From Candidatus Omnitrophota bacterium (lineage in GTDB: Bacteria; Omnitrophota; Gorgyraeia; Tantalellales; Tantalellaceae): a stretch of DNA of 64,000 nucleotides. A program made the translations under genes and the position numbers. The stretch is taken from NCBI GenBank assembly GCA_034723315.1, contig JAYEOV010000035.1, forward strand, positions 8,329 to 72,328, given 5' to 3'. Below, one piece after another: positions 1 through 64,000 of this stretch (position 1 is the stretch's first letter; each line of letters starts with the position of its first letter). A model generated the notes under the pieces. It was not told where the DNA came from, ran no database searches, and saw only the letters and a list, made by a program, of their open reading frames with translations.

Positions 1-87
1 AAAATATTAATCTTGTTAATAGAGTATTTAAACCCAAAGACTGAATTTGACCCGGCCAATTTTGCAATTCAACCCCTATAGCGCCCC

Positions 88-1692
88 ATGAACAAGAGCT
101 TTATAATCTTTTCAGTCGGCAAGCTGCTGGAAATCCTTGCTTTCATTCTCCTTATCCCGGCGATAATCGCTTTTTTCGAAATCCCGTCAAAAGTGTTCCC
201 CGACATCATTTTCAACTGTAAGCTCCTGGGATTTGTAATCGCGATAGTTTCCTCTTTCGTATGCGGAAACTTTCTTAAACTTATTGGCAGCAAAGAATTA
301 ACCGGAACCGGTATCAGGGAGGGCTTTGCTATCGTTACTTTCGGATGGCTTATTTTAACCCTTTTCGGTTCTATGCCCCTCTTCGTCTATTTCATCTCCC
401 AGGCTGAAACTGTTACGATGAACGTGGGGATCCGCGCGGTGACCGACTCCTATTTCGAGATCATGAGCGGTTTCACTACCACCGGAGCAACCATCCTGAC
501 AAATGTCGAAGCGCTTCCCCGCGGGATACTGTACTGGCGCAGCATGACTCACTGGCTCGGCGGCATGGGAATCGTGACAATGGCCCTCGCAATACTGCCA
601 GCTTTCGGCATCGCCAGTTATCAGATGTTCCGGGGTGAAGTGCCGGGGCCGACTTCCGAACGGCTCAAACCGCGTCTTGCCCAAACCGCCAAGATCCTGT
701 GGGGGGTCTACGCATTGCTGACCCTGGTCGAAATAATCCTTCTGAAATTCGGCGGCATGTCGTTTTTTGACGCGCAGTGCCACGCCTTCGGCACCATGGC
801 TACCGGCGGATTTTCCACGAAAAACACGTCTATCGGGGCCTACAACAGCGCTTACATTGATTGGGTCGTCATCGTTTTCATGTTCTTCGCCGGCATGAAT
901 TTTATCATTCACTACCAGGTTTTATTCGCCAGAAAATGGAACTTTCTAAAGAACAACCGGGAGTTCCGCTTTTACGCCGCAGTTCTATTAATAGCGATCT
1001 TACTCAGCACCGTTGTCCTTCAAATACGCGGTATTGCTCCGGAGGAACAGATCACTAACAGCTTCCGGAGCCAGCCCCTTTCGGAAAACGCGCTCACGAA
1101 AAAAATCGCCACAGAAGAAGCGAAGATCCGGCCGCCCTTTGACACGCTGCGCTACGCGGCGTTTCAGGTGGTATCCATAACAACTACTACCGGATACTCA
1201 ACAGCTGATACGGACATATGGCCTAATTTCATCCGTTTCATGCTTGTGGTCCTCATGTTCTTTGGGGGATGCGCCGGCTCTACCGGCGGCGGGATAAAAA
1301 TGACAAGGATCATGGTGGGTATCAAGGCCGCATGGCGAGAGGTGAAGACGCTTATTCAGCCACGGCTTATTTCGCCCATAAAGATAGCACGTAAGGAACT
1401 AAAGGAAAAACAGGTGGCTAATATCGTAGGGTTTATAGCGCTTTTTTTGGGATGCTTCGTGATCTTTTCTGCGATCATGAGCTTTCTGATAGATGATTTT
1501 ACCACGGCTGTCACATCGGTTGTTGCGACAATGTGCAATATCGGTCCCGGCCTTTCCGGCATCGGCACAACAGAAAATTATGCATGGATCCCGATCTCTG
1601 GAAAATGGATCCTCGCCCTTTGCATGCTCCTCGGACGACTGGAAATCTACACCGTTCTTATCGCCCTTTCCCCGATATCATGGAAAAAATAA
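88..1692 (+). CDS. trkH: TrkH/KtrB family K+ uptake transporter
   Basis: 534 aa polytopic membrane protein with repeated TTTGYS / GGCAGSTGGGIKMTR selectivity-filter-like motifs typical of TrkH/KtrB. Confidence 0.8.
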   Translation: MNKSFIIFSVGKLLEILAFILLIPAIIAFFEIPSKVFPDIIFNCKLLGFVIAIVSSFVCGNFLKLIGSKELTGTGIREGFAIVTFGWLILTLFGSMPLFVYFISQAETVTMNVGIRAVTDSYFEIMSGFTTTGATILTNVEALPRGILYWRSMTHWLGGMGIVTMALAILPAFGIASYQMFRGEVPGPTSERLKPRLAQTAKILWGVYALLTLVEIILLKFGGMSFFDAQCHAFGTMATGGFSTKNTSIGAYNSAYIDWVVIVFMFFAGMNFIIHYQVLFARKWNFLKNNREFRFYAAVLLIAILLSTVVLQIRGIAPEEQITNSFRSQPLSENALTKKIATEEAKIRPPFDTLRYAAFQVVSITTTTGYSTADTDIWPNFIRFMLVVLMFFGGCAGSTGGGIKMTRIMVGIKAAWREVKTLIQPRLISPIKIARKELKEKQVANIVGFIALFLGCFVIFSAIMSFLIDDFTTAVTSVVATMCNIGPGLSGIGTTENYAWIPISGKWILALCMLLGRLEIYTVLIALSPISWKK

Positions 1693-2011
1693 TGTCGGGA
1701 AGGGAGGAATTCGGTTAAAGCGTTTTCCCTATCTCCTTTGGAAAACTTGTGTCGTTTGCGATTTTAAAGCTTAATCTGTCCCCTTTTTTGTTCTCAAAGA
1801 TATCCCCAGGAATATTTGCCCGATCAATTTTTCAAACGATACAAGAACTTGAGAACTTCCAGGCTACAGCGGGTATCAAACAAAGTCCAACGGAGCCCTA
1901 TTAACGCGAATATAAAGGCGAAGGTGGACGCGATCTCCATATTCTTAAAAATTCTTAAAATCTTTGGTTTTCAAGCTGTAGGGTGGTACCTAATGGGGCG
2001 TCCCCGAATAT

Positions 2012-3285
2012 TTACATGTCGGGGATCTGGCTGGAGTCGGCTTTGGAAGATCTTGAAACATAACATGTAAAATTATATTTCACATATCGCACGCCGGGTT
2101 TGATGTTAATGACCCCTGTTTCCTTTCCAATTTTAAAAAGGATAACTATCATGAAGATCAAGAATGTAATGAGGCCTAAAAACGACTTTTTACCTGATGA
2201 GCGTGCTCGAAGGACAGCAATTATACTGGGCAAGATCCCAAAGAGTACCGCTATTCCCAACGCGCCTACCATATCAAGAGCCGTAAGGAATATTTTCGGA
2301 AAGATAAGCGTCACTATGAGCGGCGGTCCGAAAGATAACAGGACTATAAGCAACCTGTTCGACTTTTTGAAATAGTTTGTCAAAAAATCGTCTATAAACT
2401 CCATAAGACCGTATCCGTTGGTGAGATATGAAGTTATTATCGCAAGGAGAGCAAACAGCAGCGAAAATGTAATAAATGCCGGTGATCCTATGATCTGCGA
2501 TAACGGCACGGTGGACGGTAAGTTATTCTGAAAAGCCTCTGTTATGCTTATATTGCCATCGATCGGAAGCGCGCCTAAGCTGACCTGAACCCAAAGGGCC
2601 GTTATAGCATATCCTGCGAGAACACCTATAAGCATTGATGTTAATATAGCGGGTCGCCTCCACCCGAGATCCTTACAAATGTTCGGAATAATGTTATGAA
2701 AGCTTAGCGCGGTTATCAGGACCGGAACGGTACAAGGCAGGAATTTCCAGTCCATGTAACGAAGGCGTTCGGGTCTATATGTTTTTCTGCCATAATTACA
2801 AGAACAGCGAAAGACAACCACAATAAGATCACGAACAAAGCAGTATAGTTCTTAAGTAAGCGCGGATTCATTATGGTGAGCCCCGTGATTATTACAAAAA
2901 ATGTTAAAGTAACTACGACTCCGGGGACGGGAATGGCGATCAGATCTTTTATGATAATTGTGGCACCTGAAAGATAAACCATAAGAAAACCGTAAAAGAT
3001 TATAAGATTTGATATGACAGCGATCCATTTACCCGTAGAACCCAGGTAGGCCTGGTAAAGGCTTGGATAATGGAATTTGGGGTTCCTGGTCATGATCGCC
3101 TCATTCCCTAACGTAACTGCTGTAAAGAACAGAGCCGCTCCTATCAAAAGAATACCTAAAATGGAAGGGATAAATCCGGCAAAACCTGCTTGTATAGGCA
3201 AGCCTAAAATTCCCGCGCCGACAAGATTCCCTGTAATAAAAAAGGCCATCAATATTACTGTTAAAAAAGCAGGCTTTTCATTCAT
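2012..3285 (-). pseudogene. HAAAP-family aromatic amino acid (Tyr/Trp) permease, frameshifted
   Basis: Two overlapping ORFs (2716..3285 and 2012..2821) in different frames. Together they give a ~420-aa TyrP/Mtr/TnaB-like permease (N-term GAGILGLP motif). The frame switch is near 2765-2790. Confidence 0.55.
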
Positions 3286-3443
3286 TTTTAAAACGCTCTT
3301 TAAAATAATATTCGGAAAACAGAACCTGTTCTATCCTGCCCCCTGAACTTTTTTCTGTCTATATTGTTCAAAAACCCTGGTATCAAGTTGTATTACTATT
3401 TCTTCGCACAGTTCACGTAGATCGTTTTTTCCAATAAGAAAGT

Positions 3444-6158
3444 TTATTTTTTCTCCTTGAGCTCTATCAAGGCCTCTCTTGCGCCAAGGCATAGCGCTTC
3501 ATAACCATCTTTAGCGCCCGATTTATAGCCCTCTTTTTCCATGTCTTCGGGATCCAGGGCCTTGCCAAATCTTACTTTTATTGGATGACGTTTGGGGAAT
3601 TTAGACGTTCTTGGCCAGGCCTGATATGTTCCTTCTAATACAACCGGCACGAGTTTTGCTTTTGACTCCTTTGCCAGAATACCGAATCCTTTCTTGAACT
3701 CGTTTATATTTCCGTTCAGCGTGCGTAGACCTTCCGGGAACAGGCACAAATTTCTGCCTTTCTTCAGCACATAATAACAACTTCTCAGGGCCTCCAAAAA
3801 GTGTGAATAAAAATCAAGAGGGATAATTCTTCCTATTTTTATAAGGTTACGGATGATGGGAACAGCAAAATACGGCCTGAAACCAACAAAAAACAGATCC
3901 AATTTAGGAAAATTGGGCAAAGAAGTCGCGACAAGAAACCCATCCAGATAGCTTGTATGGTTTACGTATAATATATACGGGCCGCTTTCGGGGACATTAT
4001 TTCTTCCTTCCACTTTCATGCTGAAAAATATCTTGAAGATCATATAAAACGGGCAAAGAAACAGGAAACAACCCAGCCATACTACGAATCCCGGCTTTAA
4101 ATCGATCTTGTCCAGATTTTCCTTTTTGGGCAGGAGCTGAAAAAGAGTTTTCCAATATTCAGGACCGGAAGTTATCACCCTTTCAGATACAGGCAAAGCT
4201 TCCGTTTCCTCTTTTAAAAGCGCTTCAATGCCCACGATCAGGTCTTTAACGGTAAATGCCCTCCCGACGATCTCAGCCTCTATTTTTATGCCAAATATTT
4301 TTTCAAGACCTGAAGCAAGCTCGATCCTGCCCAAAGAATCTATACCAAGGTCAAGTTCCAGTAAGTCTCCCGGTGTAACGGCCCTCTTGATGGCGGTCTG
4401 TTCTTCAAGATAACTCATTATTTTCCTGCCGGCCCCCGACTCCATTATTTCCAGATCTTCTTTTGACAATTCCCCTGGTCCCGGAACGTATTCTTTTTCT
4501 TCAAGTATTTTAGGCGTATAAAGCTCTTTAACAGCGAACCTCTGGATCTTACCCAGGACAGTGCGCGGAAGCTTTTCAAGCGTTATAAAAAACCCCATGA
4601 TCCTTTTATGAGGAGGCAAGCTTCTCGAAACATTATCGAGTCTTTCCTTGATCACGCTCCTTAAGTTTATTTCTCCGAATTTTCTGAAAAACTCGAGATC
4701 GGGCACAATGACAGCCCACAATACCAGGTTCTCTTCCAGGCCTTTTTTAGCGGGAAGTTCGAATACGCACATCTCCTTAACCGGCGTGTGACTGGAATAT
4801 GCTTCTTCTATTTCTTCAGGGTAAATATTCAAACCAGAACTTAAGACAACCACCTCTTTTAACCTCCCGGTTAAAAATAAATACCCGTCTTTATCAATAT
4901 ACCCGAGATCGCCCGTATGAAACCATCCGTCTTTTATGGCCTGCGCGGTCAGGTCTTTTCTCCGATAATACCCTTCCATGACATTCGGCCCGCGCACGAT
5001 AACTTCGCCTGTGCCTTTTTCGTCTTTATCTATGATCTTTAATTCTACATCGGGGATAGGCAGCCCGACTGAGCCGATCTTCGGCTTCTTTAAAGGATTT
5101 GCGGTCAGGATCGGCGATGTCTCAGTTAGACCGTAACCCTCTAATATCGTAAACCCGAGTTTAAACAACATTCTCTCGGCGCCTTCATCAAGTTTCGCGC
5201 CTCCACTCATAAACAGCCGCATTGACCTTCCGAACCTCCTGTGAATACCATAAAGAAAATAACGCGGCAAATTAATGCCTGTCTTCACCCTGATCTTATA
5301 TAAAACTTCAAGGGTTAGCCTGAACAGAAGATCAACCGGAAAAGGTATTCTTTTTAACGTCTCTGTGATCTTTTGATAAAACGAGTAAAAAATCTGCGGC
5401 ACGGCAACAAAAACGCTCGCGTTCAGTTGTCTCATGGCTTCCAGAACGGTTTCTCCCCGCATGGTCCCGGGATATATAATCCTGCCGCCGCACAAGAACG
5501 GAAATAACATTGTCACCGTTAACGAATAAGCGTGATGCAGGGGAAGGATCGAGATAACGCTATCATCCGGCGTAACCAGGTTCAGCCTGTGTAGAGAATC
5601 GCAGTTAGCGAACAAATTCCTGTGCGAGAGCACAACGCCTTTTGGTTCAGCGGTAGTGCCTGAAGTGTATAAAATACACGCCGGATCATCGCCTCCGATC
5701 TCCACATCCTTAATCTGTTCGGGCGACCTTTTTACCGCGTCCTTAAACGCGTCTGAATCCACAGAAATGACCCTTTTTATTGATGGACATCTCCGGCAGA
5801 TCTCTTCCATTAATCTGAAGGAGGACTCGCCCGTAAAAGCAAATTTGCATTCAGAATCCTTTAAAATATTCTCGACCTCTTCCCGGGTAGATTCGGGATT
5901 GAGGGGGATAGAAATCGCTCCCGCGGATACTGTGGAGAAAAATATCAATGGCCATTCGGGTCTGTTATCCAGCAAAATGGCGATCTTATCATGTTTCTTA
6001 ATGCCCTCTTCTAATAAAGACGCAGAGAGCCTTTCCACGTCTTGTCTGAATTCGCCAAAAAGAACATCGCCCCATTCATTACCTTTATTGTATTGAATTG
6101 CCACTCTGCCGGAATATTCTAACGAGATAGCTTTAAACTTGTCTCTTAAATTCCGCAC
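3444..6158 (-). CDS. Tri-domain fusion: long-chain acyl-CoA/ACP synthetase (AMP-binding) - acyl carrier (PP-binding) domain - PlsC-type lysophospholipid acyltransferase
   Basis: AMP-binding signature YTSGTTAEPKG, GYGLTETS, TGDLG; carrier domain LGIDSLGRIEL; hydrophobic segment, then NHTSYLDG (HX4D) and FPEGLRT acyltransferase blocks. Confidence 0.75.
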   Translation of the reverse strand: MRNLRDKFKAISLEYSGRVAIQYNKGNEWGDVLFGEFRQDVERLSASLLEEGIKKHDKIAILLDNRPEWPLIFFSTVSAGAISIPLNPESTREEVENILKDSECKFAFTGESSFRLMEEICRRCPSIKRVISVDSDAFKDAVKRSPEQIKDVEIGGDDPACILYTSGTTAEPKGVVLSHRNLFANCDSLHRLNLVTPDDSVISILPLHHAYSLTVTMLFPFLCGGRIIYPGTMRGETVLEAMRQLNASVFVAVPQIFYSFYQKITETLKRIPFPVDLLFRLTLEVLYKIRVKTGINLPRYFLYGIHRRFGRSMRLFMSGGAKLDEGAERMLFKLGFTILEGYGLTETSPILTANPLKKPKIGSVGLPIPDVELKIIDKDEKGTGEVIVRGPNVMEGYYRRKDLTAQAIKDGWFHTGDLGYIDKDGYLFLTGRLKEVVVLSSGLNIYPEEIEEAYSSHTPVKEMCVFELPAKKGLEENLVLWAVIVPDLEFFRKFGEINLRSVIKERLDNVSRSLPPHKRIMGFFITLEKLPRTVLGKIQRFAVKELYTPKILEEKEYVPGPGELSKEDLEIMESGAGRKIMSYLEEQTAIKRAVTPGDLLELDLGIDSLGRIELASGLEKIFGIKIEAEIVGRAFTVKDLIVGIEALLKEETEALPVSERVITSGPEYWKTLFQLLPKKENLDKIDLKPGFVVWLGCFLFLCPFYMIFKIFFSMKVEGRNNVPESGPYILYVNHTSYLDGFLVATSLPNFPKLDLFFVGFRPYFAVPIIRNLIKIGRIIPLDFYSHFLEALRSCYYVLKKGRNLCLFPEGLRTLNGNINEFKKGFGILAKESKAKLVPVVLEGTYQAWPRTSKFPKRHPIKVRFGKALDPEDMEKEGYKSGAKDGYEALCLGAREALIELKEKK

Positions 6159-6232
6159 TATAGTAAAGTCCTCTTTATATCAAAAATAAATTCAGTGGAT
6201 ATCTATTATAATAATACCTGAACTCTTTGGCC

Positions 6233-6913
6233 TTACACAGGCAATACATAAAATAATATTGCAAAATAATGACACATACTGCCACCCAGAACAAATAAAT
6301 GCCATATCGTATGGTGAAAAGGGAACTTAATAAAAAAATGAAAGATCCCCAAGCTATAGAACATTCCACCTGCGACCAGCCAGCTGATCGCCCCGTAAGG
6401 AATGTTTTTTACTATCGGGTATAAGATAACAAGCGCAAGCCACCCCATTATCAAATAACTGACAGTAGATAGAACTACAAACCTGTCTACAAAGAACATT
6501 TGAAATATTATCCCCGCTAATGTTAGCCCCCAGATCGCGCCCAAAAAAGTCCAACCCAGTTTACCTCTTAACAAAACAAGTATAAAAGGAGTGTATGAAC
6601 CGGCGATCAAAAGATAGATGGTAGAATGGTCTATTTTCTTAAATATGTATTTTAAACGCGCTAAGGAAAAACTATGATATAACGTAGAGGCAGCATATAA
6701 TGCGATCAAACAACCGCCGTAAATGCTGAAACTAACAACCCGCCATGTGTCCCCATGGAGGCTGGCCGATACAACCAGAACAAGAAAACCTGCAATGCTC
6801 AACAAAAAGCCAATGCCATGCGTGGCGCTGTTCGCTATCTCTTCCTTTAAAGACTGCTTGTATTTCTCCATAATTTTCCCTTTTATTCTACCCCAAACAA
6901 AAATCCCCTGCAA
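6233..6913 (-). CDS. Hemolysin III / PAQR family 7-TM protein
   Basis: 226 aa, 7 predicted TM helices, conserved His-containing motifs (HSFSLARL, HLFVLGGSMCHY). Confidence 0.7.
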   Translation of the reverse strand: MQGIFVWGRIKGKIMEKYKQSLKEEIANSATHGIGFLLSIAGFLVLVVSASLHGDTWRVVSFSIYGGCLIALYAASTLYHSFSLARLKYIFKKIDHSTIYLLIAGSYTPFILVLLRGKLGWTFLGAIWGLTLAGIIFQMFFVDRFVVLSTVSYLIMGWLALVILYPIVKNIPYGAISWLVAGGMFYSLGIFHFFIKFPFHHTIWHLFVLGGSMCHYFAILFYVLPV

Positions 6914-6955
6914 CGAAAAGAAATTGCTCCAGCGGCTTTAACAATTCGCCAGAGG

Positions 6956-7003
6956 CCATTTCATAACCCCGTTAGAAAATAATTATTCTAACGGGGCGAA
7001 CGG
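6956..7003. repeat. Mini/solo copy of MITE terminal sequence (CCATTTCATAACCCCGTT ... AACGGGGCGAACGG hairpin)
   Basis: Matches the left TIR plus an inverted copy of the CCGTTCG segment of the element family seen at 26489, 33403, 42657, 48573. Confidence 0.4.
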
Positions 7004-7025
7004 TAAAAAATCCACCAAAACGTTA

Positions 7026-7553
7026 TTGTATCCTGCTCAAATTAATGATAAATTTGTATACATGAAGAACATATCATGGGGCAAAATAACCCTTGTAAGT
7101 ATAATTGCACTTACCGCGCATATAACCTGCTGTCTTTTCAATACACAGTTCGCAAAAATCACAATAGATTACTTTGCTTTTATAACAGGAATATTCTTAG
7201 TGACCGAAGGACTTTACAAGATATCCAGATCAAAAGCCCCTTTTTTCCCGGACCAGTTCCTGAGAGGTTTCCGGGTCGTGATCGGCTTCTGGATCTTCAC
7301 GATACATCTCTTTCAATTTATGAAGTACCGGGTTTTCTCCGCGCAGATAGCTGAAATTACAATAGATTATAAAGATTACTTTCCTTTTTTGGCAGGAATA
7401 ATTTTAGTAGCGGATGGTCTTTACAGGATATCCAGATCAAAAGCCCTTTTTTTCCCGGACCAGTTCCTGAGGATCATCCGCATTGTCATCGGCACATGTC
7501 TTTTCACAATACACCTTTTGCAATTCATGCACAGCGGCGCAACTTACTTTTAA
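7026..7553 (+). CDS. Hypothetical membrane protein with internal tandem duplication (2 x ~85 aa, 4 TM)
   Basis: Two repeats: ITIDYFAFITGIFLVTEGLYKISRSKAPFFPDQFLR... and ITIDYKDYFPFLAGIILVADGLYRISRSKALFFPDQFLR...; also visible at DNA level (7230-7265 vs 7435-7470). Confidence 0.4.
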   Translation: MYPAQINDKFVYMKNISWGKITLVSIIALTAHITCCLFNTQFAKITIDYFAFITGIFLVTEGLYKISRSKAPFFPDQFLRGFRVVIGFWIFTIHLFQFMKYRVFSAQIAEITIDYKDYFPFLAGIILVADGLYRISRSKALFFPDQFLRIIRIVIGTCLFTIHLLQFMHSGATYF

Positions 7554-7576
7554 GCCTAACAGTTTAAATTCCTTCT

Positions 7577-7990
7577 TTAAACCGGTTTTCGCTTAAACAT
7601 TTTCTTTATTTTTGTCGGTGGTTTAATAATAAATACTACTGTAGTAAGTAAAGCAATAAACACTGTCGGAATCAATATTATTAGAGGATTGAAGTCCGGG
7701 TAAACTAATTTTTCAATATAGTGAACCACGAACGACCCGGGATACCTTAATTTAGAATCGTATCTTGTCCTTAAGCTGTTTTCCAATATTGTTAAAGGAC
7801 AATACTGTCCCAAGACCGCCAAAAGCCCGACATAAACTATACCGCACAGGTGAAGTATTCTAAACAGACACCAATCGAAAAATCTTTTCCAAAAGAAACC
7901 AAATAAAGTAAGAATAAACCCTGCTAACATAAATAATATCCAGATAAGATGTACAATTACGATCAGATCAGCGAGGACTTTATATAACAT
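7577..7990 (-). CDS. Hypothetical membrane protein (DUF2784-like)
   Basis: 137 aa, 3-4 TM helices, downstream of CPBP protease on same strand. Confidence 0.35.
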   Translation of the reverse strand: MLYKVLADLIVIVHLIWILFMLAGFILTLFGFFWKRFFDWCLFRILHLCGIVYVGLLAVLGQYCPLTILENSLRTRYDSKLRYPGSFVVHYIEKLVYPDFNPLIILIPTVFIALLTTVVFIIKPPTKIKKMFKRKPV

Positions 7991-8111
7991 TTTTTTGCTC
8001 AGCGATTTTTTTAGAAAGTAAGGGGCAGGTCTTAAAATTTAACTTAACGAATTTAGGGAGCACATAATAACTTAAATTTTAAGACTTGACCCCTTTTTCG
8101 GCATGGATCTC

Positions 8112-8831
8112 TTACGAAAACACGAAATATCTCCACACAAGAAACGCGGTGATCCCGTGAGAAAGGGCCGGACCCCATATATTGCCGAAATATTCATACA
8201 GATATCCCCAGATCGCTCCGGTTAAGGCTATGAGCCCCAGTAAAAAAAGCCCCTCTTTGAAAGGGATGATAAAGAATATGTAGAAATGCACCAGGCTGAA
8301 AAGGACCGCTGTTATCCATATTGAGGCGTTTTTTGGGAGAGCTTTTGAGATCTTCCTCTGGATGAATCCCCGCCAGAATATCTCCTCGCCCAATCCTACC
8401 AGAAAAATAGAAAAGATCAGGGACGAGAAGACCCATATTAGTTCATTCCCCGCTGTAAGAAGCCTGAACCCCAACTCCCCTTGAAAAGAGATCCTTAGGC
8501 CAAAAGATTGAAGAAAGTTGTTTATTTCACCCGCCCTGTCTATATGGTAGCACGTCATTCCCAGAGCCCTCAGGATAAATCCTCCGAAAAAAGCGATGAT
8601 GAGGCCGGTCAAGATGCCTGCGGTGATGGAAGGCCACAAAGATCTTCTTTTAAGGCCGAGAGAGCGCAGGCCTTCCCCTAGAATGCCGATTTGCCAGACC
8701 AGGGGGATGGAAAACGTAAAGGAAAAGGAGCCGTACACGCCGAAGGCCAGAAGCAAAAGGGGCGCGGCGATCGCCGCGATAGAGACAGCGAAACGGCCTG
8801 TTACAGGTATTTTATATCCGTGGTGTGTCAT
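8112..8831 (-). CDS. CPBP (CAAX/Abi) family intramembrane metalloprotease
   Basis: EEIFWRGF (EExxxR), FSLVHF (FxxxH) and ALSHG motifs in polytopic membrane protein. Confidence 0.7.
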   Translation of the reverse strand: MTHHGYKIPVTGRFAVSIAAIAAPLLLLAFGVYGSFSFTFSIPLVWQIGILGEGLRSLGLKRRSLWPSITAGILTGLIIAFFGGFILRALGMTCYHIDRAGEINNFLQSFGLRISFQGELGFRLLTAGNELIWVFSSLIFSIFLVGLGEEIFWRGFIQRKISKALPKNASIWITAVLFSLVHFYIFFIIPFKEGLFLLGLIALTGAIWGYLYEYFGNIWGPALSHGITAFLVWRYFVFS

Positions 8832-8973
8832 CTTACTTATTGTATATCAGGAAAGCGGGAATGACAATGTTACTTATTTCGGCGGCAGGCGACGGACATT
8901 GTCATCCGCATGATCTTGTGATGATGCGGCCACGGCTACTGATACTGCTGAGTGCATAAAAACGGCATTAAGA

Positions 8974-9204
8974 TCACCGCCGCCAGTATCCGGGGATCCA
9001 TACATATACCCTACATTTTCGTTTCCATTTCCAGTGCCCTGGCACCCAGACAGCCCTCCTGTAAGGGCATCGGGGACGGATCTCGATCTTAAGGGGAGGA
9101 GGATCGGGTCTGTCTTTTATGATAACCGTTTTTCTCGTAGTGCATCCGCTGGTAAGGACCGCGGCAAACAAGATCATTAAAACAGCAAAATGCCCCTTTT
9201 TCAT
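8974..9204 (-). CDS. Small lipoprotein with two W-x-PG-x-W repeats
   Basis: Lipobox LTSGC; VWVPGHWKWK / YVWIPGYWRR repeats; probable start at internal Met (MKKGHF). Track ORF 8974..9216. Confidence 0.4.
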   Translation of the reverse strand: MKKGHFAVLMILFAAVLTSGCTTRKTVIIKDRPDPPPLKIEIRPRCPYRRAVWVPGHWKWKRKCRVYVWIPGYWRR

Positions 9205-9641
9205 CAGAACCTCCATTTTTCAAGTTTTCTCGTAAGCTTCCTGTATTGCCGGGGGGTAAGGATCTCTTTTATCGCGAGCATCCCTTCTATCCGGACAAGC
9301 AGGATCTCCCCTTTTAACCTGGCAATCCTCCTCACAAGGGCGTCCACTTTCTCATGATCAACAGCATACCTTTTCATTTCTTCGCCCAGCGCTTCCATCC
9401 GGGCCTGAAGCTTGAGCGCCAGCTCTTTCAATATTCTTCTCTGCCTTCTTCGCTGCCTGTCGATCTGCCGTTCCTGTTTCGCGGCAAGGTCAAGTTCATC
9501 GAGGACGTCGTCTATCGTTTCCTCCTTTCTCTCCCATCCCTTGCTCTTTCCTTCGCAGGGATAAGCCCGGGCATCTACCGACGTAAGAAGCAGTGCGGCT
9601 ATCAGCATGGGGACTAATATTTTCGATCTTCTCATCTTCAT
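9204..9641 (-). CDS. Periplasmic LTXXQ-motif protein (Spy/CpxP family)
   Basis: Signal peptide MKMRRSKILVPMLIAALLL, coiled-coil, LTPRQ motif. Start is reassigned to ATG 9641 (good SD AGGAGG) because a sigmaE-type promoter lies inside the track ORF N-term (track ORF 9204..9698 uses a TTG). Confidence 0.6.
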   Translation of the reverse strand: MKMRRSKILVPMLIAALLLTSVDARAYPCEGKSKGWERKEETIDDVLDELDLAAKQERQIDRQRRRQRRILKELALKLQARMEALGEEMKRYAVDHEKVDALVRRIARLKGEILLVRIEGMLAIKEILTPRQYRKLTRKLEKWRF

Positions 9642-9663
9642 TTCAACCACCTCCTTTGTCTTT

Positions 9664-9693
9664 TTAGACAGAAGGAAAGGGAAAAAAAGTTCC
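9664..9693 (-). promoter_or_regulatory. ECF sigmaE-type promoter GGAACTT-N17-GTCTAA
   Basis: Minus-strand GGAACTTtttttcccttccttctGTCTAA about 20 nt upstream of SD/ATG of the LTXXQ gene. Same motif as at 32237 and 33335. Confidence 0.5.
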
Positions 9694-9768
9694 CGCAAAT
9701 TGAAGAATATCCAGGGATGGGTATGGGTTTGGTTTTGTAATTAGGTAATTAGGCCTGACACTTTATTA

Positions 9769-12700
9769 TTACGCGCAGATAGTTAGAATTGTATCCTGAA
9801 GATGATGTGTATCCTCGATATCATCCACGATCGGCGGGCAACTGTCAAAATCGGAGAAGAGCTTCTTGATGAGTTCTTCAAGGTTTTCATTTGTCGTGTT
9901 AATGATAATGTCGAATCGTTCGCCCGAAGTCAACCGTTCTTTAAGCTCGTCCGCGTCTCTGGCAGTGACGATATCACCTTTGAATCCTATAACCTTGAGT
10001 TTTCTTATCCCTTCTTCAAAATCGCTTCCATATACCAGGGCCACCTTATTGGCCGAGGCTATCTGCAGTTCCAGGGCTTTCTCATTTCTGGGAAGACTCA
10101 CTTTTAACGCTTCTTTTATATGACAAAATTTTTCATCCATGCGCATCGTTTTCGACATTATCCCTGAGATCAGGCCTTCATCTTCCAGCTGCACAAACCG
10201 TTCATCACCTACCGCATGGCCGGTGGAAATAAGGATCGGGAACTTATGGCCTCTTTCCCGGACTTTTTTCGTCAATATCAAGCCGTCAATAATATCACTT
10301 CCCCTGGCCGGCGGCATGCTCACGTCAAATATGGCAAGGTGGAACTTTAACCCCGCTTTTTCCGCCTCTTCTATCAGATCAAAGGCTTCCTGACCATTCA
10401 CGGCCAGCCAGACATTACAGCCTTCCTCCTCAAGCATGCTTTTAAACTGGTCTCTCTGGAGAAGCTCATCGTCAGCAACGATAATATTCGGCCTGTCTTT
10501 TACGATCTCCTCCGGCTTCCCGTGCAATTCTTCTTCTTCTTCTTCCATCTTAACCGGGACTCGTCTTTTACCCGGCTCAGCTTCCGCCTGCCGCAGATAA
10601 GGAATAAACATCCTGACCGCGGAACCGTCCTTCTCATTGTCAACCGTTATCCTTCCGGCAAGATACGTCAGTATCCTGTGAGCAAGCGCCAGTGAAATAT
10701 TTTTATTTTTCTCCCATTTAAGAACTTCTGCTCCCTTTTCCCCGGCTCCGAGCTCTACCCTTTCCAACTGGCTCTCAGTAAACCGGCAGTAATTATTTCT
10801 GAAAGAAACAATTACTTCTCCGCTTCTTCTGTTACGCTCGAGTTTTATGCTTAATCGTTTTTCCTGCGGATCCAGTCCCTCAACCGGGACCTCGTTAGTT
10901 TCCATCCCAAGGGTCAGGATGTTATATAATGCGAATTTAAAGGCCGCTTCGTCGGCCATGATGAAAATATCCTCTTCCGGCCGGTATAATGTCTCGACTT
11001 CATCAAAGGTGATCGTATATTGCGGGAAAAACCTTTTTGATTTCTTGAATGCAGACGCGATATCCTTAAGGACTTTTGCCACTTCTACCTGCCCCGGCTT
11101 TTTCTCAAAGCTGTCTCCTGCCGGCAGCAGAAGGCGCCCGTCGTCGATTCTTTCTTGTGTCGTGTGGAAACCTGTATATATCTTCTCAATATATTGCCTT
11201 AACTTTTCATTATCAGATCCGGCTGTTTCTTTTATAAGCTTTTCAATCGACGACAACATACCTACCATATTTATCTCTATGATCCTGAGCGTTTCAGCCG
11301 GGGCAACATTTTTTAACATAGCCTGCACCTGCCTTACCGACTCTGCCAAACGAGGCTCATGTAAAGCGGTATCCAGGTCAATATCTTTCATTATGTTCTC
11401 TACCTGTTCCATCAGGTTTTTCACTTTAATGGCCAGGACCGGATCAACGCTCTCCATTGCGGTCTGCATTTGTTTTACCAGGATCATCGCATCTTTAGCC
11501 TGGAGAAGATCAGTCGGGTCCTTGAGGATAATTGTCGGTATATTCTGCATCATCCTTATCATGTTTACTGCCTCATCCATCTGTCCGCTGATCAATTTGC
11601 ACTTTGCCAGGATATCCTCAGGCAGGTCCGGCATAAAAGTCATTATCAATTCAAGATAACCTCTACTTCCGGCTATCGCGTTGTTAAGGTCATGCCACAA
11701 GCTGCCGTATATGTTGTCCTGCGCTTCAGACGCACGGAGTTTTATCCTGTCCAGTCGACGTTCAACCAGAGGGAATTCCATTGTAAATGTCGTCCCGTGC
11801 CCTAACTGACTTTTCGCTTCCGCTGTGCCGTTATGCTCCTGGGCGACATCCCTGACGACAACAAGCCCAAGGCCGGTCCCCATACCGTCATCCCTTTTCG
11901 TATAAAAGGGTTCCCAGATATTTTGCAGGTCTTTTGCCGTGATCCCGCATCCTGTATCTCTAAAAGATACACGCATTACGTCCCTGCCTTTCTCATCCTT
12001 TGTTTTTTCCGTACCGAGAGTCAATTCCTTTGTCTTCGAGTCTCTCATAAACGATACAGCATTCATGATAATGTTAAGGAAAGCCTGTCTTAACCTGCTT
12101 CTATTGGCAATGACCACCTGCCGGTGTTCGCTTAATTCCAGTTTTACCGTTATACCCATACTCTCTATCATTGTCTTTCTCATCTCCAGGACATCCAGCA
12201 GGACTTCTTCGACGGAACAGGGGAGGTTCCCCAAATCCGGCGATCTCGCGAAGCCCAGAAACCTGTCCGTGATATCGGCAATACGCTCTGCTTCCTGTTC
12301 AATAATCGCCAGCGTCCGGATAATCTCTTCCTCTTCCACAAATCCCCCTTTGTACAGGCGGGTGAGGATCCCGTCAACAATATTAATTATGTTAGACGTG
12401 GGATTGTTTATCTCGTGAGTCAGCGCCGCTGTGTTTTCTCCGATCGCTGTAAGCCTTTCAGCCTGGACCAGGAGCGCTGTCTTTTCCTCCAATTTCGCAT
12501 AGGCGTTCTTCAGGGCGTTTTCAGCCTGTCTCCGCTTTGTAATATCCTGCATCTGCACTAAAAAACCAGACGGAACGCCGTTTTCCACGGCCAGGGGCGT
12601 TACCCTGTAATCTATGAAGACCCTCCCTGACTTTGCCTCTCCGGACAATCCGGCTTTTTTAGGCTTATCAAAATCAATTTCGTTTTCGAAGCTGATACAT

Positions 12701-15405
12701 TCTCCTTTACGAACCCTGTCTTTTTCCGTACCTATGATAATATCAAGAAAATCGAAGAGATTTAATACTTCTCTTTCTTTCCCAAAATCGGCAATGCCGT
12801 TTTCTTCTAAATACGCTCTGTCTACATATAGAAACGCCTTGTTCACATAGGTCAAGCGGCCGTCAGAATCAAAACGGGCGATCCCGATCGGCGATTCTTC
12901 GGAAATTTCCCTGAATTTCTGCTCGCTCTCCCTCAACGCTATCGCCGCGTCTCTGCGCTCTTCTTCCCGTGTAACCGCTTCCGCAAGGATCCCGAAAAGT
13001 TTCATATCACTATCATCAAGTTCAACACTTTCCTTGTATAGCACACAGAGGCTTCCAACGCGCTGCCCGGCGCTATATACCGGAAATCCGATATAGGTCC
13101 TGAACCCGTACTTCGCCACATTGGGATCGGTTTTGGAATAAGCGGTCTCTTTTACATTTCTAACAATATAAGGAAGCCCTCTAAGGCCTTTTTTGATAAC
13201 ATCATAACAGATATGGCCATCCGGTTTATCAACCGGATTATAGTCAGGTGGAGTCTCCCACTGACCTACCGAGCATAACATGCCGCCTTCCATCCTGTTA
13301 TACAAAGCACAGTCTCCGTTTAAAAATTCCCCGCAGGTCCTGGTAAGTATTTGAATATTCTCGTCATAATCGGTCCCGAGCCTGAGAAGTGCGTCATTCA
13401 GCATTAAAATACGTTCTTCTGCCAGCTTGAGCTCTGTGATGTCGCTACCCACACACAGGATCCCGGAGATGTTCCCCTTGGCATCAAAAATCGGCTTATT
13501 GGTCCATGCGATGTAGACCAGTTCGCCATCCTTACGCAAATTTGCGGTCACGTTATTGACATAATACTCGGGGTATTTTCTTATATTCAGGATCATTTCC
13601 TCGAGGTCCTGTCTGGATTTTTTTGTTTCAGGCATGATCGTGCCGATCATATTCCGGCCGAGCAATTCTTTCTCCGAATAGCCCAGAAACATCCGGGTGA
13701 ACTCATTCGCGAAAGTAATTTCTCCGTTCAAGTTCATCCTCAAAATAATGCTGTTGGCGTTCTGGACCAGATCGCGGTATTTAAGTTCACTTTCCCTGAG
13801 CCTTTCTTCCGCCTGCCTACGTGCCATCCCTCTTGAAATAATATCGCCTGCCACACGGAGGATCCTCGCGTCTTTATCACACCAATCGCGGTGCTTTTCT
13901 GTGTCTTCAATACCCATATATCCGACAAGTTCTCCATCTATCGAATACAGAGGCACAATAATAAGAGAAAAAACATTCTGATCCCGCATACTCTCCTTTT
14001 CCGCGGTCGCATCCTCCGGAAGATCATCGGTGCCCCGAATAATTATGTTTTCATTGTTCCTGAGTTTTTTCATCAACCACGGGTATATGGAAGAAACCTG
14101 ATCCTTACGGTTCTCTATCTGCGGTTCTGTATCCGGATCGCACCACTCATATGTGTTATCCATTATGCTGCCGTTTTCCCGGAAGCGAAAAATATACGCC
14201 CTATTCACGTCGACCGCTCTCCCTATAATTTTGAGGATCTGATCAAGGTCAGGGATGGGGCCTTCAACGAACATACTTGATACCTGCGCAAGAGCTTTCT
14301 CTATGTCAAGACGATATGTTAATTCTTCCTCAACCTGACGCTGATCGGCAGAATAGTCTCTGGTGGTTATTTTTTCGGTAAGATCGATAAATTCCGAGAC
14401 CCTGGCCTCATTGAGCAGATTCATCTCTCTTCCTGTCAGGTTCATCTCAGAAGGGAAAGTGCCGGGAAGGTCTATTTTTCTATCGCTAAAGCATTGAACA
14501 AAACGCTTGAATATATCCTGGAACAGGTTAGACTCCTCGTGTGTAAACCCGGCTTTTGCGAATATTTCATGAACAATTGTATCGGCATTTAAATATACCA
14601 GTTCATTTGGAAGATAAATGCCGCGGCCGCCCGCATGCGGCTCTTCTAACCTGTATTCCTTCCTCGTCTCAGTGATGAGCATAAGCTGGCTAATGCTGAC
14701 AAGTTCCCTGAAGTCTCTGGAAAGCCCGGTAGATACAATATCAAGGAACGCGTAAATACAGGAAAGGGGAAGGCCATAATTTTTCTCTGTTACAATCATA
14801 CACTTGCCGGCAAGTATGGCTTCCCGGATCTTCTCGTCATGTTTTTTTTCGCTCTCCGCAGCCATGGATATCGCGCGACCTTCCAGTCTTTCGGCATACT
14901 TTAACTGTTGGAGCTTTTCGAGAAGATCCTTTTGATTTTTTTCACGTTGCGTCAAAAACGTGATCTTATATTGAGGATCCGTACCGGGACTATCGGTTAT
15001 ACAACACCAGTAATCAGCCACCCTTTCTACTGTTCCAAATGTACACGGAACCAGGCGTAATCCAGCTTTTTTGCAATTGACCGCCCGGCTGAAATAAAAC
15101 CTTATCCTAATGTCTTCTATGTTGAAATTTATGCCCAATGATGAAGCGGAGTGGTCGCCCCATTCATTCATTACGTCTATTTTTTTATTACGCATACCTG
15201 AAACAAGGACATATTCGAGTAACGCGATATCTTTGATCTCCTTGTTAAGCAAGGGAAGAAATATGGATTGCGGCGCTATGTTTCTACCAGCAAATCTCAT
15301 GGCATAAGCCGGACTTACGCTTGTTGAAGTAATCAATAATAAAACCGTAATTATTATACTGGTTGCCTTTATTATTAAGCTATTTTTTCTTTTAAACAAT
15401 ATCAT
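9769..15405 (-). CDS. Giant hybrid sensor histidine kinase (1878 aa): N-terminal unknown domain, GAF-PAS-GAF-PAS, HisKA+HATPase, second HisKA-like+HATPase, receiver, C-terminal pseudo-receiver-like domain
   Basis: H-box THEINNPTSNI; G-boxes DTGCGI...GTGLGLVVV; second H-box SLWHDLNNAIAGSRGYLEL and second ATPase-like core; REC domain IIVADDELL...FDVSMPP... Confidence 0.85.
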   Translation of the reverse strand: MILFKRKNSLIIKATSIIITVLLLITSTSVSPAYAMRFAGRNIAPQSIFLPLLNKEIKDIALLEYVLVSGMRNKKIDVMNEWGDHSASSLGINFNIEDIRIRFYFSRAVNCKKAGLRLVPCTFGTVERVADYWCCITDSPGTDPQYKITFLTQREKNQKDLLEKLQQLKYAERLEGRAISMAAESEKKHDEKIREAILAGKCMIVTEKNYGLPLSCIYAFLDIVSTGLSRDFRELVSISQLMLITETRKEYRLEEPHAGGRGIYLPNELVYLNADTIVHEIFAKAGFTHEESNLFQDIFKRFVQCFSDRKIDLPGTFPSEMNLTGREMNLLNEARVSEFIDLTEKITTRDYSADQRQVEEELTYRLDIEKALAQVSSMFVEGPIPDLDQILKIIGRAVDVNRAYIFRFRENGSIMDNTYEWCDPDTEPQIENRKDQVSSIYPWLMKKLRNNENIIIRGTDDLPEDATAEKESMRDQNVFSLIIVPLYSIDGELVGYMGIEDTEKHRDWCDKDARILRVAGDIISRGMARRQAEERLRESELKYRDLVQNANSIILRMNLNGEITFANEFTRMFLGYSEKELLGRNMIGTIMPETKKSRQDLEEMILNIRKYPEYYVNNVTANLRKDGELVYIAWTNKPIFDAKGNISGILCVGSDITELKLAEERILMLNDALLRLGTDYDENIQILTRTCGEFLNGDCALYNRMEGGMLCSVGQWETPPDYNPVDKPDGHICYDVIKKGLRGLPYIVRNVKETAYSKTDPNVAKYGFRTYIGFPVYSAGQRVGSLCVLYKESVELDDSDMKLFGILAEAVTREEERRDAAIALRESEQKFREISEESPIGIARFDSDGRLTYVNKAFLYVDRAYLEENGIADFGKEREVLNLFDFLDIIIGTEKDRVRKGECISFENEIDFDKPKKAGLSGEAKSGRVFIDYRVTPLAVENGVPSGFLVQMQDITKRRQAENALKNAYAKLEEKTALLVQAERLTAIGENTAALTHEINNPTSNIINIVDGILTRLYKGGFVEEEEIIRTLAIIEQEAERIADITDRFLGFARSPDLGNLPCSVEEVLLDVLEMRKTMIESMGITVKLELSEHRQVVIANRSRLRQAFLNIIMNAVSFMRDSKTKELTLGTEKTKDEKGRDVMRVSFRDTGCGITAKDLQNIWEPFYTKRDDGMGTGLGLVVVRDVAQEHNGTAEAKSQLGHGTTFTMEFPLVERRLDRIKLRASEAQDNIYGSLWHDLNNAIAGSRGYLELIMTFMPDLPEDILAKCKLISGQMDEAVNMIRMMQNIPTIILKDPTDLLQAKDAMILVKQMQTAMESVDPVLAIKVKNLMEQVENIMKDIDLDTALHEPRLAESVRQVQAMLKNVAPAETLRIIEINMVGMLSSIEKLIKETAGSDNEKLRQYIEKIYTGFHTTQERIDDGRLLLPAGDSFEKKPGQVEVAKVLKDIASAFKKSKRFFPQYTITFDEVETLYRPEEDIFIMADEAAFKFALYNILTLGMETNEVPVEGLDPQEKRLSIKLERNRRSGEVIVSFRNNYCRFTESQLERVELGAGEKGAEVLKWEKNKNISLALAHRILTYLAGRITVDNEKDGSAVRMFIPYLRQAEAEPGKRRVPVKMEEEEEELHGKPEEIVKDRPNIIVADDELLQRDQFKSMLEEEGCNVWLAVNGQEAFDLIEEAEKAGLKFHLAIFDVSMPPARGSDIIDGLILTKKVRERGHKFPILISTGHAVGDERFVQLEDEGLISGIMSKTMRMDEKFCHIKEALKVSLPRNEKALELQIASANKVALVYGSDFEEGIRKLKVIGFKGDIVTARDADELKERLTSGERFDIIINTTNENLEELIKKLFSDFDSCPPIVDDIEDTHHLQDTILTICA

Positions 15406-15863
15406 GTTTTCCGAATTCTTCCCTTCTTTTTACCGTATTTCAATACTAGATTTTTTAGAATAATAAGTTATTTGCCTTTTTTTTGTGCTAACTCTAATAT
15501 ATTATCATAATTATTTTAAAAGTCAACAAAAATATTTACATATAGTGTATTTGTAAAAAATGAAATATTTAGCATGTTTAGGAGTAAAACTGCGGATATT
15601 TATCTAACTCAGTACTTCAGAAATATTAACAAGGAAAATATTGGAAGTTCAAAAAAACACATATTTATCTCATAACTTCTTTATTGCCCGATATTTAGGT
15701 TCGTAAGCCGCACTGAGGCATTCTTTGACAGACTGAAATCCTTGATCAAATGAAACAGCTATCTGAAGAAATGAAACTCGTCAATGCAAAGCTTTAAAAG
15801 TGGATTAGAATTACGGCCGCATTATAACTTTTTTATTAATAAAAATTGTTAACCTCGAATTGT

Positions 15864-15891
15864 TTGTTATGCTTGTACTAGGTGGGATTTG
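15864..15891. repeat. 28-bp direct repeat (left copy) TTGTTATGCTTGTAnnnnnnGGGATTTG
   Basis: 22/28 identity with 18478..18505; the right copy overlaps the 3' end of the amidase gene. Confidence 0.4.
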
Positions 15892-16181
15892 CATTATTGA
15901 ACACTCTCAAATTGGTCCAAAACTTTATGCAAAACGCGGAAGTCGGGTTAACAATCTCTTACCGTAATGAAGTAATGTTAAATTTACAATAGATAGAATA
16001 ATCCCCTTGTATATTAATAATGTTAAGGTATAGTTAATATGTTGATATTAAATGTATTTGGCTTTGTAATTTTTTACAAATTTATTAAAGGTTTGCTTAG
16101 AAGAAGAAAACAGCCTTGAAGATTTATTTTTTGGTTTTTAAAAAGTTTTTGAAAATGCCGAAACTAAAAAGGCGAATTACG

Positions 16182-17420
16182 ATGAACAAAACAAGAACAA
16201 AGAACAATGGGTTTGCCATGGCGGTCATGGCAGTAATGGTTGTCCTGGTCATGGCATGGGTGGTGATCATAACGCCTGTCCCGCGAGCGCATGCCGACGA
16301 ATGGGTAACGCGGCAAATATCGGATAATACGTATATTGACGCCGAGCCATCTCTTTATAACGGCACCATAGCCTGGGTGCACCATATACCCGCGGGAGAC
16401 TGGCAGCAACGTCATATCTACTACTGGGACGGGACCTCAACCACGCAGATAACGCCGTATGAGAAGTCGACCTACGAAGAGCCATCTCTTTATAACGGCA
16501 AGATAGCTTGGAGGGATGGTTATGTCTACTACTGGGACGGGACCTCAACCACGCAGATGCCGATTCCGGGGGGTGGTCAGCACTCCCCGTCACTTTATAA
16601 CGGCAAGATAGCCTACATTGTCGGAGGCGGTGTATTTGATGTCCACTACTGGGACGGGGGTACGGCTACAAATATATCTAATAATACGGCTGGTACTTGG
16701 TCCGGGTCCCCATCACTTTATAACGGCACCATAGCCTGGCAAACCTGGCAGGATGGTGGTTACGGTATCAACTACTGGGACGGGGGTACGACTACACAGA
16801 TATCCGTTAGTGGCGCCAACCCGTCACTTTATAACGGGACGATAGCCTGGGCGGACAATGGTATCAACTACTGGGACGGGGGTACGACTACACAGATATC
16901 CGTTAGTGGCGCCAACCCGTCACTTTATAACGGGACGATAGCCTGGGCGGGCAATGGTATCAACTACTGGGACGGGGGTACGACTACACAGATATCAGGC
17001 AGTGGCACCAACCCGTCACTTTATAACGGCGATATAACCTGGCAAGGCTCGGATGGTAATGATGATGAGATCTTTTACGCGCGGCTGGCGTCGGCGTGGA
17101 TAGGTGACGCGATAGACTCACTCGGCCTGGCAGGATACACAGAAGCGGAGATACTTGATCTTGCGGACCTGTTCAGTGGTCAGACTTCCGGTCTGGTAAA
17201 CAGCATGGACTGGACATACCTGGCAGGGAACCTTCCGGGAGATACAGGGGGCGAGGTCTATGACATAGGAAACAGCTGGGAATATGACGGTAAATACTAT
17301 ATCAAGCTGGGGAGCGGGCTTGAAGGAACCGGAGTACCTGAGCTGCCGGCAGGCGCGATACCGTTTATCGGTGCGATCTTGTGTTTTGGATTAAGACGGT
17401 TAAGACGTTTTCACAAATAA
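16182..17420 (+). CDS. Tandem-repeat secreted protein with variant PEP-CTERM-like sorting tail
   Basis: Signal peptide; ~9 repeats of PSLYNG[TK]IAW...YWDG[TG]TTTQI; C-terminus VPELPAGAIPFIGAILCFGLRRLRR (PEL-P + TM + basic cluster). Start at the internal Met (MNKTRTKNNGFAMAVMAV) instead of track 16116. Confidence 0.6.
   Translation: MNKTRTKNNGFAMAVMAVMVVLVMAWVVIITPVPRAHADEWVTRQISDNTYIDAEPSLYNGTIAWVHHIPAGDWQQRHIYYWDGTSTTQITPYEKSTYEEPSLYNGKIAWRDGYVYYWDGTSTTQMPIPGGGQHSPSLYNGKIAYIVGGGVFDVHYWDGGTATNISNNTAGTWSGSPSLYNGTIAWQTWQDGGYGINYWDGGTTTQISVSGANPSLYNGTIAWADNGINYWDGGTTTQISVSGANPSLYNGTIAWAGNGINYWDGGTTTQISGSGTNPSLYNGDITWQGSDGNDDEIFYARLASAWIGDAIDSLGLAGYTEAEILDLADLFSGQTSGLVNSMDWTYLAGNLPGDTGGEVYDIGNSWEYDGKYYIKLGSGLEGTGVPELPAGAIPFIGAILCFGLRRLRRFHK
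16764..17045 (+). repeat. 3 x 96-bp near-identical tandem DNA repeats inside the repeat-protein gene
   Basis: Units 16764..16859 and 16860..16955 differ at ~1 position; the third unit is diverged. Confidence 0.7.
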
Positions 17421-17462
17421 AACGGGAAAAACCAAAAGGATGAAAAATCCCCGTTCAAAAAG

Positions 17463-17492
17463 AAACCCGGGTAAGTGCCCGGGTTTCTTTTT
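17463..17492 (+). terminator. Rho-independent terminator
   Basis: AAACCCGGGTAAGTGCCCGGGTTTCTTTTT stem-loop plus T-run immediately after the repeat-protein gene. Confidence 0.6.
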
Positions 17493-17658
17493 GAAACGTT
17501 ATACCTCCCCTTCCCTTTTCTCCGGGACCCCTTCAGGTCCTTGCTCTACTCAGGGTAAACTCTGGCCCTTCCTACGGCTTCCGGAGCACCTTGAATACGT
17601 CTATTTCGCCTGAATCAAGCACAAAATACCCAAAATACGCACGGACTCCTGCCAGAAT

Positions 17659-17747
17659 GTTAGCGGAATGCGGCAGGTACTTTTAGCGAAATACGGCAGT
17701 TTTTATAGCGAACCGCGGCAGTTATCTGTGGCAGAATCCGTCAGTTG
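17659..17747. repeat. Four imperfect ~22-bp direct repeats (TTAGCGRAWNCGGCAGKT), iteron-like
   Basis: TTAGCGGAATGCGGCAGGTAC / TTAGCGAAATACGGCAGTTTT / TAGCGAACCGCGGCAGTTATC / TGTGGCAGAATCCGTCAGTTG, just upstream of the transposase remnant. Confidence 0.4.
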
Positions 17748-17775
17748 TCTCCCCCGGTAAGATCGCTCACCATAG

Positions 17776-18477
17776 TTGACGGAATATCGCTGAGGTAATA
17801 TTATCTTTTCCATAAAACTAAAAAAACCCGTCCTGCATTCGCCAAAACCAAAAGAAATATCCTGCCCCTACTGCGATTCGAAAGATATCATAAAAGCCGG
17901 GACAAGGAAGACCAGGTTCAGGAAAATACAAAGATACTTCTGCAAATATTGCCGCAGACAATTTACGGAAGAAAGATTAAAAGCTAAATCGTACCCGGCC
18001 CCGGCGAAAATAATTCTGAAGGCCAACTCACTTTATAATCTCGGGTACTCGCAGGAAATTGCCGCAAAGTTAATCGATCAACATTAGAAGAGGAAACCCC
18101 CGCAAAGAACGGTCAGCGACCGGGTGAACAAATATTCAAACCCCTGCGCGTATTAGACCTTAAGAAAAGAAGCCGTTAAGCTCCATAAGCCGCGGGAGAT
18201 AATACCGAGCGAAAAACTCCAGCACGGACAAGTCTATAATTTCAAGGTCCATCTGGCAAAGCTCGACCTCATCGAGAAAAGAAAAGTACTGCCGGAGAGA
18301 AAACTCAAAAGGCTAAGGGAATACCTGGAAAGGGTAACCGGCAAAGATCCAAAAGCCAGGCCTTTCCCCCACCATATATTTTCCATAGCGCCGGAAAACA
18401 CACATCAGGAAAAACGCGCCTCAAAACTGAGCGTAGAACTCCTGAAAATAACAAAACAGAGCAAGAAGAACTACGCT
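17776..18477 (+). mobile_element. Decayed IS-like transposase remnant (IS1/IS1595-type N-terminal zinc ribbon, then out-of-frame fragments)
   Basis: Frame 17776..18087 encodes ...CPYCDSKDIIKAGTRKTRFRKIQRYFCKYCRRQFT... with no ATG start. Downstream coding-like sequence (18180..18480) is in another frame, so no intact ORF. Confidence 0.45.
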
Positions 18478-18505
18478 TTGTTATGCTTGTAATTGTTGGG
18501 ATTTG
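18478..18505. repeat. 28-bp direct repeat (right copy)
   Basis: TTGTTATGCTTGTAATTGTTGGGATTTG; pairs with 15864..15891. Confidence 0.4.
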
Positions 18506-19092
18506 TGAGCTTTTTCTACTTGCTCTAGATTTGAGCTTTTTGCTATGTCGCCAGGAGATGTTATTGCCGCTTCGGGAACTTCCGGAACTATATCAAGATT
18601 ACCACCTCTGTAGAAAGCTTCGTAACAAAGCTCTGAACAGAAATAATCGCGTTTTATTTGCCAGTTGTTAGCCGCATTTCTAAGAGGCAGACCAATTTTG
18701 GCCAGGAGCTTTAAAACCCCGAGCCAGATCACGCCTTTGAGGTCATATTTCTTATTTAATTTGTCCACAAGATAGGATATTGTTCCATTCAAATTATATG
18801 TGTTCTCTTGCCTGACCCTGAAAACATCATACTCTTGCATTATTTTTCTTATGTTCCTCGCTCTTACTCCACTTCCATTTATTGCCTCTATTGCCAGATC
18901 CATATCCGGTGAAACACAAATAGCAACGTGTGAATACTTGCTGTTTGTGCCCCATGCGATCCACCAGGAAGCGGAAAACATTTTTTCGGCCTTAAATAAT
19001 AAAATGTCGCCGGCTTTCATGTTGATCTCCTGTTCTTTATAGACAGATCTCCCTACTTGCTTTGCTTGTTTCACTCGGGCTTGGATTGCCAA
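18481..19092 (-). CDS. Permuted papain-like amidase, YaeF/YiiX (C92) family
   Basis: Catalytic His in YSHVAICV precedes C-terminal Cys in YFCSELCYEAF, the permuted order typical of C92/LRAT-like NlpC/P60 enzymes. Confidence 0.5.
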   Translation of the reverse strand: MAIQARVKQAKQVGRSVYKEQEINMKAGDILLFKAEKMFSASWWIAWGTNSKYSHVAICVSPDMDLAIEAINGSGVRARNIRKIMQEYDVFRVRQENTYNLNGTISYLVDKLNKKYDLKGVIWLGVLKLLAKIGLPLRNAANNWQIKRDYFCSELCYEAFYRGGNLDIVPEVPEAAITSPGDIAKSSNLEQVEKAHKSQQLQA

Positions 19093-19243
19093 TTTCTTGT
19101 AGATGCCCGGTTTCCGGCTCCTGAGTATAACTCTAAGAGCCGCCCTTCTTCTGTGCTCGCGCAGTGTCGCGGGGATAACAGAGGGGTTGGACCCCGCAAT
19201 ATCGCAAGAAAAACTTTCCCAAGAATTTCATACCCTTTCGGTT

Positions 19244-19906
19244 TTATACTAAGAAGAAAAATCCTGCCAGCATCATTGCTACCTTTGCGGCGGTAGTGAG
19301 ACCTGTTACTACAACAGATCCGACTGTATCCCATGTTTGTTTTATGTTGTCCCTTCGCTTACGTTCACCTTCGACTGAGTAAAACGCGGTCAGTTGTATT
19401 ATTTCAAGTGTAGTCTTATTGTCGGCTGTTGAGGAAATTTCTTCATTTTTTTCCGTTTCCGGCGTGTTCGTAAAGGACCAGTAAACCTTTCCTGCGGCAT
19501 CCATTGTTTCTTCGGCATTTACATCGTCAGTGTCTTTTTTCATGCGTTCTTCGCTCAAGGAATTATAAAAACTCAGAAGTTCATCATCGGTCCATTTATC
19601 CAGCTCGACCTTTTTGTATGGCTTCTCCAGGACCAGTGATTCCTCTATAAGTTTAGATCGGCGGGACTTCAGGGCGATCATAAAGGCCGTTACCGTTATA
19701 TCTTTAGCGGTCTTGTCAATTTGTGTTTGCACAGGTTCATTATATATCCGGTGAAAGAGTATGAGCGCTTGTTCATCGTTAAGTCCCTTGAAATGCATCT
19801 TATTCACAGCGCTGCCCATATGACCATATTTCATGGAAGTGGCGGCACATCCGGACGCCCCGATACATATCAGGATCAACAGAAGTATTTTGATCTTCTT
19901 CAGCAT
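19244..19906 (-). CDS. Lipoprotein with C-terminal TM anchor (paralogue of 34972..35526)
   Basis: Lipobox GASGCAAT; shared motifs KVELDKWTDDELLSFYNSL and RRDNIKQTWDTV with the second copy. Confidence 0.5.
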   Translation of the reverse strand: MLKKIKILLLILICIGASGCAATSMKYGHMGSAVNKMHFKGLNDEQALILFHRIYNEPVQTQIDKTAKDITVTAFMIALKSRRSKLIEESLVLEKPYKKVELDKWTDDELLSFYNSLSEERMKKDTDDVNAEETMDAAGKVYWSFTNTPETEKNEEISSTADNKTTLEIIQLTAFYSVEGERKRRDNIKQTWDTVGSVVVTGLTTAAKVAMMLAGFFFLV

Positions 19907-20319
19907 TATTGATAACCTCAGGGAGTATACATTTACAAATTTACGCTCTTTCTTGCGATCTTTATGTGTTTATACCAGTTGCCTTATATCCCCTTGCTCC
20001 CATTTCTTCCCTTCGATCCATAACGATACTGCTTTTGGGGACAAGCTAAAGAGACAGGTTTACACTTGATCGCAGCTGTTTCGAGAGAAATAGAGCTATT
20101 AAGATCTCCTGAAATTTTGCCTTGACCTGTTTCCGCCTCCTGACCTGGCTTTGTACTTTATTATTATATCGTCAAGTCGGCTTTGTCGCAAGGATTCCAG
20201 AATGACACCAAGCAAAGTGCCCATAATTCTTGACACTCCTTGTATTGCTCAGGTATGGACATAAAAGCGGGTTGCATGATCTTAATATAGAGCTCCCTTG
20301 ACATATCTTACTAACCGGA

Positions 20320-21225
20320 TCATGTTTCTCCCAGGATAAGCTTGTATCCTTCAATGATACTATCACATACCATCTGGACTATGTTGTTGAGGTCTCCGTA
20401 GTCCGCCTTTCCAAGGGCCATGTAGTATTTGTAACGGTCGCCGATCTTAATTATGGCAGGGGCGAAGCCTTTACTGAGGAGCTGTGTGATCAACAGAAGC
20501 CGCCCCACCCGTCCGTTACCGTCGAAAAATGGATGGATAGCTTCAAATTCGTAGTGATCCCGGGCGATCTTGCCTATCGGGTCTTTGCCGTAAACCTTGA
20601 TGTCTTTTATCAGTTTTCCCATTTTAAGCGGCACTTCCTGCGCTGAAGGAAGTGCTTTTTCGGTGTTGGTCAGGTTTACGTAACCTGTTCTGAATTTTCC
20701 GGGGAGCATGTTCGGGAAATTATACATGACTATCGAATGCAGACGCAGGACATATTCCTTGTCGATCCTGAATCCCGGCCTTATATTATCCAACAGGAAT
20801 TCCATCGCGTTTTTGTGGTTTATGGCCTCGAAGACCTCGAAAAGCTCTCTGCCTCTTACCTGTTTTCCCTCAAAGGCCCGCCGGGTTTCTTTGATGGTCA
20901 TACGGCTGCCTTCTATGGCGTTCGAATGATATGTCATCTCCAGGAGGAATTTTTCTCGTATCGTTTTGTTGTTTATGATAAGGCGTAGAGGGTCTTTTAC
21001 CTTCTTGAAAAGACACTTTATCTCTTTTCTAAGGTCAACGTAATCTTTAAAGAGCTGGTCTATATCCCTTGACTGACCAGGGTGCGGTTTTATGTCTTTA
21101 TCCAGCCATCTGTAAACCGTCTTGTAACTTATCCCAAGACGGCGCGCCATTTCGGAGCGTGTTATACCGGTTTCCTTCATAACCATTTCAAGCTTCTCTT
21201 TATCGGAAAAAAAGTACTTATTCAT
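20320..21225 (-). CDS. Fic/Doc family protein with N-terminal HTH
   Basis: Fic motif HPFFDGNGRVGR; N-terminal HTH ITRSEMARRLGISYKTVYRWL. Confidence 0.8.
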   Translation of the reverse strand: MNKYFFSDKEKLEMVMKETGITRSEMARRLGISYKTVYRWLDKDIKPHPGQSRDIDQLFKDYVDLRKEIKCLFKKVKDPLRLIINNKTIREKFLLEMTYHSNAIEGSRMTIKETRRAFEGKQVRGRELFEVFEAINHKNAMEFLLDNIRPGFRIDKEYVLRLHSIVMYNFPNMLPGKFRTGYVNLTNTEKALPSAQEVPLKMGKLIKDIKVYGKDPIGKIARDHYEFEAIHPFFDGNGRVGRLLLITQLLSKGFAPAIIKIGDRYKYYMALGKADYGDLNNIVQMVCDSIIEGYKLILGET

Positions 21226-21247
21226 TGTAGAAGCCTCCCTTAATAAT

Positions 21248-21298
21248 AGGACATATGTCCTGAATAATACTACATATAGAATATACCATATGTCCTAT
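21248..21298. promoter_or_regulatory. Palindromic operator pair upstream of fic gene
   Basis: Perfect 14-bp palindrome AGGACATATGTCCT (21248..21261) and half-site repeat CCATATGTCCTAT (21286..21298) about 25-75 bp upstream of the Fic start. Confidence 0.45.
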
Positions 21299-21555
21299 CC
21301 AATTGTCAAGTTTTTGGTGTGTATTCGCCCGGACCGGTAGAGGTTCGCTTCCGGATCTGTGAACGGTTTTGATATAATGGGGTCTTGACATTTGACATTT
21401 TATTAAGAATACAATATTGTCAAATGTCAAGGTGACCCCTAAACCAATAAACCAACATTGTACCAGTTGCCCGAAATTTATAGTTAATTTGCGGCTGAAA
21501 GAGTATAATTATATTATATGCCTGTAATTTTTTTTAATCCAAAAGGAGGCGCAAA

Positions 21556-21918
21556 ATGATAGAAATCCTTGCTGAAAGCCATGATAACGTTTTAGGCATT
21601 AAGGGCAGCGGAAAGATCACGGACCAGGATTATAAGGAAGTAATAATCCCTAAAATTGACAGCATTTTATCCAAATACGGCAGAGGCAAGTTCCTGTACT
21701 ACCTTTCCGAAGAATTCGAGGGGTTCGAGCTGGGCGCGATGTGGGATGACCTCAAATACGCAGGCAGTTACAGCGATAAGTTTGATAAGATCGCCCTCGT
21801 AGGCGGCCCTAGATGGGTTGAATGGACCACAAAGGTCTTCGGCCATTTCGTTAAAGCCGAGATGAAGACATTTGCAGAGGATCAGCTTGATGACGCCTGG
21901 CAGTGGATCGAATCGTGA
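21556..21918 (+). CDS. STAS/SpoIIAA-like domain protein (DUF3478-like)
   Basis: 120 aa; MIEIL...GIKGSGKIT...IALVGGPRW pattern typical of SpoIIAA-like DUF3478. Confidence 0.45.
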   Translation: MIEILAESHDNVLGIKGSGKITDQDYKEVIIPKIDSILSKYGRGKFLYYLSEEFEGFELGAMWDDLKYAGSYSDKFDKIALVGGPRWVEWTTKVFGHFVKAEMKTFAEDQLDDAWQWIES

Positions 21919-21935
21919 TCCACAGGGTTCAGTCC

Positions 21936-22688
21936 TTACTTCTTTAATGTTTCAAGAAGATCTTTAGCGGATTTTGGCATTTTCGCTTTGTTTTTTACAA
22001 GTATTTCTTCCGCTGACAGATCTTTGCCATAAAGCGCCTTGTTGCCTTCCCAGTGCTGGTTGATAACATCGCCTTCCAGCTTAATGCCGGCAAATAATCC
22101 CCGGCTCCTCGAGTAGGACAATATCCCTCCAAGATGAGCGTCCGTTGACGCCGCAGCATTTCTTCCGACAGGGCCTGCAGCGACAGAAGCGTCAACGCCA
22201 AGCTTGAATTTTCCTTCCAGGATGGCTTCAACGCTTCTCCTGGTCATAATAAGCAGGACGATGTCTGTCGCCTCTCCGCCGATCTGGAAACCGATGCTTG
22301 CTCCCACTAGAGTGAAAATAGCCGGAGACGACCATTTTCCGCTCTTTTCGTTACGCACCATGATTATGCCCTGGCCGTATTTTCCGCCTATACCCAGACC
22401 GGCTGATATTGTGCTGGGGAAAATGGCAATAGCGGAGCATTTTTTCATGAGTCCTGACGGGATGTTCTCATCGGGCATTTGTTGTATCTCGGATAAAACC
22501 GTGCCGCATTCTTCGACAAGCGCTGTCCATTTATTATCTGCACTTGCGTTCGGGCAGCAGAAAATAATTGATATCAGATAAATGACACTGAAAAGAATTT
22601 CGAACCTTTTCATATTTGACCTCCTTTTGAGCGCCGATCGTTTTTTAAATAAATAGGGGCGCTGTCCCCTTATTTCCCTTATTTTCAA
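21936..22688 (-). CDS. SYLF (Ysc84/DUF500) domain lipoprotein
   Basis: Signal peptide; GASIGFQIGGEATDIVLLIM and YSRSRGLFAGIKLEG motifs of the SYLF lipid-binding domain. Confidence 0.6.
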   Translation of the reverse strand: MKIREIRGQRPYLFKKRSALKRRSNMKRFEILFSVIYLISIIFCCPNASADNKWTALVEECGTVLSEIQQMPDENIPSGLMKKCSAIAIFPSTISAGLGIGGKYGQGIIMVRNEKSGKWSSPAIFTLVGASIGFQIGGEATDIVLLIMTRRSVEAILEGKFKLGVDASVAAGPVGRNAAASTDAHLGGILSYSRSRGLFAGIKLEGDVINQHWEGNKALYGKDLSAEEILVKNKAKMPKSAKDLLETLKK

Positions 22689-22882
22689 TTGTAGCTCCGG
22701 ATGCGTGACATTTCAAGGATAATAAAGCAAAACCGGGAAATAGGGCTCTGTCCAGCTAGTGTCCTGTTAAATAAAGCATATTTTCTGATGAATTGCAGAA
22801 AAATTTGCTAATTATATTATTGTTGAATATACTTACTTTAATATTAAATATTTAAGGCCCTCAAAAATATCCGAAGGAAAAA

Positions 22883-23929
22883 ATGGCAATGAAATTGAGT
22901 GACAGTCCGCACAGGAGATACAATGCCCTCACCGGGGAATGGGTGCTGATTTCGCCGTATCGGGCGGAACGTCCCTGGCTTGGCGAGCGTGAGAACCCGC
23001 CGCGGGAAGAACGTTCCTCGTATGATGAAAAATGCTATCTGTGTCCCGGGAACGTCAGGGCCAAAGGGCAGCGAAATCCGGATTACGAAAGTACTTATGT
23101 TTTCACGAACGATTATGCCGCCCTTCTCCCCGAAACGGATCCCTTTCGTGACAGAGAGGATCCGTTATTAGTTGTTGAACGCGTGAACGGCACCTGCCGG
23201 GTAATATGCTTCTCTCCCCGTCATGATCTGACACTGGCGGAGATGCCGCCGGAAGATATAAGAAAGGTCGTTGATGTGTGGGCGGAACAGGTCCTGGATC
23301 TGGGAAAAACTTACCGCTGGGTGCAGATCTTCGAGAACAGGGGTGAGATCATGGGTTGTTCAAACCAGCATCCTCATTGCCAGGTCCGGGCGGAAAGCGT
23401 TTTGCCCAATGAGCCCTCCAGGGAGGACAGGCGGCAGTCGGAATACTATGAAGAGAACAGGACGGTTCTCCTGATGGACTATTTGAAGATAGAACTGGAG
23501 CTCGGGAAGCGGATAATAATAGAGAACGAACACTGGGCGGTGCTGGTCCCCTTCTGGGCCGTCTGGCCGTTCGAGACCTTTATTTTGCCGAAAAGAAACG
23601 TCAAAAGCCTCCCCGATCTTTCGGGCGAAGAACGAGACGCACTGGCAGACATTCTCAAGAAACATCTGACCAGGTATGATAATCTTTTCAATTGCCCGTT
23701 CCCCTATACTATGGGATGGCACGGCGCACCGGCGGACAATGGTGATCATCCTTACTGGCAGCTACACGCTCACTACTACCCTCCCCTACTGAGATCCGCC
23801 ACGGTAAAAAAGTTCATGGTAGGTTATGAAATGTTATCGGAACCGCAAAGGGACATAACCGCTGAACAGGCAGCGGAGCGTTTGAGACGATTGCCGGACG
23901 AACACTACAGGGTGAGAAAAGATCAATAA
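22883..23929 (+). CDS. galT: Galactose-1-phosphate uridylyltransferase
   Basis: Zn site CYLCPGN, active site HPHCQV (HxHxQ), FSPRH, very close to E. coli GalT throughout. Confidence 0.85.
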
Positions 23930-23953
23930 CTTCACGGGCGTGAAGACAAATAT

Positions 23954-24907
23954 ATGTTTAAGATCAGGGAAGACAGCTCCGGCGGCCTCAAAAGATTAAA
24001 GATACAGAACACCGCCACGGGCGAATTTGTCTCGATCGTTCCGGGTTTCGGGGCGAACATAAACGAACTTGTCCTGCATAAGAACGGCACACTGCACCCG
24101 GTCATAGCGGGTAATCGGGATATAAGCGGTTTCAGAGGAAAAGGCGTCTTTAAAGGCGCGAAACTCATCCCCTTCCCTAACAGGCTGGAGGATGGGACCT
24201 ATACTTTTGAAGGCGAACGGTATCAGCTTGAGTTGAATTATCCTGAAGAACTCAATGCCTGTCACGGTTTTATCTACGATAAAGAGTTCATCATCGAAGG
24301 ATCCGCCGAGAAAACTGATCATGCGTCCGTGAAACTTGTTTACCATTACAACGGATTCTTGCCGGGATACCCTTTTAACTGCAAAATAGAACTGGATTAT
24401 ACGTTAGGCGGGTCCCGAGGGTTCAGGTGCCGGACATGTATCGAAAATCTGGGTGAAAGATCGATGCCGGTCGGAGACGGGTGGCACCCTTTTTTCGGTT
24501 TTCAAAGAAAGGTTGATGAACTTCTGCTCCGGTTCCCCGCGGAACAAAAGATCATTGTAGATGAACGATCAATACCTTCCGGGGAATCGTTGCCGTATGA
24601 TCTGTTTGACAGCTTGAACAGGATCGGGGATATTGAACTTGATACGTGTTTCAGGCTAAAACCCGGTAAAGACGGGATACGGATCTCCGAACTTTATGAC
24701 CGGCAGAAAGACGTGAAGTTACAGCTGTGGCAGGAAACGGGCGAAAATAAATATAATTATCTTCAGATATATATTCCGCCGGACAGAGGTTCGATCGCGA
24801 TGGAGCCAATGACATGCAATATAAACGCGTTCAATAACCGTGAGGGGCTGATAATTTTGCGGCCGGAACAAAAATTTGAAGCCGGATACGGAGTGAAACT
24901 TGCCTGA
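23954..24907 (+). CDS. Aldose 1-epimerase (galactose mutarotase) family protein
   Basis: 317 aa; position between galT and the gal transporter; conserved HGF / aldose-epimerase-like pattern. Confidence 0.55.
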   Translation: MFKIREDSSGGLKRLKIQNTATGEFVSIVPGFGANINELVLHKNGTLHPVIAGNRDISGFRGKGVFKGAKLIPFPNRLEDGTYTFEGERYQLELNYPEELNACHGFIYDKEFIIEGSAEKTDHASVKLVYHYNGFLPGYPFNCKIELDYTLGGSRGFRCRTCIENLGERSMPVGDGWHPFFGFQRKVDELLLRFPAEQKIIVDERSIPSGESLPYDLFDSLNRIGDIELDTCFRLKPGKDGIRISELYDRQKDVKLQLWQETGENKYNYLQIYIPPDRGSIAMEPMTCNINAFNNREGLIILRPEQKFEAGYGVKLA

Positions 24908-24966
24908 GTCGAAATATCGGATGAGGAAAACTTTTGTGACATATAACCCGAAAGGAGAAACGGATC

Positions 24967-26388
24967 ATGGAAAATAATTTTGCCGGGACTGAAGAGCGGC
25001 TTGCCGGAGAGATCAAGGATGTCAGGAAGTTCAAAGTCCTTGTTTACGTAGTCGCCCTGACAGCCGCCTTGGCGGGATTGCTTTTCGGGCTTGACATAGG
25101 GGTCATTTCCGGGGCACTTCCTTTTATCGCCAAACAGTTTAACGCGAGCACAGAAGCGCAGGAATTCGTGGTAAGTTCTCTCCTGGCAGGGGCCGTGCTG
25201 GGGACACTGATAAGCGGACTGATATCCCGCAAATACGGCAGGAAGAACGCGCTTTTGGTAAGCGCGGTTGTCTTCGCGATCGGGGCGCTCCTGTCCGCGT
25301 TATCCGTCAGCACCAAGATGCTTATAATGGTCAGAATTTTCCTGGGTGTGGCCGTCGGGATGGCGTCGTTTACCGCCCCGCTCTATCTGTCGGAGATGGC
25401 CCCTCGACGGATCAGGGGAGCCCTGATATCAATGTACCAGCTGATGATCACCATCGGGATACTGATGGCGTATATGAGCGACACCTTTCTAAGTTACGGG
25501 AAACACTGGCGCGTCATGCTCGGAGTGCTGGTCATCCCCTCAACGTTCATGTTTATCGGAGTTCTGCTCTTGCCGAAGAGTCCCCGCTGGCTGGTCCTTG
25601 CCGGCAAGAAGGAACGTGCCAGGAAGGTGTTGAACAAGCTGAGGCATATCGATGAAGTTGAAGGAGAACTTGTCGAGATAGAAAATACGCTTGAAAACAA
25701 ACAGAGCGGATTCCAACTGCTGGTCGAAAATAAACAGTTCCGTAAAGTGCTCCTCCTGGGGATCGGGCTGCAGGCCGTGCAGCAATTCACCGGCATGAAC
25801 GTGATAATGTACTACGCTCCAAAGATCTTCAAGCTCGCCGGGTTCACCACCACATCACAGGCTATGTGGGGAACGGTGCTCGTCGGCCTGATAAATGTTC
25901 TGGCGACTTTTATCGCGATCGCTTTTGTCGACAGGCTGGGACGAAAGCCGATCCTGTTCACAGGCTTCGTTGTAATGGGCCTGAGCATGGGGACACTTGG
26001 TCTGATGTTCAATATCGGAATAAAGGTCTCTCAGACGGTGCAGTTTGCCGCTATAGGAGCCCTGCTTGTATTTATCGTCGGTTTCGCGATGAGCGCCGGG
26101 CCGATCATCTGGGTCATCTGCTCGGAGATCTATCCTCTGGCCGGCCGCGATCTTGGTATCACCACCAGCACGGCGACTAACTGGGTGTGTAATACGATCG
26201 TCGGCGCGACTTTCCTGACACTGCTTAACGTTATGGGTCCCGCCCACACATTCTGGCTGTACGGAGGGTTGAATCTGCTGTTCATTTTGTTCCTATTCCT
26301 CTTCGTCCCGGAGACCAAAGGAGTATCGCTGGAAAAGATCGAAAGAAACTTGTTGTCGGGTAAACGACTGGTCAGGATCGGCCGCTGA
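24967..26388 (+). CDS. MFS sugar porter (galactose/H+ symporter-like)
   Basis: 12 TM; GRK/GRR motif; PKSPRWL and PETKG sugar-porter signatures. Confidence 0.8.
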   Translation: MENNFAGTEERLAGEIKDVRKFKVLVYVVALTAALAGLLFGLDIGVISGALPFIAKQFNASTEAQEFVVSSLLAGAVLGTLISGLISRKYGRKNALLVSAVVFAIGALLSALSVSTKMLIMVRIFLGVAVGMASFTAPLYLSEMAPRRIRGALISMYQLMITIGILMAYMSDTFLSYGKHWRVMLGVLVIPSTFMFIGVLLLPKSPRWLVLAGKKERARKVLNKLRHIDEVEGELVEIENTLENKQSGFQLLVENKQFRKVLLLGIGLQAVQQFTGMNVIMYYAPKIFKLAGFTTTSQAMWGTVLVGLINVLATFIAIAFVDRLGRKPILFTGFVVMGLSMGTLGLMFNIGIKVSQTVQFAAIGALLVFIVGFAMSAGPIIWVICSEIYPLAGRDLGITTSTATNWVCNTIVGATFLTLLNVMGPAHTFWLYGGLNLLFILFLFLFVPETKGVSLEKIERNLLSGKRLVRIGR

Positions 26389-26488
26389 TATGAAAGAAGT
26401 GATGAAGAAGAAGACGACATTTATACTTATCGCCGCCATGATCTGTTTTCAGATTAACGGCATGGTCGGGTTTTGCCCAGTACATTAC

Positions 26489-26606
26489 TAGAACCCATTT
26501 CATAACCCCGTTCGTTACGAGGCTGAGCGAAAAGGCCATTGACAAGGCCTGAGGGGCAAAATGCCCGGAAACGTAGCCGTTGCGCTACGTTGATGATATT
26601 TTGTCC
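26489..26606 (+). mobile_element. MITE-like element copy (left TIR + core, right end truncated)
   Basis: AGAACCCATTTCATAACCCCGTTCGTTACGAGGCTGAGCGAAAAGGCCATTGACAAGGCCTGAGGGGCAAAATGCCCGGAAACGTAGCC...GCTACGTTGA core shared with the 48573 copy. Confidence 0.55.
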
Positions 26607-26650
26607 GGATAGCAGGGAACCTTTTCACGGTCCCGGAGTAGGGAGCAAAA

Positions 26651-27805
26651 ATGAAAACGGCTGAAATTGCCGAAAAATTCGGACGATATTTTTCCGACTC
26701 GCCGCGGCTTTTCTCCGCCCCCGGACGCGTCAACCTGATCGGGGAGCATACCGATTATAATGACGGTTTCGTTTTTCCCATGGCGCTCGAGTACTGCGTT
26801 GTGGTCGCTGTTTCCCGCCGTTCCGACAGGCAGGTAAATATCCGATCCGAAAACATGGGCGATTCGATCTCTTTCTCCCTGGATGATAATCTCAAGAAAA
26901 GAAACCACTGGAGCGATTACACCGCGGGAGTGGCCCGCATGCTCGAGCTGGAGGGTATACGGCTGCCCGGCGCGGATATGCTGGTTGACAGTTCCGTGCC
27001 TCTCGGCGCGGGACTGAGCTCTTCGGCCGCTATCGAGATCTCATCAGCGCTGGCTTTCCTGAGCACCGCGGACCAGGAGATGAAGCCGGCCGATCTGGCC
27101 TTGCTGGGGCAGCGCGCGGAGAATCAGTTCGTCGGCATGAACTGCGGTATAATGGACCAGTTTATTTCCGTGCACGGAAAAAAGGACCATGCTCTATTTC
27201 TGGACTGCAGGTCACTTAGCTACAGGCAGGTCCCGCTGCCCTCCGGCAAGGTAAAGATCGTTATCTGCAATACAATGGTTAAACATGAGCTGGGCGCTTC
27301 GGAATACAACAAAAGGCGGACTGAATGCGAGGAAGGTGTCCGCATCCTCAAGGAGTATTACCCGGAGGTGCGGGCCCTGCGAGATGTTACTATAGAGCAG
27401 TTCAGGGAAGCGGAGAACGCCCTGCCGGATGTAGTGAGAAAACGCTGCCGGCATGTCATCTCTGAGAACCAGCGGGTCCTTGATTCCCTGGATGCTCTCC
27501 AGGGGGACGATCTTGATCGTTTCGGCCATTTGATGGACGGCTCTCATGACAGCCTTAAGGCTGATTATGAAGTAAGCTGCCCGGAACTTGATCGCATGGT
27601 TGAAATAGCCCGGCGACTGCCTGGCTGCCTGGGAGGACGGATGACAGGCGGCGGTTTTGGCGGCTGTACGGTCAACCTTGTCGTAAAAGACGTGGTAGAT
27701 GATTTTTGTTCACAGATCAGCGGCTCCTATGAAGAAGCGGCCGGTATCAGACCGCAGATATATATCTCCACTCCTTTTCCGGGAGCGCATGAGATCGTCA
27801 GATAA
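26651..27805 (+). CDS. galK: Galactokinase
   Basis: PGRVNLIGEHTDYN signature, GAGLSSSAA ATP-binding motif, GHMP kinase. Confidence 0.85.
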   Translation: MKTAEIAEKFGRYFSDSPRLFSAPGRVNLIGEHTDYNDGFVFPMALEYCVVVAVSRRSDRQVNIRSENMGDSISFSLDDNLKKRNHWSDYTAGVARMLELEGIRLPGADMLVDSSVPLGAGLSSSAAIEISSALAFLSTADQEMKPADLALLGQRAENQFVGMNCGIMDQFISVHGKKDHALFLDCRSLSYRQVPLPSGKVKIVICNTMVKHELGASEYNKRRTECEEGVRILKEYYPEVRALRDVTIEQFREAENALPDVVRKRCRHVISENQRVLDSLDALQGDDLDRFGHLMDGSHDSLKADYEVSCPELDRMVEIARRLPGCLGGRMTGGGFGGCTVNLVVKDVVDDFCSQISGSYEEAAGIRPQIYISTPFPGAHEIVR

Positions 27806-27929
27806 TAAGTGAATATACTTCTACTGGTTTATACCCGTTGTATTACACGGGTCAGGTTTTTACCCGGGAACCCTACACAACACAACCCCGGACTCACAGC
27901 CGGGGAACTTCTGAAGCGTATCACAAAAG

Positions 27930-29105
27930 ATGAATAAAGGATTTCGCAAGAAGGAAAACTCCAAGGACACGGTACTGGTTACCGGCGGTGCCGGGTATAT
28001 CGGCAGTGTAACCGCCCGTGAGCTTCTGGATAACGGCTACGATGTGGTCGTGCTGGATAATTTTGTGAAGGGAAGAAGATTCGCGGTCCAACGCAACCTG
28101 TCTTTCGCACGTGAAAAGGATAAAAAGTTTATCCTCGAGGAGGGGGATATGGGAGATACGGATTTCCTGGGGGAAGTTTTCGTCCGCCGCAGGATCGGCG
28201 CCGTTATCCATTTCGCGGCTTTTATCGAGATGAGCGAATCCGTCCAGCGCCCAGCTCTATATTTCTACAACAACATCGTCAATACCATCCACCTTCTTGA
28301 CTCAATGGTTGAAGCCGGGGTTAAGAGGATCATTTTCTCGTCCTCAGCGGCGGTTTACGGCAATCCCGCAACGGTCCCGATACGGGAAGATGCCCCTGCC
28401 CGCCCTATCAACCCGTACGGATACACCAAGCTGACAATGGAGCGGATGATCAGGAACTATCATGACCGATTCGGCCTTGAATGGATCGCGTTCAGGTATT
28501 TTAACGCCGCCGGCGCTTCACTTGACGGGAAGCTCGGAGAGGCACATTTCCCCGAATCGCATCTCATCCCTAATGCCATTGATATGGCATCCCGTGGCAA
28601 GAAAGTGAAAATCTTTGGCAAAGACTATGATACCGCTGACGGGACCTGCCTGCGGGATTTCATCAGTATTTCGGATCTGGCCCGGGCACATCGGTTTGCT
28701 CTGGAGCTGACCGGCAAGGAAGCGATCAACAGGCCGTATAATCTGGGAAGCGGTAAAGGGTTTACCGTGGGGACAATTGTCCGGGAGGTCGGAAAAGCCA
28801 TGGGGATTAAAACAGGTGCCCAATACGTTGATAGAAGGCCAGGCGATCCGGATAAGCTTGTAGCTTCATCAGAAGCGTTCCGGAGAGCGACCGGCTGGGA
28901 GCCCCGTGACAGCGATATCGGGATGATACTCCGGACGGCGGCAGAATGGTACCGCCACAGGCCGAAAGAAACGCTGGAGAATAAACCTTTGCCTTTGGTG
29001 GATGAAGAAGAAATTGCCGGGAAGATAAGGGATGAGCTGACACGGAATCGCGTTATACCTCAAACTCTGAAAAACGAGATACTGGAGAAGCTGAACCATT
29101 CGTAA
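27930..29105 (+). CDS. galE: UDP-glucose 4-epimerase with ~60-aa C-terminal extension
   Basis: VLVTGGAGYIGS Rossmann motif, YGYTK (YxxxK) catalytic motif. Confidence 0.85.
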   Translation: MNKGFRKKENSKDTVLVTGGAGYIGSVTARELLDNGYDVVVLDNFVKGRRFAVQRNLSFAREKDKKFILEEGDMGDTDFLGEVFVRRRIGAVIHFAAFIEMSESVQRPALYFYNNIVNTIHLLDSMVEAGVKRIIFSSSAAVYGNPATVPIREDAPARPINPYGYTKLTMERMIRNYHDRFGLEWIAFRYFNAAGASLDGKLGEAHFPESHLIPNAIDMASRGKKVKIFGKDYDTADGTCLRDFISISDLARAHRFALELTGKEAINRPYNLGSGKGFTVGTIVREVGKAMGIKTGAQYVDRRPGDPDKLVASSEAFRRATGWEPRDSDIGMILRTAAEWYRHRPKETLENKPLPLVDEEEIAGKIRDELTRNRVIPQTLKNEILEKLNHS

Positions 29106-29115
29106 CGGCGCATCC

Positions 29116-29262
29116 TTATTTTTCTAGCTCCTGTTCTCTCTCTTTCAGGTAGCGGTTCAGGAGAAAAAGGGCTGCTTTTTCACATTCATGTTCAGTGCGG
29201 TCCTGTTCATCCTGGGAGATGAATTCTTTCTCAATTTCAAGAATTTTTTCTGCTTGCTTCAT
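29116..29262 (-). CDS. Small 48-aa helical protein (unannotated small ORF)
   Basis: ATG with GGAG upstream; MKQAEKILEIEKEFISQDEQDRTEHECEKAALFLLNRYLKEREQELEK; below the ORF-track length cutoff. Confidence 0.25.
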   Translation of the reverse strand: MKQAEKILEIEKEFISQDEQDRTEHECEKAALFLLNRYLKEREQELEK

Positions 29263-29281
29263 ATTTACTCCTTTAGAAAGA

Positions 29282-29374
29282 CTAAACTTTCAATAACAAT
29301 AATCTAACATATCCTGCGTACGCAGTAAAGCATATTAACATAAATATCCAAGCGATGATTATTATTTTCTTCAT
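29282..29374 (-). CDS. 30-aa hydrophobic peptide with strong SD (unannotated small ORF)
   Basis: GGAGGACAC-ATG; MKKIIIIAWIFMLICFTAYAGYVRLLLLKV. Confidence 0.25.
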   Translation of the reverse strand: MKKIIIIAWIFMLICFTAYAGYVRLLLLKV

Positions 29375-29585
29375 GTGTCCTCCAACCAGTAAAAAAAGGC
29401 AATTCCCCCCTTTCAGAAGAATTGCCAAGTTCCATAAATTTACTTACTTTTCGTTATTATAATCTTTTTTATGTTTTTGTCAAGAAAAAAATGACGTTTT
29501 CCATGCAAAAAGTGAAAAAGTATGATATATTTGAGAAAAGGTTTTATTCAATGAAAATCATGAAATTAATACCACAGGCTAAAAT

Positions 29586-30023
29586 ATGAAAAAAATCATC
29601 TCTATTCTCCTGATCAGCCTTATCCCTGTCAGCGCTTTCGCTCAATACAAGGTTATCACTTCAGACGAGGGGCAGCAGGTTGTCCTGGACGATAACAGAA
29701 GGTTGACCGTGTTTATGGACGAACCCATAGATATAGGAGATCCCATCTGTGTTTATCTGGATACTTCGGAACTGGATACACGGGGATACGACAAGGTTGA
29801 ATGGTATTATTTGAGAGAATACGGCCTGAATGAAGTGCTCATCCAGATGAAAAGCTCCGAACTGAGACTCCCGACCTTTGTGAACGTGAACGAAAAGGTA
29901 TCAATCTTATCCGTTCCTCTGACCGCGGATCCGAAAAGATCAGGGACATTTATTGTTCACGGAGTAGAGATCAAGGTCACTATAGAGCAATCCGGCCATA
30001 TTTCAGCGGAGATAGTTAATTAG
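29586..30023 (+). CDS. Secreted hypothetical protein
   Basis: Signal peptide MKKIISILLISLIPVSAFA; no recognised domain. Confidence 0.4.
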   Translation: MKKIISILLISLIPVSAFAQYKVITSDEGQQVVLDDNRRLTVFMDEPIDIGDPICVYLDTSELDTRGYDKVEWYYLREYGLNEVLIQMKSSELRLPTFVNVNEKVSILSVPLTADPKRSGTFIVHGVEIKVTIEQSGHISAEIVN

Positions 30024-30101
30024 CCCCCGCCCATTTTTTAAAGAAGCCCTCTCAAATAAATTTGAGAGGGCTTCTTCATGAGATATAAAGACGACCGATC
30101 G

Positions 30102-30335
30102 TTATTTAATTTGTTCCTTGCCTCTTCCTTCGGTCTGTTCCCAGATCGTATGGGTCTGGCTCTTCTGTTCCATTGTTTCCGGGATCTGTATCCTGAAAAG
30201 GTCCGCGAATTCATTCCAGAATCCGCCCCTGCCCGTGGTCCCTTTAGATGTAGTGGTGCTTGCCTCTTCAGCGAACCCAGCCGAAGCGCTGATGAGAAAC
30301 ACAATTACTGCAATAAGCGCGATTAGCTTCTTCAT
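30102..30335 (-). CDS. Small secreted hypothetical protein
   Basis: Signal peptide MKKLIALIAVIVFLISASAGFA; 77 aa. Confidence 0.35.
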   Translation of the reverse strand: MKKLIALIAVIVFLISASAGFAEEASTTTSKGTTGRGGFWNEFADLFRIQIPETMEQKSQTHTIWEQTEGRGKEQIK

Positions 30336-30465
30336 TGATACCCCCTTTTTGAAGTATTATAAAATTATCATATAAAATATTATATATTATACACTCTCAA
30401 TAAGCATAATTGCAATAAGAAATGTTAAATGTTAAATTTATTATGGGCATGATCTTATTTAAGAG

Positions 30466-30521
30466 GGGCTAAGCCCTATGGGGGCCCCTTTTTTTTTAAC
30501 CTGGTTAAATCTAACCAGGTT
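30466..30521. terminator. Terminator cluster
   Basis: GGGCTAAGCCC; GGGGGCCCC followed by T9; then AACCTGGTTAAATCTAACCAGGTT + A-run. Confidence 0.4.
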
Positions 30522-30546
30522 AAAAAAAGAAAACTAGTGTCTGTCC

Positions 30547-31293
30547 CTAGTTTTTCAAGAACATTTTTACAGAGAAGAAAATTACAAAAAAGCCGAAAAT
30601 GTAGCGAAGTGTAACAGGCGTTAACATGTTCGACAGTATGGCTCCCAGGATCGCTCCCAGAAGTGATGCGGGGATCAGAAATCTTACCGCCCTGCGGTCG
30701 ATATTATTGAGTTTCGCGTGAAATATGGCACCGGCCGCTGAAGTCGGGACTATAACGGTAAGGGATGTTGCGATGGCCTGGTGCATTTGAAATCCGAAGA
30801 AAAGATCAAGCGACGGGACCATTATGGCGCCTCCGCCGATACCGAAAAGAGCCGATGATATACCCGCGATAAGGCCCAATATTACGAAAAAGGGATACGA
30901 GTTTATGCTCAGGACGCTCTCTGTGGGGATCCTTATAAGTCCGACCTGTTTCAGGCCAACGAAGAGAAGAAGCGCGGCGAACAGGACCCTGATCAGATCT
31001 CCTCTGATCCTGTCCGCGATGGCCGCCCCGATTTTCGCACCGGCGACCGATCCGAGAATGATGAACAAAGCGGAAATGAACAGTATATTGTCGCTGTTCA
31101 GAATATAGTGAGTGCTCACCCCGACAAGAGCCGCGGGGACTATTGTCGTGAGGGATGTGCCTACGGCTTTCTTTATGTCATAGTCCAGCAAAAGGACCAG
31201 GGACGGGACCATTACAACGCCCCCGCCGATACCTAAAAAGGCGCTGCCGAAACCCGCGAAGAAACCCAGGATAAGGAGATAGGAGTTTTTCAT
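30547..31293 (-). CDS. TauE/SafE (DUF81) family sulfite/anion exporter
   Basis: 248 aa, two internal repeats each with GIGGG(VI)(VM)(VM)P motif. Confidence 0.75.
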   Translation of the reverse strand: MKNSYLLILGFFAGFGSAFLGIGGGVVMVPSLVLLLDYDIKKAVGTSLTTIVPAALVGVSTHYILNSDNILFISALFIILGSVAGAKIGAAIADRIRGDLIRVLFAALLLFVGLKQVGLIRIPTESVLSINSYPFFVILGLIAGISSALFGIGGGAIMVPSLDLFFGFQMHQAIATSLTVIVPTSAAGAIFHAKLNNIDRRAVRFLIPASLLGAILGAILSNMLTPVTLRYIFGFFVIFFSVKMFLKN

Positions 31294-31609
31294 TTGGCTC
31301 TTTAATAACCTGTAAGGATCAAAACCCGTGCGGTTCTTTTTTTATTCAGTTTGCGGACACTTTGTTCGCGAGGCGCCTCATCCACATCGTTGTCACCATG
31401 GCGAGTAACCTGGAAGATGCGTTTTTCAAGACCGGCTGCTTTCGGGTTTTATTATACAGTATACCAGGAGCTGTAAAAAGAAATAATTTCTGGCGGCGTG
31501 ATGAATTGCGGGCTGCGGCAAGCCCCTCTCACCGCGCTGAAAGAGGGGCCTTCCTTTATAATCGGAGTAAAGTTCCACGGACTTACGTCCGCGGAACTTT
31601 AAAGGTGCA

Positions 31610-32110
31610 TTAGAACCTTTCCCTGAACCTTCCCCAGTGAGATTTCCGGCCGTGATCGCGCCGGTGGTGTTTTCTTTCCTCTTTGAGTTCCATGAACTCC
31701 TCGAACTGATCGGGGGTCAAGATCTTTTTCATGTCCAGGAAGTTATCCACCCTTTGATCTATCTGTTTCGCCTGCAGCTTTTTCATGTCGGATACGACCC
31801 TTTTTATTTTTTTTCTGCTGGAGTAGGTTTCCTGCAGCTCTTCGCTGAGATCATGGCGTGTATCTCTCAGTTCTTCCATCAGAGCTTTCATCATTTCCCT
31901 GTTCTCCCGGCGGAGTTCTTTGAGCTGTTCTCTTTGTTTTGGGGACAGGTCAAGCCTTTCCGATATCTTGTCGAATATCTCCGATCTTCGAGCGTTCATT
32001 CCTTCCGGACCGTCCCCGCCATAGGATGGTTGCGAATATGCCGCCGGAGCCGCGCACAGAACCGTGATCACAGCCAGGATGACCGACAATTTCAATACCG
32101 TGTTCTTCAT
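31610..32110 (-). CDS. Periplasmic LTXXQ-motif protein (Spy/CpxP family)
   Basis: Signal peptide, coiled-coil, LTPDQ motif; paralogue of 9204..9641. Confidence 0.6.
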   Translation of the reverse strand: MKNTVLKLSVILAVITVLCAAPAAYSQPSYGGDGPEGMNARRSEIFDKISERLDLSPKQREQLKELRRENREMMKALMEELRDTRHDLSEELQETYSSRKKIKRVVSDMKKLQAKQIDQRVDNFLDMKKILTPDQFEEFMELKEERKHHRRDHGRKSHWGRFRERF

Positions 32111-32236
32111 TTTTTCCTCCTTCTTTTTGTCTTTCTCAATTCTGTCCCTTCACTGCTGGATCCCCGCTTCCGCGGGGATTAAATTCGCATTATGATTTAC
32201 TCTCATTTCAATCGCGTAAATCATGTGCTCATTTAA

Positions 32237-32265
32237 CTTAGACAGAAGGAGATCCAAAATAGTTC
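32237..32265 (-). promoter_or_regulatory. ECF sigmaE-type promoter GGAACTA-N16-GTCTAA
   Basis: Minus strand GGAACTAttttggatctccttctGTCTAA upstream of the LTXXQ gene 31610..32110. Confidence 0.5.
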
Positions 32266-32271
32266 CCTCTA

Positions 32272-32287
32272 TGAACCCATTTCATAA
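32272..32287. repeat. Solo MITE terminal inverted repeat (GAACCCATTTCATAAC)
   Basis: Identical to the left TIR of the element family; overlaps the stop codon of the anti-sigma gene. Confidence 0.45.
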
Positions 32288-32767
32288 CAAAAAATCCTCC
32301 ATCGGGATGCCTATATCCGTATAAGAGCCGTTCTCCCGGTCCCCGTTGTTTAGCGCGTCAATGAATGAGAGCTGTTCCTCAAGATACATGTTAAGCGAGG
32401 CCCTGTCGAAGAGGTACGTCCTGGCGACTAATGCCGCTATAACGATAAGTATGGATGCCGTCAGCACGGCGAACGCGGGTTTTCTCTCAGCAAGGATCTC
32501 CCGGAGGCGCTCTCTTAAACCGGAGAGCGGGCTCTCGGGCCGGTTCGCCTCAATGACGCCTTTTATGCCGTGCCAGGTCTCTTCAGGGGGCTGCAGGCGC
32601 TCCGCTCTCTTCAGTGGATCCACGGCTGCGTCACGGACGATCTGCAGCAACTCCCCGCAACGGGGACACGACCTTATGTGGTCTTCGACGACCTTCCTCT
32701 GACCGGGATCAAGTTCTCCGTCTATGTAGTCTGTCAGGATCATTTTCCGTATTTTTCCGCATTTCAT
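32282..32767 (-). CDS. Zinc-finger (zf-HC2) anti-sigma factor, membrane-spanning
   Basis: HIRSCPRCGELL motif near N-term, single TM helix, 4-nt overlap with the upstream ECF sigma gene. Confidence 0.6.
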   Translation of the reverse strand: MKCGKIRKMILTDYIDGELDPGQRKVVEDHIRSCPRCGELLQIVRDAAVDPLKRAERLQPPEETWHGIKGVIEANRPESPLSGLRERLREILAERKPAFAVLTASILIVIAALVARTYLFDRASLNMYLEEQLSFIDALNNGDRENGSYTDIGIPMEDFLL

Positions 32768-32769
32768 GG

Positions 32770-33318
32770 CTACCCCCTTTTCCGGTATCGGGAGATAAGT
32801 TTTTCACGGGCTCTCTTGAGCCTGGTCCTTACCGTATTTATCTTTATGTTAAGGGTCTCGGCGATCTCTTCATACTTCAACCCCTCGATCTCTTTCAGTA
32901 CCAGACATGCTCTCTGCTCGTCGGGCAGGCTGTTCAGCATGGACCTTACAAGATCCTGGCTGTGTTCTTTTTCAAGCAGGTCCGTTCCGGTTTCTTGAAC
33001 GGGTCCGGCGTCTATCGCGTCATCGAAAGCGACCGTTCTCGCGCGCTCTTTTGACCTTTTCCTGTATACGTTGATCGCCTTGTTCGTGGTTATCCTGTAT
33101 ATCCAGGTCTTGAAAGAGGACTTGAACCGGAATTTCGAGAGGTTCCTGTAAACGCTCACGAAAACGTCCTGGGTAACTTCCTGAGCGTCCTCCCTTCTGC
33201 CTGTAACCCTGAAAGCTATTGTATATACGTAGCCGGAGGCCCTTCTGTATATCTCTTCAAAAGCGTGCATATCGCCTTCAGACGCTTTTATTATTATTTC
33301 CTCTGGTATCGGCTGCAT
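32770..33318 (-). CDS. ECF (sigma-24/sigmaE-like) RNA polymerase sigma factor
   Basis: Region 2 (DMHAFEEIYRR...YVYTIAFRVTG) and region 4 HTH (YEEIAETLNIKINTVRTRL). Start is reassigned to the internal ATG because the promoter -10 lies inside the track ORF N-term (track 32770..33351). Confidence 0.8.
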   Translation of the reverse strand: MQPIPEEIIIKASEGDMHAFEEIYRRASGYVYTIAFRVTGRREDAQEVTQDVFVSVYRNLSKFRFKSSFKTWIYRITTNKAINVYRKRSKERARTVAFDDAIDAGPVQETGTDLLEKEHSQDLVRSMLNSLPDEQRACLVLKEIEGLKYEEIAETLNIKINTVRTRLKRAREKLISRYRKRG

Positions 33319-33334
33319 TTTCCCCTCTATTATA

Positions 33335-33363
33335 TTAGACAAAGGGAGCATCGAAAAAGTTCC
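33335..33363 (-). promoter_or_regulatory. Autoregulatory ECF sigmaE-type promoter GGAACTT-N16-GTCTAA
   Basis: Minus strand GGGAACTTtttcgatgctccctttGTCTAAtataatagaggggaaaATG; classic sigmaE spacing. Confidence 0.55.
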
Positions 33364-33402
33364 CCGGTAGTGCGTATTATATCATACGCACCCCGCTTTT
33401 CT

Positions 33403-33700
33403 AGAAGCCATTTCATAACCCGGTTCGTAACGAGGCTGAGCGAAAAAGCCTTTAGCCCTTCGACTCAGGCCCCGGCTTTAGCCGGGGCCTTCGCTCCCTT
33501 CGGCTTCGCTCAGGGCAAGCAGGATTCCGCCCCACCCGGGCGGTAAGGGTGGTGCCCCGGGTTTGCCGGGGGCTCCACAAAGCCTGAGCGGCAAAAAGCC
33601 CGGAAACGTAGCCCCAATCTGCTACGTTGAGGACTTTTTGCTGCGAAAACGCAGCTAACGGCTTTTGCAGCCAGCCGCAGTAGAACAGGGTTTTGTAGTT
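33403..33700 (+). mobile_element. MITE-like element, long variant (~300 bp) with GC-rich insert module
   Basis: Left TIR AGAAGCCATTTCATAACCCGGTTCGTAACGAGGCTGAGCGAAAAAGCC..., internal CCGGAAACGTAGCC...CTACGTTGA hairpin, right end TTTTGCAGCCAGCCGCAGTAGAACAGGGTT. Confidence 0.55.
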
Positions 33701-33715
33701 CGCAGTTACAGGGAG

Positions 33716-33976
33716 ATGACACACGAGATCTGGGAGGATAAGGATCGCACGAAATTGAGAGATAACCGGAAGGTTTTTAAACTGTTTCGCGAAGGGCTCG
33801 AGCCGCTCATACAGGAAGGAAGACTCGGGTGCGTGCTCCTGCAGTTCCCCTATTTTTTTCTGTCCAACCGGGATAATTTTGATTACCTTCAGAGATGCAG
33901 GGACAGTCTTGCCGGAGTAGATGCCGTAGTTGAATTCAGGAACAGGTCGTGGGTAAAGGAACGGACCTTCGAGTGA
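33716..33976 (+). pseudogene. DUF72 (YecE-like) family protein fragment
   Basis: Only the central/C-terminal LGCVLLQFPYFF ... AVVEFRNRSW region is present, ~85 aa of a ~250-aa family. It begins at the MITE edge and ends prematurely. Confidence 0.4.
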
Positions 33977-33980
33977 TAAG

Positions 33981-34088
33981 TAGAAGTTCTGGGGACACGC
34001 CTGTTATAGGCGATAAGCAGACACTACTGAAGTTCCGGGGACACGCTTGTTGTATATGCCTATTTTGCTCGCCCAAGCATGTCCCCGG
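33981..34088 (+). repeat. Structured ~110-bp repeat element (family 2), copy 1
   Basis: Contains 2 x GAAGTTC[TC]GGGGACACGCYTGTT plus inverted CATGTCCCCGG. About 80% identical to the reverse complement of 44792..44905. Confidence 0.5.
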
Positions 34089-34240
34089 AATATATTTTTA
34101 TACATAACCGATAACAGATAACCCATAACCGAGATACCCATAGCGAGCATACGTGCACAATACGAGATACCCAAAGCGAGCAAACACGCACCATACCCGG
34201 CACCCAAAACCAGACTTTGCGCCTGCTTCAACATCCACCC

Positions 34241-34744
34241 CTATATAATTTCAAGGATATCCTCAAGGATACTGTTGCGGTTGTCAGGATCGATGGTGTA
34301 TATGTTGACGTCGGCGCGCGATTTAACGGCATCAATGAACCCGGAGCCCTTCAGTTTTATTGTCGCGATCACGTTGCCGGGAGAATCGAGCGCTTTAATT
34401 ACCGTTTTTTTGAACTTCGCTGAGAACAGTTCCATGGGGCCTATCTCGTCAATAATGACCGTCCTGGAATCGTTTATAGCCGATTCGATCGCCGGCAGGG
34501 CGACATCTTCAAAATTCGCCAGATCCACTTTATACTTGCCCACCCTGCAGGGACTTGTGATGTCGATCCCCGACAATATCCCGGTTTTCCCGTCAAGGGT
34601 TTTTATGCGGAATCCGGTCCTTATACCGTTTTTTCGTATTTCCTCAGTATAAAATCCGCCGGCCCTGCCCGCGAAACTCATGGCGATCTTTCTGACCAAC
34701 GTTGTCTTTCCTATTCCCGGTCTTCCCGTTATCAGCACGTTCAT
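34241..34744 (-). CDS. Nucleoside-triphosphatase THEP1 family
   Basis: 167 aa; Walker A GRPGIGKTT at N-terminus; size and pattern of the THEP1/MJ1559 NTPase family. Confidence 0.7.
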   Translation of the reverse strand: MNVLITGRPGIGKTTLVRKIAMSFAGRAGGFYTEEIRKNGIRTGFRIKTLDGKTGILSGIDITSPCRVGKYKVDLANFEDVALPAIESAINDSRTVIIDEIGPMELFSAKFKKTVIKALDSPGNVIATIKLKGSGFIDAVKSRADVNIYTIDPDNRNSILEDILEII

Positions 34745-34971
34745 TTGAATACCCCGAAATTCATAATATCGGCTTTTTTTGCCGTGAGGACAGGTGTTGC
34801 TTCCCGCTCAGAACCGTCCCTGTCAGGTTTTGGCGTGGTGGAGGACCGCTCGTAACCATAGAATTTCAGGGAAAGCCCCCTGCTTGTCCGTAGATCCTTT
34901 TTTCTGTTCCTTGCCATTATTGCCGCCTTGTTTTCTTTTCCCCGGGTGTCCCCGTTCCGGAAAAGGTGTCT

Positions 34972-35526
34972 TTATATCGCTGCTAAAGCTACGTTCAAAG
35001 CCACGACCAGAACCTGCGCCAACACGTTCCAGGCCTGCCGCGTGTTACTCCTTTTTCGCAATTCTGATACGACCGCGCTCATGCCTGTCAGGCGGACTAT
35101 CCTTGCGGCGTTTTCCCTGTCGGAAAGTTCGGACACGGGTTTGAGGTAGTGCGCCGATACCTTGGGTTCCAAAGCGTTGTAAACCGCCAGAAGGTCATCG
35201 TCGTTCCAGTTTTTAAGCTCCACTTTTTCATGGGCAAGTCCGAATACCCCGGAATTTTTCAGATAGGCGGACTTTCTTTTCCCGAGGGTCTCCATGAACC
35301 TGGAAATGGTTATGTTCTTCGCCACGCCGTCCTCGAAGGTTTCCGCGGGAACGTTGAAGATCATCACGATCATCATAAGGGCATGTTCGTCGTCGAGTTC
35401 CGCAAATGTCTTGTATTCCTTCCCTTCCAGCTTGTAACCGTAGTGGTGTTTTGTCGTGGCGCATCCCGATAAAAGGGCGCAGAGACAAAAAAATAAGATG
35501 ATAAAACTGTTCTTCTTCAGTTCCAC
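34972..35526 (-). CDS. Lipoprotein with C-terminal TM anchor (paralogue of 19244..19906)
   Basis: Lipobox LLSGCATT; KVELKNWNDDDLLAVYNAL and RKRSNTRQAWNVL motifs shared with the other copy; immediately downstream of the secretin-like gene. Confidence 0.5.
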   Translation of the reverse strand: MELKKNSFIILFFCLCALLSGCATTKHHYGYKLEGKEYKTFAELDDEHALMMIVMIFNVPAETFEDGVAKNITISRFMETLGKRKSAYLKNSGVFGLAHEKVELKNWNDDDLLAVYNALEPKVSAHYLKPVSELSDRENAARIVRLTGMSAVVSELRKRSNTRQAWNVLAQVLVVALNVALAAI

Positions 35527-35550
35527 TGGAAAAGTCCATGCAAAAAACGT

Positions 35551-36381
35551 TTACTCTGAAACGGTCGCCGTAACGAACATAATGACCGTTCTATATTTTT
35601 CGGCCCCCCTTAGAGGCACGGATACTCCCAAAGGCGTTACGCCCGCCTGTTCAAGGCGCCGTTCCACCCTGTCCATTCCGCCTATAGCGATGGTATCGCC
35701 GCTGTTGATCACCACCTGTGTGATGACGGACCTTTCGTATATGCTGTGGTCTTTGCGGATCTCCCCGATGGCCGGCCTCAGGATCATGGTGATCGAACCG
35801 TCGTTATTCACCCTGGGCAGGACTTCAAGGATGTTCCCGACGGGTTTTCTGTCGACCCAGTTGACGCCTATATTGCCTTTATCCGTTATGATCGTTCTGG
35901 GGAAGACCTCTTTGAGGGCGACCTGTGTCCTTGCGGGCTCGCCGCTGAGCGTCTTTACCGTCATCTGTGTGCGGATATCCGCGGATTCGCTTTTACTCAG
36001 CAGCCAGAAGATCTCATCGAACCTCTCCGGGGGAATGACGCTCTGACCGGCGTCTAATCCCGCCTCACCCATAAGGGTATCGGTCATTTCCACGACAAGA
36101 AGTTTTATCTCGACCTGTTTTCGCGGATTGTCAAGCCGGTCCAGCACTTTCCGGATATGTCTCAAGTTGGCCGGGTAATCGCGGACGATCAGGCTGTTGG
36201 TGGCAGAGTGAAGTGTGGTCTTCCCCTCTTTGCTGTTGAGATGGACTACTGCCGGGTAAATAGATACGGCGTCACCATGCTGTATCTTGAAGACCTCGAC
36301 CTGAAGGTCTTCGGAACCGGCGGATGCCGGAGGAGCCGTGATAAAAAAGGATATTATTATGATAAAAAGTGTTTTTCGCAT
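35551..36381 (-). CDS. Minimal secretin-family protein (NolW-like N domain + secretin C domain, 276 aa)
   Basis: Signal peptide; N domain ...NSLIVRDYPANLRHIRKVLDRLDNPRKQVEIKLLVVEM; C domain SVITQVVINSGDTIAIGGM...VTPLGVSVPLRG resembling the secretin core. Confidence 0.5.
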   Translation of the reverse strand: MRKTLFIIIISFFITAPPASAGSEDLQVEVFKIQHGDAVSIYPAVVHLNSKEGKTTLHSATNSLIVRDYPANLRHIRKVLDRLDNPRKQVEIKLLVVEMTDTLMGEAGLDAGQSVIPPERFDEIFWLLSKSESADIRTQMTVKTLSGEPARTQVALKEVFPRTIITDKGNIGVNWVDRKPVGNILEVLPRVNNDGSITMILRPAIGEIRKDHSIYERSVITQVVINSGDTIAIGGMDRVERRLEQAGVTPLGVSVPLRGAEKYRTVIMFVTATVSE

Positions 36382-36394
36382 GATTAGCGGCTAT

Positions 36395-36565
36395 CAACAA
36401 ACTTCCCTGCAGCTTGCTGCGGGGAAGTTTACCCCGCACCGAACCGCATTGGGTTCGGGGTTCTCGTCCCGTACCCAAAGTGGTACGGGAGATTCCGCCC
36501 TACAAGTGGAATCCCGCAGAAAAAGGAGCCGCGGACTCAAGTCCGCGGGACTCCATCCGATCAAC
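36395..36565 (-). repeat. MITE-related internal module, inverted orientation, no recognisable TIRs
   Basis: GATTCCGCCCTACAAGTGGAATCCCGCAGAAAAAGGAGCCGCGGACTCAAGTCCGCGGGACTCC matches the reverse complement of the insert in copy 42657..42838. Strong hairpin GGAGCCGCGGACTCAAGTCCGCGGGACTCC. Confidence 0.45.
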
Positions 36566-37160
36566 CGGTTTGTTCTTTTTTTCTGAACAGAAACCCGAAA
36601 ACCTTTTTAAGAGAACGGAACATGACTTTCAGGAACCATATCGAGAAAACAATAAAGGACAATACCAGCAGGCCGGCTATTACGGGGTGCTTGGCCACCA
36701 GCCATAATGCTACCAGGACAAAACTGTCCTCAGCGACGCTGGCAATAATGTTCGTTACAGGTTCAGGTGAGGTGTTTATGGCAACTCGCGCGGTGGCCTT
36801 TGTAAGATGCGAGTCTAACGCCACCACCCCGCAGATCAGGGCTACGGAAAGCTGAACGGATTCGTTCGATCCGGACATGGCCATGAAAGCCAGAAGCGCG
36901 GCGCCTGCCGGCCTTACCATTGTATGAAAGGAATCCCAGGCCGAGTCAACATACGGGATCTTATCCGCGAAGAACTCAATGATAAAAAGAAGCAATGCTA
37001 CCGTTATTATAATGGGATTTGATAAGACATCAAGTTTCCCGGGCAGGTCGATAAATCCAAGCCTGTCAGCTATGCCCAGTACCGCAATAGTAAGATAAAG
37101 GTTAATGCCGGAAGCCCAGGACCCGCCTAATATCATCCCGATATTGCTTAAAGTATTCAT
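36561..37160 (-). CDS. DUF4126 family membrane protein
   Basis: 199 aa, MILGGSWASGINLYLTIAVLG N-terminus and 4-5 TM pattern typical of DUF4126. Confidence 0.5.
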   Translation of the reverse strand: MNTLSNIGMILGGSWASGINLYLTIAVLGIADRLGFIDLPGKLDVLSNPIIITVALLLFIIEFFADKIPYVDSAWDSFHTMVRPAGAALLAFMAMSGSNESVQLSVALICGVVALDSHLTKATARVAINTSPEPVTNIIASVAEDSFVLVALWLVAKHPVIAGLLVLSFIVFSIWFLKVMFRSLKKVFGFLFRKKEQTG

Positions 37161-37168
37161 CTTTCCTG

Positions 37169-38539
37169 TTATTCCCGGGGTTCATCCTGTGCGCCGCCAA
37201 ACAGGGATTTGATGGAATCAAGCGCGTTCGTTCCTTCTTCGGTGGATGAAGGGCTGTCTTTTGAAGTTCCTCCGGTCTGGCCCTTAAAGAGATCACCGAT
37301 GGCTTTTACGCCCTGTTTCTTTATATTTTCGGCAATATTGGTGAGATATGGTTTTATAATGGCCATAAGAGTATCCTGGAATCCTTTGAACTGGGGCTTG
37401 TCTACTGTCCCGGTTATCTGGAACCTGAGGGTTACAGGGTCTATCTGGTTCAACGCTTCACATACGGCCGGTAAAGGGATGATCCCTACGGTGAGCCGCC
37501 GGTCTTTCGGAACGAGATTCTGTTCACGGAGAGTGAGCACGTTCTTTGAGTCTATCGCATCATTTAAGAAAGCCGTTCTGGACTTTATGGAGATCCGGCC
37601 CGCCGTGAAATCCACCGGAAGTGAATCCTCGTAAATAAACCCGACGGCTGTAAGGTCAACATTGTCGGCCGTCAGGTCGCAGGCCGCTTTTTGTGTGTTT
37701 CGTTTGTAACTTTTCGAGTACTGAAAATTGAAAGTGCCCGCGTGAGCGCCGTCTTTGTTTACCCTGCCTTTTATATCCAGTCTGTTGAATCTGGCGCCTT
37801 TTACGGGATCCAGGCCGAGCCCTTTTATTATGATCTTCACGCCCTCTACGCTGACGCCTTTGGCCGTTTTTGTTTCAATATCCAGGCGGGAGTCTTTTAT
37901 CACAAAGTCCCTGATCTGGAAAAGATGTTCCTCTCCAACCTTTTTAAAGAATACTCTTCTGCCTTTTGGAAGTTCCTGGACGTCCCTTTCGATCCTTTCG
38001 GATTCCTTTTGTTCGACTCTTTCCTTTTCTATGGCTTCTTTGGAGGAGGTGCTTTTTATCATGTTCCAGATCCTGCCGAACCAGTCCTTTTTCGGCCTGA
38101 AGCCGGTTACGGTCCAGCGTCTGGGTGCTGCTTTTTGTTCGGCTTTTTGGCTCCGGGCAAGCTTTTGCACGTTGAAAGTTCCGTCAGGCTCCCCTTTCAG
38201 GTCGATCTCAGCCCCGGATATGCTGACGCGCGCAAGGACAAGACGCTTTGAAAGAAGGCCAAGAGGGCTGACGCGGATCGACGCCTTTCGTATCAGGACC
38301 ATCCTCTGTTTTTCGTTATCCGGATCGAACACCTTCAGGCCTTTTAAGGAACACGACAGGGTCAGCGGCCATATAGTGACCTTTTCCACCGTGACCTTCG
38401 CGTCAGCGTGTTCATTAATACTGTCGATGATAGCAGACCCCAGGATGGGAGATATGATCAAGGCGAAGGCTATCTGAAAGACGATCAGCAGCGCCGCAAG
38501 TATGGCTATTCCTTTTATATTGAGGAGCTTCATTGTCAT
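37169..38539 (-). CDS. AsmA-like / DUF748-like outer-membrane-assembly protein
   Basis: N-terminal TM anchor, long beta-rich periplasmic region, C-terminal ...QITGTVDKPQFKG motif resembling the AsmA C-terminal signature. Confidence 0.45.
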   Translation of the reverse strand: MTMKLLNIKGIAILAALLIVFQIAFALIISPILGSAIIDSINEHADAKVTVEKVTIWPLTLSCSLKGLKVFDPDNEKQRMVLIRKASIRVSPLGLLSKRLVLARVSISGAEIDLKGEPDGTFNVQKLARSQKAEQKAAPRRWTVTGFRPKKDWFGRIWNMIKSTSSKEAIEKERVEQKESERIERDVQELPKGRRVFFKKVGEEHLFQIRDFVIKDSRLDIETKTAKGVSVEGVKIIIKGLGLDPVKGARFNRLDIKGRVNKDGAHAGTFNFQYSKSYKRNTQKAACDLTADNVDLTAVGFIYEDSLPVDFTAGRISIKSRTAFLNDAIDSKNVLTLREQNLVPKDRRLTVGIIPLPAVCEALNQIDPVTLRFQITGTVDKPQFKGFQDTLMAIIKPYLTNIAENIKKQGVKAIGDLFKGQTGGTSKDSPSSTEEGTNALDSIKSLFGGAQDEPRE

Positions 38540-39084
38540 TCCTCCCCCTTTAAACGGCCAATGATAGACAGTATCTTGCTGATAAGAGGTATGTTTTTAA
38601 ACCATTTTACAAAAGCCGAGTTCTTTATCCTGTCAAAGTATTTTTCCCTGATAATGACTATACCTTTTTTCGAGAAAATATAGACAGGAATACATAATAC
38701 CCAGGAAAGGAAAAGCCCCCCGGCGACGAGCGTGTTATTGAGGTCCAGATAAGCGACTACCGGCAAATGCGTCAGCTGTCTCCAGAAAAAGATAAGGTAA
38801 TCGGCCTGTATAAGAAGGTATCCCCCGATGATATCGGCCAGGCCGCTTACCCCAAGCACATACAGAAGTTTAAAAAGCGGCAGCACCAGCATAGCCGCCA
38901 GCCTGTTGATCCTGAAGATGAAAAAACAAAGCAATAACAGGATCGCCATCGGGCCGTTAAGAGGGATGAATCCCATGAACATTCCAAGGCATACGCCGGC
39001 GGCGACTTCACTCGCGGAAGTATTCGAGCTGAACAGTTTGACGATCTTGACCGGAAGATTGATCAAAGGTAACATATTTTTCAA
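38536..39084 (-). CDS. DUF2062 family membrane protein
   Basis: 182 aa; AAGVCLGMFMGFIPLNGPMAILLLLCFFIFRINRLAAML; 4-nt overlap with the downstream AsmA-like gene. Confidence 0.5.
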   Translation of the reverse strand: MKNMLPLINLPVKIVKLFSSNTSASEVAAGVCLGMFMGFIPLNGPMAILLLLCFFIFRINRLAAMLVLPLFKLLYVLGVSGLADIIGGYLLIQADYLIFFWRQLTHLPVVAYLDLNNTLVAGGLFLSWVLCIPVYIFSKKGIVIIREKYFDRIKNSAFVKWFKNIPLISKILSIIGRLKGEE

Positions 39085-39486
39085 ACCTTTCAGAAATAGA
39101 ACACGTTTATTAAACCAGGTCCGATCTTATCAGGATTTCGCCGCGCTTACGTCAATTACCGAACCGGCCCAGGATTCCACCCATCTTGATATTTTTACGC
39201 CGAGAACTCCGGCCATTAAAAGCAGCACCTCTTTTTGGCTTCCGCGGGAGTGAGTCCTTCGGGGCTGCTTTCGAGTTGCTTGAGGACTTCTTCTTTTTCC
39301 AGAGAATGCCAGTTTACGGTTTTTTTGTCTTCCGCCATTTTCTCTTCCATTTTACGAAAATTATTTTTTAAATATTGTTTATATTATAATTAGTATAATT
39401 ATACAATATTTACTGCCTTTTCCAATTTTTATTTGTAAACTTATCCTGTGAACAAAATCCGGAGAACCCGGCACATGACCCGAGAC

Positions 39487-40386
39487 CTAAAACCCTCTAT
39501 GCAATCCCGCCTTTACCGCGTGATCAAGCACTTCCTTGAACTCACCCATCGTGATCCTGCGTGAGAGATCTTCATGTCTGTCGGCCTTGAAACACGGATG
39601 GTACTGTTCCATGATGTTCACGTAAGAATCCCTTGAGAGTTTTTCAGCGATGAAATCCAGGATCTCGAACGATCCGGCGATACCGTTCGGCAGGACAAGG
39701 TGGCGGATGAGCAGGCCTCTCTCGGCTATGTCTTTTTCGTTTATCACGAGACCCCCAACCTGTTTATGCATCTCAACGAGCGCTTTGCGGCATATTTGCC
39801 AGTAATCACCGGCGCCGGAATATTTCCCGGAATGATGTTCATCGGAATATTTCGCGTCAGGCATGTATATATCAAATATTCCGGCTATCTTCATCAGCGT
39901 CTCCGGCTTGTCGTAACCGCCGGAATTATACACCAGAGGCAATTTTAAGCCCTTTTCGATCGCGGGGATAAGGGCTTCCACTATCTGGGCTATAACGTGA
40001 GTGGGTGTGACAAAATTTATATTGTGCGCGCCTCTTTGCTGAAGGGATAACATGATATCCGCCAGATCCTGCGGTTTGACCTCATGTCCTTCCCCGAGAT
40101 GTGAAATGGAGAAGTTCTGGCAGAAAATGCAGCCGAGATTGCACCATGTGAAGAATATGGTCCCCGAACCGCCCGTTCCTACGAGCGGGGGTTCTTCCCC
40201 GAAATGCAGGTTATAGCTTGAGACAAGAACGTTCCTGCCGGTTTTGCAGAAACCGGTTTCTCCCTTCAGCCTGTCCACTTTACAATTTCTCGGGCACAGC
40301 TCGCAGTTTTCCAGTTCCGAGATCAGACGGTCCTTAATCTTCGCAAGTTTACCGTTCTTGTGCAGTTTCAAATACGAAGGTATCAT
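39487..40386 (-). CDS. Radical SAM enzyme, AmmeMemoRadiSam-system (AmrS)-like / PFL-activase-like
   Basis: N-terminal CELCPRNCKV...GFCKTGRN and radical SAM cluster motif CNLGCIFCQN. Confidence 0.55.
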   Translation of the reverse strand: MIPSYLKLHKNGKLAKIKDRLISELENCELCPRNCKVDRLKGETGFCKTGRNVLVSSYNLHFGEEPPLVGTGGSGTIFFTWCNLGCIFCQNFSISHLGEGHEVKPQDLADIMLSLQQRGAHNINFVTPTHVIAQIVEALIPAIEKGLKLPLVYNSGGYDKPETLMKIAGIFDIYMPDAKYSDEHHSGKYSGAGDYWQICRKALVEMHKQVGGLVINEKDIAERGLLIRHLVLPNGIAGSFEILDFIAEKLSRDSYVNIMEQYHPCFKADRHEDLSRRITMGEFKEVLDHAVKAGLHRGF

Positions 40387-40407
40387 ACAAAATGGTATCT
40401 TTAGGGG

Positions 40408-40836
40408 TCAGACCCCTTTAAATTTCATAATGCTTATTCTTGAAGGGTCTTTGCACTTGTGGCGTTTTTTATGTTCGAGAGCTTCGGGCCCGGAGGCTAT
40501 TTCTTCGAATCCCGCTTTTCTGACGAATTCCGGCCTGTGTGTGACACCGTATATCTCTTTTCGCCCGTCCAGTCTTTTTGCCTCTTCGACAAGGAACTTA
40601 AGCAGTTTAATGCCTAAACCCTTCCGCCTGTGGTAATAATCAACGCCAAGGGAACCGATCTCAAAATAACCGCCGTGGTCGATTATCCTGCCGAAGGCGA
40701 CTGTCCTGCCGCAATTCTTCGCTACGAAGAACTTCTGCCAGGTCGCCCCGTCGGCGTCCAGGATATATTTCTGGAGCTTTTCCCGGATGTACGGCCAGTC
40801 TTTTTTTTCCGCGGGCTGTATCGTTATGTTATCCAT
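40408..40836 (-). CDS. GNAT family N-acetyltransferase
   Basis: HRRKGLGIKLLKFLVEEA acetyl-CoA binding motif. Confidence 0.7.
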   Translation of the reverse strand: MDNITIQPAEKKDWPYIREKLQKYILDADGATWQKFFVAKNCGRTVAFGRIIDHGGYFEIGSLGVDYYHRRKGLGIKLLKFLVEEAKRLDGRKEIYGVTHRPEFVRKAGFEEIASGPEALEHKKRHKCKDPSRISIMKFKGV

Positions 40837-40988
40837 ATTTCATCTTTCATAAAAGCCTCTTTCAAAACCCGGTATTAGAAATCAGGCGGGGAGTTTTTCG
40901 GAGATATCATAAAGAACGGCGATCATGAATTTTTTCATGTATTTTTCTCTTTTCTTATCAAACAATATTGCTCCCTTTCAGGGATGTC

Positions 40989-41243
40989 TTATGACCTCTC
41001 GCGTGATAGCAAGCTTCTCAGGTGATCGACAAAGGCTGCCAGACGCGATTTTGAATGCCTTACGGGCTTGTAAGACGCGCGGAATGCCTTTATCGCGGCA
41101 TAAATACCTGTCACGATACCAGCTGCTATAAAAATAAAACCGAAAATAAAGCGATCCCCCACAAGAAAGAACAGCCCCAGCATGTACAGCATGGCCGCGA
41201 TAAACGGAAAGTAACTTGCATATTTGTTCTTTTTATGAGACAT
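40989..41243 (-). CDS. Small membrane protein, hypothetical
   Basis: 84 aa, 2 TM helices. Confidence 0.3.
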   Translation of the reverse strand: MSHKKNKYASYFPFIAAMLYMLGLFFLVGDRFIFGFIFIAAGIVTGIYAAIKAFRASYKPVRHSKSRLAAFVDHLRSLLSRERS

Positions 41244-41420
41244 CTTTTTTAATATTAATAATAGTTATATACACCTTAAATAATATTATTATAGCGGCAT
41301 TTTCAAGTTTGACCACTGTGGGCCGTAGACAATTGACAATAGGCCGATCAGCGGGTCTTTTCTATTTCAAGTATTTCTACCGGTACGCCCCAGGAATGAA
41401 AAAGGAACTTTCTTTCTAGG

Positions 41421-41467
41421 CCCCGTTCGTTACGAGGCTGAGCGAAAAGGCCATTGACAAGGCCTGA
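41421..41467 (+). repeat. MITE core fragment (CCCCGTTCGTTACGAGGCTGAGCGAAAAGGCCATTGACAAGGCCTGA)
   Basis: Identical to the core of copies at 26489 and 48573; no TIRs. Confidence 0.5.
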
Positions 41468-41483
41468 CACCAATAAAATATTA

Positions 41484-42059
41484 TCAGAGACGGGGCCTGT
41501 GGCGCATTCTGCGCGTGGTCCCGGTACCGACTTGTTGTTGGGTTCCGTAATGGCCTCCGCCGTGGTAAGGGCCGCCTGCATATTCGCCGGCGGAATATAT
41601 GCCGGCGCTTTTATATAGATCTTTTAACTTTTCCAGCTGGTTTTTTGTGTATATTTTTATGAGCTTGTCGTGGACCGAGACGAGATACTGGCTTTTCTTT
41701 TTTTCCAGTTCGTGTTTTTGGGCTACAAGCGGGGTTATCATCTCGGTGTTCACGGGGACCTCCCACATCAGGGTGTTTATCTCAACCGTGAGCGTCTGAA
41801 TGTCGGCGTCCTGACGGATGAGGCTTTTACTTACCTCTTTTGACAGGTCTTTTATCTGCTTGACTTGTTCGTCCGAGAGCTCAAGCGCCATGCTGCTGTT
41901 CATGGCAAGGTTCACCTCGCTAAAGAACCTGTGTTCAAGGTCCTGCCCGGTTGATACGCCCGGACCATATCTGCCGGATTTTTGCGCGAGTGTTACACAC
42001 GTTCCGATAAAAAACATCATTGCGGTTAATACTAAGACTATTAGAACTCTCTTATTCAT
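41484..42059 (-). CDS. Periplasmic Spy/CpxP-like protein (weaker LTXXQ-like)
   Basis: Signal peptide, coiled coil, LSDEQ motif, Gly/His-rich C-terminus. Confidence 0.35.
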   Translation of the reverse strand: MNKRVLIVLVLTAMMFFIGTCVTLAQKSGRYGPGVSTGQDLEHRFFSEVNLAMNSSMALELSDEQVKQIKDLSKEVSKSLIRQDADIQTLTVEINTLMWEVPVNTEMITPLVAQKHELEKKKSQYLVSVHDKLIKIYTKNQLEKLKDLYKSAGIYSAGEYAGGPYHGGGHYGTQQQVGTGTTRRMRHRPRL

Positions 42060-42267
42060 AATCTCCCCTTTCGTCCCAAAATCTTAACGCGGACCGACCC
42101 GGTCGGACATGCCCGGGCCGCGCGATATTATTATATGTCATACTCTGGCAGGAGAAAACTTCTAAAATAGAAACAGCGCCAATTTTTTTTCTGGATTTAA
42201 ACCGTTCGTCGCTTTTACCCCGTTAGAGAAGCCTGCTCTGGGCTTCTCTAACGGGGTTCACCTGATT

Positions 42268-42606
42268 TCAATAAATTACAATAAAGGATTCAAATTCTCC
42301 GTTATAAGTCTCCCAGTTGATTTCCACGTTGTCAACACGCGCCATGGGCGGACCATGATAACACCAGTTTGTCATTTTATCTATATCTTCCTTTTTTCCT
42401 TCAAAAACCGCCTCTACCCTGCCGTCCCAGGAGTTCCTTACCCACCCTGTAATGAATAACGTCATGGCTTTTTCTTTTGTATAGCTCCTGAAAAAGACAC
42501 CTTGAACCAGCCCTGATAAAAATACATGCGCTCTTGCTTTAGCCATTTCTTTTGTTTTCGATAAATTAAATCCAAAAAAACTATCAATTACAATTTTATT
42601 ATACAA
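42268..42606 (-). CDS. acyP: Acylphosphatase
   Basis: VFLSGLVQGVFFRSY and GWVRNSWDGRVEAVFEG signature motifs. Confidence 0.7.
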   Translation of the reverse strand: MYNKIVIDSFFGFNLSKTKEMAKARAHVFLSGLVQGVFFRSYTKEKAMTLFITGWVRNSWDGRVEAVFEGKKEDIDKMTNWCYHGPPMARVDNVEINWETYNGEFESFIVIY

Positions 42607-42656
42607 TAATCTTTTTTATAAAAAAGCCAATTTTAACCTTTATTATTATTGACTAT

Positions 42657-42838
42657 AACCCCGTTCGTTACGAGGCTGAGCGAAAAAAGCATTGACAAGG
42701 CCTGAGGGGTGGAGCCCCGCGGACTGAAGTCCACGGCTCCTTTTTCTGCGGGATCTCACCTGTAGGGCGAAATCCCGAAAACGCAGCCAATGGGTTTTGC
42801 AGCCAGCCGCAGTAAAACAGGGTTATGAAATGGGTTCT
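42657..42838 (+). mobile_element. MITE-like element copy (left TIR missing, right TIR intact)
   Basis: Core CCCCGTTCGTTACGAGGCTGAGCGAAAAAAGCATTGACAAGGCCTGAGG, GC-rich hairpin insert, right end TTTTGCAGCCAGCCGCAGTAAAACAGGGTTATGAAATGGGTTCT. Confidence 0.55.
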
Positions 42839-43069
42839 AAAGAAGAACTGGAGAATATCTTTGACAAGCACAAAAAACTTTACACGGCTAAAGAAAAACT
42901 GGGGCCTGGACTTGCGATCATACAGGATATTGTGAACATGCACAAAGGAAAAATCTGGGCCGAAAGCAACCCCAAGAAAGGTAACAGGTTTATTGTAGAA
43001 CTCCCCAAAAACATAGCATCAAAAAGCTGCGCCCTTAAGTGGATTCACTCCTCGTCGTCCACTTTATAA
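42830..43069 (+). pseudogene. Sensor histidine kinase C-terminal fragment (HATPase_c G2 box only)
   Basis: ...ELENIFDKHKKLYTAKEKLGPGLAIIQDIVNMHKGKIWAESNPKKGNRFIVELPKN; begins exactly at the ATG within the MITE right TIR; the rest of the kinase is absent. Confidence 0.5.
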
Positions 43070-43734
43070 CCGATGCCTCTCACGTTCTTGATAAGCTTGC
43101 TCGTCTTACCGAGTTTCTCCCGCAGATGTCGTATATGGACGTCAATGGTGCGTGTTATCACCACTTTCTCTTCACCCCACAGGTAATCCAGGATCCTGTC
43201 CCGCGTGAAAACCTGTCCTTTCCTTGAACAGAGCAATTCCAATATCTTAAATTCCGTAGGGGTAAGAGCTACTTTCTTTCCTTCGGCTGTTACCTGATAT
43301 TTCTGTTGATCTATTACCAGCAAATCACTTATATTGATCACTTTAGGCTTTTCTTCCGGTTCCAGCCTTCTCAGGACCGCCTTTATCCTTGCCCCCATCT
43401 CTTTCAATGAAAAAGGTTTAACTATATAGTCGTCGGCTCCGATCTCAAGGCCCAGGACCTTGTTGGTCTCCTCGTCCCTGCCTGAAAGGATTATGATGGG
43501 TATAGTGGAAAGTTCCTCCTTAACCTTCAATAACCTGCATATCTCAAAACCGTCCATTTCGGGCAGCATCAGGTCAAGGATAATAAGATCGGGTTTTTTT
43601 GTTTCCAGGAAATTGAACAGGCTATGTCCTTCCAGAAATCCTTTGACCTTGAACCCCTCGTCGGTAAGATATTCCGTCACCATATTTACTATAGCGTGTT
43701 CGTCATCCACTATAACTATCAGTTTTTTGTCCAT
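43045..43734 (-). CDS. OmpR-family DNA-binding response regulator
   Basis: REC domain (DDEH...DLIILDLMLP), winged-helix C-terminus (VFTRDRILDYLWG...). Confidence 0.85.
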   Translation of the reverse strand: MDKKLIVIVDDEHAIVNMVTEYLTDEGFKVKGFLEGHSLFNFLETKKPDLIILDLMLPEMDGFEICRLLKVKEELSTIPIIILSGRDEETNKVLGLEIGADDYIVKPFSLKEMGARIKAVLRRLEPEEKPKVINISDLLVIDQQKYQVTAEGKKVALTPTEFKILELLCSRKGQVFTRDRILDYLWGEEKVVITRTIDVHIRHLREKLGKTSKLIKNVRGIGYKVDDEE

Positions 43735-43770
43735 ATCACTTCTTTCGGTATGGCTATTATTTTATCTGTT

Positions 43771-43980
43771 TTAGGTCTTCTTTCTGATCAAAGATTCAAT
43801 TACCCTTACAAGCAAATACAAAGAAAGAGAACAAAAGATCCCTTTTGCAAGGAAATACCAGGCAACCGCATCGTTTGAAAACTCACCCTTAAAAACACCG
43901 TTGCCGAGCAGGAAGGAATAAACGCATATAAGAAAAACGGCCACCGCCGCAGCATCCACTAATGCCTTTTTCTTTTTCAT
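43771..43980 (-). CDS. Small membrane protein, hypothetical
   Basis: 69 aa, 2 TM. Confidence 0.3.
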   Translation of the reverse strand: MKKKKALVDAAAVAVFLICVYSFLLGNGVFKGEFSNDAVAWYFLAKGIFCSLSLYLLVRVIESLIRKKT

Positions 43981-44227
43981 CTTCTCACCCCGGACTCAAA
44001 AAAATCAAGAAAATAAAGCCCTGAAAAGAGGGGCTTATGGACCACTTTTACGATGATATTAAGGGTAGAGATCTCCTTATTACATTTTCTATTGAGTATA
44101 AGGAAATCTTGTGCCAAGTCAAGGTAAAGCAGGGATTACTGGTGTCAAAGATTATGTGTACTTTCATATTAACAGATCCCAGCCGGAGTTTATCCCCGTA
44201 AAAGCAGGGGAGGGAATAACAGAGTAT

Positions 44228-44767
44228 TCATTCCTGCCTCGCCTGATCCTCTTTGTCGATCTTGTCCAGCTCTTTCTTTATCGCCTGCATCGCCTGAATG
44301 GTCTTGCCAAGCTTATCGCTTATATCCCTGGTCAATTCAGCCTTTTCCTGCTCTGTTGCCGGCACACCGCCTGCCGCGCCCCCGGTTATTTTCCGCACTT
44401 TCCGCCATATCCTGACCATTTTCGCCGTTATCTTTGCATAATTCTCGCTCCAGCCCTTCTCGCCGGCAGCCGGTGCCTTTACACCGCCTTTCGGCGCAGC
44501 CTTCTCAGCTGGCTGAATGTCCTTGACCTCCTCTTTTATCACCTGGAGTATCTTTATGGTCGTATCTATCTTCTTGTCAAGGTCTTTTGACCATACTGTT
44601 TCTTCACCCGCGGTATTCTCCTGTTTCTCGTCCCCACCGACTGCGGCGTAAAGCGGCCCAACGCTTATAAACAACACGAAGATGCTCAGCATCGTCATTA
44701 TCGTCGTGCGCCTGCCTCGAGCGAAGTCAAGGGGTATTGCGTATATTGTATTGCGTTTTTTATTCAT
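44228..44767 (-). CDS. Hypothetical secreted/anchored coiled-coil protein
   Basis: N-terminal hydrophobic segment, Lys/Glu-rich coiled coil. The track ORF start (44809) lies inside the family-2 repeat, so an internal Met is preferred. Confidence 0.35.
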   Translation of the reverse strand: MNKKRNTIYAIPLDFARGRRTTIMTMLSIFVLFISVGPLYAAVGGDEKQENTAGEETVWSKDLDKKIDTTIKILQVIKEEVKDIQPAEKAAPKGGVKAPAAGEKGWSENYAKITAKMVRIWRKVRKITGGAAGGVPATEQEKAELTRDISDKLGKTIQAMQAIKKELDKIDKEDQARQE

Positions 44768-44791
44768 CGTAAACCTCATTGTTTTGTTAAA

Positions 44792-44905
44792 AATATATTC
44801 TGGGGACATGCCTGGGCGAGCAAAATTAGCGTCTACAACAGGCGTGTCCCCGGAACTTCATCAATGCCATAGTGTCGTCTGCAACAAGCGTGTCCCCAGA
44901 ACTTC
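44792..44905 (-). repeat. Structured ~110-bp repeat element (family 2), copy 2 (inverted relative to copy 1)
   Basis: ATATATTCTGGGGACATGCCTGGGCGAGCAAAAT...CAACAGGCGTGTCCCCGGAACTTC...CAACAAGCGTGTCCCCAGAACTTC. Confidence 0.5.
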
Positions 44906-44948
44906 CTGAGCATAGCCGAAGGGTCAGTCGCGTAAGCCATGCGCTCAT

Positions 44949-45455
44949 TTAACTTGTTATTCTGTAAATCACTATCGAAAGCATGGCAAAGGCTATCACC
45001 AGTTTAGCCGCTATTGACCCTAACCTTCCCAGGACCCCTCCCGTACCTGCCTTCATTGACTTGATCAGATCCCTCTGAAGAATCAATTCTACCAGAAAAG
45101 CGCCTAGAAAAATACCCAAAAATGTTCCTGCGATCAGCCCAACTCCAAAAAATGCCGTTCCCGCAACCGCTCCGAGAACACCGCCAATAATGGCCCCAAA
45201 AACAGCCGCGTTGGATGCCCCCAGATTCTTGGCGCCCAGAACAATAAAAACGTATTCCAGGACCTCGCCAAAAAGGTATAAAGCGCACAGGATCACAAGT
45301 ACTTTCAGTGTGATAACTGAAAATCCTGTCATCAGCGCGTAAAGAATTGTGCCGACCAAGATCAACAGGGTCCCGAACGTAGTGAAGAAGATGGCGATAA
45401 TACCGGCCAATGTGAATATCAACAATACTGATAAGGCCAGAATATTCATGATCAT
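44949..45455 (-). CDS. DUF456 family membrane protein
   Basis: 168 aa Gly-rich polytopic membrane protein with the DUF456-like pattern. Confidence 0.55.
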   Translation of the reverse strand: MIMNILALSVLLIFTLAGIIAIFFTTFGTLLILVGTILYALMTGFSVITLKVLVILCALYLFGEVLEYVFIVLGAKNLGASNAAVFGAIIGGVLGAVAGTAFFGVGLIAGTFLGIFLGAFLVELILQRDLIKSMKAGTGGVLGRLGSIAAKLVIAFAMLSIVIYRITS

Positions 45456-45482
45456 GATCCGGTACCCTTATATCCCCATTAT

Positions 45483-45839
45483 TTAAACGAATATCAGCAT
45501 CAGGCCGATCGCAAGAAAAAGTATGGCCCAGATCCTGAAAAAAATCAGAGGCCTGTCCGCCAACCATGTGGCTATCTTTAACGATGCCTTCGAAGTCAGC
45601 AGCATTATCGCTTTTATCGTTATTATCATCCCGATTATCCCAACCACCTTCGCAGACAATCCCGGGGCTTTGATCACGCTGCCGATCATGAGAAAACCGA
45701 ATACAATCACAAAGACGTAAACGACTCGCTTTGTCCTTCGGCCCATTTTTCTCTTAAGCCGGTCTTTCAAGGTCTGCGGCCTTACCAGCCAGAATGCACC
45801 AAGAACGATCCATATCGCGCCAAGTATCTTAGAAAGCAC
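45483..45839 (-). CDS. Small membrane protein, hypothetical
   Basis: 118 aa, 3-4 TM. Confidence 0.35.
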   Translation of the reverse strand: MLSKILGAIWIVLGAFWLVRPQTLKDRLKRKMGRRTKRVVYVFVIVFGFLMIGSVIKAPGLSAKVVGIIGMIITIKAIMLLTSKASLKIATWLADRPLIFFRIWAILFLAIGLMLIFV

Positions 45840-45849
45840 TTATTACTCC

Positions 45850-47061
45850 TTAACGGTTATTTCCCTCGGGGACTTTTCTTGTAATTAATATTCCCGCAAT
45901 GATGAAAACGGTCTGTATGAGCATAGCGACCCTGTATTTAGATGCTCCCATAAAACCGAAGACAAGGATCGATAGCCCCCAGATAAGCGGCCCCAAAATA
46001 GCGGAAGACTTTCCGACCAGCCCGAGAAGGCCGAATATCTCGCCCAGCTTTTCCTCCGGACAGAGCTTTACCGCCAAAGCGCGGCTGGTTGTCCAGACCG
46101 AACCAAGGGCCACTCCGATCAACGGTCCGACGATCCAGAACATTATTCTGGAAAAAGCGCAAGCTGCCAGGACAAGACACACGAACCATAAAAACAAGGA
46201 GATCATAAGGGACCTTTTCGCTCCTAGCCTGTCCGCCATGAAGCCGAAAAAGAGCGATCCGAATATGGCCATTACAGTTGAAAAAAGAAACAGGGCTATC
46301 AGCTCACTGTCGCTGAACAGCGCAACTTTCTTCATATATACCGACATGAACACGATAAGAGTATTCACGGCGTTGAGGAATAAAAAGGCCCCCAGAAGGA
46401 ACAGTAACAGCCCCGGGTATCGGTCCCGGTTTGAAAACGTCTCTTTTATGCGGGATACTACATTCCCCATACGGAATTTATCCGCAGGCCTCTTAACAGC
46501 ACTTTCTTCTCTAACCAGGAAAAAGCATGGCAGCGAAAATATGAAAAAAAGCACCGCCGTCGGGACAAAAGCTGCCTGGTGGCCGTACCTTATGACAAAA
46601 GGCCTGGTAATGAGCATACCGACAATAGCGCCTACATAACCGAACCCTGTTCCCAGGCCGGATACCCTGCCGATCTCATTATGGCCACATATCCTCGGGA
46701 GCATCGCATTATAGAAGATGGTCGCTACCTGGTAGAAAAGATTGGCCATGAAAAATATGAGAAGACCCGAGAAAACATCTTTTGCCAACCCGAGAAAAGC
46801 CGTAAAGGCGCATGCAAGAACCGTGAAAAACACAAGAAAAGGTATCTTTCTTTTGAAAATATCGGAAACCGCGCCCAAAAACGGTTCCAGGAGAGCCGCC
46901 ATCAAGAGCGAACCGGACAGCGTTATACTGTAGAATATGTCCTCCCTGCCCTTGTCCACTGTTACCCAAAGGACAAAATACAGGGATATCACGTTCATTG
47001 AAAAGATCGTGTTGGCAAAATCGTATAAAGCCCAGCCGAAAACAGGCAATCTTTTACGCAC
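45850..47061 (-). CDS. MFS transporter
   Basis: 403 aa, 12 TM, MFS motif A-like GRVSGLG. Confidence 0.7.
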   Translation of the reverse strand: MRKRLPVFGWALYDFANTIFSMNVISLYFVLWVTVDKGREDIFYSITLSGSLLMAALLEPFLGAVSDIFKRKIPFLVFFTVLACAFTAFLGLAKDVFSGLLIFFMANLFYQVATIFYNAMLPRICGHNEIGRVSGLGTGFGYVGAIVGMLITRPFVIRYGHQAAFVPTAVLFFIFSLPCFFLVREESAVKRPADKFRMGNVVSRIKETFSNRDRYPGLLLFLLGAFLFLNAVNTLIVFMSVYMKKVALFSDSELIALFLFSTVMAIFGSLFFGFMADRLGAKRSLMISLFLWFVCLVLAACAFSRIMFWIVGPLIGVALGSVWTTSRALAVKLCPEEKLGEIFGLLGLVGKSSAILGPLIWGLSILVFGFMGASKYRVAMLIQTVFIIAGILITRKVPEGNNR

Positions 47062-47418
47062 TTTAAACCTCCTGCATAATCAATTATCCTATCTCTTGTT
47101 TATCTTGTCAAAGAACTTCTTACAGATCCCCGCTTTCCCTGAGGGCCTCTGGCCTCAGGATTTCTTGGCCAACACTATAACTCCAATGCCAAGGCCCCTT
47201 TTGTGCGCGCCTCGGGTGCTCGCACGGTGTCCTCGGGCCTTCGCCCTCGGTCACGCGGGAATGACACTGAGGAAAGTGCCGACAATATGTTACACTATCC
47301 TTTTACAGATTTCTCGACTCGCCCCTATTGGTATCAGGTGTCAGGGCTCTATAAAAAAAAGGGGACGAAACCCTATTTTTTAAATAGGATTCCGTCCTTT
47401 TTTTTCAAACCATCGATC

Positions 47419-47796
47419 TTATGCTTCGACCTTTTTGTCGATAAGGAATAACTCCTCGACGTTCTCCTCCGCCCAGCCGAGGCTATAACCGGGTCTTCCG
47501 GGCTCGCTTGACATATCCGGTCTTTCCGGGGCATCCTCTATGGCGGGTATTTCCGGGTTGCCCTCTGTCCAGGGGACCGAAGGAAGACATGCTATAGCTT
47601 CTTTCTGGAAGGCAAACGTCCTGTTATATTCGTCATACAAAACATCATTCTCGAACCAACCTATATGCTTTCCCCCAAGCGAATAGACATTATTATTCAC
47701 CAACCAGCCAAGGTTTTTTCCTTCCCTGCTGATAAAGCGGTCTTCATAAAGAAAAAGGCAAGGGTTTCCCTTTCTGTTGAAAAGCCACTCAGCCAT
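47419..47796 (-). CDS. Hypothetical protein with repeated G-x-H/N-[IL]-GW beta motifs
   Basis: GKNLGWLVNNNVYSLGGKHIGWFENDVLYDE repeats; no confident family. Confidence 0.35.
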   Translation of the reverse strand: MAEWLFNRKGNPCLFLYEDRFISREGKNLGWLVNNNVYSLGGKHIGWFENDVLYDEYNRTFAFQKEAIACLPSVPWTEGNPEIPAIEDAPERPDMSSEPGRPGYSLGWAEENVEELFLIDKKVEA

Positions 47797-48029
47797 TTCA
47801 CCCTCCTCACTGGTTAGAACTCAATCCGTGACTTTATAAAAGTCGAAAAAATGATAATATATAAATCTTTTAACCATATTAATAATAGCATATATTAATT
47901 AATTTTTATATATAATTTAGCTAATTTTTGGTTAACTTTTGGTGTGAAGATCACAGGCGGGAAACAAGTGCCGAAAGCATTTTCGATTATATCGTATGTC
48001 GTATTGCGTTTTTTTCTTTTTATTTTTTT

Positions 48030-48581
48030 TTATATATTACGCCCCTCTTTTTTGGCCTTTATATATTCCGGAGGCACATTTTTTGCAAGGAATAGTTTTC
48101 CTTCCCTGTAGAACTTTATATCTTTAAGGGCCGCCTCTTTTGCCATTACCTCCAGAATAACCGGAGTCTGAGCATGCCGCATGCCGACCATGTATGCATC
48201 TTTCTCGTTCGAGCTGAGATGGACGAACTGCCTGCTCATGGGCTTCAGGCCTTCTGCAAGAATCTTTTCAAGATCTTCCGGAGATGTTCCGTGATAGAGA
48301 ACTTCCGGAGGTATTATACTTTCCGAGCCGGGCCGGACTTCGAGGGAATGGCCGTAAGTGGCCCTTATCTTTTTTGCCGAGACCTCAAAACGCCCTTTCG
48401 GTTCATTTTTTACGAGTTCAAAAAGGTCCTCTTCCTTAAACTTCCTGAATCTTTTCCTGAGGACCCGCAGGACATCGGCTAACGGGGCGTACCCACACCC
48501 GTCCAGCTCAAGATCCCAGCTGCCGGGATCATGACGAAGTATATATGACAGGAACTTGCTCAGTTTTATCTTAGAAACCAT
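48030..48581 (-). CDS. kptA: RNA 2'-phosphotransferase KptA/Tpt1
   Basis: SKFLSYILRHDPG...LDG.GYA N-terminus, YHGTS, VHLS motifs. The start codon lies inside the MITE left TIR. Confidence 0.75.
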   Translation of the reverse strand: MVSKIKLSKFLSYILRHDPGSWDLELDGCGYAPLADVLRVLRKRFRKFKEEDLFELVKNEPKGRFEVSAKKIRATYGHSLEVRPGSESIIPPEVLYHGTSPEDLEKILAEGLKPMSRQFVHLSSNEKDAYMVGMRHAQTPVILEVMAKEAALKDIKFYREGKLFLAKNVPPEYIKAKKEGRNI

Positions 48582-48752
48582 TTCATAACCCGGTTCGTAA
48601 CGAGGCTGAACGAAAAAGTCATTGACAAGGCCTGAGGGGCAAAATGCCCGGAAACGTAGCCGGTGCGCTACGTTGAGGACATTTTACCCCGAAAACGCAG
48701 TCAATGACTTTTGCAGCCAGCCGCAGTAGAACGGTGTTATGAAATGGTTTCT
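48573..48752 (+). mobile_element. Complete MITE-like element (180 bp) with 17-19-bp terminal inverted repeats
   Basis: Left AGAAACCATTTCATAACCC; right GGTGTTATGAAATGGTTTCT; core GGTTCGTAACGAGGCTGAACGAAAAAGTCATTGACAAGGCCTGAGGGGCAAAATGCCCGGAAACGTAGCCGGTGCGCTACGTTGA. Confidence 0.65.
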
Positions 48753-48921
48753 ATAGCTTGACACCTTGCCGTCTACCATCTGCTGGCCGCACGTCCTGCT
48801 ACATTGCTCGGCCAATTTTGTCAAATGTTGACAGGCTGACCAGGAATATAAATTTTCAAAAATTAGATATTAAAAATAAAGGACTTACAACAATAATCTA
48901 TTCGAAAAAGGCTATTCTCGG

Positions 48922-50445
48922 TCAGCCTGTTGAGCCCTGACCCCCTAATGGGGAGACGGTGATCGCCCTCGCCGGACGGACGGGACATTTCGTCTGGCAT
49001 ATCCCGCAACCGATACAAAGATCCGGATCTACAACCGGTCTTCTTACTGACCGGCCGCCTATATTGAATTCTTTTATCCGTATAGCTTTTTCAGGGACCG
49101 GACAATGTTCTTCACAGATCAGACATTCGGCGTTCCAGACCCATGCTATGCAGCTCGACCGGTCCACGTTCGCGACACCGAGTTTTGTTTTTTTCTTCTC
49201 TTCAAGCTTAAGCCTCGGAATCGCTCCGGTTGGGCACGCACTGCCGCAAAGAATGCAGTTGTATTCACAATACCCTATTTCGGGAACGAGATGCGGCGTC
49301 CAGATCCCCTCCAGCCCGGCCTGGAACATCGCAGGCTGAAGCCCGTTGGTCGGACAGACCTTCATACAGTTCCCGCAACGCACGCAACGGCTTAAGAACT
49401 CATCCTCCCTCAAGGCCCCGGGCGGTCTTATAACCGGAGACGCGTTTTCCTTCTTTTTACCCCACTTGAATCCCGACACGAACACAGAGGAAAAGACCAT
49501 AAAGAGAAACTCCCGTCGGGATATCCCCCTCTTGCCGTTTTCATCCTTTTTCAACACCGATGATCGTCCCGCGGGAAAAAACGTGAATCTTGTACCTCCA
49601 TGGAGGCAATCGTACACGCAGTCCATGCAGAGAATACATTCGCCCTTAACATAGCTGTTGTCGTCATTTATGGCCCCCATCCGGCAGTTCCTAACGCATT
49701 CTCCGCAAGAGACGCACTTATCTGCAACCCGCCGTAAAACAGCGAATCTCGAAACAACCGAATAAAAAGCTCCCAGAGGGCAAATGAAGCGGCACCATAA
49801 CCTTGAGACAAGAAGAGCCGTGATACATATTAAAACGAAAAACACGAATATTATTCCCGAATTCGCGAAATAATGCGCTTTTACGCCCAAGAAAGACATC
49901 TTAAGAGAACTATAAAGATCTTGTACCGGCCCGTACAGGTTGAGATCCCGTATCAAAAACACGAAAAATCTGTCTGTCACGGACGTAAAGGCCGGTATAA
50001 GGTTCAACGAAACGAAACGCGCCATTATCACCATCGGATCAAGCACCCACGCGGCCTGCACACCGAAAAGGGCGCTAACGAGAACCGCCCCCAGTAAAAA
50101 GAACTTGATCTTACGCAACTTCGCGCCGGCGCGCCCTTTTACCGGTATTTTCTTTTTTCTTGCAGCGCCCGTAAGGTCTATGACCGTTCCCAGGGGGCAC
50201 ACCCACCCGCAGTAGAATCTGCCAAGGAACAACGTAAGAACCAGCATTCCCAGACAAACGGCCAGTCCCGGCAGAAACAGCCGTTCGCTTACGGAAGTGA
50301 ATATCACTATGTTGGGGTTTGTCCTGAAAAACGTTTCCGGCGGCAGGATGCCCTTCAATGGATACGTCGTCGACCAGAGTATATATACGAAAAGCAGCAG
50401 GAAAAAAGCCTGTGAAGATCTCCTCAGAATTATCAGCTTTTTCAT
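48922..50445 (-). CDS. Membrane-bound polyferredoxin (NapH/MauN-like TM domain + multiple 4Fe-4S ferredoxin domains)
   Basis: Two CPLG(T/A) motifs in the TM region (GWVCPLGT, RFICPLGA), then 6-7 CxxCxxCxxxCP clusters. Confidence 0.65.
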   Translation of the reverse strand: MKKLIILRRSSQAFFLLLFVYILWSTTYPLKGILPPETFFRTNPNIVIFTSVSERLFLPGLAVCLGMLVLTLFLGRFYCGWVCPLGTVIDLTGAARKKKIPVKGRAGAKLRKIKFFLLGAVLVSALFGVQAAWVLDPMVIMARFVSLNLIPAFTSVTDRFFVFLIRDLNLYGPVQDLYSSLKMSFLGVKAHYFANSGIIFVFFVLICITALLVSRLWCRFICPLGAFYSVVSRFAVLRRVADKCVSCGECVRNCRMGAINDDNSYVKGECILCMDCVYDCLHGGTRFTFFPAGRSSVLKKDENGKRGISRREFLFMVFSSVFVSGFKWGKKKENASPVIRPPGALREDEFLSRCVRCGNCMKVCPTNGLQPAMFQAGLEGIWTPHLVPEIGYCEYNCILCGSACPTGAIPRLKLEEKKKTKLGVANVDRSSCIAWVWNAECLICEEHCPVPEKAIRIKEFNIGGRSVRRPVVDPDLCIGCGICQTKCPVRPARAITVSPLGGQGSTG

Positions 50446-50505
50446 CCTATATCTCCACCCCGCGATGAATCAGGGGGGTCATGAATCAGGAACAATAATA
50501 TACCA

Positions 50506-50524
50506 GGGTTATAAAATTGGTTCT
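50506..50524. repeat. Degenerate solo MITE right TIR (GGGTTATAAAATTGGTTCT)
   Basis: 15/19 match to GGGTTATGAAATGGGTTCT; overlaps the stop of the malic enzyme gene. Confidence 0.3.
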
Positions 50525-51800
50525 AATAGGTCGGGATCTCCTTAAGCCCGGCCACACCTTCTTTTATGGCGGCTTCAGCTACCGCCTTTGACTCCCATTC
50601 TTTTATCCTGGGATCAAAAGGTGTCGGGATCAGATAATCCGGGGCGAACTCAAAGTTCCTGCCGTAAGCGGTCTTTACTTCTTCGGGAATATAACTCTCA
50701 CGCGCAAGAGCCGCAAGAGCCTCCGCTGCAGCTATTTTCATGCCCATAGTTATTTTTTTCGCCCGGACGTCAAGGGCCCCACGGAATATGAAGGGAAAGC
50801 CCAGAACGTTATTTATCTGGTTCGGAAAATCAGACCGCCCTGTCGCCAACACGTACTTTCGGCCTTTCATGCATTCTGCGACATCCTGCGGCATTATCTC
50901 AGGGACCGGGTTGGCCATCGCGAAAATGGCCGGATAATCGGACATCGAAAGGACCATCTCGGGCCTCACGCATCCAGCGACCGATACGCCGATGAAGACG
51001 TCCGCGCCGGCCATCGCGTCCGCAAGCGTCCTCTTTGCGGTATCAATCGCATGCGGTCTCTTATACTTATTGAGGTCCTCTCTGTTTTTACTCAGCACGC
51101 CTTTTGAATCACATAGAATACAATCCCTGACCCCGTCGGTTTTTATCATCTCGGCTATCCTCAGGCCCGCCGCCCCCGCGCCGTTTATCACTACTGAAAG
51201 GTCCCCCGCCTTCTTGCCGGAGAGCTTGCTATAGTTCTTGAGAGCCGCCAGGGTGATTATGGCTGTGCCCCACTGGTCATCGTGGAACACGGGTATGTCC
51301 AGCATCTCGTCAAGCCGGTCTTCTATCTCAAAACAGGCCGGTGCGGCGATATCTTCCAGATTGATCCCCCCGTACATGCCCGCTATTTTAACAGTAGTAT
51401 CTATGAACTTTTCTATATCCGTGCGCCCGTCCGGGCCCAGTACGCCTTCAAGAGGAACTGGCCAGCCGTCAACCCCGGCAAAGGCTTTGAAAAGAACGGC
51501 TTTACCTTCCATTACCGGTATGGACGGTCCGGGGCCGATATTTCCAAGACCCAGCACTGCCGTGCCGTCGGTAATTACAGCCACGAGATTCCCCTTCGCG
51601 GTCAGAGAATAAGCAAGGTTCTCGTCCCCTGCGATAGCTTCGCATATTTTTGAAACACCGGGAGTATAGGCCATGCTGAGATCTTTCTGATCGGTAAGTT
51701 TCTTCAGGAGTTCCAGACCGATCTTCCCCCCCATATGATATTCAAATACCTCTTCTTCTGTTATGATTAATTTATTCTGTTCCAAGTTGATACCTTTCAA
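50523..51800 (-). CDS. NAD(P)-dependent malic enzyme (short form)
   Basis: LSMAYTPGVSKICEAI, dinucleotide fold GAGAAGLRIA, 425 aa. Confidence 0.8.
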   Translation of the reverse strand: MKGINLEQNKLIITEEEVFEYHMGGKIGLELLKKLTDQKDLSMAYTPGVSKICEAIAGDENLAYSLTAKGNLVAVITDGTAVLGLGNIGPGPSIPVMEGKAVLFKAFAGVDGWPVPLEGVLGPDGRTDIEKFIDTTVKIAGMYGGINLEDIAAPACFEIEDRLDEMLDIPVFHDDQWGTAIITLAALKNYSKLSGKKAGDLSVVINGAGAAGLRIAEMIKTDGVRDCILCDSKGVLSKNREDLNKYKRPHAIDTAKRTLADAMAGADVFIGVSVAGCVRPEMVLSMSDYPAIFAMANPVPEIMPQDVAECMKGRKYVLATGRSDFPNQINNVLGFPFIFRGALDVRAKKITMGMKIAAAEALAALARESYIPEEVKTAYGRNFEFAPDYLIPTPFDPRIKEWESKAVAEAAIKEGVAGLKEIPTY

Positions 51801-51839
51801 ATAAATACAGGGCCCGGGTTAACCCCGACGGCTGCCGCC

Positions 51840-52118
51840 TTATGATCCGGTGACGCTCCTGTACGAGCAGCCGGGCCTCAAAGCGCCTTTTGCTATATGT
51901 TCCCGGATAGGAACGCAATTAAAAGCCTTTCCGGAAACCGTTTCCCTCCGGCCAAAGCGTTTATCATATATCATGCAGAAATATGTCCCGTTATCCAGCT
52001 TAACCAGATCCCGACAGGGATCATCAAGCGCCCCGCAGCATTGACCGCACCTCCCGCAAAGTTCATCGAACTTTTTTTCTTTTTCGAGCGAATATTTTTC
52101 GTAATTTAACGAATCCAT
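51840..52118 (-). CDS. YkgJ-family (UPF0153) Fe-S/zinc cysteine-cluster protein
   Basis: CGRCGQCCGAL cysteine cluster, 92 aa. Confidence 0.45.
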   Translation of the reverse strand: MDSLNYEKYSLEKEKKFDELCGRCGQCCGALDDPCRDLVKLDNGTYFCMIYDKRFGRRETVSGKAFNCVPIREHIAKGALRPGCSYRSVTGS

Positions 52119-52216
52119 TCCTCTTCGCCGTAATAATGCATTAAAAGGACCTGAAACATGTCACCTGATGCCTGGAACAGGACTCTGCGGGTCTTTATTC
52201 CTGGAATGTTCCGGAG

Positions 52217-52447
52217 CTACGGAAGATGCTGCCGCGCCTTGTTTCCCCTTACCAGCTGACGGGCGATGTAGCCGATAAGCACTATAATGTAGAATATGAG
52301 TATAATGAAAAGGACGGCAGCTGCTATTGAAAGAAGTATTGAGCTTATTCCGATAAGTATCGGCCAGGTCAGAAGAACGATCCCTATAATTACCAGCGAC
52401 ATTATAACTATCGCGAGTCCTATAAAAAAATCTTTCAGCGTTTGCAT
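52217..52447 (-). CDS. Small membrane protein, hypothetical
   Basis: 76 aa, 2 TM. Confidence 0.3.
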   Translation of the reverse strand: MQTLKDFFIGLAIVIMSLVIIGIVLLTWPILIGISSILLSIAAAVLFIILIFYIIVLIGYIARQLVRGNKARQHLP

Positions 52448-52700
52448 AGCCCTCCTCCCAACCTGGATGAGCCAGAACCAAAAAGGGATAAGGGATGTTC
52501 TGGCTCATCCATGTTGGTATATTGAAACCGTGCGAGCCCTATGGGCTATAAGAAGGTTCCCCGGCCCAAAGCTATGACTCAGCGGCCGGGAAAACCTACG
52601 GTTTTCAAACTTTCCTTTACAGAATTTTCGCAAAGTTGAGTTCTAAAAATATTGTTGCAACCAATTCATCATAACGGAATTTCAATAAAAAGGGGGATTT

Positions 52701-52722
52701 TAAGGGGGCAAAGCCCCCTTGC
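52701..52722 (-). terminator. Candidate rho-independent terminator
   Basis: GGGGGCAAAGCCCCC hairpin followed on the minus strand by a T-rich tract. Confidence 0.4.
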
Positions 52723-52771
52723 CATAAATTAAGCGCACCATGCAGCTCCAAAGTTGCGCGAAGCGCTTAAT

Positions 52772-53158
52772 TTATCCCGATATAAGAGCCTTTATCTCTT
52801 CTTCCGTCATGTCCTTTTTTCTGAGGAAACATATCCCGACATCATATGATTTGCCGGGCTCCCCCTCTGCAATACGGACCACGCGGCCGAAGATCCCGCT
52901 GTTGTGAATGATCAGATCGTCTTCTATCTCAGCGCATATGTTCATCATGCGATCGTCCAGCTCCAGCCAGACGATACTTGACAGCGCCGGTATGGAAAAC
53001 TCCGTGGATGTCCTGAAAAGCAGACCGCACGCGCTGATGTTTCGTGACGATATATCGGACTTCTGCGCGAGTTTATCTCCTGTAAGAACTTTACAATTCA
53101 AAGGTTTCTCATAATCGACCCTGAGAAATTCCCGTTTTTCTTCAAAGTCAGCATTCAT
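52772..53158 (-). CDS. PilZ domain c-di-GMP-binding protein
   Basis: REFLR (RxxxR) and NISACG (D/NxSxGG) motifs. Start is reassigned to MNADF (SD AGGAGGA 7 nt upstream), 1 nt after the LOG stop; track ORF 52772..53197. Confidence 0.6.
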   Translation of the reverse strand: MNADFEEKREFLRVDYEKPLNCKVLTGDKLAQKSDISSRNISACGLLFRTSTEFSIPALSSIVWLELDDRMMNICAEIEDDLIIHNSGIFGRVVRIAEGEPGKSYDVGICFLRKKDMTEEEIKALISG

Positions 53159-53159
53159 C

Positions 53160-53822
53160 TTATAATCCTCCTGTCTTGTCATAGAATTTATCCACATAAT
53201 CGACTATCTTCTTTGGATCGTCTATTACCGTGAATAGTTTCATGTCGTTTTCGTCTATGGCTCCGAGCTTCATACAGGAGCTTTTCAGCCAGTCCAGCAT
53301 TCCTTTCCAGTAGGCCTTGCCTACAAGGACCACGGGAAAAGGTTCCATCCTCTCGGTCTGTATCAGGGCAACCATTTCAAAAAATTCATCCAGGGTCCCG
53401 AACCCGCCTGGAAAGGCTATAAACGCTTTGCTGTACTTCGCGAACATCAATTTACGCACGAAGAAATACCTGAACTCCAGGGGGATCGTAACGTACCTGT
53501 TGAACTTCTGTTCAAGAGGTATGGTTATATTGAGCCCTATCGATTCCCCGCCGGCCTTCTTCGCGCCCATATTGGCCGCTTCCATGATCCCCTCCCCGGC
53601 CCCGGTGAGAACCGCGTATCCGTCTTTAGCGAAAAGCTCGGCGGTCTTTCTCGCCATTGGATAATACTTATGGGACTTTTTCAGACGGGACGAGCCGAAT
53701 ATGCTAACAGCCTTCCCTATGCTTCTCAGGGACTCGAAACCGTCGACGAACTCGCTCATTATCCGGAACACCCGCCAGGGTTCTTCAATGGGATGATCGT
53801 GCATTATACTTTTTTCTTTCAC
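53160..53822 (-). CDS. LOG family protein (TIGR00730; cytokinin riboside 5'-monophosphate phosphoribohydrolase-like)
   Basis: AVSIFGSSR and PGGFGTLDEFFE motifs. Confidence 0.75.
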   Translation of the reverse strand: MKEKSIMHDHPIEEPWRVFRIMSEFVDGFESLRSIGKAVSIFGSSRLKKSHKYYPMARKTAELFAKDGYAVLTGAGEGIMEAANMGAKKAGGESIGLNITIPLEQKFNRYVTIPLEFRYFFVRKLMFAKYSKAFIAFPGGFGTLDEFFEMVALIQTERMEPFPVVLVGKAYWKGMLDWLKSSCMKLGAIDENDMKLFTVIDDPKKIVDYVDKFYDKTGGL

Positions 53823-54042
53823 GCCTACCTCTCCTTCTGACTTTATGAAGTGATTATATTATATATAATTCTGCGCGAAATTCATACTTATTTTGAAAAA
53901 ATCAGGATCCGAGGGATATCTTTCTCTTGTATAAGACAGGTCATATGTTTGCAAAATAAAGGGCTAATACCCGTGTCCTTCCCGCAGGATCACGGATACA
54001 GGCCGGATTATCCTCAGGGCCATTAGAACTCCGGATTATCCC

Positions 54043-56271
54043 TTATTTTTGCAATCTCGATGGAATAGCATTCCTCCAGGTATCACTTAAAGCAGCTAAA
54101 GTCAGGTCTATTACTGTTGTCTGCCCGAATCGAACAGTAAGCTTTTCCCCTCCGACCTTACCCAGAACACTGTATTGAACAGAATGCTTTTTTGCTATGT
54201 TTTCCAGGTCTGCAAGTCCATCCTTGCCAACGGATACCACTATCCTCGACGGCGCTTCACCGAAAAGAACAGCATCTTTTCTAATACCTTCGTCTATTTT
54301 TATTTCCGCGCCCAGCATTCGACCCCTGTCAGCTATGCACGATTTGGACAGAGCCACGGACAAGCCGCCCTTTGAGCAGTTATGAGCAGAATTGATGATG
54401 CCTGACTCGATTGCCTCAAGGCATGTCTTCTGGACCGCTATTTCCCTGGTCATATCTATCCGGGGATCTCCTTTTTTCAGTTCATGGACCAGATATAGAT
54501 ATTCGCTGCCCGAAAGATCGTCGGTGTTTTCACCCAGAAGAACTATTATGTCGCCTTCATTCTTAAAATCCCGGGTCACATACCTGTCCGCGTCTTCTAT
54601 GAGCCCGACCATCCCGACCATCGGCGTTGGGTCCACTGCCCCCTTCGGGTTTTCATTATAGAAGCTGACGTTGCCGCTAATAACGGGAGTTCCCAAAGCT
54701 TCACATGCTGCCGAAAGCCCCTCTATGCATTTTTTAAACTGCCAGTAATTTTCGGGTTTCATTGGGTTGCCGAAATTCAGGCCGTCCGTAATGGCGAGAG
54801 GCCTCCCGCCTGCACAGGTTATATTCCTCGCCGCCTCAGCTACAGATATCATGGCGCCATTGTAAGGATTTAAATAACAATACCTGCCATTGCAGGTCAC
54901 GCTAATTGCCAGGGCCTTCTTCGTTCCTTTGACCCTGACAACGGCAGCGTCCGAACCCGCGCCTGCCAGCACTCTGTCCTTATCCATGAAGGTGAACTTT
55001 TCATGCATCGATTCTTTGCTTGCAACAGTCGGAGAATCCAGCAGCTTCAATATCACCGCGTTAAAATCATCCGGCTCTTTGATAGAACCTTGATCCAGAT
55101 TTTTGGTCTCTTTCAGGTATGCCGGCTCTTTTGTTTCTCTTTCATAAAGCGGAGCTTTTTTTGTAAGCGCCTCGGCCGGGACCTCGCAGACCACAACGCC
55201 GTTCTCTTTTACCCTCATTATGCCGTCATCGGTGACTTTACCTATCTGAACCGCATTAATATCCCACTTTTTCATTATGCCAAGGGCCTCTTCCTGCCTG
55301 TCGCCCTTTAAAATAACAAGCATCCTCTCCTGTGATTCCGACAGCAGAATCTCATAAGGCGTCATGCCTCTTTCCCTCTGGGGCACAAGAGATACATCTA
55401 TCTCAATGCCGGTCCCGCTTCTTGTAGCTGTTTCACATGAAGAACAGGTAAGTCCAGCTGCTCCCATATCCTGCATCCCGACAACAAGACCTTTTTCGAT
55501 CAACTCAAGGCAAGCTTCCCTTAAACGTTTCCCGAGTTCCGCATCCCCTATTGCGACCGCATTTTCTATCGCGGCAGACTCCTCGGTTATCTCCTTCGAA
55601 GCAAAACTTGCTCCTCCTACGCCGTCTCTGCCCGTATCTCCACCGATGTAATACACGGGGTTCCCGACCCCGGAGGCGACGCCTCTTATGATATTTTCTT
55701 TCTTCACAACCCCTACGACGAAGGCATTAACAAGAGGATTGCCCTCATAGCTTTCATCAAAACAGGTATCCTCGCCGACCACGTTGACTTCCGCGACATT
55801 GGAGTAATGGGCCAATCCCCTGATGACCTCACTGAACAAGAATTTAACCCTGTCATTATCAAGATTTCCAAATCTTAACGCGCCAAGCCCCGCGATCGGC
55901 CTTGCCCCTATCGTAAATATGTCTCTGAGACAACCGCCTATGCCCGTAGCCGAGGCCTCGAAAGGCTCAACTGCAGATGGATGATTGTGAGACTCCATTT
56001 TGAATGCAACGCCTAAACCGTCCCCTATATCAACGATCCCACTGTTTTCCTCTCCTGCGCCGACCAACACCTGCCTGCCCTTCGTCGGAAACAGGCTGAA
56101 AAGCCTTCTTGAGTTTTTGTAACTGCAATGTTCTGACCACATTGCCGAAAATACGCCAAGTTCAGCAAAATTGGGGTCTCTGCCAAGTAATTTCTTTATC
56201 TCGTTAAACTCGGCCTCGGTAAGCCCCATCTCTTTAGCCAGTTCCACATTGACCTTAATAGCTGTCGTCAT
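54043..56271 (-). CDS. purL: Phosphoribosylformylglycinamidine synthase subunit PurL (FGAM synthase II)
   Basis: 742 aa; N-terminus MTTAIKVNVELAKEMGLTEAEFNEIKKLLGRDPNFAELGVFSAMWSEHCSYK typical of PurL. Confidence 0.9.
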   Translation of the reverse strand: MTTAIKVNVELAKEMGLTEAEFNEIKKLLGRDPNFAELGVFSAMWSEHCSYKNSRRLFSLFPTKGRQVLVGAGEENSGIVDIGDGLGVAFKMESHNHPSAVEPFEASATGIGGCLRDIFTIGARPIAGLGALRFGNLDNDRVKFLFSEVIRGLAHYSNVAEVNVVGEDTCFDESYEGNPLVNAFVVGVVKKENIIRGVASGVGNPVYYIGGDTGRDGVGGASFASKEITEESAAIENAVAIGDAELGKRLREACLELIEKGLVVGMQDMGAAGLTCSSCETATRSGTGIEIDVSLVPQRERGMTPYEILLSESQERMLVILKGDRQEEALGIMKKWDINAVQIGKVTDDGIMRVKENGVVVCEVPAEALTKKAPLYERETKEPAYLKETKNLDQGSIKEPDDFNAVILKLLDSPTVASKESMHEKFTFMDKDRVLAGAGSDAAVVRVKGTKKALAISVTCNGRYCYLNPYNGAMISVAEAARNITCAGGRPLAITDGLNFGNPMKPENYWQFKKCIEGLSAACEALGTPVISGNVSFYNENPKGAVDPTPMVGMVGLIEDADRYVTRDFKNEGDIIVLLGENTDDLSGSEYLYLVHELKKGDPRIDMTREIAVQKTCLEAIESGIINSAHNCSKGGLSVALSKSCIADRGRMLGAEIKIDEGIRKDAVLFGEAPSRIVVSVGKDGLADLENIAKKHSVQYSVLGKVGGEKLTVRFGQTTVIDLTLAALSDTWRNAIPSRLQK

Positions 56272-56384
56272 TGCTTACCCCCTAATGTTTCTTTTTCCCA
56301 TTCAACAGTAGTCATTAATTTTCAAAAGACATATTCAGTACACGAGACCCGATATTCATTTCCGGAAAAATCCGCGACTCGCAC

Positions 56385-57350
56385 CTACACCGCCTCTATC
56401 GTTGAAGGGGGTTTTTTGGTTATATTATAGGTCACGCTTACCACAGCCGGCACTTCTGTTGTCAACCTGCCGGCTAATTTTTCCAGAACTTCGTAAGGCA
56501 ATCTTGTCGGCGAACCGACTATCGCGTCCCTGCTCTCCCAGCATCTCACTTCTATCTGCAGCCCATAATCCCTTTTGCCTTCTCTTAAACCTGTTACACG
56601 GTCCTGATGCAAGATCGCCAGGTACTGAAAAGCGCCTGTTCCGGACAATTCTTCTTCGACGATCTTCGTTGCTTTTCTTACAGTTTCTACTCTTTCCGGA
56701 GTTACTTCGCCTATCACTCGCGCCGCCAGGGCAGGCCCCGGAAAAGGCGGTCTTTTGTAAATAGCTTCCGGTAACCCAAGGGCTTTTCCGACCTCTCTCA
56801 CGCCGCTTTTCCGAAGCTGTATTACAGGCTCTATCACTTGATAACCGTAGGCTTCCTGAGTATCAATACCAAGTTGTTCCAGTATGTTATGCTGTCTCTT
56901 TACCCCGGCAACCGTCTCCTCTACGTCCGTGTAGTTAGTCCCCTGCAACAAATACTTCGCGCCGCTATCCTTTACCAGCTTGCCGAAAACCTCCTTATAA
57001 AAAGCCTGTGTAATGGCTTCCCTTTTTTCTTCAGGATCCGTGAGTCCTTTTAAAGCGCTGAAAAATTGTTCCCTGGCATCGATAATTTCAACAAGGACAC
57101 CGAGTTCCTTAAACCATTCCACGATCATCTGCGGCTCATCCTGCCTCATCAGTCCGTTCTCAATAAAATATGTTTTAAGCCTTTCGCCCAGGGCTTTATG
57201 CCCCAGCATTGTAACCACGGAAGAATCCACTCCGCCTGACAACGCATTGATGGTCAGACCATCTCCTGTCGCATTGGATATCTCGTTCACCTGTTGTTCG
57301 ATAAATTTCTTAGGTTCAAGATCGGTCAATTTCAGTTCCGTAACATTCAT
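56385..57350 (-). CDS. guaA: GMP synthase ATP-pyrophosphatase subunit (subunit B), stand-alone
   Basis: PP-loop SGGVDSSV; aligns over its full length to E. coli GuaA residues ~210-525, ending ...KPPSTIE; no GATase domain. Confidence 0.75.
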   Translation of the reverse strand: MNVTELKLTDLEPKKFIEQQVNEISNATGDGLTINALSGGVDSSVVTMLGHKALGERLKTYFIENGLMRQDEPQMIVEWFKELGVLVEIIDAREQFFSALKGLTDPEEKREAITQAFYKEVFGKLVKDSGAKYLLQGTNYTDVEETVAGVKRQHNILEQLGIDTQEAYGYQVIEPVIQLRKSGVREVGKALGLPEAIYKRPPFPGPALAARVIGEVTPERVETVRKATKIVEEELSGTGAFQYLAILHQDRVTGLREGKRDYGLQIEVRCWESRDAIVGSPTRLPYEVLEKLAGRLTTEVPAVVSVTYNITKKPPSTIEAV

Positions 57351-57517
57351 TTTATTTCCTCCTTCTCGATTTTTTAAAAAAAAAGGCGCTCTTAACCATA
57401 AGGTTCAGAACGCCTTTGTCCTTCTCCGAATACTAACATTGTATCAGTAATTGTATTATGTACATTGTTACAGGATGTGTCAAGAAAAATCCTATTTCTA
57501 TCACATGTCAGTGGAAA

Positions 57518-58726
57518 TTATACACCGGCGTATTCTTTCCATTTCTTCTCAAGTTCCGGATCTTCCACCCATTCGAGAAGATACGAGGTTACCGCCTCGC
57601 CCGTCGCTCCCGTATCCCGTCCGGTTATGACAAGTTTTTTTTCGAACTGCCCGCAGATCTCAAGGGCCATATCCAGATGCCTGGCCCTTTCCGGGAAACC
57701 TATGTGTCTCAACAGCATCGCGCTTGCCCGTATCATAGAGGACGGGTCCGCGTAGACATCACGTCCTTCTCTGACCATCCTGGGCGCGCTGCCGTGTATC
57801 GCCTCGAACATAGCCCAGCGCTTGCCGACATTGGCGCTGCCTGCCGTCCCGACGCCTCCCTGAAGCTGGGCGGCTTCATCAGTGAGAATATCCCCGTAAA
57901 GATTGGGCAACACTATAACCTGGAAACCCCTGCGCCTTGCGGGGTCTATGATCTTGGCGGTCATGATGTCTATGTACCACTCGTCCTGCTCTATCCCGAA
58001 TTCCCTGTATTCTTCCGCTATCCTTTTGGCAATACGCGAAAATCTTCCGTCCGTTGTCTTAATGACGTTCGCTTTTGTGACCGCGGTAACCCTTTTCAGG
58101 CCGTTGTTCTTCGCATATTCAAACGCCATACGGATTATCCGTTCGGCCCCCTGTTCGGTTATTACCTTAAAATCGATACTCAGGTCTTCGTCCACGTCGA
58201 TCCCCCTGGACCCGAGGACGTAAGCGCCTTCAGTGTTTTCCCTGAAAAAGCACCAGTCGATGCCTTCTTTCGGGATCTTTACCGGCCGCACGTTAGCGAA
58301 AAGATCAAGCTCGCGGCGCATGGCAACATTGGCGCTTTCAATGTTTGGCCATTCATCACCTTCCTGGGGTGTCGTGGTGGGACCTTTCAGGATCACGTGA
58401 CAATTTTTTATTTCCTCAAGGACGTCGTCCGGAATCGCCTTTCCGCACTTTGCCCGGTTCTCAATCGTCAGTCCTGAAATTGTCCTGAACTCCACAAGGC
58501 CTGACACGACCTCCTTGCGAAGCATATGTTCCAGAACCCGCTGAGCGTGGTTTGAGATCGTCTTACCGATCCCATCCCCCCGGCAAACACCGATTATTAT
58601 GGGTTTTACTTCCTTGTAATCGACCCAGTCAGTATCTTTCTTCATCATTTCAATACGGCTGAGCTGTTCGCGTATCAGCCGGGCAAAATGATCTTCGGCT
58701 TTTCTTATTAAATCGTCTTTTCCCAT
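57518..58726 (-). CDS. icd: Isocitrate dehydrogenase (NADP)-type beta-decarboxylating dehydrogenase
   Basis: KGPTTTP...ANVAMRRELDLFANVRP and NLYGDILTDEAAQLQGGVGTAGSANVG motifs. Confidence 0.6.
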   Translation of the reverse strand: MGKDDLIRKAEDHFARLIREQLSRIEMMKKDTDWVDYKEVKPIIIGVCRGDGIGKTISNHAQRVLEHMLRKEVVSGLVEFRTISGLTIENRAKCGKAIPDDVLEEIKNCHVILKGPTTTPQEGDEWPNIESANVAMRRELDLFANVRPVKIPKEGIDWCFFRENTEGAYVLGSRGIDVDEDLSIDFKVITEQGAERIIRMAFEYAKNNGLKRVTAVTKANVIKTTDGRFSRIAKRIAEEYREFGIEQDEWYIDIMTAKIIDPARRRGFQVIVLPNLYGDILTDEAAQLQGGVGTAGSANVGKRWAMFEAIHGSAPRMVREGRDVYADPSSMIRASAMLLRHIGFPERARHLDMALEICGQFEKKLVITGRDTGATGEAVTSYLLEWVEDPELEKKWKEYAGV

Positions 58727-58819
58727 AATATTTTCTCCGTTTCAAAGGTTTCCACGGGTTCTAGAAAATTATTATATTATTTTAGGAGCTGATTTGCAAT
58801 GTGAAATAGCCTCTATCGT

Positions 58820-58876
58820 AAAAAAGGGGACGAAGCCCTGTTATTCATTAAAAAACAGGGCTTCCGCCCCCTTTAT
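58820..58876 (-). terminator. Rho-independent terminator (long stem)
   Basis: Minus strand AAAGGGGGCGGAAGCCCTGTT-loop-AACAGGGCTTCGTCCCC + T6. Confidence 0.55.
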
Positions 58877-58920
58877 CATTAGAGCTCCGGACGCAGTAGA
58901 ATGGAATTATGAAATGGCCT

Positions 58921-59106
58921 CTAGTTTATGACAGCCCTGTAAAGATCGGCGACTTGATTCCTGTAATACTTGTTATATATATCCCTGAGGATCTTTTTAC
59001 TCACTCGTTTGTTTAAATGGCTTACCTTCTTGCATGGTTGGTTCCTTTTCCCTTTAACCGACCCACTAAGATCGCAGGACTGTACATAGTTCTTCTTTTT
59101 TCTCAT
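58921..59106 (-). CDS. Small basic hypothetical protein
   Basis: 61 aa, Lys/Arg-rich; 4-nt overlap with the upstream AbrB-like gene. Confidence 0.3.
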   Translation of the reverse strand: MRKKKNYVQSCDLSGSVKGKRNQPCKKVSHLNKRVSKKILRDIYNKYYRNQVADLYRAVIN

Positions 59107-59309
59107 GTTTCACCTCCACTCTTTTTTGCGAATAAGACCCTGCCGTCATACTCGACAATGAATTTTACCTTGTCCCTGCTTTTAATGCTGAAATAGTTCT
59201 GCAGGGCCTTTGGTATGAATATCTGCCCCCTGTCAGAAACTGTCGCAAAAAATCTGAATTTTCGTTTTCGCTCCATCCCCCCTCCTTGCTTATAGCAAGT
59301 ATATAGCAA
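59103..59309 (-). CDS. AbrB/MazE/SpoVT-family DNA-binding protein (antitoxin-like)
   Basis: FFATVSDRGQIFIPKALQNYFSIKSRDKVKFIVEYDGRVLFAKK swapped-hairpin motif. Confidence 0.55.
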   Translation of the reverse strand: MLYTCYKQGGGMERKRKFRFFATVSDRGQIFIPKALQNYFSIKSRDKVKFIVEYDGRVLFAKKSGGET

Positions 59310-59364
59310 GTATTTATACTTGTCAAATTAAAACAAAAAAAATATAACCGTTCAGCCATTCACA

Positions 59365-59520
59365 GAAATGTTTGACCAATTCCTCGCGGGGACGCGAGAT
59401 TTTCCCGGCGAGAAAATCTCGCTTGAAGGTTGTCCTCGCTCTCCCTCAGGCCTCCGGCCTTCGGGAACCATGCCCGCTCGGACAACCAACACCCCACTCA
59501 AAATCGGTCAAACATTTCTC
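59365..59520. repeat. 156-bp palindromic structured element bounded by 14-bp inverted repeats AGAAATGTTTGACC
   Basis: IRs at 59365..59378 and 59507..59520; internal perfect 11-bp hairpin GCGAGATTTTC-CCGGC-GAGAAAATCTCGC. Confidence 0.5.
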
Positions 59521-59610
59521 GCAAAAGATAAATTTTGTGATGAACTCATTCACCGGGGCATCAGCCCCGCCCCGGCAACGTGTCTGTCTGGATAAACGAC
59601 TGCAAAGGAA

Positions 59611-59786
59611 AAGTGCTGTTTGGGCTACTCCGTGCAGGGATTTTGATCGACGAGCAAGCTTGGTCCCGCCGAAGCCCGATAGCATAAAATTATTTGGCGG
59701 AGGCGGGTTGCGAGGAGATCATAGAGTAAAATTTGCCGCTGGAGCAAATTTTACGTCCCCTGGTAGGAGTGGTCCAAACAGCACTT
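59611..59786 (+). ncRNA. Candidate structured ncRNA (~176 nt; 6S-like long irregular hairpin), strand uncertain
   Basis: 21-bp closing helix (AAGTGCTGTTTGGGCTACTCC / GGAGTGGTCCAAACAGCACTT, 2 G-U) encloses internal stems GTAAAATTTGC/GCAAATTTTAC and CCCGCC/GGCGGG. Confidence 0.25.
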
Positions 59787-59940
59787 ATTTGTGCTTGGTA
59801 TGCCGCCGGAACAACTGAAATGTTACGTGATTTTTTTAAAGCTGAACTATTACGAAAAAATTGATAAATTAAGAAAAAGTGGACAGCATTTTTTTATTAA
59901 ATTTTAAATGTTTATGAAGATATGTCTTCGGAAGGGGTGC

Positions 59941-60081
59941 TCAAGGGTTTTTTTTCTCACTCTTGAGTTTTTTAACTTCATCCTTTAGCTTCTTTATCTC
60001 TTCCCGGAGAGATTCTAACTCTTTCCTCAGATTTCTTGTTTTATGCTCTATCTCGTAATATTCCCACCAGTCCAGCCCCAT
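59941..60081 (-). CDS. Small 46-aa coiled-coil protein (unannotated small ORF)
   Basis: GGAGctgttcATG; MGLDWWEYYEIEHKTRNLRKELESLREEIKKLKDEVKKLKSEKKNP. Confidence 0.25.
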   Translation of the reverse strand: MGLDWWEYYEIEHKTRNLRKELESLREEIKKLKDEVKKLKSEKKNP

Positions 60082-60148
60082 GAACAGCTCCTTATCTCTT
60101 TACGTTCGCATTGGGCATAATATCTCATTACCGGTCTTTTACCTTTAA

Positions 60149-61717
60149 TTACCCCACAAACAGGCTTTTACTCGAAAAATTAGGTTCACTTGTAAGCTTT
60201 ACTCCCAGCTTTCTCAGGCCGGCCTCATCTCCAGGGGTAGGCATATGGGTCATATGCGCTTCGCATCCCTGCAATTCAACAAGTTTTTCCATAACTGCTT
60301 TCCCTGTCGGATTCGTCGCCGCGCTTATGCTCAATGCTATCAGCGCTTCCTCAAGGTCCAGGCTAACGTTCTTTGAATTTATAATACTCTCTTTAAATTT
60401 TCCTATAGAGCTTATGATCTCAGGGGATAAAAGGTGAATATTGTCCGGTATCCCCGCGAGCTTCTTTATCGCGTTCAGAACAAGGCTCGAGGCGGAGTGC
60501 AAAAGGGAGGAATTCTTTCCCGTGATTATAGCTCCGTCCTTGAGCTCCATTGCCGCTCCGCAAAAGATCTCTTCGTTCCCTTTTCCTTTCTCCCGCGCCT
60601 CCCTGGCGGCTTCCCTCGCAGGCTCGACAACATTCCTGTCCTCGGGCATGACCTTGAGCTCTTCCATTAACAGTTCCACCCTTTGCACGGTGTCCTTTTC
60701 AACAAACCCCATGACATACTCGCATGAAGCCCTGAAATATCTTCTTATCACTTCCTGTCTCGCCGCTTCTTTTACCGCTTCGTCATCCACGATACCAAAA
60801 CCTGCCCTGTTGACTCCCATATCGGTGGGAGATCTATATATAGACTCGGCGCCGGTTATCTTCTCAAGTATTCTTTTAAGCACCGGGAACACTTCCACGT
60901 CACGGTTATAGTTGATGGCAGTTTCATCGTATGCCTCAAGATGAAAAGAGTCTATCAAGTTGAAGTCCTTAAGATCCGCAGTTGCGGCCTCATAAGCGAC
61001 GTTCACCGGATGTTTCAAAGGTATGTTCCATATGGGAAAAGTCTCAAACTTCGCGTAACCTGAATTTCTGCCTTTCCTGTAGTCGTGATAAAGTTGCGAA
61101 AGACATGTCGCCAGCTTCCCGCTTCCCGGACCCGGACCCGTCACGATGACAAGAGGGTTCTTCGTTTCAATATAATCATTGGCGCCGTACCCCTCGTCGC
61201 TGACTATTGTGTCCACATCCGTAGGATACCCTTTTGTATAGCGATGCGTATAAACTTTTATACCCCGGCGTTCAAGCTTGTTCCTGAATATCCTGACCGA
61301 TGACTGATCATCGAAACGCGTTATCACGACGGCCGAGATATCTATGTCCCATTCCCGCAGATCATCTATCAGTTTCAAGGCGTCCGCGTCATAGGTAATT
61401 CCGAAATCCGCCCTTACCTTTCTTCTTTCAATGTCTCCCGCGTATATGCATAAAATTATATCAGCTTTATCCTTGAGTTTCTGCAGCAGCCTCATCTTGA
61501 CATTGGGTTCAAATCCAGGCAGGACTCTCGACGCATGATAATCGAATATGATCTTTCCGCCGAACTCAAGATACAACTTATCCTCAAACTGTCCCACCCT
61601 TTCCAGTATGGATGAAGTCTGTTCTCTCAGGTATTTTTCATTGTCAAAACCTGCCCTTGCCACCATGATCTTACTCCTCCTTTTTCCCGTGAGGACCACA
61701 GCCCCGCGTCCCCGCAA
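60149..61717 (-). CDS. DUF1846 / UPF0371 family protein
   Basis: 522 aa; N-terminal [19 protein letters not shown]...[25 protein letters not shown] typical of UPF0371. Confidence 0.75.
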
Positions 61718-61720
61718 TTT

Positions 61721-63124
61721 TCAACGGCAGAATGGGTCCTTGACCGAATTACTTTTCACCTTGGTGGGATAAACACCGCTGAAGCACGCCGAGCAAAAAC
61801 CGTTCTTCAAATCTTTCACCGCCTCCAGCATTCTCTCAAGACTGAGATATTTCAGGCTGTCCACCCCTATAAACCGCCCTACCTCCTCAACTGACGACAA
61901 CTCGTTCGCTATAAGTTCTTTCCTGCTCGGAAAATCTATGCCGTAAAAGCAGGGGAACCTGATCGGGGGGCAGCTTATCCGCATGTGGATCTCTTTGACC
62001 CCGGCCTCCCTTATCGCCGTTATTCTCCCGCTTGTTGTGGTGCCCCTTACGATGGAGTCCTCCACAATGACCACCCGTTTACCTTTTAAAACATCCTTGA
62101 TCGGATTAAGCTTTATCTTCACGCCGTGTTCCCGCATTTCCTGCGACGGTTGTATGAAAGTCCGGCCTGTATAGTGATTCCTGACCATGCCAAATTCAAA
62201 AGGGATACCGCTCAATTCGGAATAACCAAGCGCGGCATAGTTGCCGGAATCGGGAATCGACATGACCAGATCCGCTTTGACCGGGTGTTCCCGGGCAAGC
62301 TTCATCCCAAGCCGTTTCCTTACCAGGTACACACTGGCCCCGAAAATATGGCTGTCGGGACGTGAAAAGTAAATGAATTCAAAGATACACTGCGAAACCG
62401 CCCTGTCCTGAAAAGGTCTTCTTGACTCTATGCCCTCCCCTGAAATGATGACAAGCTCTCCGGGTTCAATATCGCGAACGTATTCCGCGCCCATAAGATC
62501 CAGCGAACATGTCTCGCTTGCCAGAACATACGAACCGTCTTTCATCCCAAGGCAAAGGGGCCGGAACCCCCGGGGATCCCTTACGCCAATAAGCTTATCC
62601 TCGGTCAAAAAAAGCATCGTAAAGGCGCCCTCGCAGCGGTTTAGGGCCTCTATCAGCCTTTCCTCGAACGTATCCTTATCCGACCGGACGAGAAAATGAA
62701 GCACAATTTCGGAATCCATTGTTGTCTGGAATATGGCGCCGTTCTTTTCCAGCTCCCTCCTGAGTTTGACGGAATTCGTCAGGTTGCCGTTATGCGCTAT
62801 GGAAACAGAAAATTTATGGTGGCTGATCACAAAAGGCTGGGCGTTCTTGATAATACTCGAACCCGTGGTGGAATACCTTACATGGCCGATAGCGCTGCGC
62901 CCCTTCAGCTCTTTGAGCTTCTTCTTGTCAAGAACCTCGGAAACGAGTCCCATCCCCGTAAGCTGGTGTATCCTCCTTCCATCGGAGACCGCCATGCCGC
63001 AGGATTCCTCGCCTCTATGCTGCAAAGAATAAAGGCCAAGATAGGTCAGGTTGACGGCAAGTTCGTGGTCGAAGATGCCGAAAACACCGCAATATTCTTT
63101 TTTATCGACCGTTTCAGAAAACAT
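61721..63124 (-). CDS. purF: Amidophosphoribosyltransferase
   Basis: N-terminal CGVFGI Ntn-GATase II start, PRTase domain, C-terminal Fe-S Cys ligands. Confidence 0.9.
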   Translation of the reverse strand: MFSETVDKKEYCGVFGIFDHELAVNLTYLGLYSLQHRGEESCGMAVSDGRRIHQLTGMGLVSEVLDKKKLKELKGRSAIGHVRYSTTGSSIIKNAQPFVISHHKFSVSIAHNGNLTNSVKLRRELEKNGAIFQTTMDSEIVLHFLVRSDKDTFEERLIEALNRCEGAFTMLFLTEDKLIGVRDPRGFRPLCLGMKDGSYVLASETCSLDLMGAEYVRDIEPGELVIISGEGIESRRPFQDRAVSQCIFEFIYFSRPDSHIFGASVYLVRKRLGMKLAREHPVKADLVMSIPDSGNYAALGYSELSGIPFEFGMVRNHYTGRTFIQPSQEMREHGVKIKLNPIKDVLKGKRVVIVEDSIVRGTTTSGRITAIREAGVKEIHMRISCPPIRFPCFYGIDFPSRKELIANELSSVEEVGRFIGVDSLKYLSLERMLEAVKDLKNGFCSACFSGVYPTKVKSNSVKDPFCR

Positions 63125-63154
63125 AACCGCATCGCGAAAAACGCTTCACCCCTG

Positions 63155-64000
63155 TCATTTTTGAGTAGTTGTTTCTGTCGTCTTGATCTCCTTATAATAA
63201 TCCTGAAGGGACTTCGGCAGAACTTCTTCAGCCTTCATGGCGCTTATGCCTTCCACGCTTGCCTCAGCGGCGGCAAGCGACGTTATGTAAGGCAGCTTGT
63301 GCTGTATTGCCATCATCCGGATATAACTGTCGTCATGCTTGCTGTAACGCCCTACCGGGGTGTTTATTATCAGGTTGATCTCCCCGTTCTTGATGGCATC
63401 AGCAAGATTCGGGCGTCCCTCGTGCAATTTTTTCACCATTTCATTTTCAACACCGTTCTCCCGAAGAAAACGGCTCGTTCCATCCGTCGCGCAGAGCTTA
63501 AACCCGAGACCATGAAGCTTTTGCGCTATGGGAAGAAGACCTTTCTTGTCCTTGTCGGCCACGGTAAGTAGAACGTTCCCTTCCATGGGCAACCTCGTGC
63601 CGGCCGCTTCCTGAGCCTTATAAAAGGAGCTGCCGAAAGAATCAGCGATCCCCATAACTTCCCCCGTAGCCTTCATCTCCGGGCCGAGCAACGGATCCAC
63701 CACGGGAAACATGTTGAACGGGAACACGGCCTCTTTGACCCCCACATAAGGCACCTTGCGCTCCTGGGCAAGTTCCGGAAAGTCTTTTATCTTTTTTCCG
63801 AGCATTACCTGTGTCGCTATGGCCGCCATCGGGATGCATTTTATCTTGGAAACGATCGGGATCGTCCGCGAAGCCCTTGGGTTAGCTTCCAGAATATACA
63901 CCTTGTCATCACAGATCGCGTACTGGATATTGGTCAGCCCGACAACGCTGAGCTCCTTTGCTATGGCGGCGGTATACTTCTCTATCGTCTTAATATGTTC
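63155..64000 (-). CDS. carB: Carbamoyl-phosphate synthase large subunit, C-terminal part (gene continues beyond window end)
   Basis: ATP-grasp C-terminal region + MGS-like domain (LLTVADKDKKGLLPIAQKLHGLGFKLCAT). Reading frame is open through 64000. Confidence 0.8.
   Translation of the reverse strand, partial: EHIKTIEKYTAAIAKELSVVGLTNIQYAICDDKVYILEANPRASRTIPIVSKIKCIPMAAIATQVMLGKKIKDFPELAQERKVPYVGVKEAVFPFNMFPVVDPLLGPEMKATGEVMGIADSFGSSFYKAQEAAGTRLPMEGNVLLTVADKDKKGLLPIAQKLHGLGFKLCATDGTSRFLRENGVENEMVKKLHEGRPNLADAIKNGEINLIINTPVGRYSKHDDSYIRMMAIQHKLPYITSLAAAEASVEGISAMKAEEVLPKSLQDYYKEIKTTETTTQK

Follow-up and report, generated by a model that had tools for sequence, protein, structure and literature searches.

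Single polypeptides that combine a fatty-acid-activating ligase, an acyl carrier protein (ACP) domain, and an acyltransferase have been described previously. ElbD of Myxococcus xanthus (Q1DC43), encoded in the elbA-E operon, carries an N-terminal fatty-acyl reductase domain followed by the ligase-ACP-acyltransferase series; its ACS and ACP activities were confirmed in vitro, and acyltransferase activity was never detected. Almost all ElbD homologues of other phyla lack the reductase domain, and a split elbD, with one ORF for the reductase and another for the A-ACP-AT part, has been described in Poribacteria and Acidobacteria. Of 267 Omnitrophota MAGs in a Black Sea study, 93 were recorded as carrying 'ElbD homologs', and reductase-less 'ElbD homologues' are now counted as bacterial ether-lipid capacity in environmental lipid-biomarker work. 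A homologue need not imply ether lipids, as Pontiella illustrates: it possesses one, and ether lipids are absent. Bacterial fusions of FAAL-like proteins with lysophospholipid acyltransferases have also been reported (Patil et al. 2021, PMC8460268).

The protein analyzed here is encoded in a 64-kb stretch of DNA from a Candidatus Omnitrophota bacterium (hereafter, the window). A preliminary description had proposed the order ligase, embedded phosphopantetheine carrier, and membrane-anchored HX4D acyltransferase, and Pfam matches, residue conservation, hydrophobicity, and AF2 modeling all bear this out. What that description missed is that the arrangement is common and that ElbD-like and FAAL-like proteins had been reported before; the family is widespread, and its architecture is already in the literature and not new.

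Domain architecture and family conservation

The gene is one 904-aa ORF on the minus strand, a detail that the preliminary description had left unstated, with an AGAGG-like ribosome-binding site 5' of its GTG start codon (Table 1). Its product is 100% identical to an NCBI MAG protein, 'AMP-binding protein [Candidatus Omnitrophota bacterium]'. The rest of the window contains no duplicate or remnant of the fusion gene and no further acyltransferase homologue.

Table 1. Positions of the fusion gene, its encoded domains, and the transporter gene within the window.
Feature	Position (nt)	Strand	Remarks
Ligase-ACP-acyltransferase gene, complete, 904 aa	3444..6158	minus	GTG start at 6158, stop 3444-3446
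AMP-binding N-terminal domain, residues 15-398	4965..6116	minus	Pfam PF00501, 1.4e-83
Adenylation C-terminal subdomain, residues 435-551	4506..4856	minus	Pfam AMP-binding_C (449-537) / AMP-binding_C_3
Acyl carrier (PP-binding) domain, residues 581-650	4209..4418	minus	Pfam PF00550 (match 581-631)
Hydrophobic helix, presumed membrane anchor, about residues 688-712	4023..4097	minus	Kyte-Doolittle and AF2
LPLAT/PlsC-family acyltransferase domain, residues 714-841	3636..4019	minus	Pfam PF01553, 2.5e-19
MFS_1/ATG22-like transporter, 403 aa	45850..47061	minus	Up to 68% identical to the orthologous MFS encoded upstream of the fusion gene in relatives

The N-terminal half belongs to the ANL enzymes, exceeding the PF00501/PF13193 profile cutoffs (281 bits against 29.9 for PF00501) and displaying the core motifs. 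The P-loop YTSGTTAEPKG (residues 164 to 174), EGYGLTET (residues 340 to 347), and HTGD are all present and conserved. The hinge GRLKE (residues 431 to 435), which contains the invariant R432, lies just upstream of the C-terminal subdomain, and within that subdomain the A10 catalytic Lys537 (GK537IQR) occurs in all of 110 homologues and in at least 90% of a wider set of 97 sequences. Structural comparison with the PDB using Foldseek recovers the ANL fold (TM 0.86-0.90, normalized to target) and returns ANL enzymes and A-PCP constructs only, with no tri-domain structure among them; residues 44 to 626 align as one stretch with the solved A-PCP didomain of McyG. A helical insertion of ∼50 residues (262 to 311) is evident in the AF2 model and in the alignment to E. 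coli Aas. As to specificity, the best NCBIfam and PDB matches are acyl-CoA ligases. The long-chain FACL models of NCBIfam match, every one below its own cutoff, and the acyl-CoA ligase FadD13 (161 bits) outranks FadD10 (99 bits), the sole FAAL in the hit list, so that the pair is a comparison of rank. Because the adenylation domain is nearer to generic acyl-CoA ligases than to the ligase domain of Aas, release of acyl-CoA is possible.

The acyltransferase domain is preceded directly by the sole strongly hydrophobic segment of the protein (residues 689 to 716), with a 19-residue Kyte-Doolittle maximum of 2.14 at residues 690 to 708 and an AF2 helix at 691 to 711. The domain scores 69.8 bits against PF01553 (cutoff 23) and has the hallmarks of the LPLAT/PlsC family: the HX4D motif as HTSYLD (residues 734 to 739, nt 3942-3959, with H734 and D739), the FPEGxR motif as FPEGLRT (residues 807 to 813), and the motif IV proline, P838. 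The homologue alignments show no substitution of N733, H734, D739, or P838 and at least 96% conservation of FPEG.

Could the gene be an assembly or frameshift artefact that fuses two separate genes? The preliminary description had singled out nt 4400-4500 (residues 553 to 586, the ligase-carrier linker) as the place to look. The frame across this linker is unbroken in homologues of ∼900 aa from more than 100 independent assemblies (NCBI, JGI, ENA, and Logan), and complete genomes of cultured Fusobacteria carry the same uninterrupted ORF. One distant locus (L077) has the gene as two ORFs. Given the identical NCBI protein and the independent full-length homologues of the same architecture, an artefact is ruled out, with practically no probability left to it.

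The homologues retaining this architecture represent a large family, with 266 clusters at 50% identity and E<=1e-30, and are found in Omnitrophota, Auribacterota, some Nitrospira, Methylomirabilota, Coxiellaceae, and cultured Fusobacteria (Ilyobacter, Fusobacterium). Across the 97 sequences, which reach down to 31% identity, K173, D417, R432, T533, S608, N733, H734, and D739 are invariant. Variants on the theme include a relative with two tandem acyltransferase domains (P0221) and a widespread short paralogue that retains only the ligase C-subdomain, the ACP, and the acyltransferase. An 820-aa ORF upstream of the short-form genes was considered as a hidden adenylation core and rejected, since it shows no similarity and no Pfam match.

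The carrier domain and the proposed acyl-transfer route

The middle domain matches PF00550 at 23.0 bits against a gathering cutoff of 20.8. Its signature, LGIDSLGRIEL (residues 604 to 614, nt 4317-4349), includes the predicted phosphopantetheine attachment site, Ser608 (nt 4335-4337), within a DSL context. The AF2 model (pLDDT 90) folds the domain as a four-helix bundle (575-588, 608-622, 628-633, and 637-649) in which the serine stands at the N-terminus of helix II, as in a PP-binding domain. NCBIfam ACP models and AcpM/ACP structures also match the region, which resembles the type II ACPs AcpM and AcpP. Conservation of the serine context, on which the preliminary description had staked its assignment, is complete or nearly so: D607, S608, and L609 are 100, 100, and 99% conserved in the 110 homologues, and in the 97-sequence set Ser608 is invariant and Asp607 at least 90% conserved. 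Among the scanned ORFs of the window, which covers part of the genome, none was recognized as a PPTase gene.

The ligase matches to acyl-CoA ligases, the JGI label 'long-chain acyl-CoA synthetase' for homologues, and a PP-binding score barely over its cutoff would all suit a plain fusion of a long-chain acyl-CoA synthetase with an acyltransferase that depends on acyl-CoA, the carrier being a non-functional linker. We regard this as very improbable. An inert linker would not be expected to keep Asp607 and Ser608 to the extent just described, nor to be conserved as strongly as the catalytic domains (mean identity 0.60 in the carrier region vs 0.54-0.69 in those domains, over the 110 close homologues). 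Some relatives have two to three carrier domains in tandem, which also argues against a vestigial carrier, and in vitro activity has been published for the ACP domain of ElbD. The carrier domain therefore appears, from its sequence and model, to be functional.

The acyltransferase domain finds its top NCBIfam match in PRK08633 (92 bits), an acyl-[ACP]--phospholipid O-acyltransferase of the Aas type. When a family-derived profile was run against the two E. coli enzymes, Aas scored 86.6 bits and PlsC 27.4 bits. On these scores the domain is Aas-like, not PlsC-like. An enzyme of de novo phosphatidic acid synthesis, in which a PlsC/GPAT-type domain would act on lysophosphatidic acid or glycerol-3-phosphate and make phospholipids from exogenous fatty acids while bypassing FASII acyl-ACP, is accordingly unlikely by our estimate, given the 59 bits by which the profile favors Aas. 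It does draw on membership of PF01553, on a sequence match to T. maritima PlsC (5kym, 4e-9), the one solved acyltransferase so detected, and on a 60-bit match to the AGPAT model TIGR00530, which falls under that model's cutoff of 103. The two acyltransferase domains of P0221 would fit two successive acylations, and a reportedly ultra-small, host-dependent lifestyle of Omnitrophota would suit the use of exogenous fatty acids. Among the related loci, however, plsX, plsY, and cdsA are not conserved neighbors, and CTP_transf_1 occurs near one locus only.

Taking as its basis the domains, catalytic residues, conservation, acyltransferase affinity, and gene neighborhoods established here, the reading that we favor, with somewhat better than even confidence, is a self-contained, Aas-like enzyme with its ACP in cis, serving fatty-acid salvage and lysolipid re-acylation. 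We infer its substrate, acceptor, in-cis channeling, and physiological role as follows. The N-terminal adenylating domain would convert a free long-chain fatty acid and ATP to fatty acyl-AMP, and the acyl group would then pass to the 4'-phosphopantetheine on the protein's own Ser608 rather than to CoA or free ACP. The loaded carrier would swing to the C-terminal acyltransferase, which the single hydrophobic helix presumably tethers to the cytoplasmic side of the membrane. There a lyso-lipid acceptor would be acylated by the His734/Asp739 dyad; as for E. coli Aas, this acceptor is most probably a lysophospholipid. Channeled lysolipid re-acylation, the role put forward in the preliminary description, is the best-supported proposal for its function. 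If the Aas-like reading holds, several uncultured lineages, and cultured Fusobacteria as well, could draw on a private acyl pool, tethered to the protein, to scavenge or recycle fatty acids. Because cultured carriers exist (Ilyobacter and Fusobacterium), the biochemistry is directly testable.

Gene neighborhoods and alternative acceptors

Genomic neighborhood analysis identifies two recurrent partners of the fusion gene. In 12 of 55 full-length related loci, the gene directly upstream encodes an MFS/ATG22-like protein; a gap of 2-6 nt or an overlap of 8 nt is seen between the two genes in the six loci listed. A Hydrolase_4 alpha/beta hydrolase is encoded at most two genes away in 35 of 82 loci, and in 22 of these its gene follows the fusion gene directly. 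The closest solved relatives of this hydrolase are the RtxA alpha/beta-hydrolase domain and monoglyceride lipases. Adjacency of either gene is confined to a minority of loci. In many relatives the fusion gene, the MFS gene, and the lipase-like hydrolase gene form an apparent operon. The MFS protein is a candidate importer or flippase for lysolipids or fatty acids, and the hydrolase a candidate supplier of free fatty acid. The transporter would be an analogue of LplT without detectable homology to it: the NCBIfam LplT models are unmatched, and BLASTP to E. coli LplT is not significant.

Neither partner adjoins the fusion gene in the window, where no homologue of the hydrolase is found. The MFS orthologue is encoded ∼40 kb away and is a likely functional partner of the fusion protein. 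Synteny shows a relocation of the fusion gene to its present position. The TrhA/PAQR gene upstream (6233-6871) was considered as a conserved partner and discarded, as a TrhA homologue occurs in 0 of 80 related loci and the fusion gene has been relocated.

These partners invite a more elaborate scenario, which we consider possible though doubtful. Omnitrophota are reportedly ultra-small and host-dependent, and the ATG22-like MFS, the fusion protein, and the lipase-like hydrolase might together make up a lipid-scavenging device, with host lysolipids imported, fatty acid freed from one and re-esterified onto another, and the CoA and free-ACP pools bypassed. The Omnitrophota papers searched for lipid metabolism are silent on that subject. 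Were the device real, reading 'ElbD homologue' hits as ether-lipid synthesis in Omnitrophota and other phyla would be a misassignment, and the short paralogue would be an acceptor module loaded in trans.

Some distant members of the family have different neighbors. Genes for OlsB/FeeM-like N-acyl amino acid synthases (PF13444, PF21926) lie directly upstream in three loci (L078, L080, and L083), in tandem in two of them, and the acceptor may therefore vary within the family. OlsA is itself a PF01553 enzyme. An OlsA/GlsA-type aminolipid O-acyltransferase, which would esterify an N-(3-hydroxyacyl) amino acid (a lyso-ornithine, lysine, or glycine lipid) with a salvaged fatty acid as its second acyl chain, would agree with both observations. 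For the window protein such a role is decidedly unlikely: the three loci are 3 of 55 full-length ones, all encoding proteins 36-38% identical to it, an OlsB-like gene is absent both from the window and from beside the close orthologues, and the acyltransferase profile strongly matches Aas.

The A-ACP-acyltransferase order shared with ElbD raises a further alternative, in which the ligase-ACP part would offer a thioester-bound acyl group to a reductase acting in trans and the acyltransferase would work in the synthesis of alkyl-glycerol ether lipids, the role proposed for the M. xanthus enzyme. The split variants of Poribacteria and Acidobacteria and the Black Sea count of Omnitrophota MAGs are compatible with this, yet we judge it quite unlikely. 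By published domain order the fusion protein corresponds to ElbD minus its reductase; the FAR/NAD_binding_4 domain is absent by Pfam, as the ligase begins at residue 15. The 150 best representatives for the ACP-AT region all fall short of ElbD length (∼1,400 aa or more). No separate reductase ORF and no elb operon context (elbB HAD-like, elbE/elbA epimerase-like) is found beside the window gene, and the only NAD_binding_4-like gene of the window is GalE, in a galactose operon 22 kb off. In the wider family, NAD_binding_4, Epimerase, and HAD fall outside the 25 most frequent families among 103 immediate neighbors of 55 full-length loci. The Aas-type acyltransferase scores, the absence of ether lipids in Pontiella, and the acyltransferase activity never seen for ElbD in vitro also weigh against it. 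Together, the acyltransferase domain and the gene neighborhoods point to ordinary ester re-acylation, rather than ether-lipid capacity, as the probable function.

Comparison with Aas, FAAL fusions, and PlsC

The closest functional parallel to the fusion protein would be E. coli Aas (b2836), the 2-acyl-GPE acyltransferase/acyl-ACP synthetase. Both proteins place an ANL adenylating domain and a PF01553 acyltransferase on one membrane-bound polypeptide, and in both cases the operon often includes an MFS transporter gene (lplT-aas in E. coli, MFS-fusion in relatives of the present gene). The comparison with Aas drawn in the preliminary description is apt, since both catalytic domains align to the E. 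coli enzyme (at 28% and 25% identity) in permuted order and the acyltransferase is specifically Aas-like. Whereas Aas runs from acyltransferase to ligase, the fusion protein runs from ligase through ACP to acyltransferase; whereas Aas has no carrier domain and uses a separate ACP, the fusion protein has its carrier built in. The helical insertion of its ligase is absent from Aas, and the ATG22-like MFS near the fusion gene is not detectably LplT. MFS-fused Aas proteins are represented in NCBIfam by PRK08633 and PRK06814. The whole fusion protein falls far under these Aas cutoffs (262 vs 1221 bits and 221 vs 1349 bits, respectively), as does its C-terminal 345-aa fragment (residues 560 to 904) under that of PRK08043 (45 vs 886 bits).

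In FAAL-ACP didomains the acyl group goes to a fused carrier and not to CoA, as proposed here, but the ligase of the fusion protein ranks nearer to acyl-CoA ligases by the FadD13 and FadD10 scores given above. T. maritima PlsC resembles the C-terminal part in having an HX4D core after a hydrophobic N-terminal helix region, and differs in being a stand-alone LPA acyltransferase of ∼250 aa.

Domain architecture and conservation of the fusion gene

The fusion gene encodes a ligase, an embedded carrier domain and an acyltransferase on one polypeptide, as the preliminary description had claimed: the Pfam domains occur in the proposed order, and both quoted motifs, the carrier motif and the HX4D box, are present (Table). 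An AGAGG-like ribosome-binding site lies 5' of the gene, within the 75-nt AT-rich spacer that follows the preceding gene. The whole protein contains one strongly hydrophobic stretch (residues 689-716), located directly before the acyltransferase core. Structurally, an AlphaFold2 model built from the homolog alignment (mean pLDDT 90, pTM 0.76) predicts an ANL fold followed by a four-helix carrier domain, short helices, a long helix (residues 691-711) and an acyltransferase core of alpha/beta type; helix 608-622 of the carrier domain begins with Ser608. A Foldseek search of the PDB returned ANL enzymes (TM up to 0.86-0.90 on target) and A-PCP constructs, e.g. McyG, and nothing else; no solved protein in that search has the full ligase-carrier-acyltransferase architecture.

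Table. Positions of the fusion gene, its domains and motifs, and features of the window and of related loci
Feature	Position	Strand	Remarks
Fusion gene	window 3444-6158	minus	single ORF, 904 codons, GTG start at 6158
AMP-binding	residues 15-398		Pfam, 1.4e-83
AMP-binding_C	residues 449-537		Pfam
PP-binding	residues 581-631		Pfam, 23.0 bits (gathering score 20.8)
Carrier motif LGIDSLGRIEL	residues 604-614
Acyltransferase PF01553	residues 714-841		Pfam, 2.5e-19
HX4D box HTSYLD	residues 734-739		followed by FPEGLRT at 807-813
Trp/Tyr permease, split	window 2012-3285	minus	directly downstream of fusion gene; overlapping ORFs 2716-3285 (N-terminal half) and 2012-2821 (C-terminal half)
TrhA/PAQR (hemolysin III family) membrane-homeostasis gene	window 6233-6871	minus	directly upstream of fusion gene; NCBIfam equivalog, 242 bits
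Hybrid sensor histidine kinase	window 9769-15405	minus	1878 aa; GAF, PAS, HisKA, HATPase and receiver domains
Leloir-type galactose cluster, complete	window 22883-29105	plus	GalT, aldose 1-epimerase, sugar MFS transporter, galactokinase, GalE-like epimerase
OmpR-type regulator	window 43045-43734
69-aa ORF	window 43771-43980
MFS orthologue	window 45850-47061		up to 68% identity
DUF1846 gene	window 60149-61717
Tri-domain gene, two tandem copies in Ilyobacter polytropus	Fusobacteria loci L088:3423-8590; L089:3345-5819
Short paralogue (example)	L020:5587-7044		also P0121
OlsB/FeeM-like genes	L078:3575-4309; L080:2570-4162; L083:2988-4308
Giant gene	L001:1-6649; L002:1-6649		runs off the locus

The protein is identical (100%) to a database entry named "AMP-binding protein [Candidatus Omnitrophota bacterium]" (P0001), and its best 120 database relatives, drawn from NCBI, JGI, ENA and Logan assemblies, share 44-72% identity with it, nearly all being ~900 aa long with the same Pfam content. 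The preliminary description had raised two ways in which it might fail, a carrier domain without its Ser context and an artificial fusion of two ORFs around 4400-4500. Neither is borne out: D607-S608 is 100% conserved among 110 full-length homologs, as are the P-loop, the A10 lysine K537, H734 and D739, and no ORF junction occurs at 4400-4500, which corresponds to residues 553-586 in the ligase-carrier linker. The probability that separate genes were joined by an assembly artifact is negligible. A wider set (n=97, down to 31% identity) shows no variation at K173, D417, R432, T533, S608, N733, H734 or D739. Conservation of the carrier region is on a par with that of the catalytic domains (mean identity 0.60 vs 0.54-0.69 in the 110 homologs), and all three domains are, judging from these alignments, evidently under selection.

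Family distribution and genomic neighborhoods

A search of 1.84 billion cluster representatives with the carrier-plus-acyltransferase part only (345 aa) retrieved 19,110 matches at E<=1e-3 and 266 at E<=1e-30; 80 of the best 150 representatives are at least 830 aa long, with the queried region at the C-terminus. Variants carry two or three tandem carrier domains or two tandem acyltransferase domains (P0148, P0169, P0183, P0221), a single one of them having a ligase-ACP-AT-AT arrangement. These tandem-ACP forms, together with the invariant carrier Ser, make it very unlikely that the enzyme follows an acyl-CoA route with a vestigial carrier. At least 402 relatives were found in a scan of one genome per species. 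The best 80 of these are mostly from Omnitrophota, some with the depositor label Planctomycetia, and also include Gammaproteobacteria/Coxiellaceae, Methylomirabilota, Auribacterota, Nitrospira, Desulfobaccia and one delta-proteobacterial MAG. Cultured carriers include Ilyobacter polytropus, Fusobacterium animalis, F. vincentii and Rubrobacter radiotolerans, whose proteins RefSeq names only "AMP-binding protein"; for those of Ilyobacter and F. animalis, the alignment (29-34% identity) spans all three domains, and the DSL and NHxSxxD motifs are intact. A DUF1846 gene follows the tri-domain gene in F. animalis and another is encoded in the window, which is probably a coincidence.

A short paralogue of ~486 aa is widespread, occurring in 22 of 80 genome loci (L020-L041). 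Its N-terminus corresponds to the ligase hinge (query residue ~429), so that it consists of the ligase C-subdomain, ACP and acyltransferase alone; the 5.6 kb upstream encode no adenylation core. Many short-form genes overlap by 4 nt an upstream ORF of 820-900 aa for which Pfam gives no domain, although the N-terminus of one copy is GtrA. In 17 of the short-form loci an alpha/beta hydrolase is encoded no more than two genes away, and in some cases a full-length paralogue is encoded on the same contig (L031/L043, L035/L047).

Genomic neighborhood analysis reveals two recurrent partners. In the first four homologous loci, an MFS_1/ATG22-like gene (~405-415 aa) stops 2-6 nt before the fusion gene or overlaps it, and in two of the four a Hydrolase_4 alpha/beta hydrolase overlaps the stop codon. 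More broadly, 12 of 55 full-length loci have an MFS-family gene directly 5' of the fusion gene, and 35 of 82 loci have a hydrolase-family gene no more than two genes away, which in 22 is the next gene downstream. The MFS protein matches no LplT model, nor does BLASTP align it significantly with E. coli LplT, the transporter paired with Aas. The nearest solved relatives of the hydrolase are an RtxA alpha/beta-hydrolase domain (6.7e-11) and monoglyceride lipases (~1e-4). In MARTX toxins, the ABH domain acts as a phospholipase A1. The 25 most frequent families among 103 immediate neighbors of the 55 full-length loci include no reductase, epimerase or HAD family. OlsB/FeeM-like N-acyl amino acid synthase genes stand immediately upstream of three distant family members (L078, L080, L083), in tandem in two of these loci, which hints at an aminolipid role for this subgroup. 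An OlsA-like aminolipid acylation by the window protein is nevertheless quite unlikely, as it is suggested for those three distant members only. Four other members have an extra 414-aa PlsC-like gene nearby.

A contig labeled 'Methanosarcinales archaeon' (L052) also carries the MFS, fusion gene and hydrolase trio. Its carrier-acyltransferase region and MFS are 41% and 53% identical to the window proteins, its hydrolase is 84% identical to that of another Omnitrophota locus (L004 or L005), and it is probably a mis-binned bacterial contig. Two genes upstream of the orthologous fusion gene, L001 and L002 encode a giant product (over 7,000-8,000 aa), a size that agrees with reports of very long Omnitrophota proteins.

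Genomic surroundings in the window

In the window, the block seen at locus L003 and taken as ancestral (MFS, fusion gene, 70-aa ORF, OmpR-type regulator) is broken. The fusion gene lies 40 kb from the MFS orthologue, behind the TrhA/PAQR gene, and where it would sit, the ~1.9 kb between the MFS gene and the 69-aa ORF (43981-45849) hold three unrelated ORFs without a Pfam match, which indicates a rearrangement in this lineage. No terminator is predicted in the spacer between TrhA and the fusion gene. TrhA was considered as a partner and rejected: none of 80 related loci has it nearby, and the adjacency is therefore treated as incidental. The Trp/Tyr permease is split by a frameshift, which reflects either pseudogenization or an error in the assembly. 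Neither this permease nor the sensor kinase, the galactose cluster and the other neighbors (TrkH, DUF2784, a CAAX protease, purine genes, isocitrate dehydrogenase) are related to lipids, and the 64-kb window contains no homolog of the hydrolase, of OlsB or of a second acyltransferase, and no recognized PPTase.

Proposed acyl relay and relation to ElbD and Aas

The ligase domain is nearest to acyl-CoA ligase families (best, NCBIfam long-chain FACL PRK06187, 324 bits; best PDB matches MatB, oxalyl-CoA ligase and FadD13), all matches being below family cutoffs; FadD10, the sole FAAL among them, scores lower than the acyl-CoA ligases, a comparison of rank alone. The carrier domain matches type II ACP models and AcpM structures. 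For the acyltransferase domain, the Aas-type acyl-[ACP]--phospholipid O-acyltransferase PRK08633 ranks first in NCBIfam (92 bits), followed by the AGPAT model TIGR00530 (60 bits, below its own cutoff), and with a profile made from this region of the family, E. coli Aas reaches 86.6 bits and E. coli PlsC 27.4 bits. In view of this weak PlsC score, it is unlikely that the protein makes phosphatidic acid de novo with exogenous fatty acid.

By established ANL and carrier-protein chemistry, the ligase domain would convert fatty acid and ATP to acyl-AMP, and Ser608 would then carry the acyl group in thioester linkage to its phosphopantetheine arm. In keeping with HX4D chemistry, the His734/Asp739 dyad would use this acyl group to acylate a hydroxyl on a membrane lipid acceptor, with the acyltransferase domain presumably anchored to the membrane surface by helix 691-711. 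Because this domain is Aas-like, and because a transporter and a lipase-like hydrolase are recurrent neighbors of the gene, a lysophospholipid is the most probable acceptor; the preliminary description had put forward lysolipids or another acceptor. The general relay (ligase, in-cis ACP, acyltransferase) stands on firmer ground than the choice of acceptor. What the data show directly is which domains are present, how far their residues are conserved and how the genes are arranged; we infer the rest.

The architecture is already on record, while the kind itself is uncharacterized. ElbD, the Myxococcus xanthus ether-lipid enzyme, is described in the literature as a reductase-ligase-ACP-acyltransferase; a review of the ElbD work states that the reductase domain is missing from nearly all ElbD-like proteins in other phyla. 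Where ElbD is split, one of the ORFs is a ligase-ACP-acyltransferase. Patil et al. (PMC8460268) noted fusions of FAAL-like proteins to lysophospholipid acyltransferases, and a Black Sea survey counted ElbD homologs in 93 of 267 Omnitrophota MAGs. A literature search found no paper characterizing a reductase-less member or linking one to Aas. ElbD-type ether-lipid synthesis would fit the shared domain order and the counting of Omnitrophota among ElbD-homolog carriers, but it is unlikely here, since a reductase is present neither in cis nor nearby and the acyltransferase is Aas-like. The present analysis adds the evidence for an Aas-like acyltransferase and a conserved transporter/hydrolase neighborhood, which together imply caution in using reductase-less ElbD homologs as ether-lipid markers.

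The window protein scores under the whole-protein cutoff in all Aas models, and it should not be annotated as Aas. Both catalytic domains of E. coli Aas align with its own, in reversed order, and it differs from Aas in the carrier domain inserted between the two activities. Given this alignment and the Aas-type acyltransferase matches, it is best described as a permuted Aas relative with an inserted carrier domain, and we slightly favor the view that it is a one-polypeptide version of the Aas/ACP system.

Follow-up and report, generated by a model that had tools for sequence, protein, structure and literature searches.

Multi-step phosphorelays usually carry their second histidine on a small HPt domain. 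Hybrid kinases such as ArcB, TorS, CckA, and LuxQ have PAS or GAF sensors, a HisKA/HATPase_c core, and, at the C-terminus, an intermediary receiver; the usual second histidine carrier, located after that receiver, is a monomeric four-helix HPt domain. The kinase-core fold has also been kept for non-kinase roles in two-component networks, as in DivL and the pseudo-HK region of RcsD, both of which are separate proteins; DivL lacks the histidine (it has Tyr instead) but retains its CA domain. In Spo0B of Bacillus, ChpT of Caulobacter, and PhyT of Sphingomonas, a histidine-bearing hairpin is followed by a Bergerat/CA fold that does not bind ATP, and these proteins shuttle phosphate between receivers. 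ChpT is composed of a four-helix bundle and an atypical Bergerat fold that leaves ATP unbound (PMC3433190), and all three proteins, which make up an established class of HK-derived phosphotransferases, have been described as degenerated kinases (PMC5898713).

The stretch of 64,000 nucleotides analyzed in this study (the window), from a Candidatus Omnitrophota bacterium, encodes a multi-sensor hybrid histidine kinase with the sensors, core, and receiver of the ArcB-like hybrids. It is an unusual yet understandable variant of this known signaling scheme. While such hybrids usually place an HPt after the receiver, here a kinase-derived pseudo-core precedes it, and no HPt domain was found in the protein with Pfam. 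While Spo0B, ChpT, and PhyT, the few kinase-derived carriers that are known, are separate proteins, the corresponding module appears to be fused between a predicted live CA domain and the receiver. The pattern is also the opposite of that in DivL: the pseudo-core retains its histidine but not its ATP motifs, and it lies in cis to a first core. In the literature searched, neither a tandem kinase core nor a fused module resembling ChpT was found to be described.

Sensor domains and the first kinase core

The kinase gene occupies positions 9769..15405 of the minus strand, on which the domains, promoter motif, and LTXXQ gene located below also lie, and its open reading frame of 1878 amino acids plus a stop agrees with the original prediction. 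The protein includes, in order, a signal-like segment, an N-domain, a GAF-PAS-GAF-PAS array, a HisKA/HATPase_c core, a second DHp-like hairpin (DHp2), an insert, a pseudo-CA domain (pCA2), a receiver, and a C-terminal tail. Nearly all of the domains that had been predicted in this order proved to be real in Pfam searches and profile comparisons, including the four sensor modules, the canonical core, and the receiver.

Pfam matches identified the sensors as GAF domain 1 (residues 387-524; 13834..14247; PF01590), PAS domain 1 (residues 542-656; 13438..13782; PF00989/PF13426), and GAF domain 2 of the GAF_2 type (residues 679-811; 12973..13371; PF13185). These are followed by PAS-like domain 2 (residues ~830-965; 12511..12918), recognized by a PAS_8 match from residue 830 and by alignment, which opens the block conserved throughout the family.

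The first core includes the hairpin DHp1 (HisKA; residues 978-1060; 12226..12474), with H997 in the motif H-E-I-N-N, and the catalytic domain CA1 (HATPase_c; residues 1062-1216; 11758..12222). Both exceeded their Pfam cut-offs, HisKA (990-1055) with 37.6 bits against 26.9 and HATPase_c (1101-1213) with 92.6 bits against 26.4. The predicted THEINNP, DTGCGI, and GTGLGL motifs were all recovered, CA1 having an N-box Asn (N1115), a G1 box (D1150-TGCG), an F-box-like WEPFYT, and a G2 box (GTGLGL). With a histidine in the context H-E/D-x-x-T/N, the N, G1, and G2 boxes, and a fused receiver, the protein has the features of a class I (HisKA-type) hybrid, and its first core (H997, CA1) is a canonical HisKA/HATPase_c kinase that is predicted to be functional. 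NCBIfam models of AtoS, CckA, ArcB, and TorS gave partial matches that covered the core only and fell far below the family cut-offs.

The first core is not uniformly preserved among relatives. Its histidine is gone in three of 14 (P0001, P0002, and P0003), while CA1 shows decay in P0003, which is missing the N-box Asn, and in P0004, and the G2 box is damaged in P0002. P0001 retains the N box, G1, and most of G2 despite its missing DHp1 histidine.

The second core, the receiver, and their relatives

Following CA1, the hairpin DHp2 (residues 1226-1292; 11530..11730), delimited by hhalign, alignment, and AF2 modeling, includes a second H-box, SLWHDLNN, in which H1238 lies within W-H-D-L-N-N. A helical insert of variable length (residues 1293-1437; 11095..11529), recognized by alignment and AF2, separates it from pCA2 (residues 1438-1604; 10594..11094), a pseudo-ATPase derived from HATPase_c and identified by hhalign, a motif table, and AF2. 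The insert ranges over 0-200 residues in the family: P0001 and P0005 have almost none of it, and P0002 and P0003 have a longer one.

When region 1221-1640 was searched alone, Pfam returned sub-threshold matches to HisKA (19.9 bits) and HATPase_c (16.6 bits, over the full profile). In profile comparison with the first core, hhalign aligned DHp2 with DHp1 at a probability of 93% (E 3e-7), histidine on histidine, and pCA2 with CA1 at 98.6% (E 7e-15). Judged by these comparisons, both halves of the second core are homologous to the kinase core. The hhalign alignment to CA1 also placed T1498 of pCA2 at the position of the N-box Asn, FRNNYCRF at G1, and NISLAL at G2. Among relatives, G1 is replaced by (R/K/x)NNYxxF in 22/22 pCA2 sequences, G2 is absent in every one of these sequences that covers it, and the N-box position is non-Asn in all but one.

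Because the ATP-binding motifs of pCA2 are lost across relatives, the second core is predicted to be a conserved, ATP-blind pseudo-kinase and not a second kinase. The original prediction of two tandem kinase cores thus holds for the duplicated fold and fails for a second working core. Likewise, the second H-box and the divergent ATPase-like domain after it were recovered, while the residues for ATP binding were not. The proviso that this region might be a generic linker or degenerate domain was right as to degeneration and wrong as to a linker, since the region is strongly conserved and its histidine kept. The equivalent of H1238 is present in 15/15 relatives with a DHp2 hairpin, at identities of 18-56%, with Asn at +4 from it in 14/15, and W-H-D-x-N is invariant in the core alignment of eight sequences.

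An AF2 model of the C-terminal 904 amino acids (pLDDT 75) included a DHp-like hairpin, an alpha/beta sandwich, the receiver, and the tail. In model numbering, the DHp2 helices span 244-283 and 289-313, and the insert has a pLDDT of 52-59 at residues ~310-400 and of ~80-87 thereafter. All Foldseek matches of this model were canonical kinases, probably aligning to the first core.

The receiver (residues 1636-1762; 10120..10500) was matched by Response_reg at 1641-1756 with 44 bits, against a cut-off of 30.2. It contains D1644-D1645, the phospho-acceptor D1694, T1728, and K1752, so that the catalytic quintet is full except that the aromatic switch residue is missing at K-3; the switch position is aliphatic or Cys in 16/17 family receivers. 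This composition suits an intermediary receiver of the kind known from hybrid kinases (PMC9981736).

When 1.84 billion proteins were searched exhaustively (E<=1e-10), 16 carriers were returned, and all those with a taxonomic label were Omnitrophota, the only phylum in which the family was found. The exact protein was not found in the contig index, and the GTDB representatives scanned did not include the genome of the window. Relatives demonstrated considerable diversity around the second core. DHp2 begins within ~20 residues after CA1 in 12/15 members, while P0132 follows the order of classical relays, HK-REC-...-DHp2-pCA2, with DHp2-pCA2 far from CA1. P0125 consists of DHp2-pCA2-REC with no kinase core, and P0131 is a free-standing DHp2 plus pCA2 of 288 amino acids, the size of ChpT. 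The HK1-DHp2-pCA2-REC block was also found inside proteins of 3196-5293 amino acids (P0123, P0124, and P0126). Across these arrangements, DHp2-pCA2 behaves as an independent module. As the histidine of the first core is lost or CA1 has decayed in some members and the DHp2 histidine is kept, H1238 and D1694, both retained family-wide, are the conserved heart of the family rather than the ATP-using core.

Candidate roles of the second core

By analogy with described proteins, DHp2-pCA2 is best interpreted as a phosphotransfer module of the Spo0B/ChpT kind that has become part of a hybrid kinase, a reading to which we assign a probability of roughly one half. The GAF and PAS sensors would control the HisKA/HATPase_c core (H997, CA1), and DHp2 with pCA2 would act in the manner of Spo0B, ChpT, and PhyT, dimeric phosphotransferases of HK origin. 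Phosphate would pass from ATP to H997, then to D1694, to H1238, and finally to an external terminal response regulator; H1238 and D1694 may exchange phosphate in both directions. We infer both the order of these steps and the existence of the external acceptor.

The resemblance to Spo0B, ChpT, and PhyT lies in a DHp-like hairpin with a conserved histidine and a CA-like alpha/beta domain without ATP residues, and P0131 is free-standing as those proteins are. Unlike them, the present family has the insert between hairpin and pCA2. Against the full set of PDB sequences (E<=10), a profile of the second core matched coiled-coil and designed proteins only, and neither ChpT nor Spo0B was among the matches. 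Since a sequence relationship to ChpT or Spo0B is undetectable, the analogy rests on convergent degeneration.

Several observations count against such a relay. The position of DHp2 directly after CA1 in most members would also be suited to CA1 phosphorylating H1238 directly. DHp2 is missing from P0133, and in P0129 Asn occupies the histidine position; since both retain pCA2-REC-tail, pCA2 must have a role independent of H1238. In addition, no response regulator or HPt gene adjoins the kinase gene, the nearest REC open reading frame being ~28 kb away, and no conserved neighbor or cognate regulator was found across five homologous loci. The predicted topology of the N-terminus, which would place an ATP-dependent protein outside the membrane, is a further point of this kind.

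The two relatives without the DHp2 histidine, together with the missing terminal regulator gene nearby, also suit an alternative that we consider unlikely, in which the second core is a regulatory pseudo-kinase or a dedicated phosphatase and DHp2-pCA2 passes no phosphate onward. It would either dephosphorylate the receiver through the Asn of H-D-x-x-N, or read the state of the receiver and feed back on the first core in the manner of DivL or the pseudo-HK part of RcsD. Phosphatase activity in HisKA proteins depends on the T/N position (PMC3510030), which is conserved here as the Asn at +4, and pseudo-kinases that sense the state of a response regulator are known, DivL being one (PMC4211667). 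However, the histidine, though unneeded for a phosphatase, is present in every DHp2 hairpin at identities that fall as low as 18%, and the stand-alone P0131 and the HK-REC-DHp2 order of P0132 resemble relay components.

The proximity of DHp2 to CA1 speaks for a further alternative, which we regard as quite improbable: CA1 phosphorylates H1238 of the hairpin that follows it, in cis or across the dimer. Autophosphorylation would then occur at H1238, either additionally or predominantly; the main tasks of DHp1 would be dimerization and signal transmission, with its histidine optional, as in P0001; and pCA2 would persist as a structural or regulatory relic or as a docking platform for the receiver. 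Consistent with this order of events, P0001 preserves most of its CA1 motifs with no DHp1 histidine, and the acidic residue beside the histidine, needed for the autokinase chemistry of HisKA proteins (PMC3510030), is invariant in DHp2. Yet the other members without the first histidine show decay of CA1 (the lost N-box Asn of P0003 and the damaged G2 of P0002), suggesting that kinase function was lost rather than the acceptor switched. DHp2-pCA2 also occurs in P0125 and P0131 without any CA1, as well as at a distance from CA1 in P0132, and literature searches found no kinase in which an acceptor hairpin follows the CA domain.

An artifact, in which misassembly produced a chimera or a sequencing error joined two neighboring kinase genes, has a negligible probability: its sole hint is the unusual length and duplicated fold of the gene, whereas the reading frame is unbroken, the GC content is even along the gene (0.45-0.48), the CA1-DHp2 junction is itself conserved among relatives, and misassembly is excluded because the HK1-DHp2-pCA2-REC(-tail) order recurs at 30-56% identity on at least 12 independent contigs from different projects in ENA, JGI, and NCBI (P0001-P0008, P0122, P0123, P0126, and P0128). 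On this comparison of sequences, the gene is a genuine and conserved one.

If the phosphotransfer reading is true, a kinase core was duplicated in cis and one copy became a built-in phosphotransferase, which would provide a snapshot of a possible origin of Spo0B/ChpT-like proteins. The family also offers natural experiments on the phosphate route, with members in which the first histidine is lost, CA1 is decayed, the module stands alone, or the module follows the receiver.

Terminal domains and genomic neighborhood

Two domains specific to Omnitrophota are newly defined at the ends of the protein. The N-domain (residues 36-355, ~320 amino acids; 14341..15300), delimited by alignment and AF2, corresponds to a region predicted as an uncharacterized domain of ~430 amino acids; it is shorter than predicted and indeed uncharacterized, with no match in Pfam, NCBIfam, or PDB sequences, profile search included. 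Its invariant elements are SEKxHDEKIR, PHAGGxGIYLP (H257), HE(I/V)FAKAG (H279, E280), E291, and RDYS (349-352). Its own AF2 model reached a pLDDT of 80, with only weak fold matches. The motif H279-E280-I-F-A lacks the second His of the zincin signature HEXXH in 11/11 sequences, and we conjecture that the invariant H257 and E291 might act as substitute metal ligands.

The tail (residues 1772-1878; 9772..10092), recognized by AF2 and alignment, was predicted by AF2 as four beta-alpha units, ends in -CA, and is family-specific. It measures ~107 amino acids instead of the ~130 first proposed. Its proposed pseudo-receiver character was rejected, as receiver likeness was undetectable: hhalign against the family receivers gave a probability of 1%, Response_reg did not match even at E 10, and Pfam and NCBIfam returned nothing. 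A tail profile matched idealized de-novo TIM barrels in the PDB, which reflects the generic beta-alpha pattern and not homology.

Because the N-domain and the tail also bracket non-kinase cores, in GGDEF and PAS-only proteins, these family-defining bookends probably function in localization or partner binding. Word-indexed profile searches with the N-domain and the tail added one new protein each, and the counts are lower bounds.

Upstream of the N-domain, residues 10-35 (15301..15378) form the sole hydrophobic stretch of the protein in a Kyte-Doolittle scan. The segment is kept in homologues and, with a K/R-rich n-region, an h-region, and SPAYA, resembles a signal peptide or anchor. Read by the positive-inside rule, it would put the entire protein, ATP-dependent as it is, on the outer side of the membrane. 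Among the giant proteins of Omnitrophota, HATPase_c and GGDEF are some of the commonest domains, and implausible extracellular topology predictions have been noted (West-Roberts et al. preprint, 10.1101/2023.11.21.568195). The present kinase shares this paradox at a much smaller size, with a single hydrophobic segment and no SecA-like domain. It sharpens an existing puzzle in the phylum, that of cytoplasmic-type, nucleotide-dependent domains behind an apparent export signal.

Downstream of the kinase gene lies a gene with a domain match to LTXXQ/Metal_resist (Spy/CpxP-like; 9204..9641) and its own signal peptide, with a probable start at the ATG at 9641, downstream of the ribosome-binding site AAAGGAGG. 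An envelope-stress role had been proposed for the kinase through this gene, but the adjacency is not conserved: an LTXXQ gene adjoined the kinase in none of the five homologous loci with flanks examined (L001-L004 and L013, the last covering just ~0.9 kb of downstream sequence), and the promoter motif was absent from 4/4 relatives' loci scanned (L001-L004). The predicted sigmaE-type promoter of the LTXXQ gene itself was confirmed by a motif scan as the ECF/sigmaE-type GGAACTT-N16-GTCTAA (9664..9693), which had two exact matches in the window against 0 expected. The first match overlaps a weak hairpin at 9679-9694, and the second is located just upstream of an operon encoding an ECF sigma factor (32770-33317), a zf-HC2 anti-sigma factor, and an LTXXQ protein.

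Domain content and close relatives

The kinase ORF ran without interruption from position 15405 to 9769 on the minus strand (1,878 residues), with an even composition and a GC content of 0.45-0.48 along the whole gene. Pfam models identified GAF (residues 387-524), PAS (542-656), GAF_2 (679-811), and PAS_8 (830 onward) domains, followed by HisKA (990-1055; 37.6 bits), HATPase_c (1101-1213; 92.6 bits), and Response_reg (1641-1756; 44 bits). AtoS, CckA, ArcB, and similar NCBIfam models matched the kinase core only, partially and far below threshold. When the unexplained pieces were scanned separately, residues 1-385 returned zero domain matches and residues 1757-1878 no meaningful domain match, and residues 1221-1640 matched HisKA at 19.9 bits and HATPase_c at 16.6 bits (over profile positions 3-109 of 111), both sub-threshold. 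Hence, the domain list of the original prediction proved essentially correct in content and position.

A search across 5.8 billion protein clusters recovered eight close relatives (P0001-P0008), and all members with a source name were labelled Omnitrophota. By BLAST, the N-terminal ~350 residues and the entire block 816-1878 were in common with the kinase, while the PAS and GAF content in between differed. The second core (A1, residues 1221-1625) served as the HMMER profile for an exhaustive search of 1.84 billion representative proteins. Of 67 matches at E ≤ 1e-3, only 16 reached E ≤ 1e-10; toward its weak end, the list consisted of ordinary kinases aligned on the DHp or G2 region. The nearest relative, P0122, shares 53-56% identity with the kinase.

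The second core and a putative phosphotransfer path

The original prediction of two tandem kinase cores held with regard to homology, but not with regard to ATP binding. In local hhalign comparisons of family alignments, the second hairpin (DHp2) matched DHp1 of the first core with a probability of 93% (E 3e-7), placing H1238 on H997, and the domain following it (pCA2) matched CA1 with a probability of 98.6% (E 7e-15, 146 columns). T1498 of pCA2 occupies the position of the Mg-binding N1115 in CA1, FRNNYCRF that of the G1 box (FRDTGCGI), and KNISLAL that of the G2 box (GTGLGL). These losses recurred throughout a motif table of 22 relatives, with a residue other than Asn at the N-box position in all but one and G2 lost in all of those whose sequence covers it. 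The substitute motifs (R/K)NNYxxF and SxxLAxA were conserved in their own right, and pCA2 is thus a conserved pseudo-ATPase rather than a decaying relic.

Residues 975-1878 were modelled with AlphaFold2 from an eight-sequence alignment (pLDDT 75, pTM 0.64). The model begins with the DHp1 hairpin and CA1, which has an alpha/beta fold; another long hairpin follows, formed by model helices 244-283 and 289-313 and bearing the His at model residue 264. A helical insert, with low confidence over model residues ~310-400, leads to pCA2, folded as an alpha/beta sandwich, then to the receiver, and last to a compact tail built from four beta-alpha units (pLDDT mostly >80). Foldseek matches of the model in the PDB were canonical kinases, such as HK853, WalK, LvrB, DivL, and KinB; they probably align to the first core and say nothing on the second.

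The W-H-D-x-N motif of DHp2 was invariant in the core alignment, and its His was kept in 15 of 15 hairpins. H1238 sits within the HisKA motif H-E/D-x-x-T/N, in which the acidic and the T/N positions are those specific for kinase and phosphatase activity (PMC3510030). The first-core His was replaced by D in P0001 and P0002 and by N in P0003, the CA1 N-box Asn was gone in P0003, and the CA1 G1 box in P0004. The DD, D, T/S, and K residues of the receiver were retained throughout. H1238, pCA2, and the receiver D1694 are the most strongly constrained parts.

Domain arrangements, mapped with family HMMs and by direct inspection of sequences, revealed DHp2-pCA2 in several contexts. It is free-standing in P0131 (288 aa). 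In P0125, half an N-domain leads directly into DHp2 (RHDLNN)-pCA2-receiver, and the kinase core is absent. In P0132, a kinase core, a receiver (1178-1281), and a long helical region precede DHp2 (H1725), pCA2, and the tail, which is the classical relay order His-Asp-His. The giants P0123, P0124, and P0126 (3,196-5,293 aa) carry the HK1-DHp2-pCA2-REC block inside.

The best-supported reading, with a probability of about one half, is that of a hybrid kinase with several sensor modules and an internal phosphotransferase derived from a kinase. The phosphoryl group would pass from ATP to H997 of the first core and on to D1694 of the receiver, be exchanged between D1694 and H1238 of DHp2, and be handed from H1238 to a terminal regulator; we infer the direction and order of these transfers, whereas the homology, the lost motifs, the conserved residues, and the modular behavior are observed. 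The aromatic switch residue of the receiver was missing in 16 of 17 sequences, and its beta4 (xSTGH) recalls, suggestively only, the FxSGY segment of the intermediary receiver of CckA (PMC9981736). The nearest known systems in function would be Spo0B, ChpT, and PhyT, dimeric phosphotransferases that derive from kinases and have a degenerate CA domain (PMC5898713; for ChpT also PMC3433190), and on anatomical grounds DHp2-pCA2 may work like them. However, it is not a member of these by sequence, and it is fused in cis while they are not. In the full-text literature, as incompletely covered, neither such a cis fusion nor tandem kinase cores were described. A kinase-derived cis phosphotransferase would be no surprise in principle to two-component specialists, and the family offers a clean, testable natural series bearing on the origin of HK-derived phosphotransferases.

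Two relatives without the His, P0133 (DHp2 lost, pCA2-receiver-tail retained) and P0129 (Asn at the His position), favor a role of DHp2-pCA2 as a phosphatase or regulatory pseudo-kinase, a reading that is tentative and rather unlikely. Direct phosphorylation of H1238 by CA1, which would make this a reverse-order core, is considered improbable. Chimeric misassembly, raised with the original prediction, was excluded by a real gene family in which the architecture is shared and the junction of CA1 and the second hairpin conserved, and there is hardly any chance that the gene is an artefact.

In one assembly (GCA_014728075.1, contig WJMG01000092.1; L003/L008), two family members lie in tandem: P0004 (2,082 aa) with a full pseudo-core, and directly downstream a 1,696-aa paralogue with the N-domain and no pseudo-core, whose C-terminus, with any tail, is lost to the contig end. 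In P0123 (4,431 aa) and P0126 (3,196 aa), a short motif R-S-E-(V/I/L/M)-R is repeated many times between recognizable modules (ARSEVRG, PRSEMRV, SRSELRV, QPRSEVRS); these could be processing sites, module junctions, or read-through gene fusions.

N-terminal and C-terminal domains

The N-domain (residues ~36-355) showed 36-54% identity across 11 sequences, with the invariants SEKxHDEKIRxAI, PHAGGxGIYLP, HE(I/V)FAKAG, then a Glu, and a terminal RDYS. Its AlphaFold2 model (pLDDT 80) had no Foldseek match below E 0.26. The label zincin-like is a lead only, and the second His of HEXXH is absent. The tail (residues 1772-1878), originally described as pseudo-receiver-like, had no Pfam match and no relation to the receiver by hhalign (1%); its only PDB sequence matches, idealised designed TIM barrels, reflect a generic beta-alpha pattern. 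The kinase (-ICA, 9772-9777, minus strand) and 12 of 15 complete sequences terminate in Cys-Ala. A CAAX box was ruled out, since the Cys is at position -2.

Scanning 185,579 species genomes for the N-domain identified eight loci, six of them from Omnitrophota (MAGs or single-cell genomes, among them Ca. Omnitrophus magneticus) and the others in one Planctomycetia-labelled and one unclassified bacterial bin. Between N-domain and tail were PAS-HK-REC (locus L006), PAS only (L007), two full HisKA/HATPase_c cores and a receiver (L009), or GGDEF and PAS (L010). As the two domains bracket such different middles, they define a wider family of Omnitrophota signalling proteins, in which the pseudo-core is one interchangeable insert among several. 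Both were rated as new family-specific domains of unassigned function. A stand-alone tail protein (138 aa) adjoins an unrelated large kinase. Before the stand-alone tail-domain gene P0182, the intergenic region (5700-6000 of locus L014) contains several direct repeats, each roughly 20-30 bases long (…ACACCCGTCCCT… and …CAAAGCTACACCTGTCCC…).

The single hydrophobic stretch of the kinase (residues 10-28, Kyte-Doolittle 2.1) is preceded by Lys/Arg and followed by SPAYA, an arrangement conserved in relatives; residues 10-35 (15301-15378, minus strand) have the look of a Sec signal peptide, with a K/R n-region, an h-region, and AYA. Read conventionally, the stretch would be a signal peptide or N-in anchor and would make about 1,800 residues of ATP-dependent domains extracytoplasmic, yet the domains behind it (PAS, GAF, and the ATP-binding kinase) are all of kinds typical of the cytoplasm. 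A similar topology paradox is described for the giant proteins of Omnitrophota: a preprint reports comparably implausible extracellular predictions for them, and the affected domains that it lists as common include HATPase_c and GGDEF (10.1101/2023.11.21.568195).

Gene neighborhood and the ECF-type promoter

Downstream of the kinase lie an LTXXQ/Metal_resist gene (9204-9641) with its own signal peptide and, two genes downstream, a gene for an Rce1-like CPBP ('CAAX protease') protein (8112-8831, minus strand). The kinase-LTXXQ intergenic region contains GGAACTT-N16-GTCTAA, then AAAGGAGG, then ATG. A second copy in the window (33335-33363), identical in all 13 specified bases and spacing, lies immediately upstream of a minus-strand operon (31610-33363 with the motif). 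In this operon, the gene for an ECF sigma factor (about 32770-33317) comes first, that for a zf-HC2 anti-sigma factor (32282-32767) next, and another LTXXQ/Metal_resist gene (31610-32110) last. Given this copy and the lack of any match in 100 shuffles, the sigmaE-type promoter predicted for the LTXXQ gene is well supported, and the operon and the kinase-adjacent gene look like parts of one ECF regulon that regulates itself and has two or more LTXXQ genes as targets.

The proposed tie of the kinase itself to envelope stress was not supported by comparison with five homologous loci (L001-L004, and L013 with about 0.9 kb of downstream sequence). None had the LTXXQ gene as a neighbor: upstream lay prfB-secA-lnt in L001 and L003 and secA-lnt in L004 (whose contig begins within secA), the downstream genes varied, and the motif was not found in L001-L004. 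ECF sigma/anti-sigma pairs near L001 and L004 are weak circumstantial support for such a link at most. No response regulator adjoins the kinase, and the window contains one other receiver ORF (43045-43734, minus strand). It adjoins a short opposite-strand fragment that matches a CA domain (42728-43066, plus strand), perhaps a remnant or an artefact of overlapping frames.

Between the kinase and a divergent ORF (16116-17420, plus strand; 434 aa) without Pfam match lies a 710-bp AT-rich gap (15406-16115, GC about 0.33). The -35 element of the ECF-type promoter is overlapped by a weak hairpin at 9679-9694 (minus strand; GGGAA-CTTTTT-TTCCC, with a T-rich run behind it), which could also terminate the kinase gene.

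Follow-up and report, generated by a model that had tools for sequence, protein, structure and literature searches.

A 29-nt direct repeat brackets a 2.6-kb block carrying a repeat-protein gene and a truncated nuclease pseudogene in an Omnitrophota contig

The DNA analyzed in this work is a 64,000-nucleotide stretch of a contig from a Candidatus Omnitrophota bacterium (hereafter, the window). The repeat-protein gene of the locus (16182..17420, plus strand) codes for a secreted 412-aa protein of the beta-propeller type with a PEP-CTERM-like tail (P0197, 100%). Its product matches the TIGR04275 repeat, and the gene includes three 96-nt tandem units (16764-17051), with identities of 99 and 83% to the reference copy. 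The C-terminus, VPELPAGAIPFIGAILCFGLRRLRR, is made up of VPELP, a hydrophobic stretch and RRLRR, in agreement with the variant PEP-CTERM tandem-repeat protein that an initial annotation of this DNA had described. No match to PF07589 or to the NCBIfam PEP-CTERM model was obtained for this protein at E <= 0.1; several of its homologues carry PF07589. A paralogue, P0198 (51% identity), is encoded in the same MAG, and a further homologue, P0202, sits in an EPS locus. Among the window ORFs scanned, neither an exosortase nor an EPS locus was found. At the 3′ side of the gene, a hairpin with perfect 18-bp arms and A and T runs at its sides (17454..17495) looks like a bidirectional intrinsic terminator of the repeat-protein gene. 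That this gene has a terminator of its own had also been proposed earlier, and the perfect-arm hairpin followed by a T run bears it out. The Rfam matches at these positions are terminator-like, all of them sub-threshold.

The DNA that follows on the plus strand includes the upstream elements of a nuclease module. A conserved non-coding leader (17540..17660, plus strand), which includes AATCAAGCACAAAATA, aligns with loci L001, L002 and L017. Its folding as RNA is no better than that of shuffled sequences (z=-0.08), and neither leader nor spacer gives an Rfam match at gathering score. Next to it lies an iteron array (17661..17744, plus strand), with TAGCGRAAYRCGGCAG at 17661, 17684 and 17706 and a fourth copy at 17729, spaced by 23, 22 and 23 nt. 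Of the four 22-bp iterons originally reported, the first three are good copies, but the fourth is degenerate. The best promoter-like site of the region is a sigma-70-like promoter of the nuclease gene (17776..17804, plus strand; TTGACG-17-TATTAT, 10/12), at the position that TTGACA..TGCTATCAT occupies in the homologues. Iteron arrays are also found upstream of the homologues at L001 (5 copies) and L002 (3 copies); when these two loci and 78 further loci of the family were scanned, 35 of the 80 contained 3-8 copies, being a 25, 22 spacing pattern frequent. Arrays of 22-25-bp iterons hence accompany the nuclease family at many chromosomal loci. Judged from these alignments, the iterons are a conserved upstream feature of the nuclease family and not a separate origin, and a view of them as an independent replication feature is not upheld. 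Domain scans returned no Rep family match for an initiator next to the iterons.

The gene behind this promoter is a pseudogene (17812..18477, plus strand) that covers the N-terminal portion, ~204 residues, of a family of ~345-residue nucleases with zinc ribbon-HTH-PD-(D/E)XK architecture. It aligns to positions 4-204 of the family HMM (E=2.5e-73), and is 61-67% identical to P0001 and P0002. The start codon has been lost (ATA at 17812-17814, Met in P0001), and two in-frame TAG (amber) codons are present at 18085-18087 and 18154-18156, so that its 209 codons include two nonsense codons and a lost start, with zero frameshifts. Stop-codon recoding was considered for the two TAG codons and rejected, as TAG ends 7 of the 51 long ORFs of the window. 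The nuclease domain, with its GHID, LDYK and QxxxY motifs, is missing, and a six-frame search with the family HMM found the 3′ part of the gene nowhere in the 64-kb window. The window copy is a truncated relic. In this pseudogene (17851-18477), the initial annotation had seen a zinc-ribbon transposase in decay. A genuine IS1-type zinc ribbon is present (NF050000, 35.3 bits for a cut-off of 28), but the gene family has no transposase catalytic domain, and its full-length relatives carry PF12705 instead; NF033558 is matched by residues 4-48 only, with 26 bits against a cut-off of 100.

The pseudogene faces an amidase gene on the opposite strand (18481..19020, minus strand), which encodes a 179-aa protein (NCBI protein P0077, 100% identical) with a PF05708 Peptidase_C92 domain, that is, a member of the permuted papain-like C92 (YaeF/YiiX) family. 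Its C-terminal tail, with 20 aa after SPGDI where the family mode is 10-11, is about 9 residues longer than usual. In the search for an empty site in related genomes, which the initial annotation had proposed, no close relatives were found. The closest relative of the amidase, 76% identical, is non-syntenic and lies within unrelated cassette islands; the closest relative of the kinase at the other side of the locus, found by scanning with the kinase N-terminus, is 48% identical and likewise non-syntenic. When the amidase was used as a query against the genome contigs, no match was obtained.

A 29-nt direct repeat, identical at 26 of 29 positions, brackets the repeat-protein gene and the nuclease module. 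Its left copy, TTTGTTATGCTTGTACTAGGTGGGATTTG (15863..15891, plus strand), lies in AT-rich spacer DNA, 458 nt upstream of the start of the kinase gene, and between this copy and the repeat-protein gene there is an AT-rich spacer with ~28-32% GC (15892..16181, plus strand). The right copy, TTTGTTATGCTTGTAATTGTTGGGATTTG (18477..18505, plus strand), reads KSQQLQA* on the minus strand: it spans the final 7 sense codons and the stop codon of the amidase, the stop lying 4 nt inside the repeat, and the amidase tail that it encodes extends past the end of most homologues. An overlap of this copy with the 3′ end of the amidase gene had been noticed previously. The same pair of sites had been annotated as a 28-bp repeat with 22 identities; the positions hold, but 25 of those 28 bases are identical and the match runs one base further left. 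The three mismatches (positions 16, 18 and 20) form a central cluster. Both edges of the repeat are sharp, local alignments of the left and of the right flanks scoring no higher than shuffled sequences, and alignment of the flanks gave no longer homology of the kind a decayed duplication or a second amidase 3′ end would leave. Further copies, the search for which the initial annotation had proposed, were found neither on either strand of the 64-kb window with up to 9 mismatches allowed, where the pair is unique, nor in IMG/VR; among 154 fetched loci, only one chance 11-mer match appeared. An Xer/dif-like or integron attC-like nature of the repeat was rejected on inspection by eye, since its sequence lacks dyad symmetry and matches neither the dif arms nor the attC core.

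Self-BLAST across the window gives the repeat pair an E of 0.014, so that by itself the repeat is only moderately improbable as a chance match. It could then be argued that the repeat is fortuitous and that the nuclease gene was cut by an ordinary deletion ending just short of the amidase stop. Apart from the modest E value, deletions ending immediately outside the amidase ORF would be favoured by selection for an intact amidase, and there is no compositional sign of a foreign block. What speaks against it is the position of the repeat. The first base of the right copy, 18477, is the final base with homology to the nuclease family; since the homology of the broken gene stops at this very base, a real junction underlies the repeat. 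For a chance repeat located anywhere in the 64 kb, we estimate a coincidence of this kind, to the base, at about 1 in 10,000, which comes on top of the E of 0.014, and the edges of the repeat are sharp. We consider a chance repeat quite unlikely.

One copy of a repeat on the 3′ end of a gene and another at some distance is the classic signature of an integrative element, and the region had been taken for one, which at face value would still be recognizable by its att sites, a replication origin (the iterons) and a decayed transposase of its own. Part of this description stands: the repeat is discrete, one of its copies sits on the 3′ end of the amidase, 2.6 kb with cargo, terminator and iterons lie between the two, and the right copy coincides with the junction at 18477. 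The remainder does not. In Pfam and NCBIfam scans of all ORFs of the block, no recombinase, integrase or transposase was found, and neither was a Rep gene; in the nuclease family, no DDE, tyrosine or serine recombinase domain was detected; the ends of the block show no inverted repeats. The supposed origin is the upstream array that the nuclease family carries at many chromosomal loci, and no member of the family was found among 2.9 million viral contigs. Composition is native as well: the repeat-protein gene has 51% GC (window mean 46.8%, range of the genes 39-55%), and the codon-usage scores of this gene and of the pseudogene are mid-range. The deviation in GC and codon usage that was to be looked for in the block is found outside it, in the amidase and its neighbour. 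Taken at face value, the integrative-element reading is largely refuted, and we regard it as barely credible.

The atypical composition of the amidase side would fit the opposite direction of movement, the junction at 18477/18478 being due to the arrival of this side. In that case, a resident nuclease gene would have been hit, and deprived of its 3′ part, by a mobile cassette made up of the amidase and perhaps also of the Fic gene and the 220-aa gene, and the older residents would be the kinase, the repeat-protein gene and the nuclease module. Among 39 ORFs, the amidase and the 220-aa neighbour gene rank second and third for atypical codon usage, with low GC3, whereas neither the repeat-protein gene nor the pseudogene stands out. 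Relatives of the amidase also behave as cassettes: P0078 occurs as one and the same protein in two separate contexts of one sample, in islands where an inter-cassette motif is repeated and where PLD, TIR and resolvase genes are present. However, this motif is unrelated to the 29-nt repeat, a cassette arrival leaves unexplained the copy of the amidase end 2.6 kb away, at 15863, and beyond the amidase block there is neither a third repeat nor a displaced 3′ part of the nuclease. Such an arrival appears unlikely to us.

A third possibility would make the nuclease-family protein itself the recombinase, with an att site in its own gene, which a "suicidal" integration of the SSV type would have split into a 5′ part at the right repeat and a 3′ part at the left one. 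The topology fits, as the 5′ part does end at the right repeat, and P0008, an internally truncated ORF of the family, ends 7 codons beyond the same breakpoint. Reading the frame of the pseudogene on through the left repeat, VQNFM is found ~17 to 20 codons further, which resembles the IQDFM of the family. Against it, the alignment tests with shuffled sequences give p values of only ~0.05-0.08, and HMM search, frameshift-tolerant profile-to-DNA alignment and anchored extension were all non-significant for a nuclease 3′ part after the left repeat. No significant trace of the highly conserved nuclease half of 139 codons was obtained there, where only 290 nt are available. Besides, both copies of the repeat contain a stop in the reading frame of the pseudogene and have no likeness to codons 205-214 of the family. 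Site-specific integrase activity is not known for PD-(D/E)XK nucleases. A split gene of this type is, in our judgement, highly improbable.

The reading that we favour, with slightly less than even confidence, is that the block is the scar of a one-off insertion or rearrangement in which the 3′ end of the amidase gene was duplicated, and that it no longer moves; we give less weight to a chance repeat, to a split gene of the SSV type and to an integrative element that is still active. The two 29-nt repeats would be the two junctions of a single old event, in which a block of 2,585 bp (15892-18476) settled just past the C92 amidase, 3-4 nt from its stop codon, the final 28-29 bp of the amidase gene being duplicated so that the copies now flank the block. 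Duplication may have taken place either as that of an att core or as target duplication at a staggered break. An equally good variant would be the integration of a larger element whose recombinase end was later lost by site-specific deletion, from the att site to an internal pseudo-site. The favoured reading draws on several observations. The edge of the repeat meets the breakpoint of the gene to the base, which would not be expected if the repeat were fortuitous; with its 26/29 identities, the repeat is sharp-edged and unique in the window; its sequence is unlike that of the nuclease homologues past codon 204, which indicates target-side DNA and not DNA of the nuclease gene; the 64 kb contain no 3′ part of the nuclease; and most homologues of the amidase end before the tail that the repeat encodes. 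If the block is removed, the amidase and the kinase, both on the minus strand, are separated by 457 nt of AT-rich spacer, which is a plausible ancestral order. Repeats and pseudogene would have decayed roughly in step, with 3 differences in 29 positions in the former, and two nonsense codons plus the lost start in the 209 codons of the latter.

The block is not autonomous. It combines a native-looking surface repeat-protein gene with a distinct nuclease module of which only the front 60% is left, and nothing in it is functional today, since it has no recombinase, the nuclease gene lacks its start codon and catalytic domain and has two of its sense codons turned into stops, and the repeats are 10% diverged. 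Some features argue against a scar. The block has no recombinase, terminal inverted repeats or mobility gene; the central cluster of mismatches fits neither simple neutral drift nor the overlap region of a tyrosine recombinase; and for an event of the transposase type, a target duplication of 29 bp would be unusually long. As the block is typical and the amidase side atypical in GC and codon usage, either side may have been the one that moved.

The nuclease family, from which the window copy derives, is sizeable, with 368 clusters (50% identity, E <= 1e-30) and hosts among Omnitrophota and DPANN archaea. PF12705 is matched by all 39 aligned full-length relatives, which have the motifs GHID, LDYK and QLTIY in common, and the AlphaFold model of the nuclease half has its best, albeit weak, fold matches with AddAB, Cas4 SSO0001, RecB and MGME1 (Foldseek E >= 0.02). 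A literature search on the zinc ribbon-HTH-PD-(D/E)XK architecture returned nothing relevant. Members of the family recur beside toxin-antitoxin genes and beside genes for surface proteins that are large or hypervariable, and the repeats that bracket the module at other loci are heterogeneous: second paralogues, copies of the leader or 3′ cassettes of surface genes. Mobility of the module was also considered on the basis of near-identical copies in different contexts (L023/L024, L036/L037 and L070/L071) and rejected, since the apparent boundaries are accounted for by indels, by divergence of a neighbour gene or by hypervariability of the gene upstream. We can envisage, as a speculation with a small chance of being right, that the module is a recombination-promoting or selfish unit of small-celled groundwater lineages (Omnitrophota, DPANN and probably CPR) which binds its own iterons, cuts nearby DNA and drives rearrangement or cassette exchange in the genes for variable surface proteins behind which it often lies; the block flanked by the 29-bp repeats would be the scar of such an event, and the copy would have died since.

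For the biology of the organism, the locus, as a proposed small dead scar, is of minor relevance. The by-product of its analysis, a nuclease family with upstream repeats, is of more interest than the locus: annotations as "zinc-ribbon transposase-like" in metagenomes of Omnitrophota and DPANN conceal a sizeable uncharacterized family of predicted DNA-binding nucleases, whose genes have an iteron array conserved upstream of them. Should it be true that the family promotes local recombination or moves, it would be a new player in the genome plasticity of episymbiotic lineages that are hard to culture.

When compared with known systems, the block resembles the P4-like islands inserted by tyrosine integrases in having an imperfect repeat of tens of bp, with one copy forming the 3′ end and stop of the target gene, and an insert with cargo. 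Unlike such islands, it has no integrase, measures only 2.6 kb, ends within a broken gene and is not deviant in composition, and the mismatches lie in the centre of the repeat and not in its arms. In archaeal integrases of the SSV type, attP is located inside the int gene (PMC7253208, PMC8371274). Here too, one flanking repeat marks the exact end of a gene connected with recombination or nuclease functions, just like that of int(N) in the integrated element. In contrast, the present repeat lies outside the family coding sequence and holds a stop, no significant C-terminal fragment was found at the other repeat, and the protein belongs to the PD-(D/E)XK nucleases and not to the tyrosine recombinases.

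With IS1 InsA and IS1595, the family shares a zinc ribbon of the form CxxC...CxxC with a helix-turn-helix behind it, PF03811 matches being weak. It differs from them in that its relatives carry a PD-(D/E)XK domain like that of Cas4/RecB instead of a DDE transposase domain, and in that the present locus has neither terminal inverted repeats nor a target duplication of 8-9 bp. The PD-(D/E)XK domain (PF12705) of the relatives, which the window copy has lost, is what links the family to Cas4, RecB, AddB and MGME1. These matches are weak, however, and the family has no helicase or CRISPR context and no Fe-S cysteine cluster as in Cas4; an N-terminal zinc ribbon with HTH and an upstream iteron array are specific to it. 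Finally, the iterons of plasmid Rep origins and the 22-bp TnsB sites of Tn7 ends are likewise tandem direct repeats, spaced by ~22 bp or two helical turns, beside a gene whose product binds DNA. Neither a Rep nor a TnsB homologue is found here, and, unlike the Rep and TnsB arrays, those of the family adjoin its own promoter at chromosomal loci. Arrays so placed, upstream of the family promoter, would fit an operator or autoregulatory role at least as well.

The two direct repeats that the initial annotation had placed around a putative integrative island are indeed present (15863–15891 and 18477–18505), and its observation was largely correct. The copies are closer to each other than had been stated: the 28-mers match at 25 positions, not 22, the three differences all being central, and the repeat extends one base further leftwards, giving 26 identities over 29 nt. 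The right copy overlaps the amidase 3′ end: read on the other strand, it supplies the seven C-terminal residues together with the stop codon. A degenerate search recovered these two sites only (none in 100 shuffles), and the proposed search for further copies yielded no third one at nine mismatches or fewer on either strand of the whole 64-kb window. When left flank was compared with left flank and right with right by local alignment, similarity beyond the repeat was no better than in shuffles, and hence the repeat edges are sharp. Self-BLAST of the whole window gives the pair an E value of 0.014; taken in isolation, the repeat is suggestive, not compelling. The self-BLAST also revealed a dispersed repeat of about 50–180 nt, with direct and inverted copies 82–100% identical (26485–26602, 33397–33692, 36491–36558, 41421–41467, 42655–42850 and 48561–48753), which resembles an intergenic element of the MITE or REP type. 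A separate pair of 158-nt copies (7166–7322 and 7373–7529) shares 80% identity, with starts 207 nt apart, and lies within or beside the unannotated ORF 7026–7553.

The bracketed block (15892–18476) lies between a sensor kinase gene (1878 aa) on its left and the genes for the amidase, a 220-aa protein and an HTH-Fic protein on its right, all on the minus strand; the remaining ORFs scanned in the window are ordinary transport and sugar-metabolism genes. Directly right of the left repeat, a 290-nt AT-rich spacer precedes the gene of a secreted, beta-propeller-type protein of 412 aa, which includes three 96-nt tandem units (16764–17051; 99 and 83% identical to the reference copy) and ends in VPELP, a hydrophobic stretch and RRLRR. 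A perfect 18-bp hairpin with A and T runs on either side follows; both this hairpin and the tandem-repeat protein bear out the initial annotation. Next come a non-coding leader, the iterons (TAGCGRAAYRCGGCAG; three good and one degenerate, spaced 23/22/23 nt), the best sigma-70-like site of the region (TTGACG-17-TATTAT) and, as last element, a pseudogene in one frame (17812–18477, plus strand). The repeat protein corresponds to P0197, from the same MAG as the amidase P0077; a 51% paralogue is present elsewhere in that MAG, and the copy of one relative lies in an exopolysaccharide locus without a nuclease gene.

The pseudogene had been taken for a decayed zinc-ribbon transposase. The zinc ribbon and the decay were confirmed, but the gene is a truncated copy of a nuclease family, its likeness to transposases being confined to the first ~40 residues (IS1/IS1595-type zinc ribbon, NF050000, 35.3 bits). 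At the protein level, 76 relatives were retrieved, the majority ~330–370 residues long; those annotated come from Omnitrophota, Nanoarchaeota and Aenigmarchaeota, many with the PD-(D/E)XK nuclease domain PF12705. This domain is matched by all 39 aligned full-length members, which have the invariant motifs GHID, LDYK and QLxxY in common. A full HMMER scan (E of 1e-30 or better) places the family at 368 clusters at 50% identity, and at least 551 matches were obtained in a metagenome scan; none occurs among 2.9 million viral contigs. The window copy aligns with positions 4–204 of the 343 in the family HMM (E = 2.5e-73) and has no match beyond; the nuclease domain is missing from it and was not found anywhere else in the 64 kb. 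ATA replaces the start Met of its closest relative, P0001, and two in-frame TAG codons each stand opposite a Tyr of the full-length member P0002. Stop-codon recoding was rejected, as TAG is a normal stop in the window (it ends 7 of 51 ORFs), and the pseudogene is therefore a true one. It also carries an in-frame two-codon duplication (18003–18014; YPAPAKII, (Y/F)PAKI(I/V) in relatives). Another family member, P0008, is an internal ORF (815–1450) of a 1512-nt ENA contig and stops after ...NFANQLA, 7 codons beyond the cut of the window copy, at the boundary of the DNA-binding and nuclease halves.

Family homology of the pseudogene ends at 18477, the base at which the right repeat begins, and the DNA beyond does not resemble that following codon 204 in homologues. 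As the repeat starts at the exact base of the gene break, we regard it as causally linked to the rearrangement behind the truncation of the nuclease gene, and a repeat arisen by pure chance, which would leave this coincidence to the base unexplained, is very unlikely. A split of the SSV type, with the nuclease gene divided between two repeats, is attractive on topology: an in-frame VQNFM reached through the left repeat matches the IQDFM of the family at about the right distance. Tests of this match, however, give only p ~0.05–0.08, the conserved 139-codon nuclease half is missing, and both repeat copies hold a stop in the VQNFM reading frame.

The integrative island proposed initially is only partly supported: a direct repeat brackets the block and coincides with a gene break, but no recombinase was found in the block. 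The GC content of the repeat-protein gene is 51% (window 46.8%, genes 39–55%), and in a leave-one-out synonymous score both this gene and the pseudogene fall mid-range; block composition does not support foreign origin. By the same score, the amidase gene ranks second among 39 ORFs for atypical usage and the 220-aa gene next to it third. These two genes (18481–19906) also have the lowest GC3 in the window, one other gene excepted. Their usage and GC3 suggest that 18481–19906 arrived more recently than the block between the repeats. The amidase (PF05708; 100% identical to P0077, 179 aa, from an NCBI Candidatus Omnitrophota MAG) has 20 residues past the conserved SPGDI, where 81 of 116 homologues stop within 9–12. 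That the amidase side is the part that arrived fits both its codon usage and the cassette-like behavior of its relatives, but leaves the distant left repeat copy unaccounted for. One relative, P0078, occurs as the same identical protein in two gene contexts within one sample (L011, L014 and L015), both being islands with resolvase, PLD, TIR and DUF4917 genes; a motif, TTTATTATAAAACATCCTTTGAGGGGG, is repeated after nearly every gene, in a cassette-array-like layout.

With the block and one repeat copy removed, amidase, a 457-nt spacer and kinase would follow each other on one strand, a sensible ancestral state. Our favored reading, to which we give slightly less than even weight, is that one old insertion or rearrangement brought a 2.6-kb fragment of native type to a position immediately after the amidase stop, with duplication of 28–29 bp of target. 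The duplication might stem either from staggered-break repair or from an exchange of the att type, after which a site-specific deletion may have removed a recombinase; the product is inert today.

The iterons, initially listed among the features of a mobile island, have counterparts upstream of the nuclease gene at other family loci and are not a mark of an independent replicon. Five 22-bp repeats (TAGCGATATCTGTCAGG) precede P0005 (L001) and three precede P0011 (L002), in both cases in the order array, TTGACA...TGCTATCAT, start codon. Among the 80 loci scanned (these two and 78 metagenome family loci), 35 carry 3–8 repeats, the spacing 25, 22 recurring often and the sequence varying between loci; the leader can be aligned among the window, L001, L002 and L017. 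The arrays at these loci and the shared leader identify the window iterons as the standard upstream array of the nuclease gene. Most simply, they would be putative binding sites for the gene's own zinc-ribbon and HTH domain. Two loci (L030, L067) have tandem nuclease-gene paralogues, and at three others (L022, L023, L052) a second leader or iteron array lies on one or the other side of the gene.

Of the family loci that extend far enough upstream, about one in four has the nuclease gene immediately behind a large G/S/T/N-rich surface-type gene of the same strand; the window layout, with a tandem-repeat surface protein in the corresponding upstream position, fits this pattern. Often (L042, L045, L046, L048, L052, L065, L092 and others) a giant surface protein with GNVGIGT repeats and the C-terminus ...GSVIIRLG is encoded 200–300 nt ahead of the nuclease gene. 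At L046, L048 and L052, surface-gene 3′-end cassettes are repeated around the nuclease gene with toxin-antitoxin genes (HicAB, MNT/HEPN, RelE-like) in between. L070 and L071 share 99% identity rightwards of a point 253 nt ahead of the nuclease gene, whereas the adjacent upstream Gly-rich gene differs; between L053 and L054, 95% identity begins ~250 nt inside the gene, and the zinc-ribbon end and iterons differ. These sequence comparisons hint that the DNA-binding end may be exchanged modularly together with its sites; the family loci compared do not demonstrate mobility of the nuclease module (leader, iterons, promoter and gene) or a role in surface-gene variability. Downstream, 14 loci (L083–L085, L089–L095 and others) have a same-strand four-helix-bundle gene, at 140 nt or less in nine, which by eye looks like the 23S-rRNA-intervening-sequence/Avd type. 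At L004, a small Cys-containing ORF (~3450–3620) in the 1.3-kb spacer between radical-SAM/AAA_14 genes and the nuclease leader may be a candidate RiPP-type precursor.

The locus is an unremarkable, decayed scar; what merits follow-up is the uncharacterised family of nucleases and its upstream iterons. No description of the zinc ribbon, HTH and PD-(D/E)XK architecture was found in the literature. For P0002, AlphaFold gives a confident model (pLDDT 86), and the best fold matches of its nuclease half, although weak, are AddAB, Cas4 SSO0001, RecB and MGME1.
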